Source of the DNA: a virus
Direction: 5' to 3' (one strand)
DNA length: 64,000 nt
Virus genome (UHGV): UHGV-0125682
Shown: one piece after another, positions 1 through 64,000 of the stretch
Numbering within the stretch: the first letter of the stretch is position 1
Layout of the letters: each line of letters opens with the position of its first letter
Made by a program: the position numbers and the translations under genes
Notes under the pieces: model-generated
Database searches by the model: none
The model's input: the letters and a program-made list of their open reading frames with translations, nothing else
What the model was told of the DNA's origin: nothing

Positions 1-58
1 AGCGTTTAGTGACCAGCTGCGACATGTAAAACATAATCTTGCCATTGACGGAAAAACA

Positions 59-1063
59 GTGCTGGATAATGGCGCTGAAGTTAATTATATCACGTCCGGC
101 AGTGACAATTTCGTTACGATAGTAGCACCTGAAGGTAAATTCAGTATTGATGCCAGTGCTGTCAAAGGAGGCAGTTTGGCAGATGCTGCAACCAAATTAC
201 TTAAAGCCTACCGAGAGCATAACGCAGATAAATATAAAGTTGATGTGTTACCAGGCCAGCAGGAAGACCCCGAACCACCACAGACAGACCCCGAGACGAA
301 CCCAGTATCACAACCAGAGAGCCAGGATGTAGGTAAATACCACTATGCACTTCAATCTCGCCCGGCTGGTGTTGGTGCTGTGCCGGATGGAAATAAAGCC
401 GTGCTTGATCGTCCTGACCAGGCTGATCAGTATTACGAATATGCTCGTCACGGTATCATTACGTATGACCGTAAACTGACAGATGAAGAAGTCAGCCAGT
501 ACGAGTTGCTCTATCTTCCTGATGAAGATGAGCTGAAAGATTTTGCAGGCCAATTGGTTGTGTCCAGCATGTCGAAACATATTGATGGCTATGTAGACCT
601 GTTTGGCAGTGACCTGAAAACATTCAAGGCGCAAGTGAAAATTCTTTTCCGCAAAGCGTTTCCAAACGTGGCGTATCCACTTGGTGATGGGGAGAACCTT
701 TTCATTATGGACGTGTATAACGCCCTTCAAAATCATTCAAGCGAAGTAAAAACAGAGCATGTGGTTGAGCCGGAATCACAACCACAACCAGCACCAGAAC
801 AGGAGCCGGAGCCAGAAGAAGCTGGTGAATCAGCAAGTGAAGCTGATCAGGAGGCAGATAAAGCACTGGAGTACCTGAAATCCGTGCCGGAGCAGTTTAC
901 ATCCCGCGATCTGACGGTCATCAGTGCTGAACTTGATCATGTGCAGGAAGCAGCAAACGCTCTAATCAGCGCAGGTCGATACGACGAGAACGAAGCCACT
1001 GTTGGTGCAGCAGTTGACTACCTGATCAACATTCTGGCTGAAATTCAGCAGGGAGGTGCTTAA
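59..1063 (+). CDS. hypothetical protein, acidic Pro/Glu-rich linkers; may be 5'-truncated (frame open to position 2, GTG at 59)
   Basis: Long ORF, stop overlaps next start (TAATG at 1061..1065). Confidence 0.5.
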   Translation: MLDNGAEVNYITSGSDNFVTIVAPEGKFSIDASAVKGGSLADAATKLLKAYREHNADKYKVDVLPGQQEDPEPPQTDPETNPVSQPESQDVGKYHYALQSRPAGVGAVPDGNKAVLDRPDQADQYYEYARHGIITYDRKLTDEEVSQYELLYLPDEDELKDFAGQLVVSSMSKHIDGYVDLFGSDLKTFKAQVKILFRKAFPNVAYPLGDGENLFIMDVYNALQNHSSEVKTEHVVEPESQPQPAPEQEPEPEEAGESASEADQEADKALEYLKSVPEQFTSRDLTVISAELDHVQEAANALISAGRYDENEATVGAAVDYLINILAEIQQGGA

Positions 1064-1431
1064 TGACCATCTCTGTTTTAGACCGCCTGAAATTAGGTAA
1101 AGAGCTATCAGATCTAATGCAGGCGCAGAAAACGGCGCCAGTATTGCAACGCGTCACCATTGGTAAGCAGATTGTTGATGTGATGCTGAAATTGGGCTTG
1201 GGGACTGCCGCGCAACCGGCAGCGGAACCGCAACAACAGACTGATCCTGTTGTAGATGAAGTTCCTAAGATAGTGACTGACTTCCTGGGCGGTGTGTTCA
1301 CAAAGTCCACACAAATGGAATTTATTGATGCGCTGCGTGGGATCTCAAACTATGTTGGCGAGTTCCTTACGTTGGAACAGGCAAAAGAGCAGACCATAAG
1401 CTGGGTGAAAGCCAACGGTTATGCAGGGTAA
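1063..1431 (+). CDS. hypothetical protein (122 aa)
   Basis: ORF coupled to upstream gene; no recognised motif. Confidence 0.5.
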   Translation: MTISVLDRLKLGKELSDLMQAQKTAPVLQRVTIGKQIVDVMLKLGLGTAAQPAAEPQQQTDPVVDEVPKIVTDFLGGVFTKSTQMEFIDALRGISNYVGEFLTLEQAKEQTISWVKANGYAG

Positions 1432-1524
1432 TCAAAGGGGCTGAAATGCCCCTTTCACTTTCCTGTAAGTCCATAAATCACACACTTTTTACACTTCCTG
1501 CTTTCTATGTAAGGGGAGTGTATT

Positions 1525-4500
1525 TTGAACAAGTCAGTTACTTCCGCGCTATCCGAAGCAGCAGACATTAACAGTGTTATTGCGCTGGTTTCTTCATTAG
1601 AGAGGCGAGAAACACGCCAGGGGCGCAGTAGTTACGTAGTCACCAGTAAAGGGGCAGAGGTAAAGACGGCTTTTAAGGTCGTTGATGCCAGCAGTCTGAT
1701 CATTTCGAACAACCTTGACGGTACGATTAATCCGGCCTTCCCGGAAGAACTCCAGCCACGTGACCGTACACGGCTATCAAGCAAACTCCAGGTTAACCGT
1801 ATTGCCTCCAATTTACGCCCGGCACAATTAACGGATTCCGGCATGAGCAGCCACGGAGCGCCGATAGTTGGTCCGGACAACGTTGTTGAATCCGGCAACG
1901 GAAGGAGCATGGGTATCTGGCGTGCCTATGAGCAAGGGCAGGCGGATGAATATCGCCAGTACCTGATCGATCATGCAAAAGAGTTTGGTCTGAATCCTGA
2001 CGACATTTCACAAATGTCTATGCCCGTATTGGTGCGAGAAAGACTCACAGATGTAGACCGCGCACAATTTGCCCGCGATTCAAACATCAGCGATCTGCAA
2101 GAGATGGCTGCAAGTGAAAAAGCGTATGCGGATGCGCAATTTCTCACTGAGAGCGTCATGGCGCTATTTAATCCTTCAGATGATGGAAATCTACTGGCGC
2201 GGTCCAATGATGCGTTTATTCGTGCGTTTTTGCGCGAAATAGGTGATACGGCGACGGCAGGTTTGCTTACTGCCGATGGGCGTCCAACGAAACAACTTAT
2301 CGACCGCATCCAGAATGCAATTTTTGCCAAAGCGTACAAGGATGAAAGGCTTGTTCGGCTGGTGGCGGAAGAGCCAGATCCGGAAATGCGTAACATTCTT
2401 ACCGCATTAAATACGGCAGCCAGCGATTTTGCGCAAATGCAGTCGCTTTCAGGTGATGTTCACCATGACACGGTAACCGGACTGGTAGACGGTATAGAGC
2501 AATTGAATGGTCTGGATAAACAGGCTATTGCCGCGCTACAGGAAGCAATTAACCTTGTTCGTGAAGCAAAAGATAACGGTCAGGCAGTAGAAGAGGTGAT
2601 CGCACAGCGTGGATTGTTTGGAGATAGCACTCCGGAAGCAGAAGCGCTTGCTCTGTTTATTGTTGCCAACAACCGAAGCGCTAAGCGAATGGGGGCAGCT
2701 TTCAAGAAACTGGCGCAAAAAATTAACGATGAACTTATTCACCAGCAACAAGCGTTAGGCGATATGTTCGGCGGCGGAGATGTCGATCTGCGTAGCATTT
2801 TATCTGCCGTTTCTGATGAAATTGAGGCTGAGTATGGCGAAGGTAAAGGGCTTAATTTCGCCATGTTTGAATCGGTTTCAGGAGAGGTCGAACCATACAT
2901 TTCAAAGCTAATTGCTGATGCGACCAGCGTGGAGGACTTGATCCGAATCGTGAAGGTGTCAGAAAAAATTAAGGAGTCCGCAAAAAAAATAAAGCGCAAT
3001 GTATTTTTGGAACTTGGTTTTTATATTCGCAATGTCACCGTTAATGAGATTAAGGAGTGGGCTAAACGTTATGGATACAGCGACGCTGTGTTAACAACGA
3101 TGTTATTGTCTTATCAACGCAGCAATTTTTATGCTAACGCACTGCGTGACGCGATTGAAAAAGGAGATGAAGCTCCTTCGCTCGCAGATGAAAGAAATAT
3201 TGATTGTGATATTGAAACGTTTTGCAACATATCAGAAGAAGGCGTGCCCGCTGAACAATTTATACGTGTTTTACATAATGCAGCAAAACATATTCCTGAT
3301 GACTTTAGTATTGATGAATTGCGCAATGGTTGTCTTGTTTGGTTAGGTAACTATTTAAAATCTCCAGCGTCTATTGCAGAGAAAACAGCTTTAAGATTTA
3401 GAAAGGAAATGAATAAAGCTGGAAGCGCAGAAGAGATGGTGTGCATAATCCAAAATACTTTGAAGTTATTCAAAAAGAGCTTGCATAATATCGACGATAT
3501 TATGGCGGCTGGTAGGAAAATAACAGCCAGTGTCGGAGTTAGCTCTGAACTAACGGCAGAGGAGATCGCTGATGCGTATATTGAGACACTTGTCAGGCTT
3601 AAGGAGATAGTGGAATTAGCAGAGCATTCCTCATATTACGGAATCAAGGAGCGTGTTGACTTTACTATAGAACAAATCAATAAAGTTAGGTCAAATAAGG
3701 AAAAACTCACTGACTACCTTGCTGATGTTTTGCACCAGAATGATCATGGGATTGGATATGATCTGAAAAAAATGCTTGTTTTTAATCTGGACATACCGGA
3801 AGACTTGCAAGCAGAACTATATGAAATAGCTTCATTAACACGTGGACAAAAAGCCTATCCTAATGCGCTTGAAAATGTAGTACATAAAAAAGTCAGAGCC
3901 GCATTTGACATGATTCTTGAATCGTCAAATGTGTCACATGACCAGTCTAAGGAATGGAGTCGTGGGATTGCTATTTCTGATGAAGCAGAGCAGTTAAGTG
4001 GTCACGATAATGAAACTTTCTCCCGTAAAGCATACAGTATTCGCGAGACGATTGAAAAAGCCTATATTATTTCAGGAGGGACTTTATCTACATTAAAAAA
4101 TATTAACCACAAGAACAATGTTCGTGCTTTTGCAAGTCGAAATGGGAATATAACAATTGATGCTAATAGTGATCACGAGCGTGTATTATGGCATGAAATA
4201 GGTCACCATATAGAACATTCAAATCCCCATCTATTGGAGAGGGCCAAAGCCTTCATTAAATCAAAAACTAACGGTAAAGTTTCTTATCATAATATTGGTA
4301 GCCGTGGCAGTGCTGAGTATTTGGTGCGAACCGACCTAAGTCATGGATATATGTCTAAAATTTATATGGAAAATACGGTAAGTTCTGTCAGCGGCAGATT
4401 TATATCAAAGCCACCTGCATTAAGCAATTGCAGGGCGACTGAGATTTTTTCTATGGCCTTGCAGATGTATGCCGATCCGGAGCAGGCGACTAACTCTGTA

Positions 4501-4566
4501 TTAAACAATGACGGCGTGCTGGAATTTTTCTTGGGATGTATGAAGGAGTTGCAAAATGAAGTATAG
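1525..4566 (+). CDS. large polyvalent virion-type protein: ParB-like N-terminal motifs, HExxH metallopeptidase-like motif near C-terminus (P1 DdrB-sized)
   Basis: 1013-aa ORF; N-terminal NPAFPEELQPRDRTRL and GNGRSMGIWRA resemble ParB/Srx nuclease-domain motifs; WHEIGHH at about aa 885; C-terminal half markedly more AT-rich. Confidence 0.65.
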   Translation: MNKSVTSALSEAADINSVIALVSSLERRETRQGRSSYVVTSKGAEVKTAFKVVDASSLIISNNLDGTINPAFPEELQPRDRTRLSSKLQVNRIASNLRPAQLTDSGMSSHGAPIVGPDNVVESGNGRSMGIWRAYEQGQADEYRQYLIDHAKEFGLNPDDISQMSMPVLVRERLTDVDRAQFARDSNISDLQEMAASEKAYADAQFLTESVMALFNPSDDGNLLARSNDAFIRAFLREIGDTATAGLLTADGRPTKQLIDRIQNAIFAKAYKDERLVRLVAEEPDPEMRNILTALNTAASDFAQMQSLSGDVHHDTVTGLVDGIEQLNGLDKQAIAALQEAINLVREAKDNGQAVEEVIAQRGLFGDSTPEAEALALFIVANNRSAKRMGAAFKKLAQKINDELIHQQQALGDMFGGGDVDLRSILSAVSDEIEAEYGEGKGLNFAMFESVSGEVEPYISKLIADATSVEDLIRIVKVSEKIKESAKKIKRNVFLELGFYIRNVTVNEIKEWAKRYGYSDAVLTTMLLSYQRSNFYANALRDAIEKGDEAPSLADERNIDCDIETFCNISEEGVPAEQFIRVLHNAAKHIPDDFSIDELRNGCLVWLGNYLKSPASIAEKTALRFRKEMNKAGSAEEMVCIIQNTLKLFKKSLHNIDDIMAAGRKITASVGVSSELTAEEIADAYIETLVRLKEIVELAEHSSYYGIKERVDFTIEQINKVRSNKEKLTDYLADVLHQNDHGIGYDLKKMLVFNLDIPEDLQAELYEIASLTRGQKAYPNALENVVHKKVRAAFDMILESSNVSHDQSKEWSRGIAISDEAEQLSGHDNETFSRKAYSIRETIEKAYIISGGTLSTLKNINHKNNVRAFASRNGNITIDANSDHERVLWHEIGHHIEHSNPHLLERAKAFIKSKTNGKVSYHNIGSRGSAEYLVRTDLSHGYMSKIYMENTVSSVSGRFISKPPALSNCRATEIFSMALQMYADPEQATNSVLNNDGVLEFFLGCMKELQNEV

Positions 4567-4849
4567 CATTGTGAGTCCCGCTGGGATTAGAGGGATTGTT
4601 GAATGCTCTGATGACGGCACATTGCGTATATTTGAAGGCGATATTTCGGAAGAAAATATTGCGCAAGATTTACGCTTTATCAACACAAATTCCGCAATGG
4701 GGATCGTGAATACCATTCATGCCGATGGGGTGTTTGTTCTGCGGAGCCTGGAAACTGTTGGCTGGGAGGTTGAGTGGCCAGAGGTGGAAGGAGATCCTGA
4801 CGACGAAGACGATACTGGCGAATCATATCAAGACATTGATGTGAATTGA
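4556..4849 (+). CDS. small highly acidic protein (97 aa)
   Basis: ORF overlapping stop of the 1013-aa gene; C-terminus EVEGDPDDEDDTGESYQDIDVN; followed by intrinsic terminator. Confidence 0.5.
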   Translation: MKYSIVSPAGIRGIVECSDDGTLRIFEGDISEENIAQDLRFINTNSAMGIVNTIHADGVFVLRSLETVGWEVEWPEVEGDPDDEDDTGESYQDIDVN

Positions 4850-4862
4850 TATGATTGATAAT

Positions 4863-4885
4863 CCCGCCGTCAGGCGGGTTTTTTT
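4863..4885. terminator. intrinsic terminator between convergent genes
   Basis: cccgccgtcaggcggg hairpin plus T7 run. Confidence 0.7.
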
Positions 4886-5147
4886 AGCGTGGTGTAAGAA
4901 TAAATTCAGGATGCTCTCCAGCAAGCAATAACAGGTACTCAAATTCACCAGCCATAAGGCGTCTCGGTTTATTTCTATCTTCTTTGAATTGCCAAGCCCG
5001 GAGTTGATACCCCATTTTGTGGGCTAACTCCGTTTGCGTTAGCCCCATTCGCTGGCGGATTTCAATTATAGTTTCCGGGGTGTTTGGTGGGAGTTGTTTC
5101 ACAATATGCCCTTTGCCAATGCTGTGATTCGCAACGAAGTATATCAT
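4884..5147 (-). CDS. XRE-family HTH protein (antitoxin-like)
   Basis: MGLTQTELAHKMG helix-turn-helix signature; downstream partner of 5160..5462. Confidence 0.55.
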   Translation of the reverse strand: MIYFVANHSIGKGHIVKQLPPNTPETIIEIRQRMGLTQTELAHKMGYQLRAWQFKEDRNKPRRLMAGEFEYLLLLAGEHPEFILTPR

Positions 5148-5159
5148 CGTTGAATCGAT

Positions 5160-5462
5160 TCACAGAGCTGCGCCGAATAGACCGCAGCATGGCATCCCTT
5201 CATCACAGTACCTGGCCCATTCTTTTTGGCATTCTTCTGTTTGCGCGTATTGGCTTAACGCGTCATCCAGCATATCCCAGGCCTTATAGGAATCCTCTGC
5301 AACGCTAAACAAAGTCCTGCCTTCCCGGCTTAGAATTTGCAGATTGTAAATGTTTTCATTGCTCAGACATGCGCGGCTGATATGCATGTAAACCGACCAT
5401 GCAGGAACTCGATTTTTGATAGCAAGTTGGTGTAATTTGGAATTAATTAAAGAGCTTTTCAT
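5160..5462 (-). CDS. hypothetical protein, upstream partner of the HTH gene (start reassigned to MKSSLIN with GGAGA RBS)
   Basis: ORF with good RBS; toxin-then-HTH-antitoxin gene order. Confidence 0.45.
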   Translation of the reverse strand: MKSSLINSKLHQLAIKNRVPAWSVYMHISRACLSNENIYNLQILSREGRTLFSVAEDSYKAWDMLDDALSQYAQTEECQKEWARYCDEGMPCCGLFGAAL

Positions 5463-5645
5463 GGGATTTCTCCGCAGCAAAGTGGTCAACTTTTTCAATC
5501 TTAATGCGCACAATGTGCATATTCAAGTTTTATTCTTCACTTTGTTACGAGAGGGGCCAGCCAATATTTCTAGTTGAAAAGATCCATCATCAAAAATCAC
5601 ATACTGATTATGCTGCCGCAAACTGAAAACATTTCGCGGTGACTC

Positions 5646-7328
5646 ATGGCAACGAAAGACAAAAACAAAGGCTTTCTGTCGGCATTGAAGAAAGCCTTCA
5701 ACAGTGGCGATGTCACGCCTGCCGATCCGGTCGTTTTTACGAGCGGTCATAGTGTCGTTGCGCGTTCTGGTCTGTCCGCTTTACGTCCGGGGATACTGGG
5801 TGGCAATAGCGATGGCATGACAAGCGCGGCAGATACAGTATCAATTTCGGCAGAACTGCCCGGCGACCGCCTGCAAAAGTACAACATCCTGGAAACGATG
5901 GCTAAAAGCCCGACTATCTCGACGGCTTTAAATATTCACATTGCACATGCGCTTGCGCCTTCAAAAAAAACCGGACAAGCATTCATCCTTTCGCCAAAGG
6001 ATGGTTCCGATGCCGAGGCAGTAAGTAGATGTGAAGAGTTAACCGCTGATTTGGGGACGATGATTAATGACGGACTTCCTTCATGGGCCATGATTATGGC
6101 GATCTTTGGGGTGTCTTATGTCCGACCTTATGCTGAACAGGGCAGGGGGATAACAGGCATTGAGTCCAGTTATTACACTCTGCCACACTTCGTCCAGGAG
6201 TTTTATCGTGGTAGCCAGCTGGTAGGTTTCAGTGGTGATTACATTCTGGATACGCATAGTTTGCGCAGAGTAATAACCGAACCGTGGAATCTGGTTTCCA
6301 TGAAAAATCCCTATTGGACGCCACAGCATAAAGTTATTCCGGTTAGCTACGGCACAAAAGGGTACTCACTGTTAAGTGATCAGGCTGATAAGCCGTTAAT
6401 GGAGACGCAGAATTACGGAACTTCATTCCTGGAATACAGCTATGAACCTTACCTTAATTTATGTGCTTCGCTCGCCGCGCTGAAATCAACGCGAAATAAT
6501 GCAGCCAAAATTGACCGCCTGATTGCTCTTACGACGAACACACTGGACCCGGTTAATGCGGCGAACTATACGCGTGGCGTCAGCCAGGCATTGAAGCGTC
6601 ATAGTGACCTGGTGGCGCAAAGGTCGATTAATGCCAACGCTATTCCGACTGTGCTTAACCATCTGATACCTGTTATGGGAGACGGGAAGAACGGCATCAC
6701 CATTGATACGCAATCCATACCCGCAGATATCAGTGGTATCGAAGACGTTATGTTTCACCTCCGGCAGCTTGCTGCAAGCCTCGGCATTGACGCAACAATG
6801 CTTGGCTGGGCTGATCAGATGAGCGGAGGGCTTGGAGAAGGCGGCTGGCAGCAAACTGCTATCCAGGCTGCATTGCGTGCGAACTGGATCAGACAGGCCG
6901 CCCAGCGAACTATTTATCGGCTTCTGGACATTCACCTCGCTTATAAATACGGCAAGGTTTACACCGAAACAAACCGCCCTTATGACGTGCAATTCAACTC
7001 AATGAACACAGCTATCCAGGAAGAGGAAAACCGAGAACTGGATGCACGCGCCAACTTTGTTGCTGTCATCTCCCAAATTATGGACCAGATCCAGAACAAC
7101 CCGAAACTGGCTGGTAGTGACGCGTTTATGCGTTATCTGTTCACCGAGCAGTTGCACATCGACGATGACACTCTCAACACCATGATCAAAGAGTTTAAGG
7201 CGAATGAATCAGAGCAAAACAGCGAGCATGGTATGTACGAATCCGCGCCGTTGTCGTCCGGTGACGATCCGGAAAACTGGACGCCAGAACAGTTAATAAA
7301 CTTTGCAAAATTTGTGATGAGCAATTAA
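5646..7328 (+). CDS. putative head morphogenesis protein, portal-like by size and position
   Basis: 560-aa ORF followed by coiled-coil protein; assignment by synteny only. Confidence 0.35.
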   Translation: MATKDKNKGFLSALKKAFNSGDVTPADPVVFTSGHSVVARSGLSALRPGILGGNSDGMTSAADTVSISAELPGDRLQKYNILETMAKSPTISTALNIHIAHALAPSKKTGQAFILSPKDGSDAEAVSRCEELTADLGTMINDGLPSWAMIMAIFGVSYVRPYAEQGRGITGIESSYYTLPHFVQEFYRGSQLVGFSGDYILDTHSLRRVITEPWNLVSMKNPYWTPQHKVIPVSYGTKGYSLLSDQADKPLMETQNYGTSFLEYSYEPYLNLCASLAALKSTRNNAAKIDRLIALTTNTLDPVNAANYTRGVSQALKRHSDLVAQRSINANAIPTVLNHLIPVMGDGKNGITIDTQSIPADISGIEDVMFHLRQLAASLGIDATMLGWADQMSGGLGEGGWQQTAIQAALRANWIRQAAQRTIYRLLDIHLAYKYGKVYTETNRPYDVQFNSMNTAIQEEENRELDARANFVAVISQIMDQIQNNPKLAGSDAFMRYLFTEQLHIDDDTLNTMIKEFKANESEQNSEHGMYESAPLSSGDDPENWTPEQLINFAKFVMSN

Positions 7329-7341
7329 CCGGAGGGAAATA

Positions 7342-8340
7342 ATGCAATCACTGAATACTGTTACGGATCGCTTCTCCCTGGTAGAGAAAATCCGCAAACA
7401 CACACCGCAGAACAACCGAAATTACGTCATTCAGTCGGTACGAGACACATTCAACTCGCCAGAAACAAAAGAGCGTATCGCGCTGGGTGAGATGTATGGT
7501 TATTACGGTCATGGTCGCCGGGCGATGCACTATAACAAAACGAAAAGCCTGAACTTGCCGGAAGTCTCTGTTGTGATGGTAGATGGGAAGCCTGTTGTAT
7601 TGGAGAACGTGCCGTCAAACAGGACTATCGACATTTCGATTGACGACAACGGCATTGTTACTCATACGCAGGAAATACTGGATACAGACACCGGGCGTAT
7701 TGTTCAGGGCATGATTAATTCTGGTGCTGGTGGTTGGTCGTGGGCTACATCTGGTCCAGATTCATCGGTATCCCTGGTAAAGTCTTTCCACGGCTTTGAT
7801 TACGTAACTGTGCCTAACTATATCAGCCTCGACAAGAAAAGCCTGATGCTTGAATCAGCAGAAGAGCGCGATGCGGCTATTCATGCAGCACTTATCGAAC
7901 AAGGTTTTACCGATAACGCTGCTACGGATCTGGTTCACCACTTTTCAGCAATGAAAAATCAGCAAGCCATGCTCGAATCTGCACATCGTGAAGCCCTGGA
8001 ATCAGAATTGATGCTCCTTGAAGTGGAAAACATACAGCTTCGAGATAAGCTGCGCGCTCAAACAGCGATGATGGAAAGCCAGGGGGAAAATGCAAAGCAA
8101 TGCCGCCGGATTTTGCGTGACGCTATCCAGGAAATGCCTGTTTTTATCAGCGCAGAACAGCGCCGGGCGCTCTGCCGTATGCAGTCTGAAGATGATGCCC
8201 GCATAGTGGCTGCGATGCTTGAATCTCTTGGGGCAAATGCTACTTATGGCTTACCGGTATCAGGCAAGAAAGAACCAGAGTTATCACCGAAGGAGAACAA
8301 AAACACCACCCCGTTACTCTTCGTTTCCAGAAGGGGGTAA
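7342..8340 (+). CDS. hypothetical protein with C-terminal coiled coil (possible head protease/scaffold)
   Basis: GGAGGG RBS; coiled-coil-rich C-terminal half. Confidence 0.35.
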   Translation: MQSLNTVTDRFSLVEKIRKHTPQNNRNYVIQSVRDTFNSPETKERIALGEMYGYYGHGRRAMHYNKTKSLNLPEVSVVMVDGKPVVLENVPSNRTIDISIDDNGIVTHTQEILDTDTGRIVQGMINSGAGGWSWATSGPDSSVSLVKSFHGFDYVTVPNYISLDKKSLMLESAEERDAAIHAALIEQGFTDNAATDLVHHFSAMKNQQAMLESAHREALESELMLLEVENIQLRDKLRAQTAMMESQGENAKQCRRILRDAIQEMPVFISAEQRRALCRMQSEDDARIVAAMLESLGANATYGLPVSGKKEPELSPKENKNTTPLLFVSRRG

Positions 8341-8351
8341 TCGCCTTGTTA

Positions 8352-8369
8352 AGTTAAATTTCTAACATA
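8352..8369 (+). promoter_or_regulatory. operator-like 17-bp repeat (TTTCTAACA core)
   Basis: aaatttctaacatag upstream of repL-like gene. Confidence 0.55.
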
Positions 8370-8457
8370 GTGTATTTATATACACTGTTGATCCTGGTGG
8401 ATGGGATCGAGTAGGATCGCGGTCACTGCTCCGGTAGCGACTGCCAAAAAAGCAAAA

Positions 8458-8478
8458 GCCGCTGAGAAGCGGCTTTTT
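8458..8478 (+). terminator. intrinsic terminator
   Basis: gccgctgagaagcggc hairpin plus TTTTT. Confidence 0.65.
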
Positions 8479-8540
8479 GGGTGTATAAATCCACTGCCAT
8501 AGATTTATACGGTAGATAGATTTTTTCACGGAACTATCTG

Positions 8541-9503
8541 GTGAGTATTTTAAATTCAGTTTCAGTAACTTTCAACACTTCTGAGTATAAAAACAACACT
8601 GAATACCACAAAAAAATCAAAGGTCATCAGTTGAGTTTTTTTGCTCGTCATAGCGGTCTTCTTTCCCCTTCACATAGCGCCATTATTGCCGAGTTCGCCA
8701 ACCTGGCAGGGTCTACCGATGAATACATGATCCGTCGCTCATATGCTGATATGTCCGAGATTACAGGACGCAGTATTTCTACTGTGCGCCGGGCATTTGC
8801 TGAAGCGACGAAGTGCGGAATGCTTGTTAAGCAACATCAGGTAGCGAATAACAATGCCCAGGTGTGTAACGTATATCGGTTTACGACACAATTTCTCCAC
8901 TTCATTCATGTAGCAATGGAGATAGGGGGTAAGCAGGGCATCAAATTTGCCAACGCCACAAAACTGGTTAAGCAGTTGATTTCAAAGGTTCGTTATTTTT
9001 TTGAAACTGGGAACCCCCTGTTCAAATTGAACAAGTCCCCCCATGTTCAAAATGAACAGCCAATAGAAAATAAGAGTTACTCTATAGCCAAAAGAAGAGA
9101 AAGATCATGCGCGGTTCAGCCAAAGGCTTCACCAGCAGATAGTTCTCAAACGGATAACGGTGTACTGGATAAAAAACCAGTAATCAGGGAAGAACATACC
9201 AACCACTGCCTGGCGGCGGCAAAAGCGAGAGCTGCAAAGCGTCGTTCAGACGAGGGGCACGCAAAACGGCAGGCTCTGTATCGTACCGCTGAAAAGCTGG
9301 CAAAAAAATTTGCATGGATACGTAGTGCCGCTACCGCAGTGAATAAGCCTAAACAATCCAGTGCCCTGGATTTCTCAATGGATTATTCTGGCTCCCAGGG
9401 GTGTGCAACCATTGGTGAAGCCTTTGACCTGATGAAACAGCGTGGCTATCGGTCTGAATTTGACCGTGAGGATTGGTCAATCCCTGCGGGATTTAGGGGA
9501 TGA
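8541..9503 (+). CDS. repL: RepL-like replication initiator
   Basis: HTH-like segment MSEITGRSISTVRRAFAEATKCGML; operator upstream; adjacent to icd/ant module. Confidence 0.5.
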   Translation: MSILNSVSVTFNTSEYKNNTEYHKKIKGHQLSFFARHSGLLSPSHSAIIAEFANLAGSTDEYMIRRSYADMSEITGRSISTVRRAFAEATKCGMLVKQHQVANNNAQVCNVYRFTTQFLHFIHVAMEIGGKQGIKFANATKLVKQLISKVRYFFETGNPLFKLNKSPHVQNEQPIENKSYSIAKRRERSCAVQPKASPADSSQTDNGVLDKKPVIREEHTNHCLAAAKARAAKRRSDEGHAKRQALYRTAEKLAKKFAWIRSAATAVNKPKQSSALDFSMDYSGSQGCATIGEAFDLMKQRGYRSEFDREDWSIPAGFRG

Positions 9504-9556
9504 CCTGTGTGTCTACAAAACATCCCAATGATCGGAAAATGCTCGTTCGATGATTT

Positions 9557-9573
9557 GTGTTAGAAAATTAATT
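9557..9573 (-). promoter_or_regulatory. operator-like repeat
   Basis: tgtgttagaaaattaat, with a second partial copy gtttctaaa at 9578..9586. Confidence 0.55.
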
Positions 9574-9641
9574 TGCTGTTTCTAAATCGGAATGTATGAT
9601 CTGCATCATCGACTGAAGTCATCCATTGCTGAAATTTTTAG

Positions 9642-9670
9642 TTGATCTTCCATGTTTTCAGGCTTATATT
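9642..9670 (+). promoter_or_regulatory. sigma70-like promoter for immI-like module 1
   Basis: TTGATC, 17-nt spacer, TATATT, just downstream of operator. Confidence 0.45.
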
Positions 9671-9916
9671 CATGCCGTCGTAGCAAATTCTGCGACCGGG
9701 TTTGACAGCCTGAATACTTACGCGGACAACCGCACATTTCCGATATTGCGGTATTTTTGTGTCCGTAAAACCACGTTACGCCCGAATTATGGTGGGGCGT
9801 GATGGGGAGGCTTCGGCCTGCTGGTTTCGTAAGTGCCAGTCTGTCAACCCTGTCACGTCCTGCCACCTGTTTGACAGCGGGTCGCAGGTTGTTTATCAAC
9901 TTACGAGGCCGTAACT

Positions 9917-10141
9917 ATGGTTAATGCCAATCCTTGCTCACGCCCAGAATTCATCTGGCGTTTCCACTCCCTGCAAAAACACTGCGATCACTTCGCAATT
10001 GCCGCAACCGAAAAAGAAGCCCGTTCTCTGATCCCTGATCAGTATGGTGTTCTTACTGGTCGTTTCTCTACTTCCCCACAACCAAACACTAATCCCTGGT
10101 ATCGCAATATTACCAATCCCGGAATTGCGGAGGCACACTGA
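9917..10141 (+). CDS. Icd-like small protein (74 aa) preceding antirepressor
   Basis: Paralog of 50316..50531 (shared EFIWRF and CQKH motifs); stop/start overlap with ant-like gene. Confidence 0.5.
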   Translation: MVNANPCSRPEFIWRFHSLQKHCDHFAIAATEKEARSLIPDQYGVLTGRFSTSPQPNTNPWYRNITNPGIAEAH

Positions 10142-10848
10142 TGGAAATCTGCATTCTTGAAAAGCCATCAATGACCAGCATTGAGATCGCGGAGCTGGTG
10201 GGAAGTCGTCACTCTGATGTTAAACGCAGCATCGAAAGACTTGTTGCTAAAGGAGTTATCCAACATACGCCATTGGCTACAGTTGAGAATAATCAATCAC
10301 TTAGCCCTAATAAATACACAAAAGCCTATTTCTTCGAAGGCGAGCAAGGCAAGCGCGATAGTATTGTCGTCGTCGCGCAGCTCTCTCCCGAATTCACCGC
10401 CCGGCTGGTGGACCGCTGGCGCGAACTGGAAGAACAAGTACGCCAGCCGTTGACCGAAATAGAGATGATCGCCGCAATGGCTGCAAATGCAGTTCAGCAG
10501 CAAAAGCGGCTTCATGTTGTTGAGTCAAAGGTTAGTCAGGTGGTAGAAACCGTCGAGCAAATCAAGAAGGGCAACATGCCAGATGGTTACATTGGCTACC
10601 GCCAGCTGGCTGCGAAATGTGGACTGACCGAAGCCAAATGCCGCAACCTGGTTAATGCTTACCGGATTCCCACCGATACACATGAGTTTTTAACTCCAGA
10701 GGGGGTATTGTCGCGTCGTTCCATCGTGGCCTTATCTCCCTTCATGAATGCTTTTAACCGGATGATGTCGGAGGCTGAACACCGAGGAAAACGCTGGTAT
10801 CACCCCAAAATGGGGCAATTCCAGGTGATCGGTTGGGGAGGTGAGTGA
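10141..10848 (+). CDS. antirepressor-like protein (Rha/Ant-type)
   Basis: N-terminal MTSIEIAELVGSRHSDVKRSIERL signature; paralog of 50531..51472. Confidence 0.7.
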   Translation: MEICILEKPSMTSIEIAELVGSRHSDVKRSIERLVAKGVIQHTPLATVENNQSLSPNKYTKAYFFEGEQGKRDSIVVVAQLSPEFTARLVDRWRELEEQVRQPLTEIEMIAAMAANAVQQQKRLHVVESKVSQVVETVEQIKKGNMPDGYIGYRQLAAKCGLTEAKCRNLVNAYRIPTDTHEFLTPEGVLSRRSIVALSPFMNAFNRMMSEAEHRGKRWYHPKMGQFQVIGWGGE

Positions 10849-11045
10849 TGGACATCATGCAGGCGGTAAAAAAAATCAGGGAAGGACAGGCTGAAGTGTG
10901 CCGCCGTAAAGCATGGAGTGTTGGTGTATGGGCCTGGCCTGATAATTACTCTACTACCGGATGGTTTTGTATTAATGGACTCCAGATCCGGGAAGTTGAT
11001 TTATCGACGGCTGATATAGTCGGTAATGATTGGATCGTGACTTGA
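10845..11045 (+). CDS. small protein homologous to C-terminal domain of the second antirepressor
   Basis: VCRRKAWSVGVWAWP and DWIVT match the C-terminus of 50531..51472; ATGA overlap. Confidence 0.5.
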   Translation: MMDIMQAVKKIREGQAEVCRRKAWSVGVWAWPDNYSTTGWFCINGLQIREVDLSTADIVGNDWIVT

Positions 11046-11053
11046 AGCGTGAT

Positions 11054-11078
11054 GCCCCGGCCTGGCCGGGGCTTTTTT
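11054..11078 (+). terminator. intrinsic terminator
   Basis: gccccggcctggccggggc hairpin plus T6. Confidence 0.75.
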
Positions 11079-11563
11079 CATGCCTCATTAGTTGAGGTTG
11101 CTGCGTCTCCGACTGGTAACAGAGCGGTATTGCGTGGTTCGCCAGCAGGCCAGCGATAGCCAGACACTCTTGATGTTGGGAATGCACGAATATTAACCGC
11201 ATCCCCCTGGTTCCCACCCAGGACAAGCAGATCGCCATTGGCGCGGCGTCCGACAACGAAGCCTACGTGCCCACCGCCTACGCGGGTAAATACAACGATA
11301 CATCCGTATGCCGGTGTATCTAATTTCTCGCCCCAATCCAGATAGGATTTTGCCGACTCAAATCTTGTTGAGCGGATGCCTACACGTTCCAGCATTGCAC
11401 CGACAAATGCTGCGCACCACGGCGTTTCATCGTCTTTAATTCCGCCGCGCTTGATGTCGCGCCAGAACTGAACGATTTCAGGGTTGTGTTTAGCGCCTTT
11501 TATTTCAGTCAGGCCAATGTGCTTACGGGCTTCAATTAGCCAGCGAGGTTCAATGTTTGCCAT
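11078..11563 (-). CDS. NlpC/P60-CHAP-like peptidase family protein
   Basis: ETPWCAAFVG and GGHVGFVVG Cys/His segments typical of small phage cell-wall peptidases. Confidence 0.55.
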   Translation of the reverse strand: MANIEPRWLIEARKHIGLTEIKGAKHNPEIVQFWRDIKRGGIKDDETPWCAAFVGAMLERVGIRSTRFESAKSYLDWGEKLDTPAYGCIVVFTRVGGGHVGFVVGRRANGDLLVLGGNQGDAVNIRAFPTSRVSGYRWPAGEPRNTALLPVGDAATSTNEA

Positions 11564-11713
11564 ATTTTTCTCCCGGTCATGGGTTAATAAGTAGGCAAAC
11601 TATGGGGAGTATGTGATTTTGACGGTAGTATCGTCCCCCTGAAAATAACATTCTCCATACCCTCTCAACCGTACCGCATAGCGGAATTTTTACGGTTTAG
11701 AGGGGGAAATCCT

Positions 11714-14700
11714 TTGGACAAATTACTTCATTCAATCAGTGAAGCCTCCAGCTTAGGCGAACTGATTGAAATTGTTAGTCGGTTGCATAAATTACGTGCT
11801 GTTGCGACCTTTGGCGTCAGGAAAGCCGATGGCGTCAGTATTCAGAAAACACGCCGTGCAGCAAACAATGCCGCAGTAAATCTTCTTAATTCCCTTCCGC
11901 CCGGCTTCGATGGGGCGAAATTAACTGACGAACAACGTCAGATTCTTGCTGGGTATACCGGTGAAGGCGGCCTGACAGATGGTGAGGGCAGCCAATACGA
12001 ATACTACACGCCACAGTTTATGGCTGAAGGTATATGGGATCTGTTTGCTGACTACGGTATTGATGGCGGGCACGTACTGGAACCATCAGCGGGCACAGGT
12101 ATTTTCCAGGAGACAAAACGGCAGGGCATGATAATGACCAGCGCCGAACTGTCTCCGATTTCTGGTCGAATAAACCAGCTTTTGCACCCGGAAGACGATG
12201 TGAATATCGGGGCGTTTGAGGCGCTGGCGGCGAAAGATGCAATGTATGACCACGCTGTTGGTAACGTACCGTTTGGTGAAGGGCGTTCCGGCGTTGCCGG
12301 GCTTGATCCGGCATATGCAAACGAGAAGAACGTTGGCAATTACTTTGTGCTGCGCACGATCGACAAGGTTAAGCCAGGTGGGCTTATCGTATTGGTGGTG
12401 CCGAATGGCATGACCGATGGTACGAAATATAAAAAATTGCGCGATAAAGTCAGCCGTAAAGCGGAATTTTTGGGCGCACATCGTATGCCTTCCGGTACGT
12501 TCAGCGAATCTGGAACAGATACCGTGGTGGACGTATGGGTATTGCGTAAACACCCGGAAACCTTCCTGGAGATGATCCCCGACACGGATGATGCAACGCT
12601 CAAATCGGCAAACGTCCTTTGGGATACCTTCCTCAAAGGGAAATGGTTTACAACCGATGGGAAGCGATTTGTTTACGGCGACATGGAACGTACCAGCTTC
12701 CGCAATACCCTGGTGGTGAAAAAAGACGGTCGTGTATCCAATGAGTCGATGAAAACCGCGCTATCTCGTCGCTTTGATAGTCGCATCAATTGGGATTTGC
12801 TCGGCGTAACTACTCAGGCATGGCAGGGCGCGAAAGTGGGCGATAAACGCCTTGTAGGCGGTATCTGGCATGAGTTTGATGGTCTGAAATGGGTTAAGGA
12901 CACGACAACCAAATCCTCCGCGCTTGATGTAAGTCGATATGGTGTTTCGACGTTTGGCGATCTGCAGATCGCGTTCCAGTCAACAAACGGGATTCTGGCT
13001 TTGTCATGGGACCAGATATCGGCGATCGCGTCCGACTATCCATCGGTTGTCAGTGATGAAGTGGCAGCAATGATTCGCTTTGCTGGCAAACAGCGAGAAA
13101 AAGACAGGGAGCGCGTTATGCGCGGTGCGTTGATAGGGCAGTTGATCAACAAGGCACTTGATTTGCGTAACCTGGGGGTGAACGTTGATGACAAACTGGC
13201 AGATGCATCCCGCCTGGCGGCAGCAGAAGTTGCGAAGTATGGACCACCGCACGCGATTAAGCTGAATGGGCTTGCTGAAGCTGGCGCTAAAAACTGGATG
13301 ACGTTCACTGGCAATGTGAAACAGGATGGTTCCACTTCTGACCTTCTGGCAGGGCGACTTGATGTAACGGATGGTGCTGCCGGTATTGACTTTACGCGTC
13401 CTGAACAAGTGATAGCACATCTTTTTAGTGATGTAGCCCTTAATCCTATAACGCTGGGCGACTTTCGTGAGGCGTTTGCTGGTGAACTGCCAGAGGACGA
13501 CGACGCGGTCCTTGAATACCTGGCGAAATTTGATGATATCGCTATTGATGGGTATGGCTGTCTGCTGCCGATGGACCGCGCCACCAGCGGCGATGTTGCA
13601 ACCAAAACAGCACTGCTGGTGGGCTGGCGTGATGCGTCAACAGGTGAGCAGAAAGCGAACTTTGAGCGTCAGTTGGCGAAAATCGAAGAGAAACGCATTT
13701 TCACGCCACTAAATAAAGTCACCGTTAATCTGAATGCCCGCTGGCTGGATCGCCGCTTGATAAAAGAGTTCCTGGCAGAGCAGGGCTATGACGAGTTTAA
13801 GTACACTGAACCTGATCTGAAGGTCGTCGATGGCATTCTGGTATCTCCGGACGATTACGAAGGTAAGGACGGGGTATTTACCGGCTATCAGCTACGAACC
13901 GTAAACGGCAAAAACGGGAATGAGTTCAAGAAGGCCAACAATAAAGACGGCTTCCTGAACCAGTTAGAAAACTACCTGAACGGTGTTAAACCGCGTGGGC
14001 AGAACGCTAACGAGTACCTGGATAAAATTGCTCAACTGGAAGTTAGTTTTAACGACTGGTTACGCACTCACCCGCAGGCTGATCAGATAGCCCGCGAGTA
14101 TAACGACGCATTCAATGGTTTCATTCCGTTCACGCATTCTGACGCACCGCTTGGCCTGGAAGGGCTTAGTGGAAAGCGCATTCCTCTTACTTATCAGAAT
14201 GAAGAAGTTCGGCGCTTGTCAGAAGATGGGCGCGGCATCATGGGATTTGGTACCGGGCTGGGTAAAACCACGACCGCGCTTGCGCTTGAGGCGTATAACT
14301 TCGAAACAGGTCGCACTAAACGCACGTGTATTGTTGTTCCGAAGGCGGTTTATCAGAACTGGTATCACGAGGCACAGAGTTTCTACAGTGCTGATGCCTT
14401 CGCCAATATGATGTTTATCGGTTTGGATGAAGTTCGTGATGACAGCGGAAATATTCTGACCGCGCCGGTGCTTGATGAAAATGGCGAACCACGCCTCGAC
14501 AGTAACGGGCAGCCTCTTACCAGAAATGTTGTGAAAGAGTCCGCCAGCGCCGTTATCGTTCAGCGTATGAACATGATCCCGTCGTCAAATTGGCGAACGG
14601 TCATCATGACAAAAGAACAATTCGCGTCTATCCCGCTACGAGAAAAAACCATCGAGGAGAACTCACAGCAAGCTGTCTTTAATGCTGTGGAAATGGGGCG

Positions 14701-17700
14701 TCTTGACCTGGCGTCCGGTAAACACCGTGATGCGCAGAAGAAGAACAAGATTAAGGATCAGGCCGCGAATACCGGTACAACGAAGAAGCAGAATATCCCG
14801 TACTTTGAGGATATGAACTTCGATAGCGTGATTGCCGACGAGGGGCATAATTACCGCAACTCCTTTAATGCCGGGCGTGAAGCGGGACAACTGGCATATT
14901 TGCCTAACCCGGCAGTATCCAAGATGGCCCGCGACATGGCTGTAAAAGCTGCGTACATGATGAAACGCAACAACGGGCGTGGTGTAGTCATGCTGACGGC
15001 AACTCCGCTGGTGAACAGTCCGATTGATGCCTTCAACATGCTGTCTACTGTCATTCCGCAGGAAGAGTGGATGCGCATGGGTATTGTTACGCCGGATGAT
15101 TTCGTTCGCGTGTTCGGCAAAACAGCCACAGTTCAGGTTCAGAAAATTTCCGGTGAGGTGGAAGAGAAGCAGGGGCTGGTGGGCTTCCAGAACCTTGATG
15201 GTCTGCGTGGTATTTTCCACCGTTGGACCACTCTGAAGACTGCCGCAGATGTCGGAGCGACGGTTAAAATTCCCGATATCATCGAGAACACCTTGCAGAT
15301 CCCGATGACAGGGGAGCAGGAGGCTGCTTATGAAGAGCTTCGTAAGCGTGCTCAGGAGTTAAGTCGCAATGATGAGCTGACAGTCGATGAAAACGGGCAT
15401 ATCACTAACGACAAACCGGATGATTTCATCTTCTCCATCATCCGCGACATGGATAAGGTTGCTATAGATCCGGATCTGTATGCCAGTGCGATTACATTCC
15501 AGTTCCCCGTTGAGCTTGCAGACAAGGTAAAAGCTATTGCTGATGCCCTGCCAAAAGTCGCAGGCGGTAAAGTGGCAGATGATGCAGACGAGGCCGAAGA
15601 AGACGGCGCTGGTGGACTGGTCAGTACGCGTACCAGCAAGGTAGTGAAGACCACCTTTAGTGAACATCCGGCGCATGTTGAAATACGCGCCAGCATTGAA
15701 CTGGAAGCTGAAATACTGAAGGCCATTGCTGCCGCCGGGATTGATCTGCAGCAGGTATCACACCCCATCCCACCGAAGTATGCCGCGCTGATCGAAAACC
15801 TTCGTGAAGGTCTGAAGAACGGTAAACAAATTGTCTTCATTGATGAAAAAGCCCAGCACCAGAAGCTGCGCCGTATTATCGCCAGTGCACTGCAAATGCC
15901 GGAGCAGGAGATAGGCATTATCAATGCGACGACCGTTAGCCAAGCTGGCGGCATCAAGCTGAAGAAGGTGAATAAACCGACTGAACCTACTCCGAATAAA
16001 AACGGTGAATACAAAGAAGGGGCATGGGAAACCTACTACAGCAAACTTGCCCAATATGAGGATTATCTCTCAGCTAAAAATGATGCTGGCCTTGAGGGCA
16101 TGGAAGGTATTGCCGCCGACTATAACGAAGGTCGCACGCGCATCATAATCTGTAACAAGAAGGCTGAAGTAGGTATTAACCTGCACATCGGGACAACCGA
16201 TATCCACCACCTGACACTACCCTGGACACCAGCCAGTATCGACCAACGAAATGGGCGCGGTGCGCGCGTAGGGTCACCGCAAGAGAAGGTCAATGTTCAC
16301 TACTATTGTGGCAAAGGCACATTCGATGACTTCCGTCTGGATACGCTTAAACGTAAGAAAGACTGGATCAAGATGGTGATGACCTCCGACATGTCAGAGA
16401 TCGCCAATGGTGATGCGGATGATGCTGATGAACGCGCCATTATGCTGGCGGCAAACCCGGAAGAACGCCGCGCAATCATGGCTCGCCAGGCGCAAGAGCG
16501 TGAAGAACGTCTGAAACTGAAAGCACAGCGCGAGGCCAACAATGCTCTCGATATCTACCTGAAAGCGGCAAACGCCGCCGGAAAAGATATCGGCATGATG
16601 GAGACAGAACTGAAAAGCGCGATGGAACAGATAGAGTATTACCAGCGAAATCTTGACGACCTGATAAAAGCGGGTACGAACAGGAATGGGCAAAAATACG
16701 CGCTTGAGCAGTTGAGTAGCTACAGAAAACGTGCGCGGGTGCTGCGGTTTGCGATCACCAGGGCAAAAGACGCGGATACCATAATGAAACGCTCTCGTGG
16801 TGATGTGGAGCGCGCTATTAAGTCTGGTGTGCTGGATATCAGTATCGATGTTATTCAGAACCCACAGGAATATATGCGCACTGACAAGAATATCCTGTTG
16901 CATAAAGGTAGTTATTACCGTGCAGTCATTGATGATCGCGAAACAACAGCGATTGTCCGGGTGGAAAAAATTGACGGTGAAAAAGCACAATACCTCTGCC
17001 GTATCGCCTGGCTGGATAGAGCAAGTCGTTACGCTCGAGCACCGGGGTCAATCGTTACATTGCCGTTTGACTCTGTGATTGAAGCGGTAACTTTTGAAGA
17101 GGGGGTAGCTGAATCGCGCGCAACGGCTGCGCGAGGTGTTCAGTGCCACCAGCTATCAACAATACTTACTCGCGATCAGTTCTATGATGCTATTCGCAAT
17201 GGGGTAATGAATGTTATTGCTGGTAAACCTGGTAATGCATGGGGCGGTGGGTCAGCTATTAAATACTGGGCATATCGCACAGATGATGGTCAGATCGCGC
17301 TGTCATCGGCCTATGATGGCGTGATAGGCCAAAAAATCGGGCGAGCATCGGATATAGCACCTGAGCGATGGATATATCCTGATGGCAACGACGAGGCGCT
17401 GAAGCGTGAAGTGGCAAAAATACAAGCCAGTGATAACCCGCTGAATATCGTGGACGGCGAGGGATTCCTCCAGGCATTGTATGGGTATGATTACACCCAG
17501 GGAATGCAGGCATGGGGCGCACAGGCAACGATGGATGATGTTGCCCATGAGTTCGAAAACTGGATGGCTGGGCGTGGTCTGTCAGGTCGTTCGCTTAATA
17601 AAGTCACTTCTGAAGATATTCTTAGCTTGTTCCGCAAACCGTCCGGAGAAGGTCTGGAATCATTCTGGAGGACCGTGCTGGCATACCGTTTATTCCAGGG

Positions 17701-18550
17701 CAGGATGAAAGCCTTTAGCAATATCGATGATATTGAACGGATGTTTAATCAGGTCAAGATCGCGAAAATTAAGGCGAAGATCGAAAAAACACGTTCTGCG
17801 CTGGTGGCCTGGCGCGATGCATTGTTTGAGCAATATAAATCACTCAGTGATGCAGATGGATGGGCGGCATTGGAACAGCTGGCGAATAATGGGGTAGATG
17901 GAGCGAAACTCGCCATTGTTCAGGCTGATAACCCCCTGGAATCACCGGCAGCACAGTGGATTAAGGTGGGGGCTGTCATCAATGCATTTGATGAAAAACA
18001 CATTAGTAAGGACGATTTTGCTGATGCTGTTTCTGTTAATCGCCTGGTAGAAATGGCTACCCGCCGCGCCCGTGAGTTGAAAGACGGCGACTATGTGAAT
18101 GAGTTGCCGGATACGCTCAAATCGGCAACGTGGCAGGACTATGTATCGCTGAAAAACGGCGGGGCCACTGAATCAGAGATCGCGGAAAGGCTTGAGCAGG
18201 CTGAAAGCAAAAGAGAAGAGCAGGCGGCAGTGGCTGAAGCCAGAGCTGATGAAGCGGCGAATGATGACTATATCATTGTGGTTAATGATAAGCCGATTCG
18301 CGCTAAGGCGCGTGTTCGCGGGCGCTGGTGGAGCGTCAGCGAGGACGTTGGCGCGGTTTATCTCATTGCCGACCAACCAGGTTCCTCGACAATACGGAAC
18401 GCCAAAGACGCGATTAAGAAGATTGGCGGACGTTTCTGGAATTTTGAAGCAAACCCGGTTGCTGATGTGAACTTTGACCGTCCTGCATGGATGGTATCTA
18501 CGCGTTACTCGGTAGATGAACTGCGTAAAATAATCGCCGATGCGGCCTAA
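11714..18550 (+). CDS. darB: DarB-like antirestriction protein: N6-adenine methyltransferase fused to DExH helicase
   Basis: 2278 aa; AdoMet motif EPSAGTGIF, NVPF catalytic motif, Walker A GFGTGLGKTT around aa 842, DEGH motif around aa 1040. Confidence 0.8.
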   Translation: MDKLLHSISEASSLGELIEIVSRLHKLRAVATFGVRKADGVSIQKTRRAANNAAVNLLNSLPPGFDGAKLTDEQRQILAGYTGEGGLTDGEGSQYEYYTPQFMAEGIWDLFADYGIDGGHVLEPSAGTGIFQETKRQGMIMTSAELSPISGRINQLLHPEDDVNIGAFEALAAKDAMYDHAVGNVPFGEGRSGVAGLDPAYANEKNVGNYFVLRTIDKVKPGGLIVLVVPNGMTDGTKYKKLRDKVSRKAEFLGAHRMPSGTFSESGTDTVVDVWVLRKHPETFLEMIPDTDDATLKSANVLWDTFLKGKWFTTDGKRFVYGDMERTSFRNTLVVKKDGRVSNESMKTALSRRFDSRINWDLLGVTTQAWQGAKVGDKRLVGGIWHEFDGLKWVKDTTTKSSALDVSRYGVSTFGDLQIAFQSTNGILALSWDQISAIASDYPSVVSDEVAAMIRFAGKQREKDRERVMRGALIGQLINKALDLRNLGVNVDDKLADASRLAAAEVAKYGPPHAIKLNGLAEAGAKNWMTFTGNVKQDGSTSDLLAGRLDVTDGAAGIDFTRPEQVIAHLFSDVALNPITLGDFREAFAGELPEDDDAVLEYLAKFDDIAIDGYGCLLPMDRATSGDVATKTALLVGWRDASTGEQKANFERQLAKIEEKRIFTPLNKVTVNLNARWLDRRLIKEFLAEQGYDEFKYTEPDLKVVDGILVSPDDYEGKDGVFTGYQLRTVNGKNGNEFKKANNKDGFLNQLENYLNGVKPRGQNANEYLDKIAQLEVSFNDWLRTHPQADQIAREYNDAFNGFIPFTHSDAPLGLEGLSGKRIPLTYQNEEVRRLSEDGRGIMGFGTGLGKTTTALALEAYNFETGRTKRTCIVVPKAVYQNWYHEAQSFYSADAFANMMFIGLDEVRDDSGNILTAPVLDENGEPRLDSNGQPLTRNVVKESASAVIVQRMNMIPSSNWRTVIMTKEQFASIPLREKTIEENSQQAVFNAVEMGRLDLASGKHRDAQKKNKIKDQAANTGTTKKQNIPYFEDMNFDSVIADEGHNYRNSFNAGREAGQLAYLPNPAVSKMARDMAVKAAYMMKRNNGRGVVMLTATPLVNSPIDAFNMLSTVIPQEEWMRMGIVTPDDFVRVFGKTATVQVQKISGEVEEKQGLVGFQNLDGLRGIFHRWTTLKTAADVGATVKIPDIIENTLQIPMTGEQEAAYEELRKRAQELSRNDELTVDENGHITNDKPDDFIFSIIRDMDKVAIDPDLYASAITFQFPVELADKVKAIADALPKVAGGKVADDADEAEEDGAGGLVSTRTSKVVKTTFSEHPAHVEIRASIELEAEILKAIAAAGIDLQQVSHPIPPKYAALIENLREGLKNGKQIVFIDEKAQHQKLRRIIASALQMPEQEIGIINATTVSQAGGIKLKKVNKPTEPTPNKNGEYKEGAWETYYSKLAQYEDYLSAKNDAGLEGMEGIAADYNEGRTRIIICNKKAEVGINLHIGTTDIHHLTLPWTPASIDQRNGRGARVGSPQEKVNVHYYCGKGTFDDFRLDTLKRKKDWIKMVMTSDMSEIANGDADDADERAIMLAANPEERRAIMARQAQEREERLKLKAQREANNALDIYLKAANAAGKDIGMMETELKSAMEQIEYYQRNLDDLIKAGTNRNGQKYALEQLSSYRKRARVLRFAITRAKDADTIMKRSRGDVERAIKSGVLDISIDVIQNPQEYMRTDKNILLHKGSYYRAVIDDRETTAIVRVEKIDGEKAQYLCRIAWLDRASRYARAPGSIVTLPFDSVIEAVTFEEGVAESRATAARGVQCHQLSTILTRDQFYDAIRNGVMNVIAGKPGNAWGGGSAIKYWAYRTDDGQIALSSAYDGVIGQKIGRASDIAPERWIYPDGNDEALKREVAKIQASDNPLNIVDGEGFLQALYGYDYTQGMQAWGAQATMDDVAHEFENWMAGRGLSGRSLNKVTSEDILSLFRKPSGEGLESFWRTVLAYRLFQGRMKAFSNIDDIERMFNQVKIAKIKAKIEKTRSALVAWRDALFEQYKSLSDADGWAALEQLANNGVDGAKLAIVQADNPLESPAAQWIKVGAVINAFDEKHISKDDFADAVSVNRLVEMATRRARELKDGDYVNELPDTLKSATWQDYVSLKNGGATESEIAERLEQAESKREEQAAVAEARADEAANDDYIIVVNDKPIRAKARVRGRWWSVSEDVGAVYLIADQPGSSTIRNAKDAIKKIGGRFWNFEANPVADVNFDRPAWMVSTRYSVDELRKIIADAA

Positions 18551-18586
18551 CAGATAAGGAGCGGCCCCAACTGGGGCCGAATTTGA

Positions 18587-19021
18587 ATGACGACATTAAT
18601 TGACACTGTAAAACCGACGGAATCCTACCTTGAGGACATTTTGCCGCAGGCGCTCAATGGCAGGAGTGAAGAGGCGTTTCTGGATGCATATCTGAATGGC
18701 ATGGTGGAAAGGCTGAAACGAGATCCACAGCTTTATCACCTTTATGGGCCGTGGTGGCCTGCGCTTAAAACGTTATTGCTGGAGCGCGGCGACATATCAT
18801 TTGGACAAGTTGTAGATAGTGATGTGGCAGAGATCTACAAAATGAGTCGCCCGGCGCTTACGGTTTTGGCTGGGCATCTGTATTCGAGCGATCGCCTGGA
18901 AAATGACGCGGTATACAATCCTGTTCATGCTCTGGAAGTCGCACCTTATGCCGATGATACAGAGCCATACGTGTACACAAGTTACGACGAGTCTATAGAG
19001 AAATATCGAATTATGGGGTAG
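18587..19021 (+). CDS. hypothetical protein
   Basis: ORF following darB-like gene. Confidence 0.5.
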   Translation: MTTLIDTVKPTESYLEDILPQALNGRSEEAFLDAYLNGMVERLKRDPQLYHLYGPWWPALKTLLLERGDISFGQVVDSDVAEIYKMSRPALTVLAGHLYSSDRLENDAVYNPVHALEVAPYADDTEPYVYTSYDESIEKYRIMG

Positions 19022-19023
19022 CC

Positions 19024-19284
19024 ATGCGAAAGAATCGTAGGTTTACGGTCGAAGACCTAAAGGAATATTCCATATCGAAGGGGTATATCCTTGAGTTCCA
19101 CCGATACAAGAAGGTTTTTACGCTGCGAAAAGCAGAAAACCCTGCGAACTGGAGCTGGATATACTTTCCTCACACCGATGATAAGTTGGTAGAACTTGTT
19201 GATGATTTAACCTATGAAGGTTGGTTGATCGCAATCGACAAGACAATCAAAGAATTATCCGAACAGGATAAAATAACCCTTTAA
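19024..19284 (+). CDS. hypothetical protein
   Basis: ORF, 2-nt gap from upstream gene. Confidence 0.5.
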   Translation: MRKNRRFTVEDLKEYSISKGYILEFHRYKKVFTLRKAENPANWSWIYFPHTDDKLVELVDDLTYEGWLIAIDKTIKELSEQDKITL

Positions 19285-19420
19285 AAATAACAGGTTGGGT
19301 AAATGCCATGCGATTTACCCTCCTTGTTGATTAAGGTCACTCTTTACTCTAAAAGCAAATCCGACCTGTTGCATATAGACCATCCTTGAGTAGTATCTCT
19401 CTTGTTTTACAAATCTAACG

Positions 19421-19915
19421 TTGTTGTTATTATTTCGCATATTTACTATCAATGGGTGTGTTAGAAAAATAGCGCGAAAGAGAAGGCGTCGCAGTGAATA
19501 TTCTGAAACATCCCCACATGCCGCAGCTCTTAGAGAACTGGAGAAAAACCCAGATCTAATCAAAAGGAACCATGAGCATTACGAGCAGGTTCGCGTCCTG
19601 GACTGGATGTATCGCAATATGCGTTATGTGTATGAGCATACTCACGCCACTCCAAACGGTGGCCTGCGAGGCATAAGGACGGCAATAAAAATGGTGGCAG
19701 AGGGCCAAAAGAAGGGATATCCCGATCTTTCTATAGACCTTGCTTGTGGGGGATACCACGGAATGCGCATTGAGATGAAACATGGGAGAAATCGCCTGAC
19801 TCCCGAACAACTCGTCTGGATGACTCGCCTCACAGAAGCCGGTTACTACTGCTTTGAGGCGCGCAGTGCCGCTGAAGCCATAAAAGCTATCACGGAGTAT
19901 GTTTGTCTTGATTAA
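19421..19915 (+). CDS. VRR-NUC domain nuclease (start uncertain)
   Basis: PNGG, GYPDL and GGYHGMRIEMK segments characteristic of VRR-NUC. Confidence 0.6.
   Translation: MLLLFRIFTINGCVRKIARKRRRRSEYSETSPHAAALRELEKNPDLIKRNHEHYEQVRVLDWMYRNMRYVYEHTHATPNGGLRGIRTAIKMVAEGQKKGYPDLSIDLACGGYHGMRIEMKHGRNRLTPEQLVWMTRLTEAGYYCFEARSAAEAIKAITEYVCLD
19456..19470 (-). promoter_or_regulatory. operator-like repeat
   Basis: gtgtgttagaaaaat. Confidence 0.5.
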
Positions 19916-19929
19916 ACGGAGAAATCGTT

Positions 19930-20130
19930 TTGCGGTTACTTAACGTGGCAGAACTTATCCCTGCAGGAACTAATGCTATCGCTCGTCGTCGCTCATGGCA
20001 GCAGGCTCTATGTATTGAGATCTCGAAACGTATCAATGGAAGTTTTGAAGCTCGCAATATTGTTACTGGCGATAAGGTTCACATAACCCCGGAAAGTGCA
20101 AGCGCTGATGATTGGGAGTTTGTACATTGA
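19930..20130 (+). CDS. hypothetical protein
   Basis: ORF. Confidence 0.4.
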   Translation: MRLLNVAELIPAGTNAIARRRSWQQALCIEISKRINGSFEARNIVTGDKVHITPESASADDWEFVH

Positions 20131-20426
20131 GCAAAAAATATTATGTGAGTCTGGCGTTCGCTGACGATGCGGGGAGGACGCGGAGTATCACGTTGAGCAC
20201 ACCGGTTAAGGCTGTGACAGCGCCGTTAATCCGTGAAGCTCTCAGAGAGCTGGAATTGGGTGAAAACTCGGCACTGTTGTCGGTTAGTTGGTTAGGGAAA
20301 ATGTCAGAGAAACAATACGTGGATGGAGTTACCCCAATAACAGTAATGAGGCTACTTTCATTGCTGCAATGGGCCATCGTACCTGTATTTATCGCGTATC
20401 TTATTTATCAGGCTGCAACACAGTAA
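20112..20426 (+). CDS. hypothetical protein with C-terminal hydrophobic helix
   Basis: ORF; followed by terminator. Confidence 0.45.
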   Translation: MGVCTLSKKYYVSLAFADDAGRTRSITLSTPVKAVTAPLIREALRELELGENSALLSVSWLGKMSEKQYVDGVTPITVMRLLSLLQWAIVPVFIAYLIYQAATQ

Positions 20427-20434
20427 TTGCATAA

Positions 20435-20460
20435 AAACCCGCCAATTAGCGGGTTTTTTG
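20435..20460. terminator. intrinsic terminator
   Basis: acccgccaattagcgggt hairpin flanked by A and T runs. Confidence 0.7.
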
Positions 20461-20500
20461 TTTATTGCATCTTCCGATACCGTCATCAAACTAATAAAAT

Positions 20501-20518
20501 ATGTTAGAAAACTAATTT
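20501..20518 (-). promoter_or_regulatory. operator-like repeat
   Basis: atgttagaaaactaattt upstream of 20540 gene. Confidence 0.55.
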
Positions 20519-20539
20519 AACAAAGTAACGGGAACAGCA

Positions 20540-21748
20540 ATGAGTCAACACACTGATACTTCTAATCTGGAAATTATCTCGACAGCAATTGAAACGCTGC
20601 GCACACAAATCGCTCTTATACAGAAACGGAATCCGGGTGATGACCTGTCAAAGCGACTGCACGAGAGTGTCATTGCCACTACAGATAACCTGGTGGCGGA
20701 AATCAACAAGCTGCTTGATGATGGGGCAGTTGATTACAATAAGCTGGTGGATCAGTTTGAGGAATACCAACAAGCCGTTAATGATGGCTTGATCCGTTTT
20801 TCACAAGTCACAGGCGTATCAGCGACAGTTGAAAGCCTGGGTGATGCAGTTAATCAATTTGCCGCGAATATGCGTAATGAGATCGGCAATCTGGAAGCGC
20901 GTCTTGAACAGGCAAATACACTGCGTAAATCTGCCGAAGCCGATTTGAACCGTTACAAAAAAGACTATCCGCCCAGCCTGACAAAGCGGCTGGATGTTGC
21001 GGAGAAGGATAACCGCACGCTGAAAAGAGAGCGCCGGGAACTAAAAGAGCGTTTAACCAAGCTCAATCAGCAATGCATTGATTATCAAGGCGAAGGCGTC
21101 ACACTGCGTAAAAAGTTGGCTACAGCGCAGAGCATTATCGAAACATTAAAGCGAGAGTGCTCACAGCTTGGTCACGATCTGAACCGTGCTTGTGGCATGG
21201 GACAAAGACCAGAGACATTTCCACTTATGTATGACGGAAGGGATGCCATTGCCTACATCCATGAGTATCCGCACGGCCTGGTTGCGGAAACTGGGCAGCG
21301 TGGCGAAGCACTGCTGACGGCTAATTACCATCAACAAATCAGAACCAATCGCCTGTTAACGATGGATGTGATCCCATCGGTATGGGGAACGCCGCTTTAC
21401 TATCGCCTGCCGGGCTTCGAAAAGGACTGGAATACCGACATAGACGAATGTCTCGCAGATAAAATTATGGCGTACCTGGAGACGGATTTTCCGTGCTTAT
21501 ATCGCCGGATTATGGACTCTAAGGATGCGCCAATCGATGAATTAAAAATGCGTCCGGAGACGCTGGAGGCAATCAAGCAGACGGAGTTTGATACTGTATT
21601 CAGTGTGGCCTGCATTCCAAGCTGTTTCCATGAAAGCATTCCGTTCATGCAAGGAGATCGTCGTCAGGAAATCATTGACGCTTGCCGGGTATGGGCGAAC
21701 GAATGGGATAAGAATAATGGGGGTGTAGAAGATCTTTACGGGAAATAA
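20540..21748 (+). CDS. hypothetical protein, N-terminal coiled coil (402 aa)
   Basis: ORF with AGCAATG start context; operator upstream. Confidence 0.55.
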   Translation: MSQHTDTSNLEIISTAIETLRTQIALIQKRNPGDDLSKRLHESVIATTDNLVAEINKLLDDGAVDYNKLVDQFEEYQQAVNDGLIRFSQVTGVSATVESLGDAVNQFAANMRNEIGNLEARLEQANTLRKSAEADLNRYKKDYPPSLTKRLDVAEKDNRTLKRERRELKERLTKLNQQCIDYQGEGVTLRKKLATAQSIIETLKRECSQLGHDLNRACGMGQRPETFPLMYDGRDAIAYIHEYPHGLVAETGQRGEALLTANYHQQIRTNRLLTMDVIPSVWGTPLYYRLPGFEKDWNTDIDECLADKIMAYLETDFPCLYRRIMDSKDAPIDELKMRPETLEAIKQTEFDTVFSVACIPSCFHESIPFMQGDRRQEIIDACRVWANEWDKNNGGVEDLYGK

Positions 21749-21767
21749 TGTGTTAGAAATCTAAAAT
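21748..21767 (-). promoter_or_regulatory. operator-like repeat
   Basis: atgtgttagaaatctaaaat. Confidence 0.5.
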
Positions 21768-21904
21768 CACAATTCGAATGTATTGATTGTGAAGGTAACT
21801 TAACATAGAATTTTCCTTGCTGGTGGGCGGTACCCACGTTTCGCTTGCTGGGCTTGATAGTCACTTATTGGTTATTGTTCGCCCACCAGCATTTAACAAA
21901 TTAA

Positions 21905-21922
21905 AGTGTTAGAAAAGTATAG
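21905..21922 (-). promoter_or_regulatory. operator-like repeat
   Basis: agtgttagaaaagtatag. Confidence 0.5.
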
Positions 21923-22498
21923 TAACGCAAGAGCACGCTTTGGCACCGTGCAGGCCAAAGTTCAGCAGGTTTAGTGCGGAAAGTGGTTTCAGAGAGAGCA
22001 CTTTGCGGAGTAAACGACAATACATGTTGAGCCAAGGAAGGTCTTTTTAAGGTGTTTATTGATGATGGTCCGGCAGAGAGTAACGGTACATGCTGCATCT
22101 AATCATCAATGCACATCTTCAACATTAAGGAGGCATAGGGATTTTTGTGGCGGTTACCTTTTGCCCTGAGTCTCCTTAATGTTGCGGTAATGCACCTATG
22201 CGGATGTGGCCTTGCATTGTGTCTTGAAAGAATGGGGTAAGGCCGGGGATATCCCCAGGGGGAGGCACCCCCGCTGCAACGAACAGCCACAGACGGCAGT
22301 CGAGTGATGGAAACGTGCAAAGACTTTAAACCTCGTTACGGCTGGCGTGGCAAACGCGACAACCGAGACAGAGCGGTGACGGGCGGAGAGAGTGCCGCAT
22401 CAAGAAAGAAGCCGACTTGTGATCCCTTTCAGCGGGCATTTGAAAGTGAATCCAGCTCAGGCAGTCGGCTTCTTTCTTGTGTGAGATGTAGCGTATTT

Positions 22499-22522
22499 GC
22501 CCATCTTCGGGTGGGCTTTTTT
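22499..22522 (+). terminator. intrinsic terminator inside ORF-poor region
   Basis: gcccatcttcgggtgggc hairpin plus T6. Confidence 0.6.
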
Positions 22523-22982
22523 AGGGTTTTCGTCATGGTTAGCGACTTTGCGGCGGTTTATAAACTGACCATTAAAGTAAATGCAAACGATGATCTGATG
22601 ATGGTAGCGGCCTAAGAAGCCAGACGCCACGGGGTATGAGTCGTCCCCCGTCAAAAAATCGACCGCAGAGTGTCCCCGTCTGTGTATTAGGGAACGGGGA
22701 GGCATAACAGGCAAGGGCGCTGGTGTGATTAACCAGATGAATGAGAAGGGTCAGGTCTTTCTGGTCAGCGCCCTTACCTGTTACGTCCCTCCCGCGTAAC
22801 AGCCATTGATTAATGGCTTTCTGGGATAACATCCTACTACGGGTATATCCCGTCATGCTGAAGGCGCTAATCACGCTGGAAGCCAGGGTTGTGCATCCCC
22901 TGTTACCGAATTGCAGCCAGGGCGCGGTGCGCCGAAAAGCATACGGAGGTGGAAGCCCTCGCCGGAGACGTACCCGGCAAGT

Positions 22983-23059
22983 GATGGTGTAGCTCAGTAG
23001 GATAGAGCAGCAGCCTTCTAAGCTGTCGGTCGGTGGTTCGAATCCACCCACCATCGCCA
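22983..23059 (+). tRNA. tRNA-Arg (anticodon UCU)
   Basis: Manual cloverleaf fold: 7-bp acceptor GATGGTG/CACCATC, TTCGAAT T-loop, anticodon loop CTTCTAA, encoded CCA. Confidence 0.85.
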
Positions 23060-23061
23060 AT

Positions 23062-23137
23062 GCCGGTTTAGCTCAGTTGGTAGAGCGCCTGCCTTGTAAG
23101 CAGGATGTCAGCGGTTCGAGTCCGTTAACCGGCACCA
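23062..23137 (+). tRNA. tRNA-Thr (anticodon UGU)
   Basis: Manual fold: acceptor GCCGGTT/AACCGGC, anticodon loop CTTGTAA, T-arm AGCGG-TTCGAGT-CCGTT, CCA. Confidence 0.85.
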
Positions 23138-23146
23138 ACACAACAG

Positions 23147-23220
23147 GTAAGGGTATTTTGCGACGTCGGAGATCGCCGTGCTTGGCAGAGGGTTCGAATC
23201 CCTACGAAGTACCCTTACCG
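23147..23220 (+). ncRNA. tRNA-like element or tRNA pseudogene
   Basis: 10-bp terminal stem GGTAAGGGTA/TACCCTTACC enclosing AGGG-TTCGAAT-CCCT T-arm-like hairpin, but spacing is non-canonical. Confidence 0.3.
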
Positions 23221-23775
23221 TTGTGATGAAGTGCAGCTCTTTGAAGCAACCAGAAGATAAGCATCTGGCTTCACAACATAAACCGCAGGAACGACCAATA
23301 AACGGTAGTCCGTATGGAGAACACCCCGTTGAGGAAGAGGCCTGGCCGGAACCGTAACCGGCACTACAACGTTGAGAACACTGGCGTAACGGGGTCATAT
23401 CCCAATCTATGAATAAATGTTGCGTTGCAGCGTGACAACCAGTGTTCTCAACATTGTGGTGAATGCGCAGGCTGATGCGCGAAAGACATTGCAGCTATTG
23501 CGGAAAAGAGCTGTTCGGCGGGGCAATTAAACGCCCGTGAGAGTCTGAAATAACCGCAAGCCGGAGATCAGCACCGGTCGCCACAATAACGGGAGAGTAG
23601 GGAGCATGGTGCTCAAGCAGTCTTGAAAACCGTCCCATTGCGCACGCGGAACAGTTAAAACAATCCTCCTTAGTGGTTAAGTCAAACATCCCGGCGTTAA
23701 TTGTTAACTGGTTAACGTCACCTGGAGGCACCAGGCACCGCAGCTTTTTTATTCGTTAAATAATGGAGTGAGAGG

Positions 23776-24012
23776 ATGCAGAACAATCCGAACAAATGTC
23801 GAACGCTATGGGTGCGGTTATATATTTATGTCGTCCTCTGTTTGATTGTGTCACTGGTTCTGTATGTTTGGCTTTTGCCAAATATGATCTCATCTGACAG
23901 CACAATACTTGTATTGTTGGGAGTCCTTCTCGCGCTCATTTACCCGGCTTTTGCAGTAGTCTTTTTTCGTGAAAAAACCAGGAAATTGATTAATGAAAAA
24001 AACGTTGATTAG
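23776..24012 (+). CDS. small membrane protein (78 aa)
   Basis: GAGAGG RBS; two hydrophobic helices. Confidence 0.5.
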   Translation: MQNNPNKCRTLWVRLYIYVVLCLIVSLVLYVWLLPNMISSDSTILVLLGVLLALIYPAFAVVFFREKTRKLINEKNVD

Positions 24013-24820
24013 TGCAGCGATTATTTTTGGTTCTTTATGTCTGACCGGATGCGACCGGGTAGAACCAGGCAATGTAGGGATCAAAGTAAATAAGCTGGGG
24101 GATGATAAAGGTGTCGGCGAAGTAGTTGGCGTTGGTCGCTACTGGACAGGCTGGAACACAGAAGTTTATATCTTCCCGACCTTTAAGCAAATGAAGACCT
24201 ATGATGATCCGTTCAGCTTCCAAATGAGCGACGGGACAACAATTGGTTACCACATTGGTGTAGCTTACAAGGTTGATCCGGCAAAAGTCACAACTGTATT
24301 TCAGACCTACCGCAAAGGCGTGGATGACATTACCGACACCGACCTGCGCCAGAAGATTGCCGACGCACTTAACCGACTGGCCAGCAAAATGACCACCGAC
24401 AAATTTATCGACGGTGGCAAGTCTGAACTACTGGATGCAGCTCTTAAAGACATCCAGGAAGAAATGACGCCCATCGGTATTCAGGTAATGAGCCTCTCAT
24501 ATGTGGGCAAGCCGGAGTACCCGCCAACCGTTATCGACAGCATTAATGCCAAAGTCACGGCGAACCAGAAAACTCTGCAACGCGAGCAGGAAGTCAAGCA
24601 ACGCGAAGCAGAAGCCAACATGCTGCGCGCAGAAGCTGCCGGACAGGCCGATGCCATTCGCACAAAAGCCCAGGCTGAAGCTGATGCCATTCGTTTACGC
24701 GGTGAGGCTCTGCGCCAGAACCCCGGCGTTATGGAGTTGGAAGCGATCAACAAATGGAACGGAACGCGACCGCAGTATATGACCAGTAATACCGCTGTTC
24801 CGTTTGTTCCGGTGAAATAA
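23993..24820 (+). CDS. plp: SPFH/band-7 domain lipoprotein (Plp-like)
   Basis: Signal peptide with lipobox LCLTGC; coiled-coil Ala/Glu-rich C-terminus typical of SPFH proteins. Confidence 0.65.
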   Translation: MKKTLISAAIIFGSLCLTGCDRVEPGNVGIKVNKLGDDKGVGEVVGVGRYWTGWNTEVYIFPTFKQMKTYDDPFSFQMSDGTTIGYHIGVAYKVDPAKVTTVFQTYRKGVDDITDTDLRQKIADALNRLASKMTTDKFIDGGKSELLDAALKDIQEEMTPIGIQVMSLSYVGKPEYPPTVIDSINAKVTANQKTLQREQEVKQREAEANMLRAEAAGQADAIRTKAQAEADAIRLRGEALRQNPGVMELEAINKWNGTRPQYMTSNTAVPFVPVK

Positions 24821-24833
24821 CCAAATAGAGAAC

Positions 24834-24965
24834 ATGATGGAATTTTGGACGTTTGCCGACAAGAACCCTTGGTGGACATTTTTATTTCTGCTGGTGGTTG
24901 CATATGGGGTCGAGCAAGCAGCAAAAGCCTTACGCGGTCCTGGCAAAAAGCGTAAGCGGAATTAA
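24834..24965 (+). CDS. small membrane protein (43 aa), not in ORF track
   Basis: ATG ORF with one hydrophobic helix and basic tail. Confidence 0.35.
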   Translation: MMEFWTFADKNPWWTFLFLLVVAYGVEQAAKALRGPGKKRKRN

Positions 24966-24974
24966 CAGTAATCT

Positions 24975-25050
24975 GGCCCTTTAGCTCAGTGGTTAGAGCT
25001 GGCGACTCATAATCGCACGGTCACCGGTTCAAGTCCGGTAGGGGCCACCA
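24975..25050 (+). tRNA. tRNA-Met or tRNA-Ile2 (anticodon CAU)
   Basis: Manual fold: acceptor GGCCCTT/AGGGGCC, anticodon loop CTCATAA, T-arm ACCGG-TTCAAGT-CCGGT, CCA. Confidence 0.8.
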
Positions 25051-25503
25051 TATTTGGTTGTAACACGGCGTATGGCACATGCGTCGTTAGCGGTCTGGTG
25101 ACGTTAAAGGGGTTACCTTTTCCCCAAGCTCAGGCAACAAACCAGGTAGCCGGAATGTGCAAGCCCCGTACATAGCGTCGGACCGAGGACTCACCACCCT
25201 GGCGATTCGGTGTGACAGCCGGAAGAGTACGGCGCACAACAGGAAAAGGCGTTTAATTAACGCGAGCGCCGTTTCCGTTGTGGTAATTGCGGCTATGCGC
25301 TCGTGACGAAGCCATTTTCATTCACTACGTTCTGATAAGTGACGTCGCCAGGAGTGGCTAACCTGGCAGGTGGAGGCACCACCGCCACAACTCCTTTCAA
25401 TTCATCATATAGCCGCTCAGGCTGTACCCCTTAATTAATACGAAGTTTCGACATCTCTATCGGTTTAACCGAGGGATGGTCGCGCGTGTAAAAAGGAGAC
25501 GTT

Positions 25504-26079
25504 ATGTTAACGGCGAACGATAACGCGTATGCAGAAGCAGATCTCATATTGAGTGACTTCATCGGTCAGCGGGAACGCTGGACACAAAAGCGAGAGGAAC
25601 TTTATGCCTCGTTAGTTCGCAAAGGTGTCAACATTGAAACCGCTCAAAGCGGCGATATGACGGTAGTCAGTGTTGGATTACATGGTGTGAGCGTGTCCGC
25701 AGCCAATCATGAGCCATACGTAGCGTTATCAGAGTCGATGGCAAGGCTAATTAAGTTTCTGAAGCAAACAGAAGCCAATAATGTTTTCATCGCCAAAAAG
25801 AACATCAATTTTTCTGCCGCCGTGTTCTGGATGATGAAGGGGCTTGACGCCCGCCGGGCATCATGGCCTAAAGGGAGCTATATGTCGATGTTCCGTGGCA
25901 GTATAGGCAGCAAAGAAAAGCTCGTCGAATTCCTGCCGGAAGAAGCATTCGATATTGTGGAAGGGTGCGATGTGATGATTATGCCTCGGCTGGTAATGAT
26001 GAATGGAGACTTACAGGCACAGACAGACTGGTTCGCCACTGGCGTGGATATTATCGCGACTGACTGGGAGGCATTCTGA
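25504..26079 (+). CDS. hypothetical protein (191 aa)
   Basis: GGAGA RBS; ORF. Confidence 0.5.
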   Translation: MLTANDNAYAEADLILSDFIGQRERWTQKREELYASLVRKGVNIETAQSGDMTVVSVGLHGVSVSAANHEPYVALSESMARLIKFLKQTEANNVFIAKKNINFSAAVFWMMKGLDARRASWPKGSYMSMFRGSIGSKEKLVEFLPEEAFDIVEGCDVMIMPRLVMMNGDLQAQTDWFATGVDIIATDWEAF

Positions 26080-26471
26080 TGTACGAGACCACAAAATTAA
26101 GCATTCACGAAGTATCCAATGTGGAGTGGAATATCGTCACCTGTAAGATTGTATCGTGTAATGCTGCGCGTACTGATGCAGGCCATAAGAGCACGATAAC
26201 AGGCTACATGGTAATGGCTTATAGGGGATTGAGAGTTCGCTTTATCTGGAAAGCTCGGCAATTGACACCATTCAGAGAGCCGTCAATGCCATTAGAGGTA
26301 GAACAGGATTATTTAAGCCTGCCGGAAATAGACGGTGCAACGCTGGTGGATTCTGATGGTCGTAAGGCTGATTTTGAAGTCAGCTTAAAGGTGGCGCAGG
26401 CCGTAATTAATAACTCACGTGGTAAGTGGATCGCTAAGGTAAAACACGGCGTTCGCTTATCTCGCTGGTAG
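26079..26471 (+). CDS. hypothetical protein (130 aa)
   Basis: ATGA start/stop overlap with upstream gene. Confidence 0.5.
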   Translation: MYETTKLSIHEVSNVEWNIVTCKIVSCNAARTDAGHKSTITGYMVMAYRGLRVRFIWKARQLTPFREPSMPLEVEQDYLSLPEIDGATLVDSDGRKADFEVSLKVAQAVINNSRGKWIAKVKHGVRLSRW

Positions 26472-26485
26472 TGTTAGATGAATGG

Positions 26486-26505
26486 AATTAATTTTCTAAT
26501 ATAAC
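26486..26505 (+). promoter_or_regulatory. operator-like repeat (variant TTTTCTAAT) with inverted half-copy at 26471..26480
   Basis: gtgttagatg ... aattaattttctaatataac. Confidence 0.45.
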
Positions 26506-26579
26506 CAACTTTTTGCCAGTCTATACAGAAATAACATTCTCATTATCATCCCCTCGGTCATTTCCTGCCTGGGGGATTA

Positions 26580-26972
26580 ATGGAGCATATCAGCAGCGCA
26601 GAAATTGCGGATATCATGATTAGGGCTGACTGCTATCTGACAGTCACCGAAATCACCACTCTAGCTAAAGAAAAATATCCTCACCTTCATGTTTCACGCG
26701 TAAGTGTAACCAACATCATTCGGCATTTTGTGCGGTCAAGCCGAGCTATTTGTGAGCTTGATGATCGTGTTTACCCACGGAAATACTGGTTGCATGGCCT
26801 GAACGGATATCAGTTCAAGGTGCGCGGGCGCACGCCTGAATACGGTAGCTTACTGGTTAAAAACTGTAGCAGGAAATCAGTCGAACAGGCGCGAAAAGAG
26901 CAACGAGAGCTGGTGGACATGGCGAATAAGCTGTGGAATGCCGCCGTTAAAAAGCGTGGTGTTGCTTTATGA
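26580..26972 (+). CDS. hypothetical protein, possible late-gene activator (Lpa position upstream of pacA)
   Basis: Position only; stop overlaps pacA start. Confidence 0.35.
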   Translation: MEHISSAEIADIMIRADCYLTVTEITTLAKEKYPHLHVSRVSVTNIIRHFVRSSRAICELDDRVYPRKYWLHGLNGYQFKVRGRTPEYGSLLVKNCSRKSVEQARKEQRELVDMANKLWNAAVKKRGVAL

Positions 26973-28333
26973 GTCTGGTTAATTGGGAGGAGCACCGCGC
27001 CCGCTTTATAGCGTTGCGTGAAGAAAAAGGGATCACTGTAAAGGAATACTGTGAGGAGCATGGCCTTAGCTTCAATACAGCCAGAAAGCATCTCAATATG
27101 AAAAAAAATGAGGTGCGGTCGCAGGTAAAGACAACAAAAAAAAGCACCAAATCACCTGAAAAAAAACGGGCGGGAAGAGCAACAAAAAAGCTGGAAGAGG
27201 GTGCAGAAAAAACAAAATTTACAGAAATTGACAATTCGCAGGGCGCAGGTTCTTTCCGAAGTATGCCGAGAAAGAAAACTTCGGATCATGAAAATAATGC
27301 AAATAATAACAATGAGATAAAAGAATCTGTCAGGAGATCATTGCGCGAAAAAATGGCGAAAATGATCCCCGAAGAAGATAAAAGCGCCCCAAAAATTGAG
27401 GGATCTTCAGCAATGATCCCTGGCGGTGCTGTGCAGCGTGCCACATTGCCCACTACGAATGTGGCTCGCGATATGATGAAGAACGGCGCAGAAGAACACC
27501 TGCGGTTAGCAATTCAAATGGCGCAAGAGCGCGCACTTCAGTATCAAAGCATTGTTGATCAGGAGGCCGAACGTCTACAGGCGGAAATAGACGCCTTGGG
27601 CGATAAAGAGCCAGAAGGAATGCACCCTGGGCAGCGCCTTCTCGGTCTAATCAGTGACGCTGCCTACTACATGAATGATTTTATCAGTAGGTTGGCAGCT
27701 ATATATCAGTCCGAACAAAAGCTGCGACAGGGGGATGAAAAGCTTCGTCAGAGCGCTCGCCAGCAAGCATTCAAAGAGGCTGAGGCCAGAGAAAAACTCG
27801 AATTAGCACGCCTACAGGCCGAACAGCGTGGCAAAGAGATTGAATATCGCATTGGCGCTGACGCACGCGCAGCCAGAGTTATCGCCGCCGCTATACGTAT
27901 GCGTGAGCGCGAGGAACTGGATGATATCAGTGTTGCTGAATACATCGAGCGCCAGGGGGTCAGCGTCCCGGCTATCCTCGCGGCGCGCGCGGCGAAAGCT
28001 ATCACTCTTCTCGAACCACCTGTTTCTGACGTCAATGATGTTGATGATGAACAGCTGGACAAAGAGGCAAGGGAGTTTGCAACGCTTCAGGCTAACCATC
28101 CGCAATGGCTGGCAGAGCGCCGGGCGGATGTGGCAACCATTGTTGAAGAATTGGGGTGCGGAGATTACGACCGCAATGGCGAGCGTAAAGCTGGAGAATT
28201 CGAGGCCAACGACGAAGAGCTGGATATTGACCCTTCGGCAACGGCTGAAATTTACGGTGATTATGATGCATCTGATGCAGGGTATGACGCCGGAGATGAT
28301 GATATCGCGATAGAACCGCCGGAGGATGATTAA
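26969..28333 (+). CDS. pacA: terminase small subunit PacA-like
   Basis: Immediately upstream of and overlapping terminase large subunit; N-terminal HTH-like segment; contains GATC cluster. Confidence 0.65.
   Translation: MSLVNWEEHRARFIALREEKGITVKEYCEEHGLSFNTARKHLNMKKNEVRSQVKTTKKSTKSPEKKRAGRATKKLEEGAEKTKFTEIDNSQGAGSFRSMPRKKTSDHENNANNNNEIKESVRRSLREKMAKMIPEEDKSAPKIEGSSAMIPGGAVQRATLPTTNVARDMMKNGAEEHLRLAIQMAQERALQYQSIVDQEAERLQAEIDALGDKEPEGMHPGQRLLGLISDAAYYMNDFISRLAAIYQSEQKLRQGDEKLRQSARQQAFKEAEAREKLELARLQAEQRGKEIEYRIGADARAARVIAAAIRMREREELDDISVAEYIERQGVSVPAILAARAAKAITLLEPPVSDVNDVDDEQLDKEAREFATLQANHPQWLAERRADVATIVEELGCGDYDRNGERKAGEFEANDEELDIDPSATAEIYGDYDASDAGYDAGDDDIAIEPPEDD
27280..27420 (+). promoter_or_regulatory. 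candidate pac site (GATC cluster)
   Basis: Five GATC in 135 bp (27284, 27336, 27364, 27402, 27415), two as TGATCC, inside pacA. Confidence 0.45.
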
Positions 28334-29841
28334 TGGCTGGCGGGCGCAAGATTAAATGCGTCACCAGCGATCCACGCTGGCGCGATATGGTAATCAAATA
28401 CCGCTACAACTTTACCCAAGCTGTTGTCGATATTTTTGGGATGTTCCCCTCCCACCAGCAGCAGCAGATCATTCAGTCAGTGCAGGAAACGGGGAGTAGG
28501 ACTACCGTCACGTCCGGACACGGAACGGGGAAGTCGTCCCTTACCGCGATGTTGCTGTTGATTTTTATGATCCTGTTCCCCGATGCCCGTGTCATCATTG
28601 TTGCTAACAAGATAGGCCAGGTAAAAACAGGCGTATTCAAATACGTTAAACAGTATTGGGCGAATGCAGTTAAGCGTCATGGGTGGTTGCAGACCTATTT
28701 TGTCCTCTCTGACACCATGTTTTATGAGCGCTCCCGTAAGGGGATTTGGGAAGTTCTCTGCAAAGGTTATCGACTCGGCAACGAAGAAGCGCTGGCGGGG
28801 GAACATGCGGCACATTTGCTTCTAATTCTGGATGAAGCATCTGGTATATCTGATAAGGCGATCGGCGTAATGACCGGTGCTCTTACTGAAGAAGATAACC
28901 GGATGTTGATGCTATCCCAGCCAACAAGGCCAAGTGGTTATTTCTACGATTCGCACCATTCTCAAGCAAAAACCCCAGACAACCCGAAAGGGATCTGGAC
29001 AGCAATTGTTCTTAACTCGGAAGAATCACCGTTCGTCACACCACAATTCATCAAGCAGAAGCTTCTGGAATATGGCGGGCGCGATTCTATTGAGTACATG
29101 GTCAAGGTGCTTGGTCAGTTCCCACGAGAAATTAACGGCTATTTGCTTGGTCGTGATGAATGCGATCGCGCAGCTCGCCGCAAGGTGTTGTTGGAGAAAA
29201 ACTGGGGATGGGTGGCAACGGCTGACGTTGGTAATGGGCGAGATAAGTCGGTCCTCAACATCTGCAAGGTATCTGGTCACAGGGATAAGCGGCGCGTTGT
29301 TAACTTTAAGGTAATGGAGATGCCTGGCACTATGGACCCATTGGCCTTTGCTGACTTCATATATAACGAATGTACGCCGGAAAAATACCCGAATATAACA
29401 ATCGCGGTTGATGCCGATGGTTTTGGTTCTGATACGTGTGCGCAGTTGGTGCGTCGTGGTGCGAACCCGGTACGTATTCGGTGGGGAAAACCCATGTTTG
29501 CAAACAAAGACAGGGAGCGATTTGTTAATCAGCGTGCCTACGCAAATATTATCGCGCGAGATGCCATAAAGTCAGGGCGTATGCGGATAGACAGTGACCC
29601 TAAAACGGCAGAGCAAGCGTCAAAAATCCCCTTTTTACTGAATGAAGAAGGGAAAATGGCGATGATGCGCAAAGAGCACATGCGGCAAAAGCTAAACATC
29701 AAATCGCCTGACCGATGGGATACCTACTGCTTCACTATGCTGGTGGACTATGTGCCTGCTAATGAAGATATTGGTGCCGAAATGGCAACTTTTCGGGATC
29801 AGGTTCTGGCGGATATCGAAATGCCGGATCTGGATATATAA
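28333..29841 (+). CDS. pacB: terminase large subunit PacB-like
   Basis: Walker A SGHGTGKSS, Walker B LLLILDEASG, C-terminal acidic nuclease-type residues (AVDADGFGSD). Confidence 0.85.
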   Translation: MAGGRKIKCVTSDPRWRDMVIKYRYNFTQAVVDIFGMFPSHQQQQIIQSVQETGSRTTVTSGHGTGKSSLTAMLLLIFMILFPDARVIIVANKIGQVKTGVFKYVKQYWANAVKRHGWLQTYFVLSDTMFYERSRKGIWEVLCKGYRLGNEEALAGEHAAHLLLILDEASGISDKAIGVMTGALTEEDNRMLMLSQPTRPSGYFYDSHHSQAKTPDNPKGIWTAIVLNSEESPFVTPQFIKQKLLEYGGRDSIEYMVKVLGQFPREINGYLLGRDECDRAARRKVLLEKNWGWVATADVGNGRDKSVLNICKVSGHRDKRRVVNFKVMEMPGTMDPLAFADFIYNECTPEKYPNITIAVDADGFGSDTCAQLVRRGANPVRIRWGKPMFANKDRERFVNQRAYANIIARDAIKSGRMRIDSDPKTAEQASKIPFLLNEEGKMAMMRKEHMRQKLNIKSPDRWDTYCFTMLVDYVPANEDIGAEMATFRDQVLADIEMPDLDI

Positions 29842-29843
29842 AA

Positions 29844-29862
29844 GCCCCGCGATGCGGGGCCG
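29844..29862. terminator. hairpin terminator between convergent genes
   Basis: gccccgcgatgcggggc hairpin; weak T tracts. Confidence 0.5.
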
Positions 29863-29869
29863 GTTGTGA

Positions 29870-30907
29870 TTACCAGAGCTTCGCGGCGTACTGCGTTTGG
29901 GGGAATGTGTATCCGTAACGTTCTTCGATTGCTTTGCCGTATTTTTTACGAGCTTCATTCAGTTTAATGCCGGTCAGGTCGTCTCCAGAGGCCATCATTA
30001 CGTCTAACAATTCCAGATCCATTTTATCCAACCTTGCCATTGCTTCACGTGATGTACGTATCTTACGCTCAATGATATGGCGAATAGCCGGATCGGCATC
30101 CTCCAGCATCTTAGCGGATTTCTGCTTAAGGCTTTCATTGCGAATATCGATGTTCCTTAAGATGTACGACTTCGCAACGTAGCTTGGCTGGTGTTTTTCC
30201 AGGTCACGAACACGATATAAGTTAAAATCGCCGAGAAGGCTGCATGGTACCGATTCGACGCCAGAATAAATTGTAATGCTCCGGCGTTCACCAACATTAT
30301 TGACAACGGGGATCGTTGTCTTCGGTAGTCTTGCGAAAACCAATGCGCCATGTGCGCCAACTCTAAAGCGAGAAAGGGCATTGCTGCCTTCGATGTTTGT
30401 TGTCAGCACAACATCTGTATATGCCTCTTTACGCGCCCGGTAGATCTCGCCTTCAGGCTCAGCTTCAAAGAAGCGCTGTTCTTCTTCAAGAGCACCTACG
30501 ATTTGAGAAAAAACCCTATTTTTCAGGCTTTTCTTTATGATTTTGTCGTATTTTTTTAGCAATTGTTCACGTGTAAATGTACGTGTTGTTGTAGCGCTTT
30601 GCACAACGACATGCGTGCTTTGATTGGTGTCCTCAATGATGAATGGGATCGGAGAATATACAGACTCAACAATGTTCGACGCTTTGCCGTCGGCATCGCG
30701 GCACATGTCAACGAAGGCTTTCCATTCAGCAAGACATTTTTCAGCTTCTTCTAATATGTTTTGGTCATGCGTTAATGCAACATGGCGGAATTCCTCGCCA
30801 GCATAACTGGTATCATGGAAAACAGAGTTTGCGACCACCAGCTCTTTCCACCGTTCAGCGGTTTGCAGGAACCGTTTGTACTCTTTCTCGATCGACTTCT
30901 TACTCAT
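29870..30907 (-). CDS. hypothetical protein in the P1 c1-equivalent position (candidate immunity repressor)
   Basis: Only gene between pacB and the rox-like site; operator copy 14 bp upstream of its start. Confidence 0.4.
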   Translation of the reverse strand: MSKKSIEKEYKRFLQTAERWKELVVANSVFHDTSYAGEEFRHVALTHDQNILEEAEKCLAEWKAFVDMCRDADGKASNIVESVYSPIPFIIEDTNQSTHVVVQSATTTRTFTREQLLKKYDKIIKKSLKNRVFSQIVGALEEEQRFFEAEPEGEIYRARKEAYTDVVLTTNIEGSNALSRFRVGAHGALVFARLPKTTIPVVNNVGERRSITIYSGVESVPCSLLGDFNLYRVRDLEKHQPSYVAKSYILRNIDIRNESLKQKSAKMLEDADPAIRHIIERKIRTSREAMARLDKMDLELLDVMMASGDDLTGIKLNEARKKYGKAIEERYGYTFPQTQYAAKLW

Positions 30908-30920
30908 TATTCCTACTCGA

Positions 30921-30940
30921 TTTAGTTTTCTAACATAAAA
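30921..30940 (+). promoter_or_regulatory. operator-like repeat
   Basis: tttagttttctaacataaaa. Confidence 0.55.
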
Positions 30941-31106
30941 TTACTATGACAAATTTATGTCGAATAACAGGGTGAGTAAAGGATCGAACTGTGATTTTTT
31001 GTCATCAATTTTAGAAAACCAACCGTAGAAACCACACTTCGCAAATTAAAGACCATGAAGGCAACGTGTTACTGGTCATCATCAATCTATGATGGATTAA
31101 AAAAAA

Positions 31107-31138
31107 TCGGCATTTTATAACTTTAAATAATTGGCATT
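31107..31138. other. rox: rox/lox-type recombination site (14-bp arms, 4-bp spacer)
   Basis: TAACTTTAAATAAT-TGGC-ATTATTTAAAGTTA, perfect inverted arms, 164 bp upstream of cre-like gene. Confidence 0.8.
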
Positions 31139-31153
31139 ATTTAAAGTTAGGCT

Positions 31154-31159
31154 ATAATC
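31154..31159 (+). promoter_or_regulatory. possible -10 element for recombinase gene
   Basis: TATAAT directly downstream of the recombination site. Confidence 0.3.
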
Positions 31160-31301
31160 ATGTGTAGATGAACAGTGTTGACATCACTGAAAATACGTGC
31201 CTCGAATCAAAGGCTTGTATTTTGAAAATTAACTTATAGCTACCCTGTCATTTTTATATTTTTCGCGTAGCGTCATCTGTATATAGAGGTCAAATAGTTT
31301 C

Positions 31302-32330
31302 ATGGGCGAATTAATTATCTCTGGCAGTTCCGGTGGTTTTCTGCGCAACATTGGCAAAGAGTACCAGGAAGCCGCAGAAAACTTTATGCGGTTCATGAAT
31401 GACCAGGGAGCTTATGCGCCGAATACTCTGCGCGACCTCCGTTTGGTGTTTCATTCCTGGGCGCGCTGGTGTCACGCTCGCCAGCTTGCCTGGTTTCCGA
31501 TCTCACCAGAAATGGCCCGCGAGTATTTTCTTCAGCTGCATGATGCCGATCTGGCTTCGACCACCATTGATAAGCACTACGCCATGCTGAACATGCTGCT
31601 TTCGCATTGTGGCCTTCCACCACTTTCGGATGATAAAAGTGTTTCTCTGGCTATGCGGCGCATCCGGCGCGAAGCGGCAACTGAAAAAGGCGAACGAACA
31701 GGCCAGGCTATACCGCTGCGGTGGGACGATCTGAAACTGCTCGACGTCCTGTTGTCCAGGTCTGAACGGCTGGTGGCCCTGCGCAACCGGGCTTTTCTCT
31801 TTGTTGCATACAATACGCTGATGCGTATGTCGGAAATCTCGCGTATTCGTGTAGGAGATCTGGACCAAACAGGTGACACTGTCACGCTACATATTTCACA
31901 CACGAAGACAATAACGACCGCCGCCGGGCTTGATAAGGTGCTTTCCCGTCGCACTACCGCTGTGCTGAATGACTGGCTGGATGTTTCCGGGCTTCGCGAA
32001 CATCCTGACGCAGTGCTGTTCCCGCCGATACACCGTAGCAATAAGGCCAGGATCACGATAACGCCCCTTACTGCACCTGCAATGGAGAAAATATTCAGCG
32101 ACGCCTGGGTGTTGCTGAATAAAGGAGATGCTACGCCAAACAAAGGAAGATACCGGACGTGGACCGGGCATAGTGCACGCGTCGGGGCCGCTATCGATAT
32201 GGCTGAAAAGCAGGTCTCTATGGTGGAGATTATGCAGGAAGGAACCTGGAAGAAACCGGAAACACTTATGCGGTATCTGCGCCGTGGCGGCGTGTCTGTG
32301 GGGGCTAATAGCCGCCTGATGGATTTATAA
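31302..32330 (+). CDS. Cre/Dre-like tyrosine site-specific recombinase
   Basis: Alignable with Cre along its length (WFPxxPE, MRRIRRE, AFLxxAYNTLxRxxEIxRIRVxD, SGHSARVGAAxDMA, catalytic Tyr region MRYLR). Confidence 0.9.
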   Translation: MGELIISGSSGGFLRNIGKEYQEAAENFMRFMNDQGAYAPNTLRDLRLVFHSWARWCHARQLAWFPISPEMAREYFLQLHDADLASTTIDKHYAMLNMLLSHCGLPPLSDDKSVSLAMRRIRREAATEKGERTGQAIPLRWDDLKLLDVLLSRSERLVALRNRAFLFVAYNTLMRMSEISRIRVGDLDQTGDTVTLHISHTKTITTAAGLDKVLSRRTTAVLNDWLDVSGLREHPDAVLFPPIHRSNKARITITPLTAPAMEKIFSDAWVLLNKGDATPNKGRYRTWTGHSARVGAAIDMAEKQVSMVEIMQEGTWKKPETLMRYLRRGGVSVGANSRLMDL

Positions 32331-32349
32331 ATTAAATTTCTAACACATC
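32331..32349 (+). promoter_or_regulatory. operator-like repeat
   Basis: attaaatttctaacacatc upstream of 32404 operon. Confidence 0.55.
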
Positions 32350-32403
32350 TTTTTAGATTAACATCTTTGCTGTAAAGTACCCTCGCCTATTTAGGAGGGT
32401 GCT

Positions 32404-32748
32404 TTGCAGAGTCAAATCACGGAATCAAGACGCTTCAAGGTGGATGGTTACACCGTAACCTTCGCCGCTGGTGTTAAGAACAGTCATGCTGTCGTTGTGT
32501 TCGGCATCATGACCGGGCTTGAGGCCGTCCCTGTGTTTACCCTCGAAAAAAACTGGCGAAATCTGGAGGAAGCAGAAAGCTACGTCCGGAAAGTAACCAT
32601 CATTGCCGCCGAAAAACTCCTGGCCCACTATCAGGAAAATTATCGCACTATGGTCGAGAAGATTAATCTCGCTTTCACTCGCCCCACTACCGGCTTTATT
32701 GCACCGGATACTAATGCAGGTCGATATCCTGCAAGGGGGCGTCGGTGA
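32404..32748 (+). CDS. hypothetical protein (114 aa)
   Basis: ORF, first gene of operon. Confidence 0.5.
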   Translation: MQSQITESRRFKVDGYTVTFAAGVKNSHAVVVFGIMTGLEAVPVFTLEKNWRNLEEAESYVRKVTIIAAEKLLAHYQENYRTMVEKINLAFTRPTTGFIAPDTNAGRYPARGRR

Positions 32749-33221
32749 AAACTTATTACCCATCTCTGAATTGTTACCCGTCTTCCTATCCAGAATTATC
32801 CGGGAAGCTGTTAGCTCTATTAGCTAAAGCACCTACGGAATGGTTTAAGCCAGTCGTTATCAATCCACACTTCCTGGATTACGGATCTGTTCGCACTCGT
32901 AACGAACTCAAAAACCTACTGGCGCATGGATTCATTCGACACCGTGCCGGGAAAGGCTATCAGTTAGCGATTGCGCCAGAAGAGGCCGTGCGGCTATTCG
33001 CATATCGTGACAGCCAGACAAAAGCTCGGGTAATAGCTCAAATACTTCTTAACGGCAGCACCTATGCCCGCCAGTTTGGCGGCGACACGTCGCAGTTCTT
33101 GCGGGCGGTGCGATCGCTGGAGGAGCAAGGGGTTATTGAAAGTTCCTGTCTTCCTGTTCCTACCGTTCCACATATCAAACGTCGGGTTTACACCTTCACG
33201 CAGAGAGCTAAAAAACAATGA
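32745..33221 (+). CDS. hypothetical protein (158 aa)
   Basis: Overlapping stop/start. Confidence 0.5.
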   Translation: MKTYYPSLNCYPSSYPELSGKLLALLAKAPTEWFKPVVINPHFLDYGSVRTRNELKNLLAHGFIRHRAGKGYQLAIAPEEAVRLFAYRDSQTKARVIAQILLNGSTYARQFGGDTSQFLRAVRSLEEQGVIESSCLPVPTVPHIKRRVYTFTQRAKKQ

Positions 33222-33712
33222 TTTACGTAAAAGTGAAACGCCTACATCCGGCAGCAAAACTTCCAGCTTATGCCACCTCCGGATCGGCGGCGATGGATTT
33301 TGAGGCTGTTGAAATAAAACCATGCGTCGATAGCAATGGTGCAATTTCCTCAAGCTGGTGGGTGTACACCGGACTGGCTATGGAGATCCCGCCCGGCTGG
33401 TGTCTGAAACTCTATCCGCGCTCCGGATTGGGCTGCAAAAAACATACTCGCTTGGCTAACTGCGTAGGAATTATCGACTCCGATTATCGCGGTGAAATCA
33501 TGGCAAAACTGATTACTGATCCAGGCGGGGAAGTCGTTCGTCTCAAGCCTGGAATGGCTGTCATGCAAGGCATTTTTGAGCGTGTTGAACAAGTCTCACT
33601 AGTCGAGGTTGAGGAACTCAACGAAACGGAGCGTGGTGCTGGTGGCTTTGGTAGCACATCGGAAGGCCACTTTGAAATAAAGCGTTCACCGCTTCAGTAC
33701 GAAAAGTTATAA
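33218..33712 (+). CDS. dut: dUTPase (trimeric dUTP diphosphatase)
   Basis: dUTPase motifs GSAAMD, GIIDSDYRGE, ERGAGGFGSTS. Confidence 0.85.
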   Translation: MIYVKVKRLHPAAKLPAYATSGSAAMDFEAVEIKPCVDSNGAISSSWWVYTGLAMEIPPGWCLKLYPRSGLGCKKHTRLANCVGIIDSDYRGEIMAKLITDPGGEVVRLKPGMAVMQGIFERVEQVSLVEVEELNETERGAGGFGSTSEGHFEIKRSPLQYEKL

Positions 33713-33726
33713 GCAGAGAAAAGACC

Positions 33727-34494
33727 ATGAATAACATGAAAACAATTCAATACCGCTTGCGTAATGGCCTGCTGGTGGCTGTTAACGCCGACATGTCACT
33801 GCCGTTTGACACGATTGAACGCACTATCATGACGTATCTCGGCTTTAATGAAGAGCTGAATGAAGAGCATGGCGTAGCTATATGGAGTGATGCAGAAAGC
33901 GGCGTTCATCGTTACATCACCGCCAGGGGCAAAGACTACTCTCTTGAAGAACTGTTTACCCTTGCACAGTCTTTCGAATGTGTAGCATTAGACCTGTTTA
34001 ATGATCCTGCTATAGCGCAACGACTTATACGCGAGTTTGGGCTATCCGTTACACCAATTATCTTTAAAAATGGCAGCCTGACTGGCACATGGCGCGTAGA
34101 ACGCATCTCAAACTACCTTCCATATAACCGACAGTTAAATGGAGTAATCTCCGGCGTTAATCAGCCCGTAGCGTGTGAAAATGTAAACCTGGTTGTCGCT
34201 GTTTTGGCAACCGCATGTCGTGTTATCGGTTTGGCTAAACAGGCATTTATTCATTTCCCAAATGGTGCAGAAGGTAGCGCAGAGATTATCGCGTGTGATT
34301 TCGAATTTACCTGGATGCTACGCGAATATCTGGACCAAACAGTATTCCGTGCCGAAGAACTGGATATGTATATCACGTCAACGATTCCAGACGATGTGCG
34401 AGCTGAAGCAATCGCTACAGCCAGGGCGAAATGCCGTGCGGCGATTGCAGAACAGGCCAAAGAAGAAGTTAAGGAAGTGGCAGATGGCGACTAA
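33727..34494 (+). CDS. hypothetical protein (255 aa), coupled to terminase paralog
   Basis: Stop overlaps start of downstream gene by 11 nt. Confidence 0.5.
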   Translation: MNNMKTIQYRLRNGLLVAVNADMSLPFDTIERTIMTYLGFNEELNEEHGVAIWSDAESGVHRYITARGKDYSLEELFTLAQSFECVALDLFNDPAIAQRLIREFGLSVTPIIFKNGSLTGTWRVERISNYLPYNRQLNGVISGVNQPVACENVNLVVAVLATACRVIGLAKQAFIHFPNGAEGSAEIIACDFEFTWMLREYLDQTVFRAEELDMYITSTIPDDVRAEAIATARAKCRAAIAEQAKEEVKEVADGD

Positions 34495-35578
34495 GAGCAA
34501 TATTTATAAAGATCCGCGCTGGCTGTCGCTGGTGGAGAAATATAAAGACAATTGGGTACTGGCAGCAAAAGAATTGTTTGATATTGATTTAAGCCACCAG
34601 CAACAACAAATTGTTGAAGCTATACAGCCCAATAATGCAAAAGCTACTGTCACCACTCCGTATGGGATCGGACGACCGCAAGTGCTTGCTGTTATTAGTA
34701 CCCTTTATACGATTATGTATCCTGATTCCCGGACAGTAATTGTTTATCCAAAATCAAATGTTTGCAAAAGAGGAATTGTTGCATATGTGTGGCAATGTTG
34801 GGAGGCATTGCTGAAAAAACAACCTTTTATCATTGAGTATTTTAAGGTCGGTGATAGCGGTCTGATGTTCAATGAATTTTGGGGAATGTGCTTTTGTAAC
34901 TACCGCCTTAACTATGAAGATAGCATTGCAGGTCACTACGCCGACCATCTTTTATTCATTATTGTGGATTCCGCACATATCAGCGATCGGGCATACAGCA
35001 TTGTGTGGGCAAGCATGACTAGTGGTGATTCACGCATATTGCTCACTTCAATTCCGTCACCAGAGGAAATAGGCTTTTTTTATGATTCACATCATGGACG
35101 TGCTTTAGCTGAAGATAATCCGAGTGGTGTATATAAAGCCATTAAGCTGAGTGCGGAGGATTCACCATTTATTACCCAAGAATATCTTGATCATTTTGCC
35201 GAAAGGTATGGCGGGCGAAATAGTGATGACTATCGTCGTATGATTCTTGGTGAGTTCCCTGGTATTAGGGAGGCTGTTCTTGAATCAGATATGCCGAAGA
35301 CAATGCGCTTTTCGATGCCTGATGGTAGTGAATGGACAATGCCATTACGAGTGATAGCCCGGCATCATGCGCAGCACCACGCCAAAAAACATGGCGTCAC
35401 AACATTAGAATGGTTGAAATCGCACACTATTCCACTCTTCACTGCAGATCACAATGCTATCGTTGAGTGGGCAAAAACAATTCCGTGGGAGCATGTCGCT
35501 GAATATGCTCACATGCTAAAACCGCCGAAAGACAGGCACGAAATTAGCTGGCTGACAGCCGAAAAAATCATTGAATGA
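34484..35578 (+). CDS. terminase-large-subunit ATPase-domain paralog with degenerate Walker motifs, no nuclease domain
   Basis: Aligns to PacB residues about 20-260 (SHQQQQI, DSHH, EDNPxG, SPFxT, YGGR) but Walker A reads YGIGRPQ and Walker B reads IIVDSAH; start reassigned to ATG 34484 with AAGGAAG RBS. Confidence 0.7.
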   Translation: MATKSNIYKDPRWLSLVEKYKDNWVLAAKELFDIDLSHQQQQIVEAIQPNNAKATVTTPYGIGRPQVLAVISTLYTIMYPDSRTVIVYPKSNVCKRGIVAYVWQCWEALLKKQPFIIEYFKVGDSGLMFNEFWGMCFCNYRLNYEDSIAGHYADHLLFIIVDSAHISDRAYSIVWASMTSGDSRILLTSIPSPEEIGFFYDSHHGRALAEDNPSGVYKAIKLSAEDSPFITQEYLDHFAERYGGRNSDDYRRMILGEFPGIREAVLESDMPKTMRFSMPDGSEWTMPLRVIARHHAQHHAKKHGVTTLEWLKSHTIPLFTADHNAIVEWAKTIPWEHVAEYAHMLKPPKDRHEISWLTAEKIIE

Positions 35579-35582
35579 TAGT

Positions 35583-35614
35583 AAGAAGCCCGCCTGGTTG
35601 AGCGGGCTTCTTTT
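35583..35614. terminator. intrinsic terminator between convergent genes
   Basis: gaagcccgcctggttgagcgggcttc hairpin plus TTTTC. Confidence 0.7.
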
Positions 35615-35994
35615 CAAATATTGGAACCATATAGTTCACGTAGTTTTTTCGCTACTGAAGATACGGGGATTTCACCAGTTGCAGCCCCCACTGCAAGCTC
35701 CACCAGCACGGGATCATCATATACCTGTATACCGTTACGGCGTAGAAATAGCAGCGCACTGTTTAGCGCGGTACGCTTATTGGCATCATTGAATATATGC
35801 CCTCTCGCCGTAGCCACCAGGTAGGTGGCGGAGACTTCGAAAAGGTCGGTGATCTCTTCGTAGGCAACTCTGGCCTGAACTCTCCCGATAATGGCCTCTG
35901 CCCTACCCGGATCTGACATTCCCGGCAGGCCGCCGTAGCGGCTTATATTCGCATCATGAAGCGCAATAAGTTCTTCCGGTGATATATGCCTCAT
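35614..35994 (-). CDS. doc: Doc toxin (Fic-fold)
   Basis: Near-identical in my recollection to P1 Doc ([22 protein letters not shown]...). Confidence 0.9.
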
Positions 35995-36215
35995 TATCGG
36001 TTAACCAGTTCCTTGTTGGTGGAGTCCAGGGTGTCAAACAGGGATGCAAATTCGGCATCCAGCGCCGCTTTTTTGTAGGCTTCAAAAGTAGCCTTGCTAA
36101 CAATTACTGCTGGCTCACGGCCTCTGCGGGTGATTTCAACCTCTTCCCCGGCTTCAACATTGTTGAGCACTTCAGAAAGGTTGCCGCGCGCGGTACGGAA
36201 GTTAATGGATTGCAT
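35994..36215 (-). CDS. phd: Phd antitoxin
   Basis: [17 protein letters not shown]..., stop/start overlap with doc. Confidence 0.9.
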
Positions 36216-36323
36216 AAACACCTCGTGTGCTCGTTATGTGTACGCAATTATAGGTTTTAATGATGCTGAATACCACTTCTTGGTGCCTTAAATCCTCGAG
36301 ATGCAGTCTTGCAATTGCTGGGA

Positions 36324-36746
36324 TTAAGCAGAATAAGTGGTTGGAATTCTGAGCAGTAATCCAATCTTGGCTATGTGCTCATATGGCAGCTCTCCGGTTT
36401 TACCATCATGTATCGAGGCTATCAGATTCAATTCTTGCGCCGCTTTACGAATTTCAGTTTCTGATGGAACAAGGCGAAAACCGATGTGTAACATTTTGAT
36501 ATAGAAAGGTAATAGTTCGTACTTCACCCGTAACTGTGCTGCCGCATCTTTCAAATCATGGATGATTTCTTGTTTTAAGTCAGAGCGGGGATTCGATAGC
36601 TTTGCTTGGTTAGACAATAACAGATGCGATATTTCCCCCAACTGTTCCTTGAATGAAATGTAAGACTCAACCCCCTTGATGATGAGTCGACCTAGGACAA
36701 AAACGCTTACTCCAGTGACAACAGTGACAAAAGCAGACGAACTCAT
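36324..36746 (-). CDS. hypothetical membrane protein
   Basis: N-terminal transmembrane helix. Confidence 0.45.
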   Translation of the reverse strand: MSSSAFVTVVTGVSVFVLGRLIIKGVESYISFKEQLGEISHLLLSNQAKLSNPRSDLKQEIIHDLKDAAAQLRVKYELLPFYIKMLHIGFRLVPSETEIRKAAQELNLIASIHDGKTGELPYEHIAKIGLLLRIPTTYSA

Positions 36747-36880
36747 TCGCGTACCTAAAAAGAGAATTATAACCTCATCTTATCTTCAAGTGAGTAACCG
36801 CGTCTAATGGGAGGAATCATTTAAATGGCCAGGGCGATATAGATCCAGTCATGCCTCTCTATGGTTTCTCTGAAAACAAA

Positions 36881-37270
36881 TCATATAGCAGGACTATCAT
36901 CAAATTCACCGCCCCTGGCGTCATTGATAATGTGGGTGATCACACCAAAAACAGCATTACTACCCGTGTAACCATCGTCATCTACTGGTAACGCCTCTTT
37001 CTTCCCGGTGCTTAAATCCTCCAGGTGCTGGCGCGGATACTTCCGGTATCTTTTTACGCGATATTCTCCCTCCATAGCGCATATAAGCAGTGAGCCATCA
37101 ACCGGAGTAAGTGAGGAATCAACCACCAGCAAAGCACCTTGCAATATTCCCTCACGGTGATGGCTGTCTGCCGCCCGCATGAAGTAGGTCGCTGAAGGAT
37201 GTCTGATTAGTTGCTGATCAAGAGAAATACGGCTTTCAACATAATCCGCCGCAGGAGAAGGGAAGCCCAT
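36881..37270 (-). CDS. humD: UmuD-like S24 peptidase (HumD-like)
   Basis: LexA/UmuD C-terminal-domain-like sequence; LexA box upstream. Confidence 0.75.
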   Translation of the reverse strand: MGFPSPAADYVESRISLDQQLIRHPSATYFMRAADSHHREGILQGALLVVDSSLTPVDGSLLICAMEGEYRVKRYRKYPRQHLEDLSTGKKEALPVDDDGYTGSNAVFGVITHIINDARGGEFDDSPAI

Positions 37271-37288
37271 AGCGTTTTACCTTAATGA

Positions 37289-37308
37289 TACTGTTTATTC
37301 ATACAGTA
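37289..37308. promoter_or_regulatory. LexA (SOS) box
   Basis: TACTGTTTATTCATACAGTA, CTGT-N8-ACAG, 19 bp upstream of humD start. Confidence 0.8.
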
Positions 37309-37460
37309 TACATTGAAAAGGCATAGTTTGTGAAAGCGGGGTTTGTAAGCAACGCCGCTGGCGGCAAGGTCTACGTTCACCTTGTCTCGCTCTTCCTGGC
37401 TTTTAGCTGCTATATTTCGATCTGACACAAGAAACCTCCAGGAGTTAGTGGATCAGGCAC

Positions 37461-37811
37461 ATGCACAATAACGTTCTCAATGTTAGCCGTTCAATTCAGA
37501 CAATCAGAGACTGCACCAGTGTGGTGGCATCAATCCCATTGCGAAACAGCATAGACGAACTGCAAATTCGTGTATTGAATCCGAATCAGGCTAATAAGCA
37601 ATTGCGCTTTATTTTGACGCTGAAAAGTGAAACAGAGGGGATAAAGCACAGCGTAAAAGTGTTTTCTGAGGCCATTCTGCTTAATGGGAAGCTCCGGCAT
37701 CTGGTAAGGCCAGAACGTCAATATCCTGACGTCCTGGCGCGTGAAAAAGACCTTCTTTCTGAAGTTCAGGATAGGGTGATCGATTTCGTCAAATGCTATC
37801 CCCTGCATTGA
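37461..37811 (+). CDS. hypothetical protein (116 aa), divergent from humD
   Basis: ORF. Confidence 0.45.
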   Translation: MHNNVLNVSRSIQTIRDCTSVVASIPLRNSIDELQIRVLNPNQANKQLRFILTLKSETEGIKHSVKVFSEAILLNGKLRHLVRPERQYPDVLAREKDLLSEVQDRVIDFVKCYPLH

Positions 37812-38080
37812 GGGCAGGTGTTCCCTTCCGCAAAGTAGGGAAAACTGCTATCAAGTTCATCACACCATCTGCGATGGTCGTAGCACCAAAACGCCTCCCA
37901 CGGTGCACGGAAATACTTCATCCACCAGGACACTCGATCAGGTATATCTGCTGGTGGCAGTTCTTCTGGCAATAATTTGCCTGATAATTCCCTTTCCGCC
38001 CGCGACAGCATTTTTTTGAGGCTCGCGTTCTCTTTTTCAAGCTCATCTACGCGCACCTGTAATTCAGCTTTCGTTGGCAT
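37796..38080 (-). CDS. hypothetical protein with C-terminal CxxC
   Basis: Start reassigned to MPTKAEL. Confidence 0.4.
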   Translation of the reverse strand: MPTKAELQVRVDELEKENASLKKMLSRAERELSGKLLPEELPPADIPDRVSWWMKYFRAPWEAFWCYDHRRWCDELDSSFPYFAEGNTCPQCRG

Positions 38081-39569
38081 GGTCCGCCTCATGCTTTTCA
38101 GCCACCAGCGGCAATAAAGCCCTGGCCATCTTATGAACCAATAGTGCATCAATAATGCCAAGCGTATGCCCCGGCTTAATGTTTAATGCCGCCTCAAGGT
38201 GACACCTTTCCAGGCCACTTTTCTCGGCTTGTTTATGATGATCTGGTGTAATAACGTCGCCCAAAACACGGCTAATTCTTTCTCGTAATTGCTGGGTGCC
38301 AGCACACTTGATCGCTGTATCGTGGAGACGGTTAACCAGTTCGCGATAAACATGCGGCTTAATTCGGATACGTTCACCGGTGACGCCCTTTCCTGGTGCT
38401 GGCACCGAACTATCCGGAATATCCGGATAGTTGCCTGCCAGTCTACGCAAAACGGCCTTAACAGCCTCAATACGGTCATCATCGCAATTTTCCAGCGTAT
38501 CTATGCGATCGAGCATGATGATGGCGTTATCAATATCAGGATTGCCGGTCCACTCATTACCGCGATTGGATTCGGCAGCCTGGTTGCCGCGTACTGGTTG
38601 ATTATCGGCTTTACCCAGTCTGTCGTTGCTGCATGAATGCCCTTCCAGCAAGGCCAATGCTTGTCGCATGAAATACGCAATATGTTTGCCGTGGTAATCG
38701 TCTTCATCGATGTGAAAAGCGATACTGCGGATGTATTCAATTGCGTTTTCAATGGCCTCCGGCGTTATCGGCGCTGACATATTTTGATTTTGGAGTGCCA
38801 AGACGCGACTGGCATCCTCAACGTTCTTCACTGCATCTGCGCAGTAGTTATAGCGATTGCATTCCACTAACTTCTGCTTGAGATTTTCAATTGCTTGCGC
38901 GACATCAGCCTGTATTTCCGGAACTGGCGGAACGGCTGTCTGCTGCTCTCGAACGTCATTAGTCGCTATCGGTTCTGCTGCCAGCTGACTGGCATATTTG
39001 TTAATGGTAACGATAAGCTCTTGCTCGGCCTCATCCAGACAATCACCGATACCTCGCCTGTCACCGTCAAAATCATCGAAATCGGCACGAATCTTGGCAA
39101 CCTTCTGGATTGCGGACAACACCTCACTAGGAATTACCGGATAGTTGGTTGACGTTTCCGCGATTTCCCGAAAATTATTGGTTGACGAATTCTTGTTTTC
39201 CCGAAAGTTTCCGGACTGAAGCATGGCTTCGCGGCAATCGTTCCAGCCTGTAGCGTATGCAGCCGCTTTGCTGCTGCCTTCAACTGGCGCATCCTGCCAA
39301 TACATTTCTTCCGGCACTACCTGCACCTGAGGGGTGGCGTAGAGTGGAATTCCTCCCCCTCCACCAGAAAATTCATTGCGAGCGTTATACTCACGACCAT
39401 CTGCGTCATCACGCATCCACGCCACCGGTTCTGCTTCCAGCGATGCCAGCGCGATACGAAACACATTGGCAAGCAGGCTGTCTGAAGATTGGTTATCGTG
39501 CGCCGGGTCGCTCAGGAAGCCTGTGATGAATGATTTAATCTCCGCACGTTCTTTGGTAATAGTGGTCAT
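38064..39569 (-). CDS. hypothetical protein (501 aa)
   Basis: Shares a YRELVNxLxD...GTxQLRER segment with 48042..48656. Confidence 0.5.
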   Translation of the reverse strand: MTTITKERAEIKSFITGFLSDPAHDNQSSDSLLANVFRIALASLEAEPVAWMRDDADGREYNARNEFSGGGGGIPLYATPQVQVVPEEMYWQDAPVEGSSKAAAYATGWNDCREAMLQSGNFRENKNSSTNNFREIAETSTNYPVIPSEVLSAIQKVAKIRADFDDFDGDRRGIGDCLDEAEQELIVTINKYASQLAAEPIATNDVREQQTAVPPVPEIQADVAQAIENLKQKLVECNRYNYCADAVKNVEDASRVLALQNQNMSAPITPEAIENAIEYIRSIAFHIDEDDYHGKHIAYFMRQALALLEGHSCSNDRLGKADNQPVRGNQAAESNRGNEWTGNPDIDNAIIMLDRIDTLENCDDDRIEAVKAVLRRLAGNYPDIPDSSVPAPGKGVTGERIRIKPHVYRELVNRLHDTAIKCAGTQQLRERISRVLGDVITPDHHKQAEKSGLERCHLEAALNIKPGHTLGIIDALLVHKMARALLPLVAEKHEADHANES

Positions 39570-39579
39570 GTGTTACTCC

Positions 39580-39843
39580 TTAACCCGCAGTGCTTTCAAC
39601 TGATGAGGGGAACAAAATCTTTTCATCAAACCCTGCATTCATATCATGAACAGCAACACACCAATCCATCGACGAACGATTATCAAGAGCCTCCATGATT
39701 TCATCCATGCGGCGCAGGTCATACAGGTAAATGCTTTTATCGCCAATGGTGTAAAAGCCAATTTTTTTCGGTGATGGACAGCGATCAAGAACGTCCTGTA
39801 ATTCGTTCAACCATGCCCGTTCTTTTTTTGTTAAAGTTGCCAT
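39580..39843 (-). CDS. hypothetical protein
   Basis: Start reassigned to MATLTKK with AGGAGAG RBS. Confidence 0.45.
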   Translation of the reverse strand: MATLTKKERAWLNELQDVLDRCPSPKKIGFYTIGDKSIYLYDLRRMDEIMEALDNRSSMDWCVAVHDMNAGFDEKILFPSSVESTAG

Positions 39844-40205
39844 ATCACTCTCCTTTAGTGCGCAAATGGTTTTTCCAGCGGTTTTGCGCCGCGCTGGGCT
39901 TTTTGCAAAAACCACAATCCATCATCCCGTAATATTTCATCAACCCCATCCGTCGGTTGCTGAGTCTCACCCACTGCCAGACGCCAGGAGCGTTTCTACG
40001 AACTAACAGAATCTTTGCTTTACGGTTTTTCATCGCTTTGCTCTCCTGCGTCTCTTTGCTGCTCGTCGTGCCGCTGCAATACCGGTATGGCGGCGCTTTG
40101 GTGCCGGGATGATGTTGTCAGCCATCAGGACATACGGCTTTGCAATTAGCGCAGAAGCCCAAAAACGAGTCGGGTACGGTAACAAGCCGATACATGCCAC
40201 ACGCA

Positions 40206-40967
40206 TTACTCACCTCCTTTGATGCGAATGCCTGCAGCGCGGATTGCAGCGATGACTTCAGAAACTTTGTATGCCATTACCGTTTGGTAATCATCGTGAA
40301 AATCTGTTCGATGAAGCATGCTGCTACGTTCCGGGAGCGATATTTCCCGAGCATCCAGTTCCTTAACGCGTTCCTCCAGTTCGTAGACCCTGCATTGTTC
40401 TCTATCATCAATCAGATATAACCCAAGACATTCGCTTTCTACCCAACCGCCAAAATCATGATCGTAACGCTCACATGAAAACTCACCGTCACCGTCCTTT
40501 GTTGGAATGGTGTAACTATCTAATGGGCCACCATATGTCGGCACATTTCCCAATGTTGGATGCTCAATCCACATGAAAAATGCACGTCCGGTTATTGGGC
40601 AAATATCTGGCCGCCATTGGTTACGAACAGCCTTGGTTTCGGATAATTCTTCAGCGTGTTGTTTTACTTCCTCAAGCTCAACTCTCAGCTTCCCTACCGT
40701 TAGCGCAATATCCTCGTTCTCCTGATCGCGGCGTTTTATGTATTGCTGGTTTCTTTCCCGTTCATCCAGAAGCGCCAAGACGGTAGCCGGATTGGCTGCG
40801 GCGATGAATTCAGCATCACGAGATTCGTTTTCACTGAACACCATAGCTATTTGCTCATGGTTTATGCCGTCAGTGGAGTAAATCTCATCGTCGAATTCAA
40901 CAGCCCACTTACCTTTCGTAGCCTTCTCTGCCGCCTCACGCAGTGCCTGATAGTCAATCTTGCTCAC
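40206..40967 (-). CDS. Ead/Ea22-like protein
   Basis: N-terminal MSKIDYQALREAAEKAT signature. Confidence 0.55.
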   Translation of the reverse strand: MSKIDYQALREAAEKATKGKWAVEFDDEIYSTDGINHEQIAMVFSENESRDAEFIAAANPATVLALLDERERNQQYIKRRDQENEDIALTVGKLRVELEEVKQHAEELSETKAVRNQWRPDICPITGRAFFMWIEHPTLGNVPTYGGPLDSYTIPTKDGDGEFSCERYDHDFGGWVESECLGLYLIDDREQCRVYELEERVKELDAREISLPERSSMLHRTDFHDDYQTVMAYKVSEVIAAIRAAGIRIKGGE

Positions 40968-41268
40968 TGGCAGCCTCCTTTGCCGGGATTTCTAACTTTT
41001 GAGTGGTTGTATCAAATTCAAACAACTTAACCACGTCATCAAACAGGACATAATCACCATCAGGATCTTCAGTCATATCTGCGCCACAATCCTGACCGCA
41101 CGAGTCGCAACCATCCATATCAAGCTCGTATCGCTTCAGGTTTGCGATATTTGATAAATTCAGCGCCAGTACAGCCAGGTCATAAACCTCTTCGGCAGTG
41201 ACATCGCTGTTCAGTCCCATTTCATGGCGATATATGATTTTTTCTACCCGTTGTTTTGTGATTGTCAT
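40954..41268 (-). CDS. hypothetical acidic protein
   Basis: ORF. Confidence 0.45.
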   Translation of the reverse strand: MTITKQRVEKIIYRHEMGLNSDVTAEEVYDLAVLALNLSNIANLKRYELDMDGCDSCGQDCGADMTEDPDGDYVLFDDVVKLFEFDTTTQKLEIPAKEAASEQD

Positions 41269-41765
41269 TTTTGCTCACCTCCCTGTTCTTCCAGAAAAAT
41301 ACGCATAGCCTCAAGCATCTCTTCGGTGTCATACGGTGACAACTTGTCACGCAGGATGTGTTCAATGCTGTTAATGAACTTGCGGATTGCTTTGCGTTCA
41401 ATTTCAGCCAGGAAAGCGTCGGTGGCTGACATATTTCCTGTTGCCTTCATGGCCTTCAAAATAACCAGAACGCCATCTCGCCCAACCACCTCAGCGATAA
41501 CCTCAGTGTTGTCGCCAACAACATCGCAGAATGCCTGAACTGCCTTACGAGCCAGCTCATTCTCCACTGCCAGCGCCGCGCACTTGGCCTCAAGAGCGGC
41601 AACCACTTCCTGATGGTCTTTGTACTTAACGTATGAGCCGGAGATGTCATCACCTTCGGTGTTTAGCCATGCGTCATTGCAATTCACTGCGTAGGTTCTG
41701 ATGCTCATGTTGATGCTCTCCCGCCCCTGACAGACGCCAGGCCAGTCAATAAAGTATCCGCACAA
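41265..41765 (-). CDS. hypothetical protein (Ea22-like C-terminal region), start uncertain
   Basis: Overlaps an Ea22-like N-terminal fragment ORF (41705..41890) in another frame. Confidence 0.4.
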   Translation of the reverse strand: MCGYFIDWPGVCQGRESINMSIRTYAVNCNDAWLNTEGDDISGSYVKYKDHQEVVAALEAKCAALAVENELARKAVQAFCDVVGDNTEVIAEVVGRDGVLVILKAMKATGNMSATDAFLAEIERKAIRKFINSIEHILRDKLSPYDTEEMLEAMRIFLEEQGGEQK

Positions 41766-41876
41766 TGCCTACCCTCAGACGTGCGCGCAGGATAAATGCC
41801 GTTATGACCCGGCAAAATATATGCTACCCATTCATCTTGCGTTGCCTGTTCCGCCGCCTCGCGCAGTTCTTGATAG

Positions 41877-42578
41877 TTAATTTTGCTCACTGGTTGCCCC
41901 CTGAATACGCTTAAACTCGATTACCCACACCCAAGGATTAGCGTTCCAACTATCTTCGCCATAAATTGATTTCCATAGGCTACGGAAACATGGGTAATGC
42001 TTATCGCCAATGAGGGTCGATTCTGTTGGTGCGCCCTCAGCCCTTGCATCGCATTCGCTGATATCGTTCAACCGCTCAACGCGCACGTTGGTAATTTCCA
42101 GAAGAATGCGCGATGCCCAGCGCGGCATGTGAATTGATGGACACCACCCGCCATCAAATTTTTCATTCACAGTGTGAGGTTTCCAGTCGGCATCATCGGG
42201 TATCGACCACAAGCCGTAATCACCCGGCTTTTGCTCACAACTGGCCCGATAAATCCTTGCTGCGTTCTTCTCATCGCCACGACAAAGGTTGTCGTTCCAG
42301 TCCACACTGCAACCATCCTCATTGCCTAATATCGCCCACGCCTCACGGACCCATATGCGATCACCAACGTTACCGAACGGGCATAAACCATGTTCAGGTG
42401 CATCCATAACGTGGGTATAGACACCATTGCGTTTCTTTGTCGGTTTACGGATAACCAGGCAGTTATCGGCCCTGACATTTTTTACAGGTCGGCGAGTCTG
42501 CGTCTTCCTTCCTTCGAGGATGGCCCTGACCATCTCATCGTTAAAAATCATCCCGCGTTCTTTCATTTTTTGATCCAC
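41877..42578 (-). CDS. hypothetical prophage protein
   Basis: ORF. Confidence 0.5.
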   Translation of the reverse strand: MDQKMKERGMIFNDEMVRAILEGRKTQTRRPVKNVRADNCLVIRKPTKKRNGVYTHVMDAPEHGLCPFGNVGDRIWVREAWAILGNEDGCSVDWNDNLCRGDEKNAARIYRASCEQKPGDYGLWSIPDDADWKPHTVNEKFDGGWCPSIHMPRWASRILLEITNVRVERLNDISECDARAEGAPTESTLIGDKHYPCFRSLWKSIYGEDSWNANPWVWVIEFKRIQGATSEQN

Positions 42579-42582
42579 CTCA

Positions 42583-43578
42583 TCAGTTATTGAAAGTGAT
42601 CACTCCGCGCTCGATGGCGAAGTCAAAAAGCTGGTTAGCGGCTACGTAAAGGCGTATGCCATGTGCTTTTTCCCATGCCCGGACATCGTTTTCTGCGCTT
42701 CTGGCGCAGTCATCGCAAAGAGGAACAGCCCAGCGGTCGTGTTCGTTTAACGAGCGGGCGCGGTACATGAACGGGTGGTTAACTTTGCCACCGCATCCGA
42801 TGCACGGACGAGAAACCACAAACCGGAGATAAGCCGGGCTTTTACCGAGGACCGCTTTTGGTCGGCGCATATAAAGCAGGCCGGAATCCTCATCTACAGA
42901 CAGGTTGACGATCTGCTCTGCGGTTATGTCCACCAGCTCGCGGGTACTGTGCTCCCAGGTGATATCTGATTCTTTCAGCGTACCGGTAGGGATTTCAGTT
43001 TTTGGCTGACAAAATGCAATGCGACCGGCTTCATCTGGCAGCTCATCTTTCAGATTCCGGCGAATGGCCCAAAAAGTGAGTTCAACCATGCTCAGATCGC
43101 GTTCTGGCGGTAGTTTTAACTCGCTCGCAGCCCAGTTCATAACCCAGTTGGCACGATTCAGGGATAACTGGTCGTCCAGCTTGCTGTACCCCTTCATCAT
43201 GTATTCCGCATCATGCTTCCAGCACAGGCGAACGGCAGAGCCGTTATAGAAATGAGTGGTTAGCTGGTGGCTGCAATCGCGCTTATCGTGCGCCTGGCAA
43301 TCGTGGATATTGGAACTTACCCAATGAACAAGCGAATCTTCACCGCCCAACGCGTTAAATACGCGCTCGCTTTGAAAAAACGGTTTCAGAGACTGGTTGG
43401 CAACCAGCGAATAATTCAGATCCACTACGCCATCTGGCGTGTTTTCAGCCTGTTCACGCGGAAGTGGGGAGATAATGAAACGGCGACCTACGCCAATGTA
43501 GTTACTGGTGGGCTTGTCTACCGGAAAGACAGCCACACCAGCTCCGTTTACGAAATGAGGTGTGATTATTGCACTCAT
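42583..43578 (-). CDS. hypothetical protein with Cys-rich C-terminal domain (DUF968-like)
   Basis: C-terminal CIGCGG...CDDC cysteine cluster. Confidence 0.5.
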   Translation of the reverse strand: MSAIITPHFVNGAGVAVFPVDKPTSNYIGVGRRFIISPLPREQAENTPDGVVDLNYSLVANQSLKPFFQSERVFNALGGEDSLVHWVSSNIHDCQAHDKRDCSHQLTTHFYNGSAVRLCWKHDAEYMMKGYSKLDDQLSLNRANWVMNWAASELKLPPERDLSMVELTFWAIRRNLKDELPDEAGRIAFCQPKTEIPTGTLKESDITWEHSTRELVDITAEQIVNLSVDEDSGLLYMRRPKAVLGKSPAYLRFVVSRPCIGCGGKVNHPFMYRARSLNEHDRWAVPLCDDCARSAENDVRAWEKAHGIRLYVAANQLFDFAIERGVITFNN

Positions 43579-43618
43579 AATGTATACCGACTCTGTTTTG
43601 TTCCGAGCGGTAAAATAA

Positions 43619-43656
43619 TATGTTAGAAAACTAAAATCAATGTTCTAACACATTTT
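43619..43656. promoter_or_regulatory. tandem divergent operator-like repeats
   Basis: atgttagaaaactaaaat and aatgttctaacacatttt, upstream of the leftward operon starting at 43578. Confidence 0.55.
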
Positions 43657-43675
43657 GAGTGCGTAAATGATTTGA

Positions 43676-44368
43676 TCAGACTTTAAGCTGCCCTCCCTTC
43701 ACCTGCATTAGCGTCAGATTTCCGCAAAAAACCGCGCCCGTGTCTATGTAGTGCTGATTCCAGTATGCTTTTGGTCTTCGTACCGGTGTGTGCCCAAAGA
43801 TAAAGCGATCTGCGCCTGTGATTTCTCCACCAATGCCATCTATCGAATCACCGACGCGACTGCGCGACCAGACAACATCAAAAAGCGACACATCCTTACC
43901 GAACTGGTACTCTCCACCTGGATAGTCGGCATGGGCTATAACGATAGTTTCATGCCCGGTGTTCAGCTCAATGATATAGGGAAGACGTCTTACCAGCTCC
44001 ACCAGCGCCCTGGCTAATATTTCCCGATCAGCGTCCAGCATGAAGAACCATTGACCGCCATTCATTAGCCAGTTATTCACATTGCCTGCGGGACTTAACG
44101 CATCGATCATTAATCGCTCGTGGTTTCCCATAACCGACCGAAACCAGGGCATCTGCAATAGCTCCAGGCATTCAACATTTTCGGTGCCGCGATCGATAAG
44201 GTCGCCAACCGATATCAGTAAATCCTGCGCCGGGTCAAAATCCACACGATGGAGTTCATTCATAAGTAGGGTGTAGCAACCGTGCAAATCACCAACAACC
44301 CATATGTTTCTGTAGCCTGAACCATCAATACGGCTATATAAATTCACTTCATGCAGCGCCTGGTTCAT
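43676..44368 (-). CDS. Ser/Thr protein phosphatase (PPP family)
   Basis: Metallophosphatase motifs GDLHG, GDLIDRG, GNHE. Confidence 0.8.
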
Positions 44369-44676
44369 GCGGCAACCTTCTCCCGCAGCCAGATACAAAC
44401 CGGGCCATCTTCAGTGTCATGAATAGAGCCAACAAACCATCCTTCGCCCGCTGGTCGCTCTGGTTCCCAGGCGGCAATATCGGGACCATCTGCGTCCAGA
44501 TTAAAATCATCTTCATCCATACTGCGAATAGTCCACTGAAGATTATTTTCCTTCATCCAGGCGTCAAATTCCTCAGTGGATATATATTCACGACCTGCGC
44601 AAAACTTTTCATACTCCGGATGTGTCCAGCAGCCATATTCATCACGTTCTACCGGCATTTCTTTAATTGTGCTCAC
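44365..44676 (-). CDS. hypothetical protein
   Basis: ORF. Confidence 0.45.
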
Positions 44677-44897
44677 TCTTCATCCTCCAAGTCGGCAACG
44701 GCATCCATCACATCAGAACCGCGAATAAACTCAAAAGCACGGCAAGCCATTTCAAACACCTGTTGTTCTTGCGGATGCGGTGACTCCCAATACTTAAAAC
44801 CAGGTCGATGCTCGTAACCCATCATGGAATAAAAATCGCCAGCAAGTTCAATCGCGGCATCAACAAGTTCGCGATTTGTCATCGTCTGTTCTGTCAT
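44673..44897 (-). CDS. hypothetical protein
   Basis: ORF. Confidence 0.45.
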   Translation of the reverse strand: MTEQTMTNRELVDAAIELAGDFYSMMGYEHRPGFKYWESPHPQEQQVFEMACRAFEFIRGSDVMDAVADLEDEE

Positions 44898-45169
44898 TTT
44901 GTTTTCTCCTGTCTGAACATCACTATCATCAGGTCGCCTTTTGTCGCTATCCTCGCTGTTGTGCCTGGTTCAATGCTGCCAAGTTCAAATGCGTCATAGA
45001 ACGCTTCTAATGCCTTCAGGCGTAGTTCCTGTTTGCGCCGTTTTTTCCACTGTTTCAGGAAAATGGAACCCAGCCATCGCCATGTACGGGACATGATGTA
45101 AAGCCAACCGAGAAGTGCCAGACCGGTATTTAGGGCCGTATCGAGCGTTATCGTGGTGTCGATATTCAC
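44894..45169 (-). CDS. hypothetical membrane protein
   Basis: ORF with hydrophobic helix. Confidence 0.45.
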   Translation of the reverse strand: MNIDTTITLDTALNTGLALLGWLYIMSRTWRWLGSIFLKQWKKRRKQELRLKALEAFYDAFELGSIEPGTTARIATKGDLMIVMFRQEKTK

Positions 45170-45414
45170 TGTGGTGGCTCCTGCTTTTCTGCCTTTAATA
45201 CCATGCGAGAACCATCATCCAGCTCCCAATTAATTTCACCGCCTTCAGCCATGACTAGATGCCAAACGAGTTGTGCGGCCTCGTTGGTTACATCACGACC
45301 GCGATCATTGCCGACACGACGTTTTGTTCCATCCCCTAAGTCACGCATTTTTGCCAACACGATGGTTTTTGATAGCGGTGAAAAACCAAGCTGTAGTCGT
45401 GCGGTATTACTCAC
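45166..45414 (-). CDS. hypothetical protein
   Basis: ORF. Confidence 0.45.
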   Translation of the reverse strand: MSNTARLQLGFSPLSKTIVLAKMRDLGDGTKRRVGNDRGRDVTNEAAQLVWHLVMAEGGEINWELDDGSRMVLKAEKQEPPQ

Positions 45415-46052
45415 TGTTTGCCTCCTTTTCGAAGCTGGTCAGCGAACCTATCAGCTGCATCCGCGCAAGCAGAAGCAACGGAATCAAAAAATGGATCATC
45501 TCCGGTATCGCGCATCGTCAAAGCGAATGCCTCCACCCCTTGTGCCTGTATTTCTACAAGGTATGCCTTAGATGTAGTGCTTTTCGCCTCGCCTAATTCG
45601 TTATGAGCGATGTTCGCTATACATGCGATGTCTATATCTGGATGATTAATTGGGCAATGGCTAAGAATTGCCTCAAGTGCTGCTTTTTTGCTTTGGCATT
45701 CCGCCACCATCGCCCCGCAATTGCTTTCATATTCGGCAATACGCTGTTTAGCAGCCTCCAGCTCAACACGCAGCTTCTCAAGCGTTAGAGCCATCTCCAT
45801 GTTCTCGTCCAGCAGTTCAATCACATCAGGATCGCTATCATCAACTACTGTTATGCGCGATTTTTTGTAATGCTCGTCAGCATAAGTTCGTCCAGTTTTG
45901 AAGCATCCGTCGTCCTCCATGCCGGAACAGGCATAAACAACATGTGATCCAGATATGCGCTGCATTGACATTTCCTCGCCACAAACAGAGCATTTAGGCG
46001 CTGGTTTCGGTGAAAAACGTTCACGTAACGTATGATAGTAAAGCTCGCTCAC
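45411..46052 (-). CDS. Ea22-like protein
   Basis: Shared C-terminal ...ADQLRKGGKQ module and coiled coil. Confidence 0.5.
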   Translation of the reverse strand: MSELYYHTLRERFSPKPAPKCSVCGEEMSMQRISGSHVVYACSGMEDDGCFKTGRTYADEHYKKSRITVVDDSDPDVIELLDENMEMALTLEKLRVELEAAKQRIAEYESNCGAMVAECQSKKAALEAILSHCPINHPDIDIACIANIAHNELGEAKSTTSKAYLVEIQAQGVEAFALTMRDTGDDPFFDSVASACADAADRFADQLRKGGKQ

Positions 46053-46846
46053 TGGCTGCCTCCTTTGCGAAGCTGTTCAGCGATATCTTCGAGAACGCCA
46101 TCAGAGAATGAGCGGTCAAAATCGCCTTCCCGCGCATTAGCCATAAACTCAGTAGAGGTAAGAATCATCCGGGCAATATCCGCGGCGTTCTTCGCAGTAT
46201 CATCAATAAAACCAGCTTCCCAAGCAGCCAGCATTCTGTTCGCCACAAAGTAAGCGCCCTCCTTGCGTGCTTCAGTCTTCACTTCATCCAGGAAAGTGTC
46301 GGTCGCAGGAGTGGTTTTTTGTGGTGATAGGGCGATACGAATTGTTTCAAGAGCTGGATCTATTTCCACTGTTGGCACTTTGATAAAACCAAGCTGCACG
46401 CCATTCATAATGAACGTGCGGCGATCCTCACATATCGCCTTCAGTCTCGCATTCTCCGCAGCCAGCGCCGCGCGATTACCCTCCAGCTCTGCAATGCGCT
46501 GTTTTGCGGTATCAAGTTCAATCGATAATTTTTCCAACTGCTCTTTATGCTTCTTATATTCCTGATATGCGTGCCAGGACTGACCTTTGCGCACACTATC
46601 AGTAATATCAGTAATCTGTTCTGGTGTTAGCGTAGTCAGTGGCTGTGCTGGGAAAATCAGCACTTTCCCGGAATCCCAATCAAAACCAGCGTGAATTGAC
46701 TGAACCTCAACTGAGGGTGTTGAACCAATGCTGCCAGGCGAATGAACAACGATCGTTACATCCATATCGCGACGATGGCTGTGGTTGTTGGACAAAATAC
46801 GATTCACCAACTCAGAAAATTTGGAGAATTTCATGCGGAGCCTCAA
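46049..46846 (-). CDS. Ea22-like protein
   Basis: C-terminal ...AEQLRKGGSQ module. Confidence 0.5.
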   Translation of the reverse strand: MRLRMKFSKFSELVNRILSNNHSHRRDMDVTIVVHSPGSIGSTPSVEVQSIHAGFDWDSGKVLIFPAQPLTTLTPEQITDITDSVRKGQSWHAYQEYKKHKEQLEKLSIELDTAKQRIAELEGNRAALAAENARLKAICEDRRTFIMNGVQLGFIKVPTVEIDPALETIRIALSPQKTTPATDTFLDEVKTEARKEGAYFVANRMLAAWEAGFIDDTAKNAADIARMILTSTEFMANAREGDFDRSFSDGVLEDIAEQLRKGGSQ

Positions 46847-47253
46847 TATGCAAAATAGACCGTTGCCACGCCGTTATAGTGATCAAACGATACGGCGTTT
46901 ACTTCATAGCTGGCAGGGAGCTTCGATCCGAGAACATATCCGGGCCACGTTTTCCATGGAATTTCTCTACTCTCACTATCCCCATATACCGTACATCCAA
47001 GTGAACCTACAGCTTCATTAGAACGCGTGCCGCACGTTATGAATCCCAGATTTTGCTTACTGCTCTTAATGGTGATTGAGTGAACGCTGGCTGATGCATT
47101 AGCAGCACGCTGTGCCTGTTGGTTTGCGATATTCGCAGAGTTCGCAGCAGCTACAGCAGCCGTAGTCGCGGCGGTAGAGGCTACAATAGCTGCTGAAGCA
47201 TGCACTTGTTGGATATTCACCAACAATGCCGCGACAAAAATCATCTTCTTCAC
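46843..47253 (-). CDS. secreted protein with signal peptide
   Basis: N-terminal signal sequence MKKMIFVAALLVNIQQVHA. Confidence 0.5.
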   Translation of the reverse strand: MKKMIFVAALLVNIQQVHASAAIVASTAATTAAVAAANSANIANQQAQRAANASASVHSITIKSSKQNLGFITCGTRSNEAVGSLGCTVYGDSESREIPWKTWPGYVLGSKLPASYEVNAVSFDHYNGVATVYFAY

Positions 47254-47738
47254 TTGTCAGCTCCTTTGCGAATCTGTTCCGCCCATTCTTCAAGGGATTT
47301 CTCCGCATATTCACCGGACAGGCCATCAATCGGGTGCGGTTCATTAGCCAACTCTTCTTTCGCTGACAGAATCATGCGTGTAACGTCGAAAACTTCACGT
47401 AAAGACTTATTGATAAATCCGTGGTTGAAAGCAGCAGCAAGACGGCTTGCGGTATAGTTAATCCCCTCGTTGCGAGCCTCCGCACGAATTTCAGCCAGAA
47501 AAGCATCGGTGGCTGGAGTTTCGCTGTGGTGCAGGGCATCGTTGATAATCATTGCAGCAACTCCGGCCTGCCCTGCATCCGTGACCGACACATGCTCAAG
47601 AGTTACAGCCATTGCATGTTTCAGCCCAGCATTCTCCGCCGCCAGCGCCGAGCGTTCTTTCTCAAGTCGGGAAATTTCCGTTACATACTCAGCGTTACGC
47701 TCTGCCAGTTGTGCTGGCGTTAAACCTTCAGACTTCAT
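47250..47738 (-). CDS. Ea22-like protein
   Basis: C-terminal ...AEQIRKGADK module. Confidence 0.5.
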   Translation of the reverse strand: MKSEGLTPAQLAERNAEYVTEISRLEKERSALAAENAGLKHAMAVTLEHVSVTDAGQAGVAAMIINDALHHSETPATDAFLAEIRAEARNEGINYTASRLAAAFNHGFINKSLREVFDVTRMILSAKEELANEPHPIDGLSGEYAEKSLEEWAEQIRKGADK

Positions 47739-48045
47739 GTACTCTCCTTTCGAAATAAACGTACTGATTAATCATGCTCAAGGGCATTTCGAGTTTTTCT
47801 GCGATCTCACGGCGGGGAACACCACACCGATGAAGCTGCCGTGCCAGTTCTATATCGCCCTGCCGGTATTTGGCTGACGGGTGAAAGTCTCCTTTCAGAA
47901 TCATGCAGATCCGCAGTTGCCGCGCTTTGGTTCTGACAGCACTACCGGTACGCCCGATCAGCCTCCCAATACTCTCGACTGTCATAGTCCCGGCGCACTG
48001 GCGGAGTATCATGATTTCTGCCCTTCCCCATCCCCGCCAGCTCAC
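47728..48045 (-). CDS. hypothetical protein, possible HTH
   Basis: ORF. Confidence 0.4.
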   Translation of the reverse strand: MSWRGWGRAEIMILRQCAGTMTVESIGRLIGRTGSAVRTKARQLRICMILKGDFHPSAKYRQGDIELARQLHRCGVPRREIAEKLEMPLSMINQYVYFERRVHEV

Positions 48046-48656
48046 GCAGAACTCCTTCTAACCAAAAGAACGCCATCTTCAGAAACAACGTTGCAGGACT
48101 TCAGGTAATTCATTGCCTCTTTCGGTAATGGATTCTTTGGATCGGCGTTTGCCAGGGATTTCGATAACCTCATGATAAATTTGATCATTACCTTCTGGCG
48201 GAGCTTGTGCTCATGAGATAAAGACAGGTAATAGGAAATGGTATGGGCTAAACGCTCACGAAGCTGTTCTGTGCCGTGATATACAGCAGCGATATCACGC
48301 AGTGCATTGACCAGTTCCCGGTAAATATGCGGAGCAACCTGGCATTCAATGTTGGTTGGTGACTCATAAATTACAGTCAGCCCCAGCTTTTCAGCCAGCG
48401 CGTGCTCTGCACGAGCACCAATCGATTCCTCCCATCGATTGAGCAAGTAGATCGCATCAGCAGAACGCACCATTGCCAGGCAAATATCCATGTATTCACT
48501 CTGACAAAGGCCACCAGGTAACACAGCTGGATTCAGAACGATATGCCCTTCAGCCATCAGCTCGCTCGCTTTCGCATTAAACGCCGCACGGTTGTAGTCT
48601 GGATAACCAGTCATCGGCCCCGCGATGTAAATTTTCAAAACACGTCTCACCATCAA
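48042..48656 (-). CDS. nucleoside 2-deoxyribosyltransferase-like (DUF1937/DUF4406-type) protein
   Basis: N-terminal KIYIAGPMTGYPDYNRAAF signature. Confidence 0.5.
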   Translation of the reverse strand: MMVRRVLKIYIAGPMTGYPDYNRAAFNAKASELMAEGHIVLNPAVLPGGLCQSEYMDICLAMVRSADAIYLLNRWEESIGARAEHALAEKLGLTVIYESPTNIECQVAPHIYRELVNALRDIAAVYHGTEQLRERLAHTISYYLSLSHEHKLRQKVMIKFIMRLSKSLANADPKNPLPKEAMNYLKSCNVVSEDGVLLVRRSSA

Positions 48657-48845
48657 AATTTCCCCAGCATCGTGACGAAAAACATCAGCACGGCAAAAAG
48701 CTCAATACCTAATTCAAGTAGCGCCAACGCCCCGAAAAAAAACACATAGAACAGGCCAATCTCATTCACAGATGGCTGGTGGATCGCACTTAAAGCTATA
48801 AGCATCATGTCCTCCAAACATTTATCAGTGATGATATTAATGTTT

Positions 48846-48865
48846 TGTGTTAGAAAATCAATTTT
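48846..48865 (-). promoter_or_regulatory. operator-like repeat
   Basis: tgtgttagaaaatcaatttt upstream of ref-like gene. Confidence 0.55.
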
Positions 48866-48925
48866 GAATATCTAACTGCTTTGATCAATCATAGAAAAAT
48901 CGCTGAAAAGTAAGAGGCAGCCATC

Positions 48926-49504
48926 ATGCAGAAACAGAGCTATTGGGAGAAACAGAGACAAAAAGCCATGCAAAAATTGGCTGACCCAGCCTGGCGAGAG
49001 GAACAAAGGGCAAAGCGCCTTCAACAAGCTCAACGCCAGCAGCAGCGAGCGAGAGAAAAAGCCGCATCGCCTGAATATCGGCAAAAGAAAATTGAAAAAG
49101 CAAAGCAATATGAACAGCGGAGAAAAGATAAAGCTGTATCCGCTCCGTCCAAAAAAACACGCACGTCACGCGGCCTGAAAGGCAGATCACTCACAGCCGA
49201 TGAACGCCGGATACAGACCGCTATCGGTGCTCTCCCCTGCATTGCCTGCCATATTCACGGGCAACATAGCCCAGTGGTATCCCTGCACCATATCTTCGGG
49301 AGAACGGCAGAGAACGCGCATAAATATGTCCTCCCTTTGTGTAAATGGCACCACCAGTACGCAGCGCCAGCCGAGGTCAGAGAACAATATCCCTGGCTGG
49401 TCCCTGTTCATGCTGACGGAAAAATAGGCGGAAAAGCAGATTTCATGCGGCACAATGCCGATGAAATGACGTTGTATCAGATGGCGATTGAGTTGATAAA
49501 TTAG
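48926..49504 (+). CDS. ref: Ref-like HNH endonuclease
   Basis: Basic Lys/Arg/Gln-rich N-terminal 80 aa then His/Cys cluster (CIACHIHGQHS, HHIFGR, CKWHH); operator upstream. Confidence 0.6.
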   Translation: MQKQSYWEKQRQKAMQKLADPAWREEQRAKRLQQAQRQQQRAREKAASPEYRQKKIEKAKQYEQRRKDKAVSAPSKKTRTSRGLKGRSLTADERRIQTAIGALPCIACHIHGQHSPVVSLHHIFGRTAENAHKYVLPLCKWHHQYAAPAEVREQYPWLVPVHADGKIGGKADFMRHNADEMTLYQMAIELIN

Positions 49505-49518
49505 TTTTCTAACATTTT
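49499..49518 (+). promoter_or_regulatory. operator-like repeat
   Basis: attagttttctaacatttt. Confidence 0.5.
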
Positions 49519-49835
49519 AAGTTGAATTGAAAAACTCTCCGATGTACATTCACTACCGATTGGCACACCGGTCAACTTTTTGAGACAAACTGTTTAGTTT
49601 TTCGTATTATTGCCTCCGCCATACCTATGGCGGTGCAATATAGGTGGCTGAAAAGCCCCCGTTGACTCACGGTGTTCCAGCCTTTATTGCGCCGCCACCA
49701 GACCGTGGAACAGTCGATGGCGGCTCCGAAAGCAAGGAGTCACAACACTATGAACAACTACAGTCTTTTCCCATCACTCGTCTTCCACCACTCACGCGAT
49801 AATCTGCATTCTTTGCTCGCGCCGGGGGTGTCAAA

Positions 49836-50003
49836 ATGACTGTTCGCTACCTCAACTTTCAAATCAAGAACATTACTGGCGGTTGCTATGACTGGTTTGT
49901 CACTCTCGGAAAAGAAGTGATCACCGGGAAGCTGGATGAAGTGAAAGCTAAAGCAATGGCCTACGCCTGCAAGCAAGTCAGGAAGAAATCCGCCAAAGCA
50001 TAA
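49836..50003 (+). CDS. small hypothetical protein (55 aa), not in ORF track
   Basis: ATG ORF followed by terminator-like hairpin plus T run at about 50112..50132. Confidence 0.35.
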   Translation: MTVRYLNFQIKNITGGCYDWFVTLGKEVITGKLDEVKAKAMAYACKQVRKKSAKA

Positions 50004-50315
50004 AACACTGACTGTTGCGCCCTGGCATTATCGTGGGGTATATTTCTACGGCACCTTAGAAAAACGGGTGCCGGGATTGGAACCCCGGATAATGCAAAAG
50101 GCGACACAGACGCCGAAAGCGTCTTTTTTTGTGTCATGCCATCGCACAGCCATACGTAGCGTTTAGCTCAGAGATCAATGGTAGTGCTGGCTGGGCTGCC
50201 GAAAGGCAGGCCGGTTCCCTTTTGCGCCGGTAGTTCCAACCCAGTCAGTGCTACCGCCATTGAGATTGGAACCTCACGCGGTAGCTCCTTAAATTAGCAA
50301 AAGGAGGCTGCCAAT

Positions 50316-50531
50316 ATGGCTACTATCCCTACCCCAACTCATTCTGAATTTATCTGGCGTTTCTATTCCTGCCAAAAACACCTGTATATCTGCGTCATGG
50401 CTGCTACCGAAGCAGAAGCTCGTTCATACCTTCCTGAAGAACCCTGCATTTTTGCCGCACGCTTCACTCTTGATGCGATGGAGATCCTAAATTACTGGAA
50501 TCTGCCAATGAACTGCGTGGAGGTGCACTGA
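50316..50531 (+). CDS. Icd-like small protein, copy 2
   Basis: Paralog of 9917..10141; AAAGGAGG RBS. Confidence 0.5.
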   Translation: MATIPTPTHSEFIWRFYSCQKHLYICVMAATEAEARSYLPEEPCIFAARFTLDAMEILNYWNLPMNCVEVH

Positions 50532-51472
50532 TGAATCTGTCCATCTCTCAAAAAGCGACAATGACCAGTATTGAGATCGCGGAACTGGTAGGTAAGCGTC
50601 ATGATAATGTGAAGCGTACCATTGAAGTATTAACTAAAGGTGGTGTCATTCAATTTCCTCAAATTGAGGAAATTGAAAATAAACAATCAGTTGGCCCTCG
50701 TCGATTTTCCAAGGCTTACATATTTGAAGGCGAACAAGGAAAACGAGACAGCATCATTGTCGTCGCGCAGCTCTCTCCGGAATTCACCGCCCGGCTGGTG
50801 GACCGCTGGCGCGAACTGGAGAATGCCCGGGTACAGTTAAAATCAAAAGCCGAAATTCTGGCTGAAATGGCGCAAATGCATCTTGAGCATGAACGCCGGA
50901 TCAACGCCGTAAATGCCCAGGTAGCCGAGGTATCAGCACAAGTATCGATGGTCGCTGAAACACTCGAGCAAATAAAGAAAGGCAATATTCCGGAAGGCTA
51001 CATTGGCTACCGCCAGCTGGCGGCGAAATGTGGCCTGACTGAAGCCAAATGTCGCAACCTGGTTAACGCTTTCCGGATTCCCACCGATACGCATGAGTTT
51101 TTAACTCCAGATGGTTTGCTTGCGCGACGCTCCATTGTGGCCCTGGTCCCCTTCCGGAAAGCCTTTAAGCAGGTGATGTCGGAGGCAGAACCACGCAATA
51201 AACGCTGGTATCATCCAAAGATGGGGATGTTTCAGGCAATCCACCATCCTGTGCCTGAAAGCCCAAAGGATAATCTGTCACTACATACCGTCAGAGAGAA
51301 GATCAGGACTGGATACGCAACAGTGTGTCGTCGTTCTTCCTGGCCTGAAGGTATATGGGTGTGGCCCGAAGGTGGATCACGAAAGCACTGTCGCACCATC
51401 CGTGACGGGAAAATCCATGCTATTGATTTAGCTCCAGAGGATGTTATTGCTATGGACTGGATTGTTAGTTAA
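50531..51472 (+). CDS. antirepressor-like protein (Rha/Ant-type) with fused C-terminal domain
   Basis: Paralog of 10141..10848 plus C-terminal region matching 10845..11045. Confidence 0.7.
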   Translation: MNLSISQKATMTSIEIAELVGKRHDNVKRTIEVLTKGGVIQFPQIEEIENKQSVGPRRFSKAYIFEGEQGKRDSIIVVAQLSPEFTARLVDRWRELENARVQLKSKAEILAEMAQMHLEHERRINAVNAQVAEVSAQVSMVAETLEQIKKGNIPEGYIGYRQLAAKCGLTEAKCRNLVNAFRIPTDTHEFLTPDGLLARRSIVALVPFRKAFKQVMSEAEPRNKRWYHPKMGMFQAIHHPVPESPKDNLSLHTVREKIRTGYATVCRRSSWPEGIWVWPEGGSRKHCRTIRDGKIHAIDLAPEDVIAMDWIVS

Positions 51473-51478
51473 ATGCTG

Positions 51479-51499
51479 CATCCCCGGCGACGCCGGGGA
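51479..51499 (+). terminator. hairpin terminator
   Basis: atccccggcgacgccggggat hairpin; weak T tract. Confidence 0.5.
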
Positions 51500-51531
51500 T
51501 TTAACTGCCAAATAATCGGATTATCCGCACG

Positions 51532-51843
51532 ATGAAAAAAATAGATTTCACTTATTCTGCCGCCACACTTGAGCGGCGCTTCACCCTCATTAGAGAGTTG
51601 GAACTGTCAAAAGTCTGGTATCAAATCCTACTGGATGAAGAGTTTTCACTGATGGTTATAGCAGAAAAATTGGCTATGCCTAATGATCGGCACAAGGTCA
51701 TAGCCAGCCTCGATCTGGTGACAAACAGATACTGGGAAACAGAGGAACTACATGAGGCGGGAGTAATTCGTGACCTGATGGAGAATTCCGTTCCCCGCCG
51801 CTATCGTGCAGGGAACGGCATCTCCGTGGTTAAAGGTGTTTAA
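51532..51843 (+). CDS. hypothetical protein
   Basis: ORF. Confidence 0.45.
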   Translation: MKKIDFTYSAATLERRFTLIRELELSKVWYQILLDEEFSLMVIAEKLAMPNDRHKVIASLDLVTNRYWETEELHEAGVIRDLMENSVPRRYRAGNGISVVKGV

Positions 51844-52232
51844 AGCTCACCTGCGCGCTGTTTTTCAAGCACAGATTTAACATTTGGCGCTTTCCCTTTA
51901 AAAGAATGGAAAGTGCCACATTTTTCTGTTTTAACCTCGCGCAGAGCTTCGCCATCGGCGTTCTGCCATTGATGGGATAATGTCATATCACCGCGAGAAG
52001 GAACATCCAGCGAGTACAGCGTGTAAGTTCCCCCCATCTCCGCATACTCCTGGAACACATAGCTCATTACGTCAGATTCAGTTTTTCGGTGTGCGTTATC
52101 AACCTTATTCCCATTCAGAAATATGGCATCTGGATAGATTTTTATATCAAACCTACCGCACTTAACTTGTAAATTTCCGGCGCTCGCGATCAAAGGGAAA
52201 GACGCCAGTAAAGCAATAGCCAATCTTTTCAA
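51840..52232 (-). CDS. secreted protein (signal peptide, ASA cleavage site)
   Basis: MKRLAIALLASFPLIASA signal. Confidence 0.5.
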   Translation of the reverse strand: MKRLAIALLASFPLIASAGNLQVKCGRFDIKIYPDAIFLNGNKVDNAHRKTESDVMSYVFQEYAEMGGTYTLYSLDVPSRGDMTLSHQWQNADGEALREVKTEKCGTFHSFKGKAPNVKSVLEKQRAGEL

Positions 52233-52252
52233 TTCTGCCTCCGCTGCGTAAC

Positions 52253-52876
52253 TTATTGCCCGTATTTTTTACACCATTGCTCTGCCATTTGTTTGGCTAA
52301 AGGCCCGGCTACTGCACTGTATTCTGCTGTTTTACTTTGCACACATGAAGCAGATGTTTTTTTATTTCGCTGCTCGGTTAGTTTGCGCTCATAAGCCATC
52401 ATGCTATCGAACCCGGCAATATCACTTTGGCGAAGCATTCCCTTTTTAACCAAAAATTGCTGCCCCTCGGGCACCAGCGCAAGCATAAAAAGTGGTTGTA
52501 ATAACTCACCTAATCCTTGCTGGCGATACACTTCGAATTGCTGCCATCCCTGACTTAATCTGGAAAGAGTATCTTTGGTTGAATAACCTGTTTTTGTTAT
52601 AGCTTTGTCCGTCAGATATGCTGTATATGCAAAAACGCAAAAGTCAGTTTTACCAATAAACTGAGTTCCAACAGGCCGTAATGGAATGCCCTCTCTCTTG
52701 CAAAAGTCCATAATTGCCGCTTGTGAATGATCCCCACCAGCGTTATTCATAACCTGCTGCCCTGCCCTGAATTGTGCAGGTAACGCAGTTGCATTGGCTG
52801 TATTAACAGATACGCATCCCAACATAGCCGCGAGCGCGGTCCCTAAAACCCTTAACTTCACTACACCGTCCTTCAT
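52253..52876 (-). CDS. secreted protein or lipoprotein
   Basis: Signal peptide with MLGC lipobox-like site. Confidence 0.5.
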   Translation of the reverse strand: MKDGVVKLRVLGTALAAMLGCVSVNTANATALPAQFRAGQQVMNNAGGDHSQAAIMDFCKREGIPLRPVGTQFIGKTDFCVFAYTAYLTDKAITKTGYSTKDTLSRLSQGWQQFEVYRQQGLGELLQPLFMLALVPEGQQFLVKKGMLRQSDIAGFDSMMAYERKLTEQRNKKTSASCVQSKTAEYSAVAGPLAKQMAEQWCKKYGQ

Positions 52877-53092
52877 GTAAACAAAATGAAGTTTTATGTT
52901 ACAAAAACAATCAACTACATCAACATGATTTAGGCCAAATTTCGGTCAAAAAATAAAATCCACAAAAAGTGGTTGACACTATTTTGGAAATCACAAACTG
53001 CACATAATCCATCGCGCTAACGGCTCCCGTTGAAGGTTCTTTTGACGATTAACTTTCAGCCGAAGCGCGGTAGGGAGTCATAACGCCAAAGC

Positions 53093-53117
53093 AGGCCGCC
53101 ATGTGCGGCCTTTTTTT
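53093..53117 (+). terminator. intrinsic terminator with no upstream plus-strand CDS
   Basis: aggccgccatgtgcggcct hairpin plus T7. Confidence 0.6.
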
Positions 53118-53144
53118 GTATCCGTCATCCGTGGAGGAAGGACA

Positions 53145-53798
53145 ATGGAAAAGATCGCAATATTCAGCCTGACCACCAGCAAGCCTCAAATGCTCACTGC
53201 AATACTGAAAGACGGTGCTCTCATTATTAACGAAGTAAAACCCCTTCCCGCGTCAGCATTGGAGCAAAAGCAAAAAATTCCTCCAGCCATAGCAGCCCTG
53301 CGGAAAAGCAAATTTAAGGTACTGGTAGACGAAATTACGCCAACGATCTCCGCTGGCACCGGAGCAAGCCAGGTGACTCTCAAGACCCGTCATGCCGATG
53401 GCAGAGCAGCAATCATCGTCGGGATGGAAAGATACAGAGAGTTAAAACTCCAGAAGCTATTATCCCTGCCGCAAAATAACAAAGGTGCTTTCGAAATCCC
53501 CGACTCTATCGTTGATACCGAATACAACGGTAACGGAGAAGAAGTCTACAGGGTGAACTGGCAGGATATCAGGCCGGAGCATATTCTGATGATCCTGTGT
53601 TGCTACGCGACCGTATACCACAACGTTGCCAGTGCGGATTACGTAGAGCAGATGACCGGTACAGTCGATAAAGAGCAAAAAACAGGCATACTCGCTTCGT
53701 TCCTTTCCATTATTGGGCATGAAAAAGTTAAAGCAGGCACCTCCCAGCCAAAGTCACTGGCTGGGAAAGAAGTTGATGAAGATACCGTGATACTTTGA
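53145..53798 (+). CDS. hypothetical protein (start reassigned to MEKIAIF with GGAGGAAGG RBS)
   Basis: ORF; track start 53103 overlaps the terminator. Confidence 0.55.
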   Translation: MEKIAIFSLTTSKPQMLTAILKDGALIINEVKPLPASALEQKQKIPPAIAALRKSKFKVLVDEITPTISAGTGASQVTLKTRHADGRAAIIVGMERYRELKLQKLLSLPQNNKGAFEIPDSIVDTEYNGNGEEVYRVNWQDIRPEHILMILCCYATVYHNVASADYVEQMTGTVDKEQKTGILASFLSIIGHEKVKAGTSQPKSLAGKEVDEDTVIL

Positions 53799-54126
53799 TC
53801 ACATTAGTAGCTTTGTTAACTCCCTCAATACCAGGTAGAAGAGTAACAAAAATATTGACGCCAGTATTTGAGTGGACAATGAAGCGTTCATAAACAGATC
53901 AATTAGCATTAATAATTCGAAGATAACATCCATGTCATGCACTCCGTTTAATTTTTAATCTAATGCCAGCAAATGAAGCTGGCCCCCGCATAAAGATTAA
54001 TGAAAGTCACTTGTCACCAGTGAGGGGATTTATGAACCACATCCCCCTGAACTGGTGGCCTGTCTGTTTCTCGCATTTCACACCCTGCATACAGTTTCCC
54101 CCAGGTTATGACTGAGGGGCTTTGTT

Positions 54127-54456
54127 ATGGGCTATAGCAGACTCGACGATAGGTACATTGAAGACGATATTTTTCGTGCGCTGTTTCACCAGGAAATGAT
54201 TAAGCGGGTATCGGAGTATCACTCTGATAATTTCCAGTACACGATAAAGATTGATGAAGTATATCGTTCAGACCTTGCAGCCTACAGGGCGTATGGCAAT
54301 GCAGATTTGCGCTGGGTATTCCGGGTGCTGGTGGGCCATGAGTCAGAAATGGAAGAAATGCCCGCCGGGACCACGTTAACTCTTCCTGATGTGGCATGGC
54401 TGAGGAACAAGATCCGTGATTACGCGAGCGCGGAACCGGAGATAGAAAATGCCTGA
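54127..54456 (+). CDS. hypothetical protein
   Basis: ORF, overlaps next gene. Confidence 0.5.
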   Translation: MGYSRLDDRYIEDDIFRALFHQEMIKRVSEYHSDNFQYTIKIDEVYRSDLAAYRAYGNADLRWVFRVLVGHESEMEEMPAGTTLTLPDVAWLRNKIRDYASAEPEIENA

Positions 54457-55639
54457 TTTCCTGAAAAACCAGGACGGGCGCTATATCACTGACGGTCTGT
54501 CCTCTAAGGACTTCACGCGTTTATTCGACCTTATCAGGAAAGAACAAACCCGTAAGCGCCGACAAGCTCACCGGACGCTGACGCCAGGCAGACTTAGGAA
54601 CAAATCCGCCGAAGATATTCTCAAGTTAGGGAAGAAAAAAGGCGGCACGTTCTTTACGCGAGACGATCTGAAAGGCTTCGAAAAGCTACGGAGTAAAACG
54701 CGCGAAAAATATGACAGCAAGACGGCTGGCATCACATACGCCCAGCTGGTGGCATCCAGCCAGGCTATCGATATTAAGCGTGCAAATAACGCCGTGGATG
54801 ACGGATCTGGTATCAAAAGAGCTACACCCGTATCTCTTCGCCACAATGTGATTAATATCCGCGTAGAAGCATCGGATATATCCGTCCACCAGCACCATAT
54901 CGTCCGGATACGCTTTGAAGAATGGGATCAGATGGTTGATGATATCGCAGAAGACGATAAATCAGCTCTCAAAATCACTAAATCACTGTGCGCCGGGCGA
55001 GTGTCTTTCGATTGTGACTGTGGTCGTCATCAATACTGGTATCGTTACATCGCCACTGCGGGTAACTTTGCCCTGGCACCGCCAAAAGAATACGCCTATC
55101 CAAAAGTTCGCAACCCGAAGCTGCAAGGCGTCGCCTGTAAACACGTGATCCACTCAATGACGCGGTTACAGTCCGCCAGTTGGCAAATGAGTATTGCTCG
55201 TGCGCTACAAAAGGCTGCAACGCAAATTGCATTTGGTGACGATCGCCGCCGTACAACCAAACACTTCTCAAAAGAAGACGAGAAGGAGTTTAATCGCAAT
55301 CGTAGCAGTAAAACGAACGTTGACGCTGCCAAGCGAGAATGGAGGCTCTATCAGAAGCGCCAGGCCGCTTTAAGCACAAAACTGGCAAAGGACAACGGCA
55401 AGATTGACAAGCTACGTGACCAACTGACCAAGGCCAGAAAGTTGTCAGACGCACAGAAAAAACGGGCGGCAGCAAAAGAAGCGGCGTTGCAACGTGAGAA
55501 ACAGAAAAACAAGGAGCTTCAGCAACGCCTGGCCGATCAGTTCGCACTGAAGAAGCAGGCGTTCATTGATGCGCTTGTCATGGCTGGAACACCACCAGCA
55601 CAAGCTGAAAAAATGTTCATGGAGTACATAAAAAATTAA
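54449..55639 (+). CDS. hypothetical protein with CxC...CxH (SWIM-like) zinc-finger motif and basic coiled-coil tail
   Basis: FDCDCGRHQYW...GVACKHV. Confidence 0.5.
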   Translation: MPDFLKNQDGRYITDGLSSKDFTRLFDLIRKEQTRKRRQAHRTLTPGRLRNKSAEDILKLGKKKGGTFFTRDDLKGFEKLRSKTREKYDSKTAGITYAQLVASSQAIDIKRANNAVDDGSGIKRATPVSLRHNVINIRVEASDISVHQHHIVRIRFEEWDQMVDDIAEDDKSALKITKSLCAGRVSFDCDCGRHQYWYRYIATAGNFALAPPKEYAYPKVRNPKLQGVACKHVIHSMTRLQSASWQMSIARALQKAATQIAFGDDRRRTTKHFSKEDEKEFNRNRSSKTNVDAAKREWRLYQKRQAALSTKLAKDNGKIDKLRDQLTKARKLSDAQKKRAAAKEAALQREKQKNKELQQRLADQFALKKQAFIDALVMAGTPPAQAEKMFMEYIKN

Positions 55640-55641
55640 CA

Positions 55642-55666
55642 AAGGTGGGTTTATCCCACCTTTTTA
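55642..55666. terminator. bidirectional intrinsic terminator
   Basis: aggtgggtttatcccacct hairpin flanked by A and T runs. Confidence 0.65.
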
Positions 55667-56382
55667 TTAGCATCGCATTTAATTTTTTCAAGTGAATCAG
55701 AAAGCTTTGAGAGAAGCTCCTCAAGTGTTTCCCTGTCATTTGTATCACCCGAACGAAAAGATGAGTTTTTCACGGCGGTAAAAAATTCATAAAAATCATC
55801 CACCGAATTTAAGCTCTCACCTTTCTCTCTATATAATTTAATAATATGAATGATATCGCTATCCACACATTCAATCTGTTTCCTAATTTCTTTAAGCCGT
55901 TTTTCTAATGATTCAAGTTCTTCTTCTTGTTCAATATACTTTTTAACGTCTCTCTGCTTCTTAATGGCTTTCTTAATATCACTGTTAATTGTCCTTATTT
56001 GTTCTTTTTTATTTGCAATTTCATCTATTTTTCTTAATTTAGCATATAATGTGCTTGTCACCAAAGAAATTAACAGGGTTAACAGTGGCGCTAATATTGA
56101 TGCCACAACACCATAAATAAAAGGCAAAACAAAATGAGCTACGAACGATGGTAAAAAAAGATTCCCCAATAATGGGATCTTTTCCCCGACAAACACTATA
56201 GATAATGTATACATAACATCATCTTTTGACTTCAGTAATATAAATATGTCTCGCCAATTAGAAATTAAAAACGAAATAAAAATGTAGGCAAAAACCTTAT
56301 TAAACAACTTATCTTTTACAGCATCTTCTAACAGATTTTGGGTAGAGGAGTTTTCCTTTTCTATTGATGAATCAGCGCTCAT
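55651..56382 (-). CDS. AT-rich membrane-anchored coiled-coil protein
   Basis: About 32 percent GC by eye versus roughly 50 percent for the phage; two transmembrane helices then Lys/Glu-rich coiled coil. Confidence 0.55.
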   Translation of the reverse strand: MSADSSIEKENSSTQNLLEDAVKDKLFNKVFAYIFISFLISNWRDIFILLKSKDDVMYTLSIVFVGEKIPLLGNLFLPSFVAHFVLPFIYGVVASILAPLLTLLISLVTSTLYAKLRKIDEIANKKEQIRTINSDIKKAIKKQRDVKKYIEQEEELESLEKRLKEIRKQIECVDSDIIHIIKLYREKGESLNSVDDFYEFFTAVKNSSFRSGDTNDRETLEELLSKLSDSLEKIKCDANKKVG

Positions 56383-56442
56383 ATAATTACCAAATATTTA
56401 AACATTGATTTTATGTAAAAGCGGTCATCCAGACCGCAAAAC

Positions 56443-56802
56443 TTAAACACCAACCAGACTTTCCAGTGGAATACCAAACTGGGCATGTAAACGACGAATC
56501 ATAGGTAACGTCAAATTTCGTGTCCCATTAAGCACTTCGTAAACACGGTTTGACTTACCAATTGCCGGTTCCAGATCCTTCACGGTCAGCCCTTGCTGTT
56601 CCATACGGAATTTAATGGCCTCAATAGGTGATGGTGGCTCAATTGGGTAATGTTTTTTCTCGTACTCCTCAATGAGAAGACACATGACCTCAAAGAAATC
56701 ACCTTCCGGGGTGTTCATTTCCGGTTCGTTATCGAACATCGGTTCGACCGCACGCAGTGCGGCCTCATAATCTTGTTCTGTACGGATAGGTTTAATGTTC
56801 AT
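56443..56802 (-). CDS. higA: HigA-like antitoxin (HTH)
   Basis: C-terminal HTH (GLTVKDLEPAIGKSNRVYEVLNG); downstream of HigB-like toxin. Confidence 0.75.
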   Translation of the reverse strand: MNIKPIRTEQDYEAALRAVEPMFDNEPEMNTPEGDFFEVMCLLIEEYEKKHYPIEPPSPIEAIKFRMEQQGLTVKDLEPAIGKSNRVYEVLNGTRNLTLPMIRRLHAQFGIPLESLVGV

Positions 56803-56805
56803 GAT

Positions 56806-57108
56806 TTACTCCAGTTCTATTGTATCCGCTTCAATGGCATCGTATTCCTTATGTGTTCCAATAAACTTAACGAACATCCATCCTCGCTGATAAGCAATTG
56901 CGACAATTAACCTGTAATCATTTCCCTTAATATTGAACACCACGCGCCTGTTTTTAAGGATGCTGGCTGTCCGGTACTGTTCTTTGATCTCAGCCGGATT
57001 TTTCCAGTCAGCCTTTGTTGCTTCATCAACCCATGCCTTTAATGGCTGTTCTGCATCGGGATTCTTCGCCCAGAAATCCCTTAGTGTTTTTACCGAAATT
57101 ATTTTCAT
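56806..57108 (-). CDS. higB: HigB-like toxin (RelE/ParE superfamily)
   Basis: FNIKGNDYRLIVAIAY...IGTHKEYD matches HigB family; start reassigned to MKIIS with AAGGAA RBS. Confidence 0.75.
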   Translation of the reverse strand: MKIISVKTLRDFWAKNPDAEQPLKAWVDEATKADWKNPAEIKEQYRTASILKNRRVVFNIKGNDYRLIVAIAYQRGWMFVKFIGTHKEYDAIEADTIELE

Positions 57109-57253
57109 CACAGATTCCTTCTCTCTGAAAGCAGAGTAGTCCCAATATGGGACAATGTAAAGCACTTTAGTCCCATGCTGGGATATGAATTGAAATCACA
57201 ATCTCCAGACAATGCACCCTCGATACCTGATAAATCGACCTTTGAGGATGCTT

Positions 57254-58045
57254 ATGGGCCGTTTTGACGAATGGTTTTCTGACGATGCAAACCTGGCAAG
57301 TAAGGAGTCAGAACATGACAGCACGCAGAGAGAAACGCCAGCGCCGATTGAAGCGAATGCAGGAGGCGCGCCGGAACATGGCAATACCAGTTCGGATTCA
57401 TTCAGCATTCTGGAAGAGCAACCCGCCGCCAAAGCTGATAGCCATGATAATTTTGCTGATAGCAACGGTGGCCTTACTCCAGATGCTGGCGAATCAGATA
57501 TAGCCATACTTCCACCTTCCCTGGCTGGCAGAGAACCAACTCCACAGCTAAAAGCACGCTATAACGGGCATAAAGCCTTTAACGACCAAATCCGCGCAGA
57601 CTGGATGCTGATTATTGAATCCAGCCCAGACGCGTTTCAGGCTCTCTTATATCGACCAGATGTTGGCACATATGGGGTAGTCAGCGACGAAACAGGAGAA
57701 GAGTCATTCACTGAACTGGATAACAACCAGCGCGAACTGACTTACCAGGAACCTGAAATCGTTTATGTGCTGGATAACCCGGACGGGCGTGACTCTTTCC
57801 ATGCGATTGACGCAGACGGTGAGCAGGATGGCTTAACCGATGATGTTCTGATTCTGCGTATTGCAGCAAATAACGTCCCCGTCGGCTCAATTCTTGAATG
57901 GAATGAAGAGATGGTAAACGGCGTAGCCCGCCGCTGGTGGTACGTGCACCGTATTTTTAGCTACGGCACACAGCATGTTGGTTCGCTTTACTACTGCATA
58001 CCAGCCAGGAATTTTGATACGACTCAAAACGGAGTGATCGAATGA
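57254..58045 (+). CDS. hypothetical acidic protein (possible tail/baseplate module)
   Basis: Start reassigned to MGRFDEWF with GAGGA RBS. Confidence 0.45.
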   Translation: MGRFDEWFSDDANLASKESEHDSTQRETPAPIEANAGGAPEHGNTSSDSFSILEEQPAAKADSHDNFADSNGGLTPDAGESDIAILPPSLAGREPTPQLKARYNGHKAFNDQIRADWMLIIESSPDAFQALLYRPDVGTYGVVSDETGEESFTELDNNQRELTYQEPEIVYVLDNPDGRDSFHAIDADGEQDGLTDDVLILRIAANNVPVGSILEWNEEMVNGVARRWWYVHRIFSYGTQHVGSLYYCIPARNFDTTQNGVIE

Positions 58046-58809
58046 CTTCAAATAAAACCCTCCTGGCGCGAACAGGTGAATGGCAAACCTCACGCACAGG
58101 AAAATTCCAGACCACGGGCTTTGAAAACGTGGATAACGCGTTTGCGACGCTAATCAGCAACATTTTTTCTGATATCTTACTGGTGGCCCCCGCGCCGGAA
58201 GAAAAACGCTTTGCGTCATTCTTGAATCGTCCACCAGCAGAGCGTGTCTATGTGGCCCGTTTCGACAATGCGATCGAGTTTCTTAAAGCGGTTCGTCGCG
58301 CAAATGCCGGGCAAGGGAGAAAACCTGAAAACCAGAACATTAACCGGGATGCTCTCCCCCTGGTCAATATCTCACGCACTATGGATATCAATTATATCAA
58401 CGATGATCAGCAGATTGACCGCAAAAAAGTAGCCAGTTTTTGCGAACCGGATACCGGAATGCCTTTAGCAGAACTGGAATACACCCAGGCCATTCTGACG
58501 TATGACGTTACGTTAATGGCAACTGATAAAGCGACCATGAGTCTGATGTGTAATTCGCTGGGCGCACGGCTTCGCCTGATGACAGGTACACAATTTGAAG
58601 CAACCACTCACCTTGTTCGTGTTCCGGTCCCGCTGATTTGCTCGATACAGGATGCCAAAGAAGTCGGCTTTACGGATGTTTCAGCACCAATTGGAGAAGA
58701 GCGTATTTATGCCACACAAGCGCCGATAAGTGTGATTGCAGACGTGATCACAGCATGGGAGTTGGACGCAAAACGTATTATTACCGAAACCTCGATATCT
58801 ATGGGGTGA
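58042..58809 (+). CDS. hypothetical protein (possible baseplate)
   Basis: Overlapping operon. Confidence 0.45.
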   Translation: MTSNKTLLARTGEWQTSRTGKFQTTGFENVDNAFATLISNIFSDILLVAPAPEEKRFASFLNRPPAERVYVARFDNAIEFLKAVRRANAGQGRKPENQNINRDALPLVNISRTMDINYINDDQQIDRKKVASFCEPDTGMPLAELEYTQAILTYDVTLMATDKATMSLMCNSLGARLRLMTGTQFEATTHLVRVPVPLICSIQDAKEVGFTDVSAPIGEERIYATQAPISVIADVITAWELDAKRIITETSISMG

Positions 58810-58812
58810 TAA

Positions 58813-59793
58813 GTGGCCCAGGAGTTACAACAATATTTTCTACAGTCAGTGCTCATTAACGATAACAAAGTGCCACGAGACTGGATTTTTACCGCAGTAT
58901 ATGTAGAAAAAACCAGCCTCAAAGCCCCTTTGCTAAAACTGGAAATTCATGACGCTACCGGCACCGTAATTGATGACTGGAAAGCCAAATACGGTGCATC
59001 GCTGGTGGCTGAAATGGGCGATCCAAACGGTAATGCAGGCACTTTTAAAACAGATTTCTTTGTTACGTCTGCAATGCTGGCTGGTGATGTTGTTACCGTT
59101 ATTGCTGTCAGTGAAGACGTGCGCAGGTTTAAGCTCCCCTCCCCGCGCACAAATTTACATACCAACAAAACACCAGACGCTATATTCAAGGCATATTCCG
59201 GCAAGCTTAAAATTACCAGCAGCGTGCTAAAACGCGCAGTTACATATCATCTGAATGCCGGTGACAAACCGTCAAAAATGCTTTCGGAGATAGCGCGAGA
59301 CAAAGGTGCATTATGTTGGGTATGCCGGGGGGAATTTAACTTTTACACCCTGGATGATCTGATGAAGCAAACGCCATCATTTACCTACGAGGGGAATAAC
59401 CCTAAAGCAGAATACACTTTGTCCAAAATGCGCCTACTCCAACAGGAACATGCGACAACAGCAAAGAATCAATATCGTTTTGTTGGGTATTCCATGACCG
59501 ATGGCTACGTCGAATATGGCGATAGCTCACTCCCAGTGCGTTATATATCCGACTCTGATATGGAAACTCTTCGCAATATGCAGCTGTCTCTCGTCCCCAA
59601 AATGGATATAGAAGTCGCAGGCAATCCTGATATAAAACCGGGGATGGTGATAGAGATTATCGTATACCGCTATGACCAGGAAAACCGCATTGATGAATCA
59701 ATGCCCCGTAAGCTGATAGTAAAAAATGTTGCGCACTTTGAAGACCGCGTAGGCTACACAACACGAATGATATTGGGAGTGCCGAACAAATGA
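58813..59793 (+). CDS. hypothetical protein (possible baseplate hub)
   Basis: Precedes spike-like gene. Confidence 0.45.
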   Translation: MAQELQQYFLQSVLINDNKVPRDWIFTAVYVEKTSLKAPLLKLEIHDATGTVIDDWKAKYGASLVAEMGDPNGNAGTFKTDFFVTSAMLAGDVVTVIAVSEDVRRFKLPSPRTNLHTNKTPDAIFKAYSGKLKITSSVLKRAVTYHLNAGDKPSKMLSEIARDKGALCWVCRGEFNFYTLDDLMKQTPSFTYEGNNPKAEYTLSKMRLLQQEHATTAKNQYRFVGYSMTDGYVEYGDSSLPVRYISDSDMETLRNMQLSLVPKMDIEVAGNPDIKPGMVIEIIVYRYDQENRIDESMPRKLIVKNVAHFEDRVGYTTRMILGVPNK

Positions 59794-60443
59794 AGCGTAG
59801 AGCGCAAATTGTTGGAACTGTGCACCCGGCAGGGCTTATGCGTGCTCAAGTCCGTGTTTTACCTGACTGGAATGGCGTTCCTGATGACGATCTACCCTGG
59901 GCGGAATACCTGTTACCCATCGGAAACGCTTTTGTACCCACAGTCAAAGGTGACCTGGTCTGGGTAGAGTTTCCTTATTTAGATGTTAACGGTCGAATAG
60001 ACACCAGACGCCCAATGATAGTTGGTGCCGCTCAGGATGCACCGGGAGGAATTCCAAACGTTGCACCAGAAGCATCTGGCAAAGGCAACGGCTGGACGCC
60101 GCCGGAAGTAGATGGAGCACCTCCCCGCCCCCAAATCTCAGCAACGAAAGACTTCGTTATTCACCGCAACAATATTCTTGAAGTACGAACTGCTGGTGGC
60201 GGCTATGAAATTGCCAATACGGCAGCAGGCTCAAGGATTGGCATGAATGAGTCCGGGCAGATATATATCATTGGTCCGGCTGATGTAATCGTGAATGCAG
60301 GAGGGAGTGTTAACGTCAAATCAGCCAACAACATCAATGTTAATGGGGAAAATATAGCTGTCACCGCTAACGGGGACATAGCTTTCAAGGCTGGGGGAAC
60401 CTTTCAGGCCACTGCTGGCAACTTCGATTTCAAGAAAGGATAG
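59790..60443 (+). CDS. baseplate central spike-like protein
   Basis: N-terminal OB-fold-like segment (VRVLPDWNG...GDLVWVEF) then Gly/Asn-rich beta-helix repeats. Confidence 0.5.
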   Translation: MKRRAQIVGTVHPAGLMRAQVRVLPDWNGVPDDDLPWAEYLLPIGNAFVPTVKGDLVWVEFPYLDVNGRIDTRRPMIVGAAQDAPGGIPNVAPEASGKGNGWTPPEVDGAPPRPQISATKDFVIHRNNILEVRTAGGGYEIANTAAGSRIGMNESGQIYIIGPADVIVNAGGSVNVKSANNINVNGENIAVTANGDIAFKAGGTFQATAGNFDFKKG

Positions 60444-60457
60444 AAAATGCACCCATT

Positions 60458-60495
60458 TGTGTTAGATAATTAATATGTATTTTCTAACATAAATG
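60458..60495. promoter_or_regulatory. pair of operator-like repeats
   Basis: tgtgttagataattaat and gtattttctaacataaatg upstream of rdgC-dmt. Confidence 0.55.
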
Positions 60496-60502
60496 GTGAG
60501 AC

Positions 60503-61408
60503 ATGAGATCAGTCGCTTTCAAAAATATCTTCATCTATCGTCTTTCACGCGAAGTTAGCTGGGATACTGCAGAAGTAAATGCAGCCCTTAGCAAGTTTGT
60601 GTTTACCCCATGCGGTTCTCAGGATATGACTAAAGCTGGTTGGACCCCCGTTCTTGGTGACAACCTCACCCATGAATACCAGGGTTTTCTTCTGATACAG
60701 CATAAACGAGAGGAAAAAATCCTACCTTCTCAAGTGCTCAAAGAAGAGTTACAGAAAAAAATCCTGACACTTGAAGAAGAGCAAGACAGAAAGCTGAAGA
60801 AGACCGAAAAAGATTCGCTGAAGGATGAAGTGCTTCACTCTCTTCTTCCTCGTGCTTTCACGAGAAAATCAGTCGCTAAAATCCTGATAGACCGAAGCAA
60901 TCATCTGGTTTTTGTCGAGGCCAGCAGTGCTAAAAAAGCAGAGGATCAGCTGGCTTTGTTACGGAAATCGCTTGGCAGCTTGCCAGTGGTCCCCTTCTCT
61001 CCGAAAGACCCATTAGAACTGACCATCACTGGCTGGATTAAAAATGGCTTCCCGAACGGTTTCCGTGCCGGTGAGGAAGCGACTTTAAAAGCATTGCTTG
61101 ATGATGGCGGCGCGGTCCGCTGCAAAAAAGTGGACCTGCTATCCGACGAGATAATGAGTCATATAGAAGCTGGTAAGGTTGCAACCACAGTTGCGGTCAA
61201 CTGGCAAGACCGTGCATTTTTCAGACTGAATGACGATATGAGTATCAAGGCTTTGTCGTTCAGCGACGAATTGTACGACCAGAACGACGGTATTGATCGA
61301 GAGGATGTTGCGCAACGATTTGACGCTGACTTTATCCTATTTACTGCTGAATTATCAGCGATGTTCACCTCGCTAGTGGAGGCCGTTGGTGGTGAAGCAG
61401 AACGTTAA
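60503..61408 (+). CDS. rdgC: RdgC-like recombination-associated protein
   Basis: Closely resembles bacterial RdgC as I recall it ([70 protein letters not shown]). Confidence 0.85.
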
Positions 61409-63680
61409 CCTTCGATATGGTTCAGTTTGCAGTGGAATTGAAGCCGCGAGCATTGCCTGGGAACCGTTGGGTATGCGTCCGGCGTGGTTTGCTGAAATTG
61501 AGCCTTTTCCATCTGCCGTTCTTGCGCACCGCTGGCCTCATGTCGCCAACCTTGGCGATATGACAAAACTTGCCAAAAAAGTCCTGGCTGGGGAAATCGA
61601 ATCCCCTGATGTGCTCGTCGGGGGAACACCTTGTCAGGCATTCAGTATCGCGGGATTACGTGGTGGGCTTGATGATGAGCGCGGCGCGCTAACTTTGAAG
61701 TATGTGGAGCTTGCAAATGCAATTGACGACAAACGGTCTGAGTCCTTCCTCAAACCGACAGTTATCGTCTGGGAAAATGTCCCAGGAGTCCTGTCATCGG
61801 CAGATAACGCCTTCGGATGTTTCCTTGCCGGATTGGCTGGAGAAGATGCACCATTTGAACCAGGTGATCGACCTGAATCAGGAAAAAGTAACGCGTTCTG
61901 GCGGTGGGATGGCAAAACCGGTTGCCATGCTCCAAAGTGGCCGCAGTGTGGTTGTATTTATGGACCGCAGCGAAAGGTGGCCTGGAGAATACTTGATGCC
62001 CAATACTTCGGAGTGGCACAACGACGCCGACGCGTGTTTGTTGTCGCAAGTGCTCGAACAGACCTCGATCCCGCAACGGTACTTTTTGAGTTCGAAGGCG
62101 TGCGCCGGGATATTGCGCCGAGCCGAAAAAAGAAGGAAATCGCTTCCGCCATTATTGCAAATGGCGCTGCAATCAGTGGCGAAAGCCTAAATCCATGCCT
62201 ACACGCTGACATTCCACCCGGTATGAAATCGACGAAAGCCGTAAACGCTTTCAGGATGGCAGCATTTGGGGAATATATTGACGATGAAACCGCATCGACA
62301 GTAAAGGCAAGAGATTTTAAAGATGCCACTGACCTTGCCGTTTTTAGCAGCACAGGAGCAGGTTTTTGGTCAGAAGGGCATGGTACATTGCGGGCACGTG
62401 AGCAAGAAAGCCATGAGCATCTTGTTACATTGGCTTTTCCTGAGCGTATGAGCGGTACACAACATGCTGCAACTAAGAATACTTCACCATCTCTAATGGC
62501 TAAAAATCCAACAGCTGTTTGCTATGAAGTAAGAAACGCAGAAGTAGCTGTCCGCCGTCTTACCCCTGTCGAATGTGAAAGGCTGCAAGGTTTTCCTGAT
62601 GGGCATACGTTGATCCCGACGGAAAAGCGTAAAAAAGTTAATTCAGATGAACTGGCATATCTTCGCAATCACTATCCAGATTTAAGCGAAGAAGAGGCCG
62701 CGATGCTTGCAGCTGACGGACCGCGTTACAAAGCGATCGGCAACAGCATGGCAGTTCCTGTTATGCAATGGATAGGGTGTCGCATTCTTGCGACCGTAGC
62801 GGATAAACAGCAAAAAACAATAAATACCATTACCTACACAAGAAAACTCCGGACTCCGGATGAATATGAACGCCCAATATTCAAATGGGTAGGCGGTAAA
62901 TTCTCAGAGTTGCCTACAGTGCTTGAGCATCTACCACACGGCAAGCGGTTAATAGAACCATTCGTTGGTGGCGGTTCCGTATTTACGAATGCAGGATTTC
63001 GCCACAACCTGCTTAATGATATTAACGGTGACCTGATTAACTTCTATCAGACATTGCAGCGAGAAGGACATTCGCTCGTCACGCTGTCATATAGTTTTTT
63101 CCAAAATTACAACAACGCTGACGCTTACCTCGAAGTGCGTGAGGCATTTAACAGAGGAAAGTATGACCAGCTACATCATGCTGCCGCCTTTTTGTACCTT
63201 AATCGGCACTGTTTTAATGGCGTAACGCGGTACAACCAAAATGGCGAGTTCAACGTGGGGTATGGCAAATACAAAGCGCCCTACTTCCCACATGCAGAGA
63301 TGGAGGCATTTTTGGCTGATGACGTACTCAAAAACACGTCCTTTGTATCAGGTGACTTTGCTGGCGTCATCGAGGCGGCTGGTGAAGGCGATGTGATTTT
63401 TTGCGATCCGCCGTATGAACCGCTGCCGGATACAGAAGGGTTTACCAGTTATTCAGGAAATAGCTTCCGTTTCGACGAACAGAAACGGCTGGTATCTCTA
63501 TTGGTGGAAGCCCACCAGCGCGGCGCTAAGGTAGTGATAACAAATAGTGGTGCGCCAAACATCCGTGAACTATATGAAGGAAACGGGTTTAAAGTACATC
63601 ATATGGCAGCCAGACGGTCGGTGTCCTGCAAGGCGTCAACACGTGTAGTTGCTAACGATATAATTGCAATAATGAAGTAA
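61389..63680 (+). CDS. dmt: Dmt-like bifunctional DNA methyltransferase (C5-cytosine N-terminal, Dam-like N6-adenine C-terminal)
   Basis: PCQ motif GGTPCQAFS and ENV motif; C-terminal KWVGGK and DPPY; GTG start after GGAGG RBS, overlapping rdgC end. Confidence 0.85.
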
Positions 63681-63682
63681 AA

Positions 63683-63712
63683 AACGCCGCAGTAGCGGCG
63701 TTTACTTTTTTA
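63683..63712. terminator. bidirectional intrinsic terminator at phage/host junction
   Basis: acgccgcagtagcggcgt hairpin plus T-rich run. Confidence 0.7.
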
Positions 63713-63728
63713 TGTGGCGAAATACCTA

Positions 63729-64000
63729 TTAACCTAACTTCGCCCAGGTATCACGCAGCCCAACGGTGCGGTTAAATACCGGTTTTTCCGCCGTAGAATG
63801 GCGGCTGTCGAGGCAGAAATAACCTTCACGCTCAAACTGGAATGCTTTACCCGCTACCGCTTCTTTCAGCGACGGTTCAGCAAAACCCTGTTTGATCACC
63901 AGCGATTCCGGGTTAATCACCGACAGGAAATCATCCGCAGCACCTGGGTTCGGCACGCTGAACAGACGATCGTACAGGCGGATTTCAACCGGCAGCGCAT
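63729..64000 (-). CDS. glnS: glutaminyl-tRNA synthetase 3' end (partial, continues past window)
   Basis: C-terminal translation ...[35 protein letters not shown] matches GlnRS as I recall it; frame open to window end. Confidence 0.7.

Follow-up and report, generated by a model that had tools for sequence, protein, structure and literature searches.

The window, i.e., the whole 64,000-nucleotide stretch of DNA analyzed here, represents a phage-plasmid that is ~98% identical to Escherichia phage D6. Its packaging region shows the gene order lpa-pacA-pacB-c1-rox-dre, as in P1 (Table 1). PacA, a protein of 454 aa encoded by a gene of 1365 nt, is 99% identical to PacA of D6 and matches the phrog_1711 terminase with E = 2e-183, its N-terminus additionally matching small-terminase PHROGs. 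No match of this N-terminus to solved structures was obtained at the sequence level. To P1 PacA, the protein is related over its full length with 21% identity (E = 4e-10). Directly downstream of pacA lies pacB, the product of which is presumed to act as nuclease and motor. The recombination site rox follows 3.7 kb downstream of the GATC cluster described below, the corresponding pac-to-lox distance in P1 being 3.97 kb. In PLSDB, 121 plasmids match the pacA of the window. A PacA homolog was also counted on one plasmid of Acinetobacter, a natural Dam-less host.

Table 1. Features of the pacA-pacB region and the dmt gene in the window (positions refer to the whole stretch).
Feature	Position	Strand	Description
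pacA	26969..28333	+	Terminase small subunit/pacase A, contains the GATC cluster; D6 pacA annotation, phrog_1711
Unit 0 (possible distal unit)	27029..27037	-	Bottom strand AGTGATCCC; GATC 27031-27034; 253 bp upstream of unit 1
Conserved non-GATC block	27216..27234		AATTTAC-N6-TGACAA, upstream of unit 1; two zero-change runs in hypervariable linker
Unit 1	27282..27290	-	Top strand CGGATCATG, bottom strand CATGATCCG; GATC 27284-27287
A/T-rich spacer between units 1 and 2	27291..27333		Conserved TAACA 27307-27311 within IHF-like 13-mer 27307-27319
Unit 2	27334..27342	-	Bottom strand AATGATCTC; GATC 27336-27339
Unit 3	27361..27369	+	AATGATCCC; GATC 27364-27367
Unit 4	27400..27408	-	Top strand GGGATCTTC, degenerate in this lineage; GATC 27402-27405
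Unit 5	27412..27420	+	AATGATCCC; GATC 27415-27418
pacB	28333..29841	+	Terminase large subunit/pacase B; 56% identical to P1 PacB, phrog_2 match
rox	31118..31149	+	Dre recombinase site; exact 32-bp rox palindrome, annotated in D6
dmt	61386..63680	+	Bifunctional C5-cytosine and Dam-class N6-adenine DNA methyltransferase; PF00145 N-terminal, PF02086/TIGR00571 C-terminal

Architecture of the GATC Cluster

A preliminary description of this DNA had placed five GATC sites in 135 bp inside the terminase small-subunit gene, and the coordinates bear this out. All five sites lie within the pacA reading frame; from first to last base they cover 135 bp, corresponding to nt 316-450 and thus to a part of the 5′ third of the gene, and the cluster is wholly intragenic. 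It is the densest GATC cluster of the window. Another small group of GATC sites is found at 8390-8418, in an intergenic, promoter-like region. The sites of the pacA cluster show a 1 + 4 layout with spacings of 52, 28, 38, and 13 bp and a 48-bp spacer after unit 1. The earlier wording that several of them occur as TGATCC holds if both strands are read, while on the top strand alone it applies to sites 3 and 5 only. On the bottom strand, site 1 (GGATCA) reads TGATCC and site 2 (AGATCA) reads TGATCT, whereas site 4 (GGATCT) contains TGATC on neither strand. The cluster units are accordingly three TGATCC, one TGATCT and one GGATCT, and neither TGATCA nor TGATCG occurs in the cluster.

Read together with their flanks, the five sites are copies of a polar element of ~9 nt, AATGATCC(C), which is present in both orientations in the hypervariable, linker-coding part of pacA. 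Repeats organized in this way are typical of arrays bound by proteins. Units 2 and 3 form a 10-nt inverted repeat with 90% agreement, which is perfect in the lineages L009 and L007, while units 3 and 5, at a distance of 51 bp, are identical direct repeats. In L009, unit 4 reads AGGGATCATT and, across a 3-nt spacer, pairs with unit 5 as a perfect inverted repeat of 10 nt.

Conservation of the GATC Sites

The window as a whole is slightly depleted in GATC (232 sites versus 254 in shuffled sequences), and five GATC in 135 bp were reached somewhere in 25% of its dinucleotide shuffles. Since a quarter of the shuffles reach this value, the density alone is not significant and was rejected as evidence. 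A functionless chance cluster, for which this frequency would speak, is nevertheless effectively refuted by the conservation data, namely by the identical positions of the sites in lineages at 66-75% identity and by their enrichment across the PacA family.

Conservation was examined in 41 distinct pacA genes of the D6 clade, with identities down to 66-70%; L006 (pSa1423-90k), a poor-quality record with 18 in-frame stops in pacA, was left out of these tests. In the 41 sequences, the 20 GATC columns accumulated 0.10 Fitch parsimony changes per column versus 1.29 in neighboring columns (permutation p = 7e-5). Third-codon positions inside the GATCs were frozen in seven out of seven cases, whereas other third positions averaged 1.47 changes. 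When five lineages were compared, all 20 GATC columns were invariant versus 43% of the neighboring columns, and the same was true for 7/7 third-codon positions in GATCs versus 30% elsewhere. At the GATCs, Ile is always encoded by ATC and Asp by GAT, while neighboring synonymous sites vary. A GATC at 27557, 140 bp downstream and used as internal control, is freely variable. These observations show that the GATCs are held constant by purifying selection on the DNA within a hypervariable protein linker.

Looking at the single units, neither GGATCA of unit 1 nor AATGATCC of unit 5 underwent any change in the 41 sequences, and the GATC of unit 4 is likewise without changes, although its flanks are variable. 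Unit 2 was lost only once, by a singleton change of GATC to GACC in L021, and the only loss of unit 3 is a singleton in L047. These two natural variants, each without one GATC, imply that either no single site is indispensable or the respective prophages are impaired. The outgroup L011 (55% aa identity) lacks unit 1, carrying SDS in place of SDH, and has units 2, 3, and 5 as well as the TGATCC flavor in common with the window. The possible distal unit 0 matches the 9-mer in eight of nine positions and is unchanged in 41/41 D6-clade sequences, whereas it is missing from other clades. However, its conservation alone is not significant, as the codons involved (G-I-T) lie in the conserved N-terminal domain, and unit 0 may or may not constitute a left arm of the site.

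Conservation of this kind might also be a by-product of protein constraint, if the PacA motifs DH, GS, and MIP merely happen to be spelled with GATC. The conserved linker residues are indeed exactly DH, GS, and MIP, and codon resampling with the PacA amino-acid sequence fixed and the codon usage of the window showed that the peptide alone (aa 101-155) would yield 1.8 ± 1.0 GATC. The five sites observed exceed this expectation (P = 0.007), and the remainder of pacA contains two GATC with 3.7 expected. Besides the frozen third-codon positions, it also speaks against this explanation that residues overlapping the GATCs are swapped with the GATC being kept. The codon preceding the GATC of unit 1 changes between Ser, Ala, and Glu and always retains G in third position, and the GATC of unit 2 is kept while its codon alternates between AGA (Arg) and GGA (Gly). 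In unit 3, AAATGATCCC is invariant across lineages with Ile always encoded by ATC, as it is in unit 5, while the third position of the following Pro codon can be C, A, G, or T. Moreover, the quite different peptides of other clades (DH repeats) still spell TGATC. We therefore regard an origin of the cluster in protein constraint as very improbable.

TGATCN Arrays Across the PacA Family

For a comparison at the level of the PacA family, 17 clades with less than 85% aa identity were used, which include P1 as well as elements from Pantoea, Citrobacter, Leclercia, and Enterobacter. In these clades, nt 140-480 of pacA contain 16.7 GATC per kb versus 3.7 per kb elsewhere in the gene (p = 2e-20), and TGATCN arrays are located in the same pacA segment in 17/17 clades and in three more distant loci. 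TGATCN is the form of 95 out of 97 family sites, with ~44% estimated for random flanks (1 - 0.75^2), unit 4 of the window being one of the two exceptions. The sixth base (A, G, C, or T) and the outer flanks drift between clades, while TGATC persists. A left array was found in 13 other clades of the 17 and in the three more distant loci, and the D6 clade is alone among the clades examined in missing the left-hand periodic array.

Operon order, gene segment, DNA-level selection, the TGATCN arrays of the family, and the encoded Dam-class methylase support, as far as sequence comparison goes, the proposal of the preliminary description that the cluster is a P1-like pac site, and all computational tests able to contradict it turned out favorably. 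Of the more specific notion of hexanucleotide repeats like those of P1, the repeated GATC-containing units stand, whereas the TGATCA/G hexamer and the 4 + 3 layout of P1 were not recovered. From the analysis as a whole, we consider it highly likely that the cluster is the recognition site of the pacase, and a D6-type pac site in the full sense still appears likely.

Spacer, Upstream Block, and Promoter Search

The spacer between units 1 and 2 is our best guess for the region of bending and cleavage. Within it, TAACA forms a zero-change island amid a fast-evolving stretch, and the surrounding 13-mer matches the annotated IHF site of P1 pac in 10/13 positions and in the same orientation. The best local alignment of the 13-mer region to the P1 IHF region, however, amounts to 13/16 and is no better than for shuffled sequences (p = 0.23). 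Within 27200-27450, the IHF consensus was not matched even when one mismatch was allowed, and the IHF site of P1 itself is a poor match to the consensus. A perfect IHF consensus at 27542-27554 was rejected as a candidate, since its variation is just that of ordinary codons and it is gone in diverged lineages. Comparing the P1 pac core with the spacer or the upstream region of the D6 type revealed no residual DNA homology beyond chance. The conserved block upstream of unit 1 possibly belongs to the pac site as well; a similar block, CTTACAAAAGCTGACAA, is present in the inter-array spacer of L011.

A search of both strands (26600-28500) yielded no sigma-70-like promoter in or near the cluster, and one such promoter was found upstream of lpa at 26522-26549. 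Terminator-like matches turned out to be weak minus-strand hairpins, and an explanation of the conserved elements by promoters or terminators was rejected. The outcome of this search also bears on the idea of a regulatory element sensitive to Dam/SeqA, for example one acting on pacA-pacB transcription or by sequestration of newly replicated DNA, with the true pac cut located elsewhere. Clustered GATCs are classical SeqA/Dam targets, and the group at 8390-8418 does occupy a promoter-like region. Apart from the missing promoter, it argues against such an element that the position of the cluster is homologous to that of the mapped pac of P1 and that the arrays of the family are always found in this packaging-gene segment, so that we judge it improbable.

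Methylation and the Dmt Protein

The phage had also been described as encoding its own Dam-like domain in Dmt, which is confirmed by the domain matches. The C-terminus of Dmt scores 246 bits against the TIGR00571 'dam' model (cutoff 115) and belongs to PF02086. For Dmt, an end-to-end alignment was obtained with E. coli Dam (2g1p; E = 2e-58), and DpnII M1 was matched at E = 3e-46. With dmt from the phage JL22 record, the gene shares 86% identity.

Whether cleavage itself responds to methylation has to be judged separately from recognition. In D6-type phages, the cluster could be a recognition site of the pacase at which cleavage is independent of methylation, with GATC being kept because PacA reads TGATC directly. 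In favor of this, the conserved core consists of TGATC with its flanks (AATGATCC) rather than of bare GATC, and base-specific protein contacts could thus explain the conservation. In addition, PacA is strongly diverged from P1 PacA and the architecture is unlike that of P1. On the other hand, the Dam target has persisted through the drift over the 17 clades, the element has retained the Dam-class domain of Dmt, and control by methylation is experimentally established for P1 (PMC10028697). Taken together, methylation-independent cleavage seems unlikely, and cleavage at the D6-type pac is, on balance, probably dependent on methylation.

Proposed Mechanism of Packaging Initiation

If the cluster is a D6-type pac site, it would form the recognition part of pac, from which the phage concatemer starts to be packaged by the headful mechanism. 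By homology to P1, the PacA/PacB pacase is expected to bind the repeat elements, probably via the conserved N-terminal domain of PacA, with a dimer probably sitting on each of the inverted pairs 2/3 and 4/5. The DNA would be bent and PacB would cut nearby, conceivably in the A/T-rich spacer. Packaging is predicted to proceed rightward through pacB, c1, and rox, in which case the first headful would carry rox in the terminal redundancy for Dre-mediated circularization. Host Dam and phage Dmt may gate the cleavage by methylating the GATC adenines at N6. Sites just replicated, and therefore hemimethylated, would then be bound without being cut, and fully methylated sites would be cut. This gating would limit initiation to few pac copies per concatemer.

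Contig ends were inspected as possible traces of packaging termini. Among ~70 IMG/VR loci and 15 metagenome loci, no interpretable contig terminus marking a pac end was found. A single contig break inside the cluster (27288-27297), at which two contigs of assembly 2537562191 abut, shows a 10-bp overlap, for which the target duplication of an insertion element is no worse an explanation than a pac end. The literature searched contained no mention of a D6 pac; Sauer and McDermott (2004), Gilcrease and Casjens (2018), and Lobocka (2004) lay outside that search, and the first two might discuss it.

Implications

E. coli, Salmonella, and Shigella commonly carry D6-like phage-plasmids, and the pac site sets both start and direction of packaging. 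For specialists, the basic conclusion is to be expected, because P1 provides the precedent, and the unusual layout in D6 is the only mildly surprising part. A tentative interpretation of this layout, to which we give less than even weight, is that the D6 clade has re-engineered a P1-type pac by losing the left array of TGATCA in 12-bp phase and switching to the polar unit AATGATCC(C), which is now arranged as two inverted pairs together with one or two copies lying apart. If this was true, the pacase of D6 would take on another geometry on its site, perhaps with dimers occupying the inverted pairs and no looping between two arms, and would be orthogonal to that of P1, precluding cross-packaging between co-circulating phage-plasmid groups. 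The PacA family would then represent a natural series with a fixed methylation target and a drifting protein-DNA specificity.

In P1, synonymous recoding of the hexamers lowered packaging about 9-fold (PMC10028697), and a defined D6 pac would likewise permit deliberate knockout of helper packaging. It could also serve D6-based phagemids and packaging systems, which might be orthogonal to those of P1. Furthermore, the comparison within the family offers a clear case of dual coding, in which a DNA signal dictates amino-acid repeats (DH, MIP) of its presumed reader.

Comparison With Known Systems

The closest characterized counterpart is the pac site of P1, a 161-bp sequence with seven TGATCA/G hexamers and a cleavage regulated by adenine methylation (PMC10028697), the annotated termini of which were confirmed by sequencing of virion DNA (PMC5557969). 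It is given as 161-162 bp inside pacA and is cut by PacA and PacB with IHF/HU. In P1 pacA, hexamer arrays are annotated at nt 195-229 and 325-348, and both the cuts (nt ~275-285) and the IHF site fall into the interval separating them. Like in P1, the D6-type cluster is found in the same segment of a homologous gene, in a syntenic operon with lox or rox ~4 kb downstream, consists of multiple TGATC-containing repeats, is accompanied by a phage-encoded Dam-class Dmt, and is embedded in coding sequence, where it shapes the protein sequence. In contrast to the palindromic TGATCA/G of P1, the D6-type unit is polar (TGATCC/T), and its 1 + 4 sites with inverted pairs differ from the 4 + 3 sites of P1, which are spaced by 7-15 bp around a ~96-bp core. 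Neither a left periodic array nor a significant IHF site is present in the D6 type. Since the D6 clade is without the left-hand array, the two-arm geometry of P1 cannot simply be transferred.

Elements from Enterobacter hormaechei (p60214CZ_1), Pantoea, Citrobacter, and Leclercia, the pac arrays of which were inferred from sequence here, resemble D6 in having TGATCN arrays in the linker-coding region of pacA. All of these elements of the P1/D6 superfamily possess a left array, often in exact 12-bp phase and encoding x-D-H-x repeats, and a right group 100-200 bp away from it. In the D6 clade alone, the left array is missing, and unit 1 is present as an additional proximal unit.

In headful phages of the P22, SPP1, and Sf6 type, pac is located inside the gene of the small terminase whose protein recognizes it, as is proposed here. 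To our knowledge, these pac sites contain no GATC arrays, and they are not known to be gated by methylation. Their small terminases are unrelated to PacA in sequence beyond weak N-terminal PHROG matches. Clusters of several GATCs in ~100-250 bp are also characteristic of E. coli oriC and P1 oriR, where methylation after replication serves as a timing signal via Dam and SeqA. Unlike these, the D6-type cluster is without origin features or a promoter; it is part of a packaging gene and is conserved in step with the PacA family.

Genetic context of the GATC cluster

The cluster of five GATC sites that the preliminary description had placed within pacA is present there, in a stretch of lpa, pacA, pacB and c1 homologs that is 98.3–98.4% identical to Escherichia phage D6 and takes these gene names from the D6 annotations. 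Neither D6 record carries a pac feature annotation.

Positions of the GATC cluster and its neighboring features
Feature	Position	Length	Remarks
lpa homolog	26580-26972		PF25716 at E = 1e-56
pacA	26969-28333	454 codons	start overlaps end of lpa homolog
GATC tetranucleotides	27284, 27336, 27364, 27402, 27415		all inside the 454-codon ORF 26969-28333
pacB	28333-29841	502 codons	directly after pacA
c1-like repressor gene	after pacB		opposite strand
rox, perfect site	31118-31149		downstream of the c1-like gene

PacA was assigned to the terminase family phrog_1711 (E = 2e-183), with its N-terminus also matching small-terminase PHROGs. Window PacB shares 56% identity with P1 PacB, and PacA only 21% with P1 PacA (E = 4e-10); a tblastn search with PacA against the phage collection yielded D6 as sole match at E ≤ 1e-5. 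The pacA start overlaps the lpa stop (ATGA, 26969-26972) without any intergenic gap, whereas in P1 the late promoter LPpac lies in an 85-bp gap between the two genes; D6-type phages must therefore organize the expression of pacA in another way.

A phage-encoded Dam-like domain in Dmt, likewise proposed before, was confirmed: the ORF at 61386-63680 carries a C5-cytosine methylase domain at its N-terminus and one of the Dam class at its C-terminus (PF02086; TIGR00571 with 246 bits at a cutoff of 115). The Dam-class domain aligns over the full length with E. coli Dam (E = 2e-58) and with DpnII M1, both of which are specific for GATC. Elsewhere in the window, an ORF of 2278 aa (11714-18550) combines N6-methylase, SNF2 and helicase domains, and one of 1013 aa (1525-4566) contains a ddrB-ParB domain. 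We take these to resemble the P1 DarB and Ddr proteins, so Dmt may not be the only adenine methylase activity that the element encodes.

Selection on the GATC sites

The window contains 232 GATC sites (254 ± 16 in shuffles), and the pacA cluster is the densest group. At least one cluster of five GATC in 135 bp occurred in 25% of dinucleotide-preserving shuffles; by density, the cluster is not beyond chance. The second-tightest group (8390, 8405, and 8415; three GATC in 29 bp) is intergenic and follows, within 5 bp, a perfect palindrome, AGTGTATTTATATACACT; this region (8369-8418) may be a methylation-sensitive regulatory site.

When codons were resampled with the PacA amino acid sequence fixed and the codon usage of the window, residues 101-155 were expected to contain 1.8 ± 1.0 GATC, compared to the five observed (P = 0.007); the remainder of pacA contains two (3.7 expected). 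In PLSDB, 121 plasmids match the window pacA, at identities from >99% down to approximately 67%. Representatives at 95, 94, 75, 75, 75, and 70% identity carry GATC at identical gene positions (nt 316, 368, 396, 434, and 447, plus 63), while the downstream ones (nt 589, 634, 681, 1032, 1086, 1147, 1180, and 1261) were gained or lost among them. The cluster region encodes a hypervariable linker, in which conserved residues are limited to those spelling the GATCs, in order D-H, (R/G)-S, M-I-P, (G/R)-S, and M-I-P. Across five lineages, all 20 GATC columns were invariant (90 of 211 neighboring ones), as were all seven third codon positions within GATCs (129 of 433 others).

The set was widened with IMG/VR and metagenome loci to 41 unique D6-clade sequences, the farthest at 66% identity. 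On a neighbor-joining tree, Fitch parsimony counted 0.10 changes per GATC column vs. 1.29 per column for the remainder of nt 250-480 (permutation p = 7e-5). The sole two GATC events were singleton GATC>GACC changes on terminal branches of IMG/VR sequences, at nt 368 (L021) and nt 396 (L047), the second and third sites of the cluster. A chance cluster, as the shuffles would allow, is contradicted by the conservation p-values. A protein constraint that yields GATCs incidentally is contradicted by the codon resampling and by the frozen synonymous sites. The Ile codon is constantly ATC, while the adjoining Pro codon ends in any of the four bases; the codon preceding the first site encodes Ser, Ala or Glu, always with G as third base; and AGA (Arg) and GGA (Gly) interchange at the second and fourth sites with GATC retained. 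These observations point to selection acting on the DNA rather than on the protein. In plasmid pSa1423-90k (NZ_MK356557.1), the pacA region contains many single-base indels and 18 in-frame stops with the five GATCs still present; the indels look like uncorrected sequencing error and not biology.

Anatomy of the repeats

Read on both strands, the repeat unit exceeds a hexamer. AATGATCCC occurs exactly on the top strand at 27361 and 27412; its bottom-strand copies are a single-mismatch one at 27334-27342 and two looser ones, at 27282-27290 and 27400-27408. In a diverged lineage (L009), pairs 2/3 and 4/5 form perfect 10-11-nt inverted repeats, the latter with a 3-nt spacer. The element therefore has polarity, with units 1 to 5 (left to right) oriented minus, minus, plus, minus, plus; from the start of one GATC to the next, the distances are 52, 28, 38, and 13 bp. 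A conserved TAACA lies in the A/T-rich spacer that separates units 1 and 2. Upstream, a GATC-free block (AATTTAC-N6-TGACAA, 27216-27234) shows zero changes in the 41 sequences despite its position in the hypervariable linker. A candidate further copy at 27029-27037 (bottom strand, AGTGATCCC) is kept clade-wide but lies within conserved codons.

Arrays across the PacA family

PacA genes from plasmids, IMG/VR, genomes, and metagenomes were grouped into 17 clades at <85% amino acid identity, including P1, D6-type, Enterobacter, Citrobacter, Leclercia, and several Pantoea groups. All 17 concentrate GATC in nt 140-480 (16.7/kb vs. 3.7/kb elsewhere in the gene; binomial p = 2e-20, with clades only partly independent). 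In this segment, 95 of 97 sites read 5′-TGATCN on one strand (approximately 44% estimated for random flanks, 1 - 0.75^2). The sixth base varies by clade: the D6 clade and the outgroup closest to it, an Enterobacter locus (L011), have C, one Pantoea clade has G, and P1 and most others have A/G. In the protein alignment, every array falls in the variable linker that joins a conserved N-terminal domain to the conserved C-terminal part.

Usually, a left array (nt ~150-250), frequently with exact 12-bp phasing and encoding x-D-H-x peptide repeats, is followed by a right group (nt ~320-470), a pattern also seen in the most distant loci; among the clades compared, only the D6 clade is missing the left array. 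The Enterobacter outgroup (55% identity) has units 2, 3, and 5 in common with D6 but no unit 1, carries a left array of three copies in the place of a lysine-rich stretch of D6, and contains a block similar to AATTTAC-N6-TGACAA in its inter-array spacer. Several Pantoea loci (L014, L015, and L018 among them) and L087 contain six TGATCA in exact 12-bp phasing (nt ~142-214) coding for (x-D-H-x)n, a striking example, absent from the D6 clade, of a DNA array imposing a protein repeat.

Search for an IHF site and DNA ends

The resemblance of 27307-27319 to the P1 IHF site was no better than in shuffles. A perfect IHF consensus, TATCAAAGCATTG (27542-27554), lies 2 bp from the GATC at 27557; since the lineages at 75% identity retain neither, this is probably incidental. 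Contig termini gave no usable information on packaging ends. In IMG assembly 2537562191, the end of one locus (L052) and the start of another (L041) abut at 27288-27297, just after unit 1, with an overlap of exactly 10 bp (ATGAAAATAA). This ambiguous break fits an insertion element in pacA with a 10-bp target duplication, and may also represent real DNA ends.

Comparison with the pac site of P1

P1 virion DNA sequencing revealed two termini 6 bp apart, in agreement with the mapping by Sternberg and Coulby (PMC5557969). According to classical work, the 161-bp P1 pac contains seven TGATCA/G hexamers, which are Dam sites, is bound when hemimethylated, and is bent by IHF/HU, with cleavage promoted by further methylation; synonymous recoding of the hexamers lowered the P1 titer about 9-fold (PMC10028697). 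The P1 RefSeq record places the cuts at 90804-90813 (nt ~275-285 of pacA) and also annotates an IHF site, both of which lie between four TGATCA (nt 195-229) and three TGATC(A/G) (nt 325-348). The pacA segment corresponding to the cluster is the pac site in P1.

The polar, GATC-containing repeats of the cluster are conserved by selection at the DNA level; they occupy the portion of pacA that is homologous to pac, and the phage encodes a Dam-class methylase. A regulatory element is contradicted by this positional homology and by a promoter search that found none in or near the cluster. The earlier reading as a candidate P1-like pac site is supported as the best explanation, and the cluster probably is a pac site of the P1-type, methylation-linked family. 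The pacase (PacA and PacB) would bind the repeats and cut nearby, cutting would be gated by methylation state, and packaging would proceed toward rox. The best indirect argument for methylation, beyond base recognition, as the conserved requirement is that the Dam target persists across clades while flanking specificity drifts. The argument falls short of proof, since the protein contact could be TGATC itself. A pac site that functions independently of methylation is a serious sub-alternative.

A pac site in D6-type phages would help both engineering and the understanding of transduction by this widespread phage-plasmid group, and will not surprise P1 specialists. The recombination site lies at a similar distance downstream in both (lox 3.97 kb in P1, rox 3.70 kb in the window). 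As a member of the P1-type family, the D6-type site would show variant features: a polar TGATCC unit, inverted pairs, and the lack of a left array.

Follow-up and report, generated by a model that had tools for sequence, protein, structure and literature searches.

Dre/rox is a relative of Cre/loxP and a widely used genetic tool. Positions 4909-4940 of the D6 immC region (AY753669) are annotated as the 'region of crossover (rox) site for Dre recombinase', and the native D6 form of the site has been printed as (A)TAACTTTAAATAAT TGGC ATTATTTAAAGTTA(G) (PMC3082901). The reverse complement of rox, TAACTTTAAATAATGCCAATTATTTAAAGTTA, which contains AATGCCAATT, has also been published (PMC4777119). 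Dre and Cre do not recombine each other's sites, Panto recombines rox and Dre recombines pox, and an arginine, a proline and a lysine at Cre positions 43, 259 and 263 make Cre recombine rox (PMC4957104). P1 Cre has been described as a multimer resolution system (PMC10999674) and is annotated as 'cyclization recombinase' in the P1 record. D6-like plasmid prophages are documented (PMC6799933), and the presence of Dre/rox in E. coli strains has already been noted (PMC4957104).

The locus described here lies in a 64,000-nucleotide stretch of viral DNA (the window) and is very probably the native Dre/rox site-specific recombination module of a D6-like phage-plasmid. An initial annotation had marked positions 31107-32330, a span that does enclose rox and the dre reading frame, starting 11 bp upstream of the site and ending at the stop codon. 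The system is, as that annotation held, a known one, the Dre/rox of D6 that has already been described, and its occurrence here is an ordinary finding. Its expected usefulness, mainly for identification, agrees with the results, since this locus ties the window to the D6-like phage-plasmids. The points of minor interest are that the target is far more conserved than the enzyme, that rox overlaps a strong promoter-like element, and that rox acts as a switch point of relatedness between lineages.

The rox site

The site occupies 31118-31149 on the plus strand and consists of 32 bp (TAACTTTAAATAATTGGCATTATTTAAAGTTA), divided into a left arm, TAACTTTAAATAAT (31118-31131), an asymmetric TGGC spacer (31132-31135) and a right arm, ATTATTTAAAGTTA (31136-31149). 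The 14-bp inverted repeats of TAACTTTAAATAAT around TGGC/GCCA that characterise rox are matched exactly at this position; the two arms are 100% complementary and form a perfect inverted repeat around the asymmetric 4-bp centre. The functional 8-bp crossover region proposed in PMC4777119 corresponds here to ATTGGCAT at 31130-31137. The naming of this site as rox in the initial annotation is confirmed by its identity to the published rox and to the annotated D6 site (AY753669, 4909-4940), flanking A and G included, which is also the native form printed for D6; identity to D6 extends about 30 bases on each side. The same annotation placed the site in reverse orientation, which holds only against the commonly printed form, as relative to dre the orientation is the native one.

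Within the 64-kb window, TAACTTTAAATAAT-TGGC-ATTATTTAAAGTTA has this sole match with up to three mismatches allowed, and the chance expectation is 0, based on 100 dinucleotide-preserving shuffles. No extra rox half-sites were found in the window at up to two mismatches, and loxP (ATAACTTCGTATA-N8-TATACGAAGTTAT) has no match in it at up to three mismatches.

The dre gene and its product

The dre gene, located at 31302-32330 on the plus strand (32330 being the last base of the stop codon), begins 152 bp downstream of rox and encodes a Cre-family tyrosine recombinase of 342 amino acids. In a BLASTP comparison with D6 Dre (AAV84949), 337 of the 341 aligned residues are identical without gaps, and the unaligned residue 342 differs as well, leaving five substitutions: S2G, D159A, T253I, R275G and S342L. 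With an identical site and a protein matching at 337 of 342 positions, alignment to published Dre and rox reveals no substantial divergence. The description of the recombinase as Cre-like throughout is equally sustained: phmmer matches PDB Cre at E = 1.3e-67 over residues 22-341, and Pfam assigns Phage_integrase (PF00589) at 59.8 bits against a curated cut-off of 27.1. The PDB search returned no Dre structure, its best matches being Cre chains.

The catalytic residues R175, K202, H290, R293, W316 and Y325 are all intact and are invariant in 25 of 25 homologues. Five of them (R175, H290, R293, W316 and Y325) are listed in PMC4777119 as counterparts in Dre of Cre active-site residues; the sixth, K202, comes from alignment to Cre. 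The rox-specificity residues R44, P259 and K263 are also present. Compared codon by codon with D6, dre carries 30 nucleotide differences, 25 synonymous and five non-synonymous, giving a dN/dS of 0.06, and is therefore under strong purifying selection. Across 31000-32400, 39 nucleotide differences separate the two in 1401 bp, most of them synonymous. All five substituted columns vary across the family, and four of the five substitutions recur as natural polymorphisms in other alleles. We infer from these features that the allele is active on rox. It is a naturally occurring Dre with five substitutions whose target has not changed, and as a tool it adds nothing beyond standard Dre.

Genomic context and kinship with D6

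The terminase genes pacA (26969-28333, plus strand) and pacB (28333-29841, plus strand) were assigned from their reading frames, the D6 annotation and collinearity, with a weak Terminase_6N match for pacB; together (26969-29841) they lie about 1.3-4.1 kb upstream of rox. The prophage repressor gene c1 (29870-30907, minus strand) is an open reading frame that is divergent from dre and aligns with D6 c1, and dut (33218-33712) follows downstream of dre and two small open reading frames. The resulting order, pacA, pacB, c1, rox, dre, two small open reading frames and dut, is exactly that of D6. The rox/dre locus marks the conventional zero point of the map of this D6-like phage-plasmid.

Aligned with the 91-kb D6 genome, the window forms a single collinear series in reversed direction, covering 50,750 of 64,000 bases (79%) at 94-98.7% identity, and the 21% without a D6 counterpart is distributed over a dozen segments. 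The suggested placement in or near the D6 lineage can therefore be narrowed to near: judged from its sequence, the element is a D6-like phage-plasmid and not D6 itself. The region 31000-32400 is 97.2% identical to D6 and up to 98.6% identical to E. coli plasmids of about 90 kb. The locus was matched in 144 plasmid records (Escherichia, Salmonella and Shigella) and, among 5,426 complete E. coli genomes, in 124; about 100 plasmids of these three genera carry the same Dre/rox module.

Rfam identifies two P1-type C4 antisense RNAs, isrK and three tRNAs in the window. The C4 copies lie at 9664-9870 and 50051-50261, accompanied by the a1b1 target and isrK, and their number points to two antirepressor modules of the immI type, in agreement with D6, where two icd/antirepressor pairs are annotated. 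The tRNAs, located at 22983-25050, are Arg(tct), Thr(tgt) and Met(cat), while the D6 annotation lists Ser, Thr and Asn; the segment 23743-24832, adjacent to this set, has no D6 counterpart. The larger mosaic segments lacking a D6 nucleotide match are 2871-5593, 38932-39838, 40063-42580, 46075-47476, 51803-52818 and 61409-62849.

Another segment absent from D6, 1.16 kb long (34468-35623), encodes a 366-aa protein at 34478-35578 on the plus strand. Over 258 aa it shares 37% identity with the PacB of the window, in the ATPase half at the N-terminus. Both nucleotide-binding motifs are degenerate in this protein, Walker A changing from GHGTGKS in PacB to PYGIGRP and Walker B from LLLILDEAS to LLFIIVDSA, while its C-terminus is unrelated to PacB and it has no Pfam match. 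Some P1 records (MH422554, MH445380) contain a homologue about 52% identical to it as a second copy. The protein may be a catalytically dead terminase paralogue.

Site and recombinase across relatives

Viral contigs were scanned for exact rox arms with any spacer, yielding 23 loci that were oriented by tblastn anchoring on the recombinase. Twenty of these loci contain a Dre homologue (68.9-99.7% identical) whose start lies 152-153 bp from the site, and the remaining three end too near the site to contain the gene. Alignments show the rox arms as an invariant island, the upstream flank becoming unalignable among relatives. The c1, site, recombinase and dut layout is kept by more distant homologues, and a c1 gene (Pfam Phage_P7_repressor_C1) adjoins diverged Dre homologues too.

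The natural spacers are TGGC, which is the majority form, TAGT, TAGC and GGGG. TAGT stands, between perfect rox arms, beside a group of homologues about 89% identical to Dre, carried on plasmids (L004, CP123678, and L006, LR130553, 2817-4029; L005, CP026816). TAGC was observed beside a 69% identical recombinase (L014, 3706-3737), and GGGG, in one contig, beside a 98.5% identical one (L021, 12405-12436). The exact rox with TGGC also occurs beside a recombinase only 63% identical, in a metagenome contig (L033, 1316-1347). A 66% identical enzyme is accompanied by a site with one arm mismatch, and a 51% identical enzyme (L035) by a site with different arms. On alignment, the DNA target is thus far more conserved than the enzyme across these relatives, which fits the published cross-reactivity of Dre with the 52% identical Panto.

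The homologue of about 89% identity was observed in a Shigella phage-plasmid in which the rox arms carry two mismatches, and as an isolated module between IS5 and IS26, beside a class 1 integron, on IncF-type resistance plasmids; about 90 plasmid records belong to the class of 80-95% identity. Among the genome contigs scanned, exact rox arms were matched once, in an uncultured Clostridia MAG (L008, OZ007016.1, 6381-6412), where they flank a TAAT spacer inside a longer AT-rich perfect palindrome. No Dre homologue is present in its 8-kb locus. With this palindrome, its TAAT spacer and no Dre homologue, the site was rejected as a true rox and is probably an unrelated look-alike hairpin.

A promoter-like element and a conserved leader

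A putative promoter directed toward dre, TTGGCA-16-TATAAT, overlaps rox at 31131-31158 on the plus strand and is a near-consensus sigma-70 match. Its -35 hexamer, TTGGCA (31131-31136), covers the rox spacer and the first base of the right arm, and its -10 hexamer, TATAAT (31153-31158), lies 3 bp beyond the right arm, separated from the -35 by a 16-bp spacer. It is the sole sigma-70-like site found in 30850-32450 and the sole match of at least 11/12 in the window on both strands, with 1.28 expected per window. The -10 hexamer recurs at the same offset beside the sites of homologues 51-99% identical, and the -35 is weak in the TAGT, GGGG and 55% variants. The promoter reading is built on consensus matching and conservation, and the overlap of the -35 with rox suggests a possible autoregulation of dre by site occupancy. 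In the papers searched, nothing relevant turned up on a promoter overlapping rox or on autoregulation by Dre.

Between rox and dre, a conserved leader block of about 60 nt, ACTTATAGCTACCCTGTCATTTTTATATTTTTCGCGTAGCGTCATCTGTATATAGAGG, extends over 31233-31289 on the plus strand and ends in GAGG (31286-31289), the ribosome-binding site of dre. This block is about as conserved as the rox arms and is nearly invariant even beside the 69% homologue (L014). A conserved RNA structure was considered for the leader and rejected, the consensus energy being -4 kcal/mol with no compensatory pairs; it is possible that the block serves as a protein-binding or promoter element. An imperfect inverted repeat, AAAATACGTGCCT / AGGCTTGTATTTT, was observed at 31190-31223, where it was flagged as terminator-like on the minus strand and is partly conserved in relatives. 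In two loci whose recombinases are 51-55% identical to Dre, clusters of TGATCA (Dam) sites lie in the interval between site and gene (L034, 1320-1360; L035, 1390-1412); these resemble the Dam-regulated P1 cre promoters, whereas the D6-type interval is without any GATC.

Proposed mechanism and biological role

The mechanism follows the chemistry established for Cre-family tyrosine recombinases, together with published work on Dre. Each 14-bp arm of rox would be bound by one Dre monomer, and a Dre tetramer would synapse two rox sites. Tyr325, helped by R175, K202, H290, R293 and W316, would then cleave and exchange the first strand pair to give a Holliday junction, after which the second strand pair would be exchanged, with no cofactor or accessory protein required. 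The asymmetric TGGC centre would set the polarity of rox and hence its directionality. As an addition proposed here, with the -35 of the dre promoter inside rox, bound Dre could limit its own transcription.

Because of the analogy with P1 Cre/lox and the identical genome position, the roles of Dre/rox are likely to be DNA circularisation and dimer resolution. Injected terminally redundant linear DNA would be circularised when rox falls in the redundancy, and dimers of the plasmid prophage would be resolved so that partition works. A P1-type pac cluster of TGATCA/G hexamers was sought in pacA, where one hexamer only was found, with window-wide counts at chance level; the packaging geometry therefore could not be tied to rox.

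The site also coincides with a breakpoint of homology. One viral contig (L031, IMGVR_UViG_2585427777_000008, site at 2148-2179) changes its relatedness to the window here: identity is 69-94% left of rox but 98-100% on the right-hand side, and the change comes at base one of the left arm. D6 shows a smaller, opposite step, being 99-100% identical to the window on the left and 96-98% on the right. A relatedness switch as sharp as a base pair is the trace that recombinase-mediated exchange between co-resident phage-plasmids would leave, and the pattern is consistent with Dre-mediated exchange between co-resident elements or lineages.

Alternative explanations

The simplest objection, that an AT-rich palindrome arose here by chance and has nothing to do with the recombinase, can draw on the Clostridia look-alike, which combines exact rox arms and a TAAT spacer with an 8-kb locus devoid of a Dre homologue. 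It can nonetheless be dismissed outright for the window: no such site is expected there by chance, the sequence equals the experimentally defined rox, and relatives share a fixed spacing between site and dre. Dre/rox is also a common laboratory tool, so that vector DNA contaminating an assembly might be suspected; yet the locus sits inside 64 kb of collinear D6-like phage DNA, differs from D6 by its 39 natural and mostly synonymous nucleotide changes, retains the native intergenic sequence and its c1 neighbour, has equivalents in about 100 natural plasmids, and shows no vector backbone adjacent to it, leaving contamination a negligible probability. Slightly more weight, although still very little, can be given to a module that is present with a crippled allele, as part of a decaying gene, through D159A and the other changes. 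D159A is private to the window allele among the 25 close homologues sampled, D159 being invariant in the other 24, and the aligned Cre residue is Asp as well. Against this, the reading frame is intact with the low dN/dS given above, every catalytic and specificity residue is retained, and column 159 is variable in a 107-member family alignment (D43, E20, Q15, N11, A7), six members besides the window allele having Ala. The closest relative of the window protein (L028) differs from it at residue 159 alone. D159A was rejected as an inactivating change given the variability of this column.

A different weighting would give rox a mainly transcriptional function, as promoter or operator of dre, and recombination a secondary place; the two functions are non-exclusive and both are possible, and this reading is regarded as plausible but the less probable one. 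It is favoured by the 11/12 sigma-70 match, the only one in the window, whose -35 falls on the spacer and whose -10 lies three bp past the arm, by the conservation of the -10 beside diverged sites, including that with different arms (L035), and by P1 being without an annotated promoter overlapping lox. Published work shows, however, that rox is fully sufficient as a target of recombination (PMC4777119, PMC3082901, PMC4957104), and natural spacer variants keep perfect arms but have a degraded -35, which indicates that selection acts first on the arms. Ordinary mosaicism bounded by the conserved rox site, instead of Dre-mediated exchange, could likewise account for the breakpoint pattern. Alongside the preferred reading of a native Dre/rox recombination module, a broader proposal may be offered tentatively, with less than even confidence: rox might double as the -35 and operator of the dre promoter, Dre occupancy throttling dre, and the spacer variants (TGGC, TAGT, TAGC, GGGG) with perfectly conserved arms might define partly incompatible exchange groups among D6-like phage-plasmids, rox being the junction for swapping genome arms.

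Comparison with known systems

The closest system is Dre/rox of D6 (AY753669, MF356679; Sauer and McDermott 2004, cited in PMC3082901), which shares with the window the same 32-bp site, the same flanks and the same orientation relative to the gene. The site-to-gene distance of 152 bp and the neighbours (pacA, pacB and c1 on one side of rox, and dre, two open reading frames and dut on the other) are also the same, as are the catalytic and specificity residues, although the protein of the window differs at 5 of 342 positions. The two genomes as wholes are mosaic relatives.

Cre/loxP of P1 belongs to the same protein family and fold as window Dre, the match extending over the full length (E = 1.3e-67). 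Cre-type plasmid genes are about 41% identical to window Dre by tblastn, making the window protein a homologue of Cre and not Cre itself. The position in the genome, beside c1 and pac, is the same, and the presumed roles are the same. In contrast, loxP has a 13-8-13 structure (34 bp) with arms different from those of rox, and the P1 interval between lox and cre, about 420 bp, contains cra and three Dam-regulated promoters, none of which overlaps lox, while the interval between rox and dre in the window is 152 bp, has no GATC and bears a promoter-like element overlapping the site.

In Panto/pox of Pantoea sp. aB (PMC4957104), the recombinase is of the Cre type and has the same R/P/K specificity residues, and the inverted repeat is near-identical. 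Panto is about 52% identical to Dre (PMC4957104), and its spacer and host replicon differ from those of the window.

Follow-up and report, generated by a model that had tools for sequence, protein, structure and literature searches.

The stretch of viral DNA analysed here (64,000 nt of UHGV virus genome UHGV-0125682, hereafter the window) belongs to a plasmid prophage of the P1/D6 type and carries an operon on its plus strand that includes, directly behind an isaA homolog, a paralog of the large terminase subunit PacB. The features of the operon upstream of the paralog are as follows.

32332..32348, plus strand: operator-like 17-mer TTAAATTTCTAACACAT in front of the operon, 56 nt upstream of its first ORF
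32404..32748, plus strand: first ORF of the operon, homolog of D6 orf117 (phrog_1968)
32745..33221, plus strand: second ORF, homolog of D6 orf116 (phrog_6669), with 4-nt overlaps with both neighbours
33218..33712, plus strand: dUTPase gene dut (Pfam PF00692, E 5.6e-15)
33727..34494, plus strand: IsaA homolog, 255 aa (phrog_2326, E 2.9e-132)
34471..34477, plus strand: Shine-Dalgarno sequence AAGGAAG of the paralog, within the end of isaA, with a spacing of 6 nt to the ATG

A reading made from the sequence alone (the sequence-only reading) had described this operon as operator-fronted. Indeed, the 17-mer occurs nine times in the window at ≤3 mismatches, against 0.26 copies expected, and it is a probable D6-type C1 operator; a strict sigma-70 scan found no promoter near 32332-32348. 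The dUTPase assignment was borne out by the NCBIfam dUTP diphosphatase model (E 9e-36; 122.7 bits, over the cut-off of 103 bits) as well as by Pfam. The 255-aa protein that follows, listed as unknown in that reading, is present as an ORF but turned out to be a homolog of the named, uncharacterised IsaA of P1: it is 97% identical to D6 orf113 (residues 1-225) and 47% identical to P1 IsaA. P1 isaA is non-essential (PMC10695390). The proposed translational coupling of the paralog to isaA is real, with an overlap of 11 nt (34484-34494) and a well-placed Shine-Dalgarno sequence, both of which are conserved among relatives. The recombinase gene adjoining the operon had been called cre; a recombinase gene does lie there, but it encodes a D6-type Dre.

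The paralog and its reference can be divided as follows.

28333..29841, plus strand: PacB, the functional large terminase
34484-35578, plus strand: PacB/TerL paralog ORF, 364 aa
34484..35263, plus strand: paralog residues 1-260, a domain with the PacB/TerL ATPase fold that lacks the catalytic motifs (BLASTP and Foldseek)
34658..34681, plus strand: residues 59-66, degenerate Walker A equivalent PYGIGRPQ (from an alignment that included five PacB/TerL sequences)
34949..34978, plus strand: degenerate Walker B equivalent LLFIIVDSAH, residues 156-165 (same alignment)
35267..35578, plus strand: paralog residues ~262-364 plus stop, a separate ~100-aa domain of a beta-hairpin plus helices (phrog_17928, E 3e-14)

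The alignment with PacB across the ATPase domain, claimed in the sequence-only reading, held when the two proteins were compared by BLASTP: residues 7-259 of the paralog matched residues 10-264 of the window's own PacB with 96/258 identities (37%, E 7e-57), and SHQQQQI, FYDSHH, DNPxG, SPFxT and YGGR are common to both. At the sequence level, this similarity is far beyond chance. Structure prediction also pointed to the TerL ATPase fold. The top 30 Foldseek matches of the paralog model in the PDB were without exception TerLs, either full or as the ATPase domain (E 1e-7 to 2e-4), the best including those of P74-26, T4 gp17, D6E, HK97 and Sf6 (E 1e-7 to 1e-4); the models of the paralog and IsaA are of moderate quality only (pLDDT 65-66). 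In a comparison across TerLs, the paralog was 31-36% identical to P1-family PacBs (36% to the resident PacB), and other TerLs were more distant. Profile searches gave a mixed outcome. PHROG 5902 matched over the full length (E 1.1e-164, with residues 4-363 aligned to positions 2-358 of the 359 in the profile), whereas among the curated TerL profiles Pfam gave no TerL match (including Terminase_6N) and NCBIfam TIGR01547 reached 13 bits against a cut-off of 105 bits. These profiles are weak for this lineage, as PacB itself scored 19.6 bits against a cut-off of 22 bits. A PDB sequence search with a profile of the paralog and PacB gave no match at E ≤ 1. The paralog lies outside the packaging module, ~4.6 kb downstream of pacAB and past dre, two ORFs, dut and isaA.

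The catalytic motifs of the ATPase are lost. At the Walker A position the paralog has TPYGIGRPQ where PacB has SGHGTGKSS, with Pro59 in place of an invariant Gly and Arg64 in place of the Walker A Lys; at the Walker B position it has LLFIIVDSAH where PacB has LLLILDEASG, with Val161 at the position of the Walker B Asp and Asp162 at that of the catalytic Glu. Two other subtypes of the paralog have GIGQKT and GIGETS as Walker A equivalents and IIVTEAA and IVINSAE as Walker B equivalents. Thus, the degeneracy noticed in the sequence-only reading (GIGRPQ for GTGKSS and IIVDSAH for ILDEASG) recurs in three subtypes: the invariant K67, G62, D167, N189 and Q96 were lost in 3/3 subtypes compared, with K67 replaced by R, Q or E, G62 by P, and D167 by V, T or I, and with E168 appearing as D, E or N. 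Since the same degeneracy occurs in two further subtypes, and the ATPase-like domains of the subtypes are mutually only 44-54% identical, a sequencing error behind which intact Walker residues would be hidden can be rejected. A pseudogene was ruled out as well, given the identical losses in three diverged subtypes, the intact frames and the low dN/dS.

The nuclease domain is also missing. The similarity to PacB ends at the LGxFP linker, so that the fusion point is exactly the linker between the ATPase and nuclease domains, and the last ~100 aa show no relationship to the nuclease domain of PacB. The replacement had been recognised before, but what was then called a His-rich tail is a distinct and widespread domain family of ~100 aa. 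We found 196 cluster representatives of this family at E ≤ 1e-3, mostly of 90-130 aa, sharing the conserved core MPDGSxW-VP..IA..(R/H)A ... TLPLF ... WA ... W. Most of these relatives are stand-alone ~100-aa proteins of phage early regions, and some carry a fused DUF1351 or Lar domain; only in the P1 family was a terminase ATPase fold seen as the fusion partner. A Pfam scan of 59 family members returned no family, and DUF5076 (PF16826) scored 13.2 bits against the C-terminal domain, below the Pfam cut-off of 25 bits. The best PDB match of the domain profile was 3IC3 at only E 0.3, a weak DUF5076-like resemblance. The C-terminal domain is ~95% conserved. We did not accept this as proof of stronger selection, because recombination accounts for the pattern: the DNA identity profile has a mosaic boundary, with 46-67% identity upstream and 88-97% from the C-terminal domain into doc.

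The paralog was present in ~163 of ~760 P1-family plasmids (~21%) when P1/D6-like genomes were surveyed, as the sequence-only reading had proposed. It is contiguous with IsaA in 164 plasmid records, compared with 163 records that have the paralog; IsaA is thus its directly upstream partner in essentially all cases, while IsaA on its own is common (~38% of records). Plasmid NZ_CP034790.1 encodes a protein identical to the paralog of the window. In the window the pair lies between dut and doc. In wild P1-type elements it follows ssb, with the paralog between isaA and hxr, and adjoins the hxr-ddrB-ddrA-darA anti-restriction operon. Among P1-like plasmids, the isaA region is known to be hypervariable (PMC6906374, PMC9603915). 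D6 has no paralog. The view that this is not a described P1 gene was confirmed, as reference P1 has IS1 and isaB exactly at the position of the paralog in its wild relatives, between isaA and hxr. The lab phage lost the paralog to this insertion sequence, which is perhaps why the gene has not been studied. IsaB was considered as a remnant of the paralog and ruled out: there is no tblastn similarity, and the swap between the end of isaA and hxr is clean. Our literature search on isaA function, phage-plasmid terminase paralogs and inactive terminase-like proteins found no description of the paralog. The gene is nevertheless not new to databases, where it appears as PHROG 5902 and in ~160 plasmid records, some of which mis-annotate it as 'terminase large subunit'.

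Such a patchy and catalytically dead gene could be a decaying, functionless remnant of a duplicated pacB. It would fit that every catalytic motif and the nuclease domain have been lost, that P1 and D6 lack the gene, and that one phage, 813R1, has a frameshifted copy. However, three subtypes and ~160 records have an intact frame of 364-366 aa, relatives keep both the overlap with isaA and the Shine-Dalgarno sequence, and the join to a second, conserved domain is exact. Furthermore, dN/dS is 0.07-0.30 for both domains across alleles, from which it follows that the paralog is a maintained gene under purifying selection. We therefore strongly disfavour the remnant explanation and give it hardly any weight. 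Instead, we conclude with high confidence that the paralog is a pseudo-enzyme with its origin in the ATPase domain of a PacB-type large terminase: it has kept the fold and the signature motifs that are not catalytic, lost the residues for ATP binding and hydrolysis as well as the nuclease, gained a fused domain of ~100 aa, and is made together with IsaA from an optional yet maintained cassette.

As the paralog is neither a motor nor a nuclease, it must act by binding. One candidate partner is the phage's own packaging machinery: the dead ATPase domain could bind PacA or join PacB oligomers and, being made early, restrain or time pac cleavage and packaging, or it could chaperone terminase assembly. 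The N-terminal ~50 residues (DPRW..L..KY..) and the FYDSHH, NPxG, GGR and GxFP motifs of PacB are kept, and TerS is often bound by the N-terminus of TerL, for example in lambda (gpA-gpNu1). The proximity to P1-family PacBs rather than to other TerLs agrees with this, and PacA is only 74% identical between plasmids with different paralog subtypes, making co-variation possible; with a 26% difference in PacA between the plasmids compared, the co-evolution argument against binding to PacA or PacB is only partly usable. On the other hand, packaging and transduction proceed normally in reference P1 and D6 despite their lack of the paralog, which is found in just about a fifth of P1-family plasmids and sits in a hypervariable accessory region apart from the late packaging genes. 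FYDSHH is kept even in the Xanthomonas Rb1 TerL, so it is a mark of the fold family and not a P1-specific interface. We regard a role in regulating packaging as unlikely.

The same binding could be directed at other elements. Here the paralog would poison the PacB-type motor of rival P1-family phages or satellites, with one dead subunit per ring, and spare the diverged resident PacB, from which it is almost two-thirds different in sequence. Its patchy spread and the diverged subtypes on similar backbones (between the window and CP104667, PacB is 92% and Dre 93% identical) are typical of conflict genes, and in P1-like elements the variable regions hold exclusion and restriction functions (PMC9603915). 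Yet with a repressor operator in front of it, the operon is probably silent in the lysogen, the state in which exclusion would be needed, and without the C-terminal domain of TerL the paralog may not dock on the packaging motor. Moreover, P1 is not known to have a satellite. Altogether, poisoning of competitors appears rather improbable.

The C-terminal domain points in a different direction. In the P1-like phage JK004, a relative of it follows the gene of a DnaB-like helicase; in Xanthomonas phage SAC, one is joined to a DUF1351-like protein, with Erf, exonuclease and SSB genes downstream; a phage contig that encodes PolB has one flanked by an MT-A70 methylase and a RecA-like gene; and others belong to ThyX, DNMK and RadC modules. 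Together with the position of the pair after ssb in P1-type elements and after dut in the window, these neighbourhoods would suit an accessory factor of replication or recombination. The C-terminal domain would anchor the paralog to assemblies of SSB, recombinase or helicase, and the terminase-like domain would bind DNA or link the formation and processing of concatemers to the packaging that follows; IsaA might take part as a DNA-structure-binding or nuclease-like protein. In contrast to core replication functions, however, the paralog is optional and hypervariable. The structural matches of IsaA are weak and come from a model of pLDDT 66, no DNA-binding or nuclease motif was identified, and phage early regions mix DNA metabolism with anti-defence genes, so that the neighbourhood is not specific. 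We consider this role, too, to have a low probability.

The remaining candidates for binding are factors that recognise the terminase ATPase fold. The paralog would be a nucleotide-free structural mimic of the terminase ATPase domain, made early, ahead of the late-expressed PacAB, and it would occupy such factors together with IsaA. The favoured targets would be host immune sensors of terminase ATPase domains of the Avs1-3 or Upx type, making the paralog a counter-defence decoy. Terminase ATPase domains alone trigger EcAvs2 and Upx, and recognition by EcAvs2 involves a terminase-bound ATP plus a bridging ATP (bioRxiv 10.64898/2026.04.30.721860). Judging by the genetic context, a part as an accessory or anti-defence factor is more likely than one at the core of packaging. 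Sister elements have a Tad2-like gene (PF11195) directly upstream of isaA at both D6-type and P1-type loci; it is absent from the window. The Tad2 family sequesters Thoeris signals (bioRxiv 10.1101/2023.05.01.538930), and such a gene beside isaA and the paralog suggests a shared accessory or anti-defence island. PADLOC models, which cover defence systems and not anti-defence, matched neither the paralog nor IsaA nor the C-terminal domain at E ≤ 0.1.

Several points speak against a mimic, among them the lack of a Tad2-like gene in the window and the moderate quality of the structure models. By analogy, a protein with the terminase fold might activate Avs2 or Upx instead of blocking them: the stand-alone TerL-ATPase paralog vs.8 of T4 is toxic with EcAvs2, and Upx is independent of catalytic residues (bioRxiv 10.64898/2026.04.30.721860). 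The relatives of the C-terminal domain beside Erf, RecA-like, SSB, DnaB and nucleotide-metabolism genes indicate DNA metabolism equally well. Finally, the divergence of PacA leaves room for possible co-evolution with the phage's own packaging proteins. We infer the early expression, the partner binding and the anti-defence role of the paralog, and we propose only tentatively that it is a nucleotide-free terminase mimic working with IsaA as an early counter-defence or titration factor. The more specific proposal, that IsaA and the paralog represent a new kind of counter-defence in which an early nucleotide-free mimic saturates or mis-assembles Avs1-3 or Upx before the real PacB appears, is more doubtful still.

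P1 is among the most used phages in bacterial genetics, and that its lab genome carries IS1 in place of the paralog may explain why a conserved accessory module of wild P1/D6-family plasmid prophages, elements common among E. coli and Salmonella of clinical and livestock origin, has gone unnoticed. Terminase ATPase domains are major triggers of bacterial immunity through Avs1-3 and Upx, and phage look-alikes of terminases have just been reported. As a catalytically dead, selectively maintained look-alike that adjoins a Tad2-like gene in sister elements, the paralog is a candidate anti-defence factor of the mimic type, or else it might regulate or poison packaging motors. If true, the mimic reading would give a function to the 'non-terminase' TerL-ATPase look-alikes of phages such as T4 vs.8. 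In practical terms, 'terminase large subunit' labels on the paralog can mislead terminase-based phage typing and phylogeny.

Compared with known systems, the paralog is closest to the PacB of P1 and D6, with which it shares the whole homologous ATPase domain, its fold, the N-terminal helices, the Q-rich motif, FYDSHH, NPxG, GGR and GxFP. Unlike PacB, it has degenerate Walker residues and no RNase H-like nuclease domain, it is optional, and it is located not beside pacA among the late genes but in an early, operator-fronted operon. Its C-terminal ~100 aa belong to the phrog_17928 family, whose members mostly stand alone, whereas the copy in the paralog is fused to a terminase fold. The IS1-associated IsaA/IsaB region of P1 (RD-2, hypervariable in P1-like plasmids) resembles the locus in the window in that the upstream gene is an IsaA homolog, and differs in that IsaB is unrelated to the paralog and the cassette in the window occupies another locus, dut-doc. 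The Tad2 Thoeris sponges (DUF2829/PF11195) are neighbours of the pair in sister elements and have no sequence kinship to the paralog or IsaA.

The nearest parallel in architecture is T4 vs.8, and its authors suggested that such proteins might be anti-defence factors (bioRxiv 10.64898/2026.04.30.721860). Both are phage paralogs of the phage's own TerL ATPase domain, lack the nuclease domain and are restricted to a lineage. However, vs.8 keeps Walker A and Walker B and was modelled with ATP, whereas the P1-family paralog has lost both motifs and, unlike vs.8, has an extra C-terminal domain and an obligate partner, IsaA. Neither the best 40 of 57 phage records found by tblastn (E ≤ 1e-5) nor the genus tally given named T4 or a T4-like phage. 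On this basis, the paralog and vs.8 look like independent derivations from different TerL lineages, with a resemblance that is architectural only.

The 364-aa product of the open reading frame at 34484-35578 (+) aligned with the window's own large terminase subunit PacB over 258 residues (37% identity, E 7e-57), as the sequence-only reading had proposed. Its AlphaFold model had a mean pLDDT of 65, with the N-terminal half better than the remainder, and the best PDB matches of this model were terminase ATPase domains (P74-26, T4 gp17, D6E, HK97 and Sf6; E 1e-7 to 1e-4). Alignment and predicted structure both point to a terminase ATPase domain. The window is a D6-type plasmid prophage belonging to the P1 family, and the region around the paralog is 97.7% identical to D6 where alignable. 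Its backbone includes:

26969-28333, pacA
28333-29841, pacB
29870-30907, minus strand, 345-aa gene at the repressor position
31302-32330, Dre recombinase

PacA is just 74% identical between the window (26969-28333) and another D6-type plasmid (L013, 781-2145), PacB and Dre being 92% and 93% identical between the same two; the small terminase subunit itself appears to be a variable gene within the P1 family.

The motifs were compared in an alignment that set three paralog subtypes against five PacB/TerL sequences, out to a Xanthomonas phage. Many enzyme-invariant positions were kept by the paralogs, among them the Q-rich motif, two P-loop glycines, FYDSHH, GG, GxF and RxLxxS, which is probably the TerL coupling motif. 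In all three subtypes the Walker A lysine was replaced by R, Q or E, one P-loop glycine by proline and the Walker B aspartate by V, T or I, and the catalytic glutamate position was D, E or N. This confirmed the degenerate Walker motifs noticed earlier and, since catalytic residues were replaced in every subtype, ruled out a sequencing error as their source. The protein is very unlikely to hydrolyse ATP and has probably lost ATP binding too. The homology ends exactly at the linker preceding the PacB nuclease domain, and four features that define the functional TerL family were lacking when tested. We conclude that the paralog is best described as a pseudo-enzyme descended from TerL that lies outside the functional family, combines domains in a new way and has an obligate partner. 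With no P-loop lysine, Walker B acid or nuclease domain, it cannot serve as packaging motor or pac nuclease, and must work by binding something.

The nuclease domain had been described as replaced by an unrelated His-rich tail. The replacement stands, but the C-terminal ~100 residues are better regarded as a domain: they match PHROG 17928, and an exhaustive comparison with 1.8 billion cluster representatives by HMMER gave 196 relatives at E ≤ 1e-3, mostly stand-alone proteins of 90-130 aa. No Pfam model was found for this family, and its resemblance to DUF5076/PDB 3IC3 was sub-threshold. Among the 150 best matches, only the P1-family protein is fused to a terminase ATPase fold. Where context was readable, relatives belong to early regions of phages that serve nucleotide metabolism, replication and recombination. 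The P1-like Cronobacter phage JK004 has one two genes past a DnaB-like helicase. In Xanthomonas phage SAC the relative is fused to a DUF1351-like protein, and Erf, an exonuclease and SSB are encoded right downstream. On a PolB-encoding contig it is flanked by an MT-A70 methylase on one side and a RecA-like gene on the other, and further examples lie inside a ThyX, DNMK, NAMPT block and close to DUF2303 and H-NS-like genes. In one relative the domain is joined to a Lar restriction-alleviation domain. These neighbourhoods suggest a replication or recombination accessory, a role to which we give a rather low probability. Stand-alone relatives were also seen in two phage contigs (L026 5529-8010 and L022 671-9166). 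In one they adjoin an NAD-salvage pair, NAMPT and NMNAT-Nudix; in the other their neighbours are PolB, MT-A70, dCMP deaminase, ThyX and a RecA-like gene. Both neighbourhoods look like early regions mixing DNA metabolism and possibly anti-defence.

The 11-nt overlap with a 255-aa upstream frame (33727-34494) was correctly noticed, and a good Shine-Dalgarno sequence lies within the 3' end of that frame. The protein itself, taken as unknown, is an IsaA homolog: it is 97% identical over residues 1-225 to D6 orf113, annotated as 'similar to P1 isaA', and 47% identical to P1 IsaA, and we assign the gene as isaA. A tblastn survey with the paralog matched 761 of 72,556 plasmids, essentially via their PacB; full-length copies were present in 163, of which 34 had ≥95% identity, 10 had 60-80% and about 119 lay around 52%. 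Since a concatenated IsaA+paralog query was covered to at least 80% at one contiguous place in 164 plasmid records, the paralog practically never seems to occur without IsaA directly upstream. An evenly spaced row sample of the IsaA+paralog search suggested that ~38% of records had IsaA alone and ~40% neither gene.

The wild P1-type phage MH422554 has the order ssb-isaA-paralog-hxr. Reference P1 is 98% identical to it through the last isaA base and again from hxr, and carries IS1 and an unrelated isaB (AF234172, 4533-6245) where MH422554 has the paralog (6003-7121); the laboratory strain thus appears to be a natural knockout. Among P1-like plasmids the isaA-IS1-isaB segment is already recognised as hypervariable (PMC6906374, PMC9603915), and a CRISPRi screen of P1 classed isaA as non-essential (PMC10695390). 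The paralog is also absent from D6, whose IsaA diverges past residue 225. In D6 (L001, 3041-4047) an IsaA of the same type up to this residue is followed by a pdcA-like gene. IsaA of paralog-free plasmids likewise matches residues 1-225 only, which suggests a recurrent breakpoint. The IS1 and isaB in reference P1 and the absence from D6 may explain why the paralog is missing from textbooks. Our literature search found no paper describing it, in line with the earlier impression that it is not a described P1 gene, and databases list it as hypothetical, under PHROG 5902 (unknown function) or, in error, as 'terminase large subunit'. Its dispensability in P1 and D6 and its accessory distribution argue against control of the phage's own PacA/PacB, which we consider unlikely.

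Nei-Gojobori dN/dS was 0.07-0.30 for the paralog, across close and distant allele pairs and in its ATPase-like and C-terminal parts alike, and 0.10-0.57 for IsaA. The paralog is a maintained gene; selection and conservation contradict a functionless remnant, which is highly improbable. In the ATPase domain, paralog subtypes share 44-54% identity among themselves and 31-36% with any PacB, whereas PacBs of P1, D6 and Vibrio elements are ~60% identical mutually, so the paralog lineage is either old or fast-evolving. The doc/phd toxin-antitoxin pair (35614-36221, minus), head-to-head with the paralog end, is 95% identical in DNA to the P1 copy and far more conserved than the surrounding backbone; it seems to mark a recombination boundary reaching into the C-terminal domain. 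The apparent extra conservation of that domain between two D6-type subtypes is put down to a recombination boundary, and need not reflect selection. In the P1-type phage vB_EcoM-813R1 (L008, 3230-4300) the copy is 356 aa and its C-terminal domain matched in two pieces, which points to a probable frameshift close to its C-terminal end.

A Tad2-like gene (PF11195/DUF2829), scoring above threshold at E 1e-18 to 1e-23, separates dut from isaA in sister plasmids or precedes isaA at the P1-type site:

L004, 7542-7982
L013, 7545-8195
L020, 36-713

At the P1-type site, adjoining hxr, the same Tad2-like/isaA/paralog trio is present, and the cassette there also borders on the dar anti-restriction operon; given its presence at both sites, the trio appears to behave as a mobile cassette. 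In the window isaA starts 14 nt after dut (33712-33727), leaving no Tad2-like gene, a member that was apparently lost or never present. Tad2 proteins sequester the Thoeris signal and thereby neutralise Thoeris (bioRxiv 10.1101/2023.05.01.538930).

A terminase ATPase domain by itself suffices to trigger the immune sensors EcAvs2 and Upx, and EcAvs2 recognition uses terminase-bound ATP and a bridging ATP; T4 vs.8 is a stand-alone terminase-ATPase paralog of unknown role, speculated by the authors to be an anti-defence protein (bioRxiv 10.64898/2026.04.30.721860). In a separate study of KpAvs2, its authors remarked that the terminase of one phage seems to be kept from recognition by some factor in infection (PMC11564622). 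For these reasons we rank first, tentatively and from context, that the paralog would be made early as a nucleotide-free terminase mimic and may work together with IsaA in counter-defence or titration. Such a mimic could equally trigger those sensors.

Poisoning the packaging motors of rival P1-family elements is less likely still, as the cassette is probably repressed in lysogens. The operon runs from a 17-mer through orf117-orf116-dut-isaA-paralog and ends head-to-head with doc/phd. This 17-nt motif, near TTAAATTTCTAACACAT, occurs nine times in the window (0.26 expected):

8354, 9555, 20499, 21748, 32332, 43618/43637, 48845 and 60457, 17-nt motif, with one inverted pair at 43618-43653

At the c1 position, the 345-aa protein had no Pfam match and is 80-90% identical among D6-type plasmids; P1 C1, at 283 aa, is shorter. 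The sites are probably operators of a D6-type C1 repressor, and their motif differs from the P1 operator consensus.

Follow-up and report, generated by a model that had tools for sequence, protein, structure and literature searches.

Ea22 has been described as a mosaic protein made up of an N-terminal segment, a coiled-coil and a variable C-terminal domain (PMC10834534), and all Ea22 proteins end in a K/R-G-E motif that is recorded as being of 'significance unknown' (PMC7093339). Phage P7 has an Ead-like gene (upf88.3) at the region corresponding to the block described here, next to a C1 operator annotated as Op(hea) and predicted in that annotation to regulate a 'hea operon'; P1 has a ppp segment ∼88% identical to that of the block. 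In phage D6 and many D6-like plasmids the genes follow a conserved order, comprising ref, a small ORF, a DUF4406 gene, a DNA-binding gene, variable Ea22 cassettes, a DUF4752 gene, two small genes, ppp, a DUF968 gene and further variable cassettes.

The window analysed here is a stretch of 64,000 nucleotides of the virus genome UHGV-0125682. Its block 40206-48656, located between ref and pmgU-like genes, with two elements of the immI region, the C4 antisense RNA and isrK, immediately to its right, is a minus-strand operon of accessory genes, mostly overlap-coupled and highly mosaic, in a D6-like P1-type phage-plasmid. Every ORF is on the minus strand, and gene starts overlap the preceding stops (GTGA or ATGA) nearly throughout. 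The original prediction of a leftward operon with at least four Ea22/Ead-like genes, a PPP-family phosphatase, a DUF968 protein and a deoxyribosyltransferase-like protein is borne out by Pfam and PHROG matches, which give five loci of the Ea22 family, including a split one, together with a NinI-like phosphatase, DUF968 and DUF4406. The named genes of a lambdoid-type block in a P1-like backbone are thus present, but an insertion peculiar to this element is not. The best matches came from D6-like plasmids, at 97.6% identity and 80% query coverage, and from phage D6 itself, both with identical gene order, and the block is syntenic with D6 orf88-orf100 and with many plasmids, implying that it is the standing variable region of this lineage rather than a one-off lambdoid insertion. 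One recent event inserting lambdoid DNA into a P1 backbone would fit the 97-99% identity of parts of the block to DNA of Stx and other lambdoid phages, and the presence of matching segments, mostly chromosomal, in 3006 of 5426 E. coli genomes. We consider it very unlikely, however, because D6 and dozens of D6-like plasmids share both scaffold and position, the cassettes alone varying, because P7 and P1 have their Ead-like and ppp genes, and because neither a compositional step across the block nor a flanking repeat around it was found.

Read from right to left, the operon begins outside the coordinates originally given, with a small hydrophobic ORF of 51 residues (48653-48808) that is homologous to D6 orf88 and whose stop overlaps the start of the DUF4406, or nucleoside 2-deoxyribosyltransferase-like, gene (48042-48656; Pfam DUF4406 1.1e-33, phrog_355 5.9e-43, phrog_21459). 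The C-terminal extension of the latter is a module of ∼50 residues held in common with a 501-residue protein encoded at 38064-39569 (BLASTP 1e-10). A small helix-turn-helix DNA-binding protein follows (47728-48045; PHROG 'transcriptional regulator, D5-like'). Further left, beyond the first Ea22 cassettes, four small conserved genes occupy 44365-45414, namely a DUF7446 gene (45166-45414), a DUF4752 gene (44894-45169) and ORFs of 74 residues (44673-44897) and 103 residues (44365-44676), all connected by GTGA or ATGA overlaps. The PPP-family Ser/Thr phosphatase, which is NinI- or lambda-phosphatase-like and P1 ppp-like, spans 43676-44398 (Metallophos 4.8e-15, phrog_246 1.6e-108); its start is likely the ATG at 44368, overlapping the upstream stop, and the gene is annotated as 693 bp in relatives. 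The Cys-rich DUF968/HNH-type protein (42583-43578; Pfam 6.5e-45, phrog_96) has as its counterpart D6 orf98, annotated 'similar to P1 pdcB'. The 233-residue protein at 41877-42578 (phrog_874, with an ASCH-domain annotation in relatives) is a hybrid, its 5′ part being of the D6-like plasmid type and its 3′ part that of P7 upf86.8, and a breakpoint recurs at ∼42030.

Within the Ea22 family, PF13935 (Ead_Ea22) matches 40206-40967, 45411-46052 and 41705-41890 above the cut-off and 41265-41765 below it (17.3 bits, profile positions 38-134), and PHROG 368, the Ea22-like family, additionally covers 47250-47738 and 46049-46846. In their common layout, a coiled-coil and an 'ATDAFLAE' hinge box separate a variable N-domain from a variable C-terminal domain, and the protein ends in a fixed tail. 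Copies of the coiled-coil 'ALAAEN' box (repeat family D1) lie at 41558-41602, 45695-45739, 46450-46494 and 47630-47674, and copies of the ATDAFLAE box (repeat family D7) at 41400-41428, 46280-46308 and 47487-47515. The 162-residue protein at 47250-47738 lacks the Pfam N-domain (phrog_614, phrog_368; alignment A3) and consists of the coiled-coil box, a PATDAFLAEI box and a C-terminal domain, with EQIRKGADK as its tail; in plasmid p91, an intact Ead_Ea22 gene has a C-terminal module with 96.5% DNA identity to the C-terminal half of this one. Between it and the next family member is inserted a 136-residue protein with a signal-peptide-like N-terminus (46843-47253; phrog_8805), whose GTG start overlaps the upstream TGA inside a linker. 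The 265-residue protein at 46049-46846 is a hybrid, in which an N-domain of phrog_6026 is followed by the Ea22 coiled-coil, a TPATDTFLDE box and a C-terminal domain that ends in the tail EQLRKGGSQ. The 213-residue Ead_Ea22 gene at 45411-46052 (48.5 bits, 1.8e-12) is a cassette flanked by two direct linker copies. At the left end, a non-Ea22 protein of 104 residues (40954-41268; phrog_3126) nonetheless holds the linker ggcaaaggaggctgccaGTGAgc in its final codons, before the 253-residue gene at 40206-40967 (108.9 bits, 4e-31), which is the block's closest relative of lambda ea22 (BLASTP against lambda Ea22 1e-27). This protein and lambda Ea22 have in common the N-segment, the central helix (LLDERERNQQYIKRRDQENEDIALTVGKLRVELE) and the tail AGIRIKG(G)E; the C-terminal domain differs.

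The linker, on the coding strand cagcttcgcAAAGGAGGcagccaGTGAgc, comprises the Ea22 tail (QLRKGGxQ and the stop), an embedded Shine-Dalgarno sequence and a GTG start that overlaps the TGA stop. It is coding DNA and not a non-coding spacer: the upstream gene ends in it, with its last 7-9 codons, and the downstream gene has its predicted ribosome-binding site and overlapped start there. The pattern TCACTNNNNNCCTCCTTT, allowing at most one mismatch, has four matches in the 64-kb window (40964, 45411, 46049 and 47250) compared with 0.05 expected, all of them inside the block. Five boundaries had been proposed to carry the same sequence, at coordinates that prove accurate to ∼10 nt. Four copies are strong (40962-40983, 45409-45437, 46047-46075 and 47248-47276, the third being the only exact occurrence of the full 29-mer originally quoted), whereas the copy originally placed at 41877 (41885-41906) is only partial: it keeps the GTGAGC start region and shares just GCTCACTGG.TGCC, with GGGGG where AAGGAGG, the Shine-Dalgarno core, would be. 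The arrangement SD-N6-GTGA is present in all linker junctions. Among 49 distinct junctions, drawn from 116 sequences (the window and 115 fetched loci), the RTGA overlap is found in every one, before at least eight downstream gene types. The junction Lys codon is AAA in 45 of the 49, compared with 56% in the bodies of the same genes, and the adjoining Arg is written with six different codons. For Gly, GGA is the junction codon in 48 of the 49 but makes up 20% in the gene bodies, a bias that points to constraint at the nucleotide level, although the junctions share descent and are not 49 independent events.

The linkers also coincide with places of exchange, as expected from the modular shuffling originally proposed for the gene boundaries; the shuffling is not confined to boundaries, however, since two conserved boxes inside the Ea22 genes, ALAAEN and ATDAFLAE, are recurrent exchange points as well. 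In alignment A1, five genes are 97-100% identical until the ATDAFLAE box, where identity breaks, and are unrelated beyond it until they re-converge at the terminal linker. Plasmids pRHB39-C21_3 and pAPEC201603 are without the gene 45411-46052, which is missing exactly from linker to linker, the single junction (loci L010 and L011; alignment A2) consisting of the left flank of 46052, a linker and the right flank of 45414. Compared with 16 relatives, 21 of the 34 breakpoint clusters fall on linkers and the two internal boxes, against ∼3 expected for 12 boxes that make up 9.7% of the block (binomial P 1e-13; observed value reached in 0 of 5000 permutations; robust to stricter HSP cut-offs), with the reservation that the breakpoints were taken from HSP ends, which necessarily sit where similarity stops, so that conserved boxes resemble junctions even if the joints arose otherwise.

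Could the linkers be kept solely by constraint on the protein tail and on translation initiation, with illegitimate recombination making the joints and selection then retaining intact genes, as in the Hendrix model, and their coincidence with the boxes a by-product? Lambda ea22 retains the same AAAGGAGaGTGA tail with merely a 5-codon ORF after it, showing that the tail can be maintained even where no coupled gene follows. Of the 34 clusters, nine are found away from both the boxes and any other gene junction (42030, ∼40669 and ∼40778 are recurrent examples), the breakpoints 45171 and 46839 are likewise away from repeated boxes, and many phage mosaic joints are without conserved boundary sequences, as summarised together with the boundary-sequence model of mosaicism (PMC3233612). 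We nevertheless think this explanation unlikely. At the L010/L011 junction the two linkers are joined seamlessly, with 37 nt common to both flanks, and the ∼7-fold enrichment of breakpoints in boxes includes positions within genes that selection at gene boundaries leaves unexplained. In addition, the box lengths of 25-45 nt fit the ∼30 bp of homology required by Red and RecA (PMC2327257). We conclude that the repeated linkers represent the tail common to Ea22-family genes together with a predicted ribosome-binding site, and are probable places of cassette swapping.

The ORFs 41705-41890 and 41265-41765 had been suspected of being one Ea22-like gene interrupted by a frameshift, and so they are, the cause being a +2 duplication of TG. 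Relative to intact Ea22 genes of 633, 639 and 726 bp (alignment A1), the site CATTG[TG]CGG carries two extra nucleotides at 41761-41764; their removal restores a single ORF of 207 residues with one Ead_Ea22 match (67.6 bits, profile positions 1-134 of 139). ORF1, of 61 codons (48.7 bits, profile positions 1-45; phrog_14804 1.7e-35, end to end), has 43 native N-terminal residues and then 18 that are out of frame, and stops in an ATGA that overlaps the start of ORF2. ORF2, 147 residues from the ATG at 41708 (41265-41708), has GGGAG 9 nt upstream and encodes the remainder of the N-domain, the coiled-coil and ATDAFLAE boxes, and a C-terminal module whose last residues are EEQGGEQK.

A sequencing or assembly error, with the site properly reading CATTGCGG / CATTGTGCGG, is hardly credible. 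This particular copy is known from assembly alone, but the exact 61-nt TG allele occurs in 34 independently assembled records of complete E. coli genomes, both chromosomes and plasmids (intact allele 122), and in 19 IMG/VR contigs (intact allele 74), implying that it is inherited and neither a read error nor private to this assembly; moreover, the site is a dinucleotide duplication and not the homopolymer that had been suspected. Even less weight can be given to programmed recoding: a -1 ribosomal slip within the out-of-frame stretch of 19 codons would restore full-length Ea22, and the allele is common, but no X XXY YYZ heptamer or homopolymer is present between 41764 and 41705 (the nearest sequence, T TTA TTG, is non-canonical), and the majority of copies are simply in frame.

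There is a more serious possibility, although we hold it to be doubtful, that the split is a functional arrangement, in which ORF2 is translated by ATGA re-initiation into a coiled-coil protein without the N-domain, the ORF1 peptide possibly also having a role. The TG allele makes up ∼15-20% of copies, in lambdoid prophages and in P1-like and D6-like plasmids; in all 24 complete carriers ORF2 is open, with the ATGA junction and GGGAG 9 nt upstream, in 8 distinct ORF2 proteins and at least six 5′ contexts. The 61-residue product has its own PHROG, and family members without the N-domain exist, as at 47250-47738. The proposal of one broken gene is also qualified by annotation, since for this allele in other records NCBI (PGAP) calls two CDSs that overlap at an ATGA, and no pseudogene. 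Set against this, the frameshift interrupts the middle of the conserved N-domain (profile positions ∼38-45), the shared core is nearly invariant, and the C-terminal domain of lambda Ea22 by itself fails to reproduce the phenotype (PMC10834534). The open ORF2s could, furthermore, reflect repeated replacement of the downstream module from intact donors rather than selection.

How the operon is transcribed can be suggested from two palindromes. An operator-like inverted repeat (I1), GTTAGAA-N15-TCTAAC, at 48849-48876, between ref and the operon start, overlaps a weak leftward-facing -35/-10 pair that was read by eye (TTGATT, 16 nt, TAATAT); a consensus scan found no sigma-70 consensus promoter. 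A second copy at 43622-43649 lies in the block's only sizeable intergenic gap (43579-43675) and suggests a second repressor-controlled start before DUF968. Seven such sites occur in the window, compared with 0.94 expected, and were assigned as operators solely by motif recurrence. The operon is probably organised as two leftward units under putative repressor control, starting near 48850 and near 43650.

Our preferred interpretation, which we regard as likely, is of an early accessory ('ea/ead-type') operon that is shuffled by homologous crossover at shared linkers and boxes, and that includes a TG-split gene. The linker DNA cagcttcgcAAAGGAGGcannCAGTGAgc encodes the QLRKGGxQ tail and stop and also carries a strong Shine-Dalgarno sequence ∼6 nt before the GTG that overlaps the TGA, and any gene placed downstream may in this way be translationally coupled. 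Every family member contains the same 25-45 nt, plus two internal boxes of 29-45 nt, and these repeats are therefore proposed to act as homology patches. In cells harbouring the plasmid together with lambdoid prophages, homologous recombination by host RecA, which the adjacent Ref may stimulate, or by phage Red/Erf-type enzymes could then cross over at these patches, with the result that whole genes would be inserted, deleted or swapped and N-terminal, middle and C-terminal modules recombined. One product would be the N-module carrying the TG duplication, which destroys the Ea22 N-domain and splits the gene into its 61- and 147-codon ORFs with their ATGA overlap, and from which the coiled-coil and C-terminal part may still be made by re-initiation. 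The region is of an already known kind; the new point, a small one, is that an explanation can be offered for the terminal K/R-G-E motif of Ea22 proteins.

Both the block (40206-48656) and the sequence on either side of it match plasmid prophages that are D6-like and P1-type. In PLSDB, E. coli pUTAK-25-1 and a sister record match best, with 97.6% identity over 80% of the query; D6 covers 53% of it at 95.5% identity, and P7, P1, RCS47 and SJ46 cover 12-17% each, chiefly through the ppp segment. On the right flank, ref (48926-49504, plus strand) is followed by isrK and the C4 antisense RNA. Rfam, which gives no match within the block, places isrK at 50051-50129 (62.5 bits) and the C4 antisense RNA at 50174-50261 (76.7 bits), both on the plus strand; the two mark this stretch to the right of ref as immI (c4-icd-ant), a region characteristic of P1, P7 and D6. 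On the left flank is a 501-aa gene (38064-39569), whose D6 counterpart is annotated as pmgU-like. The GC content, 0.46-0.52, shows no step at either edge of the block.

In D6 the corresponding genes are orf88-orf103 (NC_050154; Gilcrease & Casjens 2018), which we describe from the notes of the GenBank record. Like the block, they lie on the other strand from ref, between ref/immI and pmgU-like genes, and follow a common order: small ORF, DUF4406, DNA-binding protein, Ea22-like genes, DUF4752, ppp, DUF968 and further Ea22-like genes. Identity to D6 and the D6-like plasmid prophages is 95-98% across shared parts. What differs is the cassette set, the aligned share of the block being 53% for D6 and at most 80% for any PLSDB plasmid; in D6 and every D6-like plasmid opened, the scaffold is constant and the cassettes differ in two variable slots. 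The paper on a D6-like Salmonella plasmid (PMC6799933) does not discuss the region. P7 has in the corresponding region the Ead-like gene upf88.3, beside the C1 operator Op(hea), annotated as predicted to regulate the 'hea operon', and part of this region is 98% identical to window positions 40210-40777 and 41886-42140. P7 differs, however, in having one Ead-like gene, pap, sht and hdm genes as neighbours, and an operator that is not of the same sequence type.

Since the scaffold is found in D6 and D6-like plasmids, and P7 carries an Ead-like gene, the block is the resident variable region of this lineage. Pieces of it share 97-99% identity with lambdoid phages, Stx phages among them, and of 5426 complete E. 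coli genomes 3006 contain segments of it; the left part (39500-43700) is present in one piece in none of the 5426 searched. The original prediction of a lambdoid block embedded in a P1-like backbone thus holds for the lambdoid character of the pieces, but not for a private insertion, the scaffold being common to D6 and its relatives. We conclude that the block is a known kind of region with a new combination of cassettes; the earlier observation is confirmed, and its interpretation, although largely right, needs to be re-framed.

All credible ORFs from 48808 down to 40030 are on the minus strand. A 51-aa hydrophobic ORF (48653-48808), homologous to D6 orf88, has a stop codon that overlaps the start of the DUF4406 gene (48042-48656; Pfam 116 bits, above the cut-off), and is thus joined ahead of it, placing the start of the operon ~150 nt beyond the right edge first noted. 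A small DNA-binding protein comes next, followed by a 162-aa Ea22-family protein (47250-47738), a 136-aa protein (46843-47253), a 265-aa Ea22-family hybrid (46049-46846) and a 213-aa Ead_Ea22 protein (45411-46052; PF13935, 48.5 bits). The 162-aa and 265-aa proteins have no Pfam match and are placed in the family by PHROG 368/614 and the shared boxes described below. The 136-aa protein, encoded between two Ea22-family genes, also has no Pfam match; it belongs to phrog_8805, and its signal-peptide-like N-terminus makes it a possible secreted or envelope protein from an early operon. DUF7446, DUF4752 and two small ORFs then lead to a NinI-like phosphatase (Metallophos 56.9 bits, cut-off 21.5; phrog_246, 1.6e-108), a predicted member of the PPP family with NinI/lambda phosphatase and P1 Ppp. 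Beyond it are DUF968 (153.7 bits, above the Pfam cut-off), a 233-aa protein (41877-42578), a split Ea22 gene (41265-41890), a 104-aa protein and a 253-aa lambda-Ea22-like protein (40206-40967; PF13935, 108.9 bits). Pfam and PHROG find the genes named in the original prediction, namely Ea22/Ead-like genes (five loci), the PPP phosphatase, DUF968 and DUF4406.

Two further features of the gene set were seen. A 58-aa ORF (40030-40206) comes next after the last Ea22 gene, overlapping its end at a TAATG; it has a very Arg/Lys-rich tail (…AARRAAKRRRRAKR) and matches phrog_13831 over its full length (1.1e-41). A module of ~50 residues, PH[IV]YRELVN.L.D.A....GT[EQ]QLRER, is common to the DUF4406 protein (aa 106-155) and the 501-aa protein of 38064-39569 (aa 402-450; BLASTP 1e-10; phrog_21459), and is another shuffled domain. 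A reading of the block as a defence island is unsupported, with no PADLOC match for 10 block proteins and no NCBIfam match among the block proteins.

The operon has only two real gaps, each with the palindrome GTTAGAA-N15-TCTAAC (half-site approximately GTTAGAAAAnTAATTT). The window contains seven such sites (9559-9586, 21752-21779, 26473-26500, 43622-43649, 48849-48876, 49486-49513 and 60461-60488), compared with 0.94 expected, and we take their TTAGA core to resemble the P1 C1 operator. The palindromes are candidate repressor operators that may mark two transcription units, and all seven could form the operator set for a D6-type immunity repressor. A consensus promoter scan detected none in the leftward direction at the two gaps, and terminator-like matches are not meaningfully placed.

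Lambda Ea22-type proteins are tetrameric, have pro-lysogenic activity, and are built of a short N-segment and a long coiled-coil in the centre, followed by a C-terminal domain of its own and a K/R-G-E tail (PMC10834534, PMC7093339). Judged by sequence, the block proteins seem to follow this mosaic design of N-segment, putative coiled-coil and variable C-terminal domain, and resemble the products of lambda ea22 (exo-xis) and P22 ead in the Pfam family Ead_Ea22 (PF13935, gathering cut-off 27 bits), the central helix and the K/R-G-E-type tail; by sequence, the N-segment, central segment and tail are common to lambda Ea22 and the block proteins. The 40206-40967 protein matches lambda Ea22 in BLASTP at 1e-27, with N-segment, central helix and tail in common, and has no match among PDB sequences. 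In a single-sequence AlphaFold model, residues 60-111 form a helix (pLDDT 67-84), but with an overall mean pLDDT of 52 the model is too poor to rely on outside that central helix. There are differences, however, in number and context. The early-left regions of lambda and P22 have one Ea22 gene, whereas the block has five tandem or near-tandem paralogs; the block is under a P1-type immunity system in a plasmid-prophage rather than under pL; and its C-terminal domains have no relation to the lambda domain whose structure is solved.

The ends of these genes carry a repeated junction sequence, the linker, exemplified on the coding strand by gaacagcttcgcAAAGGAGGcagccaGTGAgc. The linker encodes the tail of the upstream gene (...EQLRKGGSQ-stop) and contains an AAGGAGG Shine-Dalgarno sequence ~6 nt ahead of a GTG that overlaps the TGA stop. 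Its core pattern occurs four times in the window, compared with 0.05 expected, all four inside the block. Of the five copies originally named, four are strong and the fifth is partial; the full 29-mer does not recur within 3 mismatches, only an 18-22-nt core doing so. A survey of 116 sequences (the window and 115 fetched loci) gave 49 distinct linker-type junctions, which are related by descent and so are not independent events. All 49 have an RTGA overlap, and at least eight kinds of gene lie downstream. Gly is encoded by GGA in 48 of the 49, compared with 20% in the bodies of the same genes, and Lys by AAA in 45 of the 49, compared with 56%; the Arg next to Lys-Gly uses six different codons, and Gly is followed by G, V, A or S, with a codon that almost always begins with G. 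This pattern points to a constraint on the nucleotides AAAGGAG(G), beyond the peptide alone. The spacing AAGGAGG-N6-GTGA puts a Shine-Dalgarno sequence 5-9 nt before the overlapped start, through which the junctions are predicted to be translationally coupled. Most remaining junctions in the operon are 1-11-nt overlaps, and the linker is best described as an Ea22 tail/translation-initiation junction.

Why do all Ea22 proteins end in K/R-G-E, a feature described as of 'significance unknown' (Dydecka et al., PMC7093339)? We propose that a dual-coded ribosome-binding site would be a simple explanation. The conserved K/R-G-E or RKGGxQ end, unexplained in the Ea22 literature, would then be the Shine-Dalgarno sequence of the downstream gene. 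One caveat is lambda itself, since its ea22 (NC_001416, 29847-29870 region) keeps the ...atcAAAGGAGaGTGA tail even though the ORF behind it has only five codons; this end looks like a vestigial junction without a coupled gene. The junction ...ggcattcgcatcAAAGGAGaGTGA is common to the lambda ea22 end and the window gene 40206-40967.

The linkers had also been proposed as sites of modular shuffling. Window positions 38001-50000 were compared by BLASTN with 16 related loci and the HSP ends taken, excluding those at locus edges; 104 of these ends lie within the block and group into 34 clusters. Twelve boxes, defined beforehand as intra-window repeats and covering 9.7% of the block, comprise five terminal linkers, three 'ATDAFLAE' boxes and four coiled-coil boxes. 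A box lies within 12 nt of 21 of the 34 clusters, compared with 3.1 expected (binomial P 1e-13; 0/5000 random placements reach the observed count), and the enrichment persists when HSPs must reach 95% identity and 250 nt. Four more clusters are at other gene junctions, and nine are at neither box nor junction. In an alignment of Ea22 genes, five are 97-100% identical over 488 nt, ending at the ATDAFLAE box, past which they are unrelated before re-converging in the last ~25 nt. The plasmids pRHB39-C21_3 and pAPEC201603 are without gene 45411-46052, and their single joint runs from the left flank of the 46052 junction through one linker into the right flank of the 45414 junction. Both the coincidence of breakpoints with boxes and this linker-to-linker presence or absence of a gene are in line with the proposal.

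At 25-45 nt, the boxes are about as long as the shortest homology (~30 bp) with which RecA- and Red-mediated recombination is reported to work (PMC2327257). The pattern agrees with the boundary-sequence model of phage modular evolution (Susskind & Botstein 1978; Clark et al. 2001 on HK620; both cited in PMC3233612 and PMC2327257), in that short conserved sequences lie at the junctions where modules, otherwise unrelated, are exchanged, but it falls short of proving that the boxes are mechanistically targeted. It departs from the model in two ways: the linker is coding, and carries the ribosome-binding site and start of the downstream gene, and equivalent boxes are also found inside genes, at domain borders. 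The linker and the two internal kinds of box are best described as apparent markers of where modules have been exchanged. A recurrent breakpoint at ~42030, inside gene 41877-42578, is common to seven comparisons and lies away from any repeated box; this gene, which encodes 233 aa, is a hybrid that matches P7 upf86.8 (98%) over its 3' 150 nt and D6-like plasmids in its 5' part.

The split Ea22 gene arises from a TG duplication at 41761-41764, the window having CATTGTGCGG where intact genes of 633, 639 and 726 bp have CATTGCGG. Removal of the TG restores a single ORF of 207 aa with one Ead_Ea22 match of 67.6 bits, as expected from the original view of 41705-41890 and 41265-41765 as one Ea22-like gene broken by a frameshift; the first part scores 48.7 bits, and 41265-41765 alone scores 17.3 bits, below the PF13935 cut-off. 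ORF1 (41705-41890) has 43 native and 18 out-of-frame residues and ends in ATGA, the ATG of which (41708) corresponds to a Met read in frame in the original protein, has GGGAG ahead of it, and begins the 147-aa ORF2 (41265-41708). Two intact alleles among the fetched loci, L006 and L008, have in-frame 6- and 12-nt deletions near this internal Met (window ~41700-41712), which remove exactly AACATG(AGCATC), the ORF2 start in the TG allele; the internal-Met region of the Ea22 N-module is, judging from these alleles, a small indel hotspot.

The 61-nt sequence of the TG allele is found exactly in 34 records of complete E. coli genomes and the intact form in 122, with 19 and 74 contigs, respectively, in IMG/VR; the TG allele makes up 15-20% of copies. 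Its records are split between chromosomal prophages (e.g. O55:H7 RM12579, O111:H2) and P1- or D6-like plasmids. A sequencing error is very unlikely given an exact allele in so many independent records. Programmed frameshifting was rejected, there being no slippery heptamer or homopolymer between 41764 and 41705. The 24 complete carriers all have ORF2 open, with no second degenerative lesion, and have between them eight different ORF2 proteins and six or more kinds of 5' end, implying either that the frameshifted N-module is itself shuffled or that the mutation has recurred; the ~250-nt core is almost invariant, so that linked variants cannot separate a single from a recurrent TG origin. NCBI annotates the allele as two CDSs, and the ORF1 product has a PHROG of its own. 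We think it rather unlikely that ORF2 would be a working N-less Ea22 protein rather than a passenger, and for annotation the 61-codon and 147-codon ORFs are to be read as one disrupted Ea22 gene.

The significance of the block is modest. It shows that DNA continues to move, at 97-99% identity, between plasmid-prophages and the chromosomal lambdoid (including Stx) prophages of E. coli. It also provides an unusually clean example for the debate between mosaic joints at short conserved boundaries and random joints with later selection, since boxes of 25-45 nt predict the breakpoints and one gene has been gained or lost exactly between two. Finally, the ~30-nt Ea22 tail may be a selected, portable junction element, acting at once as C-terminus, ribosome-binding site with overlapped start and preferred crossover point, with the TG-split allele as a functional two-protein form; we offer this tentatively, as a proposal somewhat more doubtful than credible. 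If it is true, the Ea22 arrays of lambdoid prophages and P1/D6 phage-plasmids would be a self-shuffling cassette system, the K/R-G-E motif would be explained, and the boundary-sequence model would have a clean natural case.
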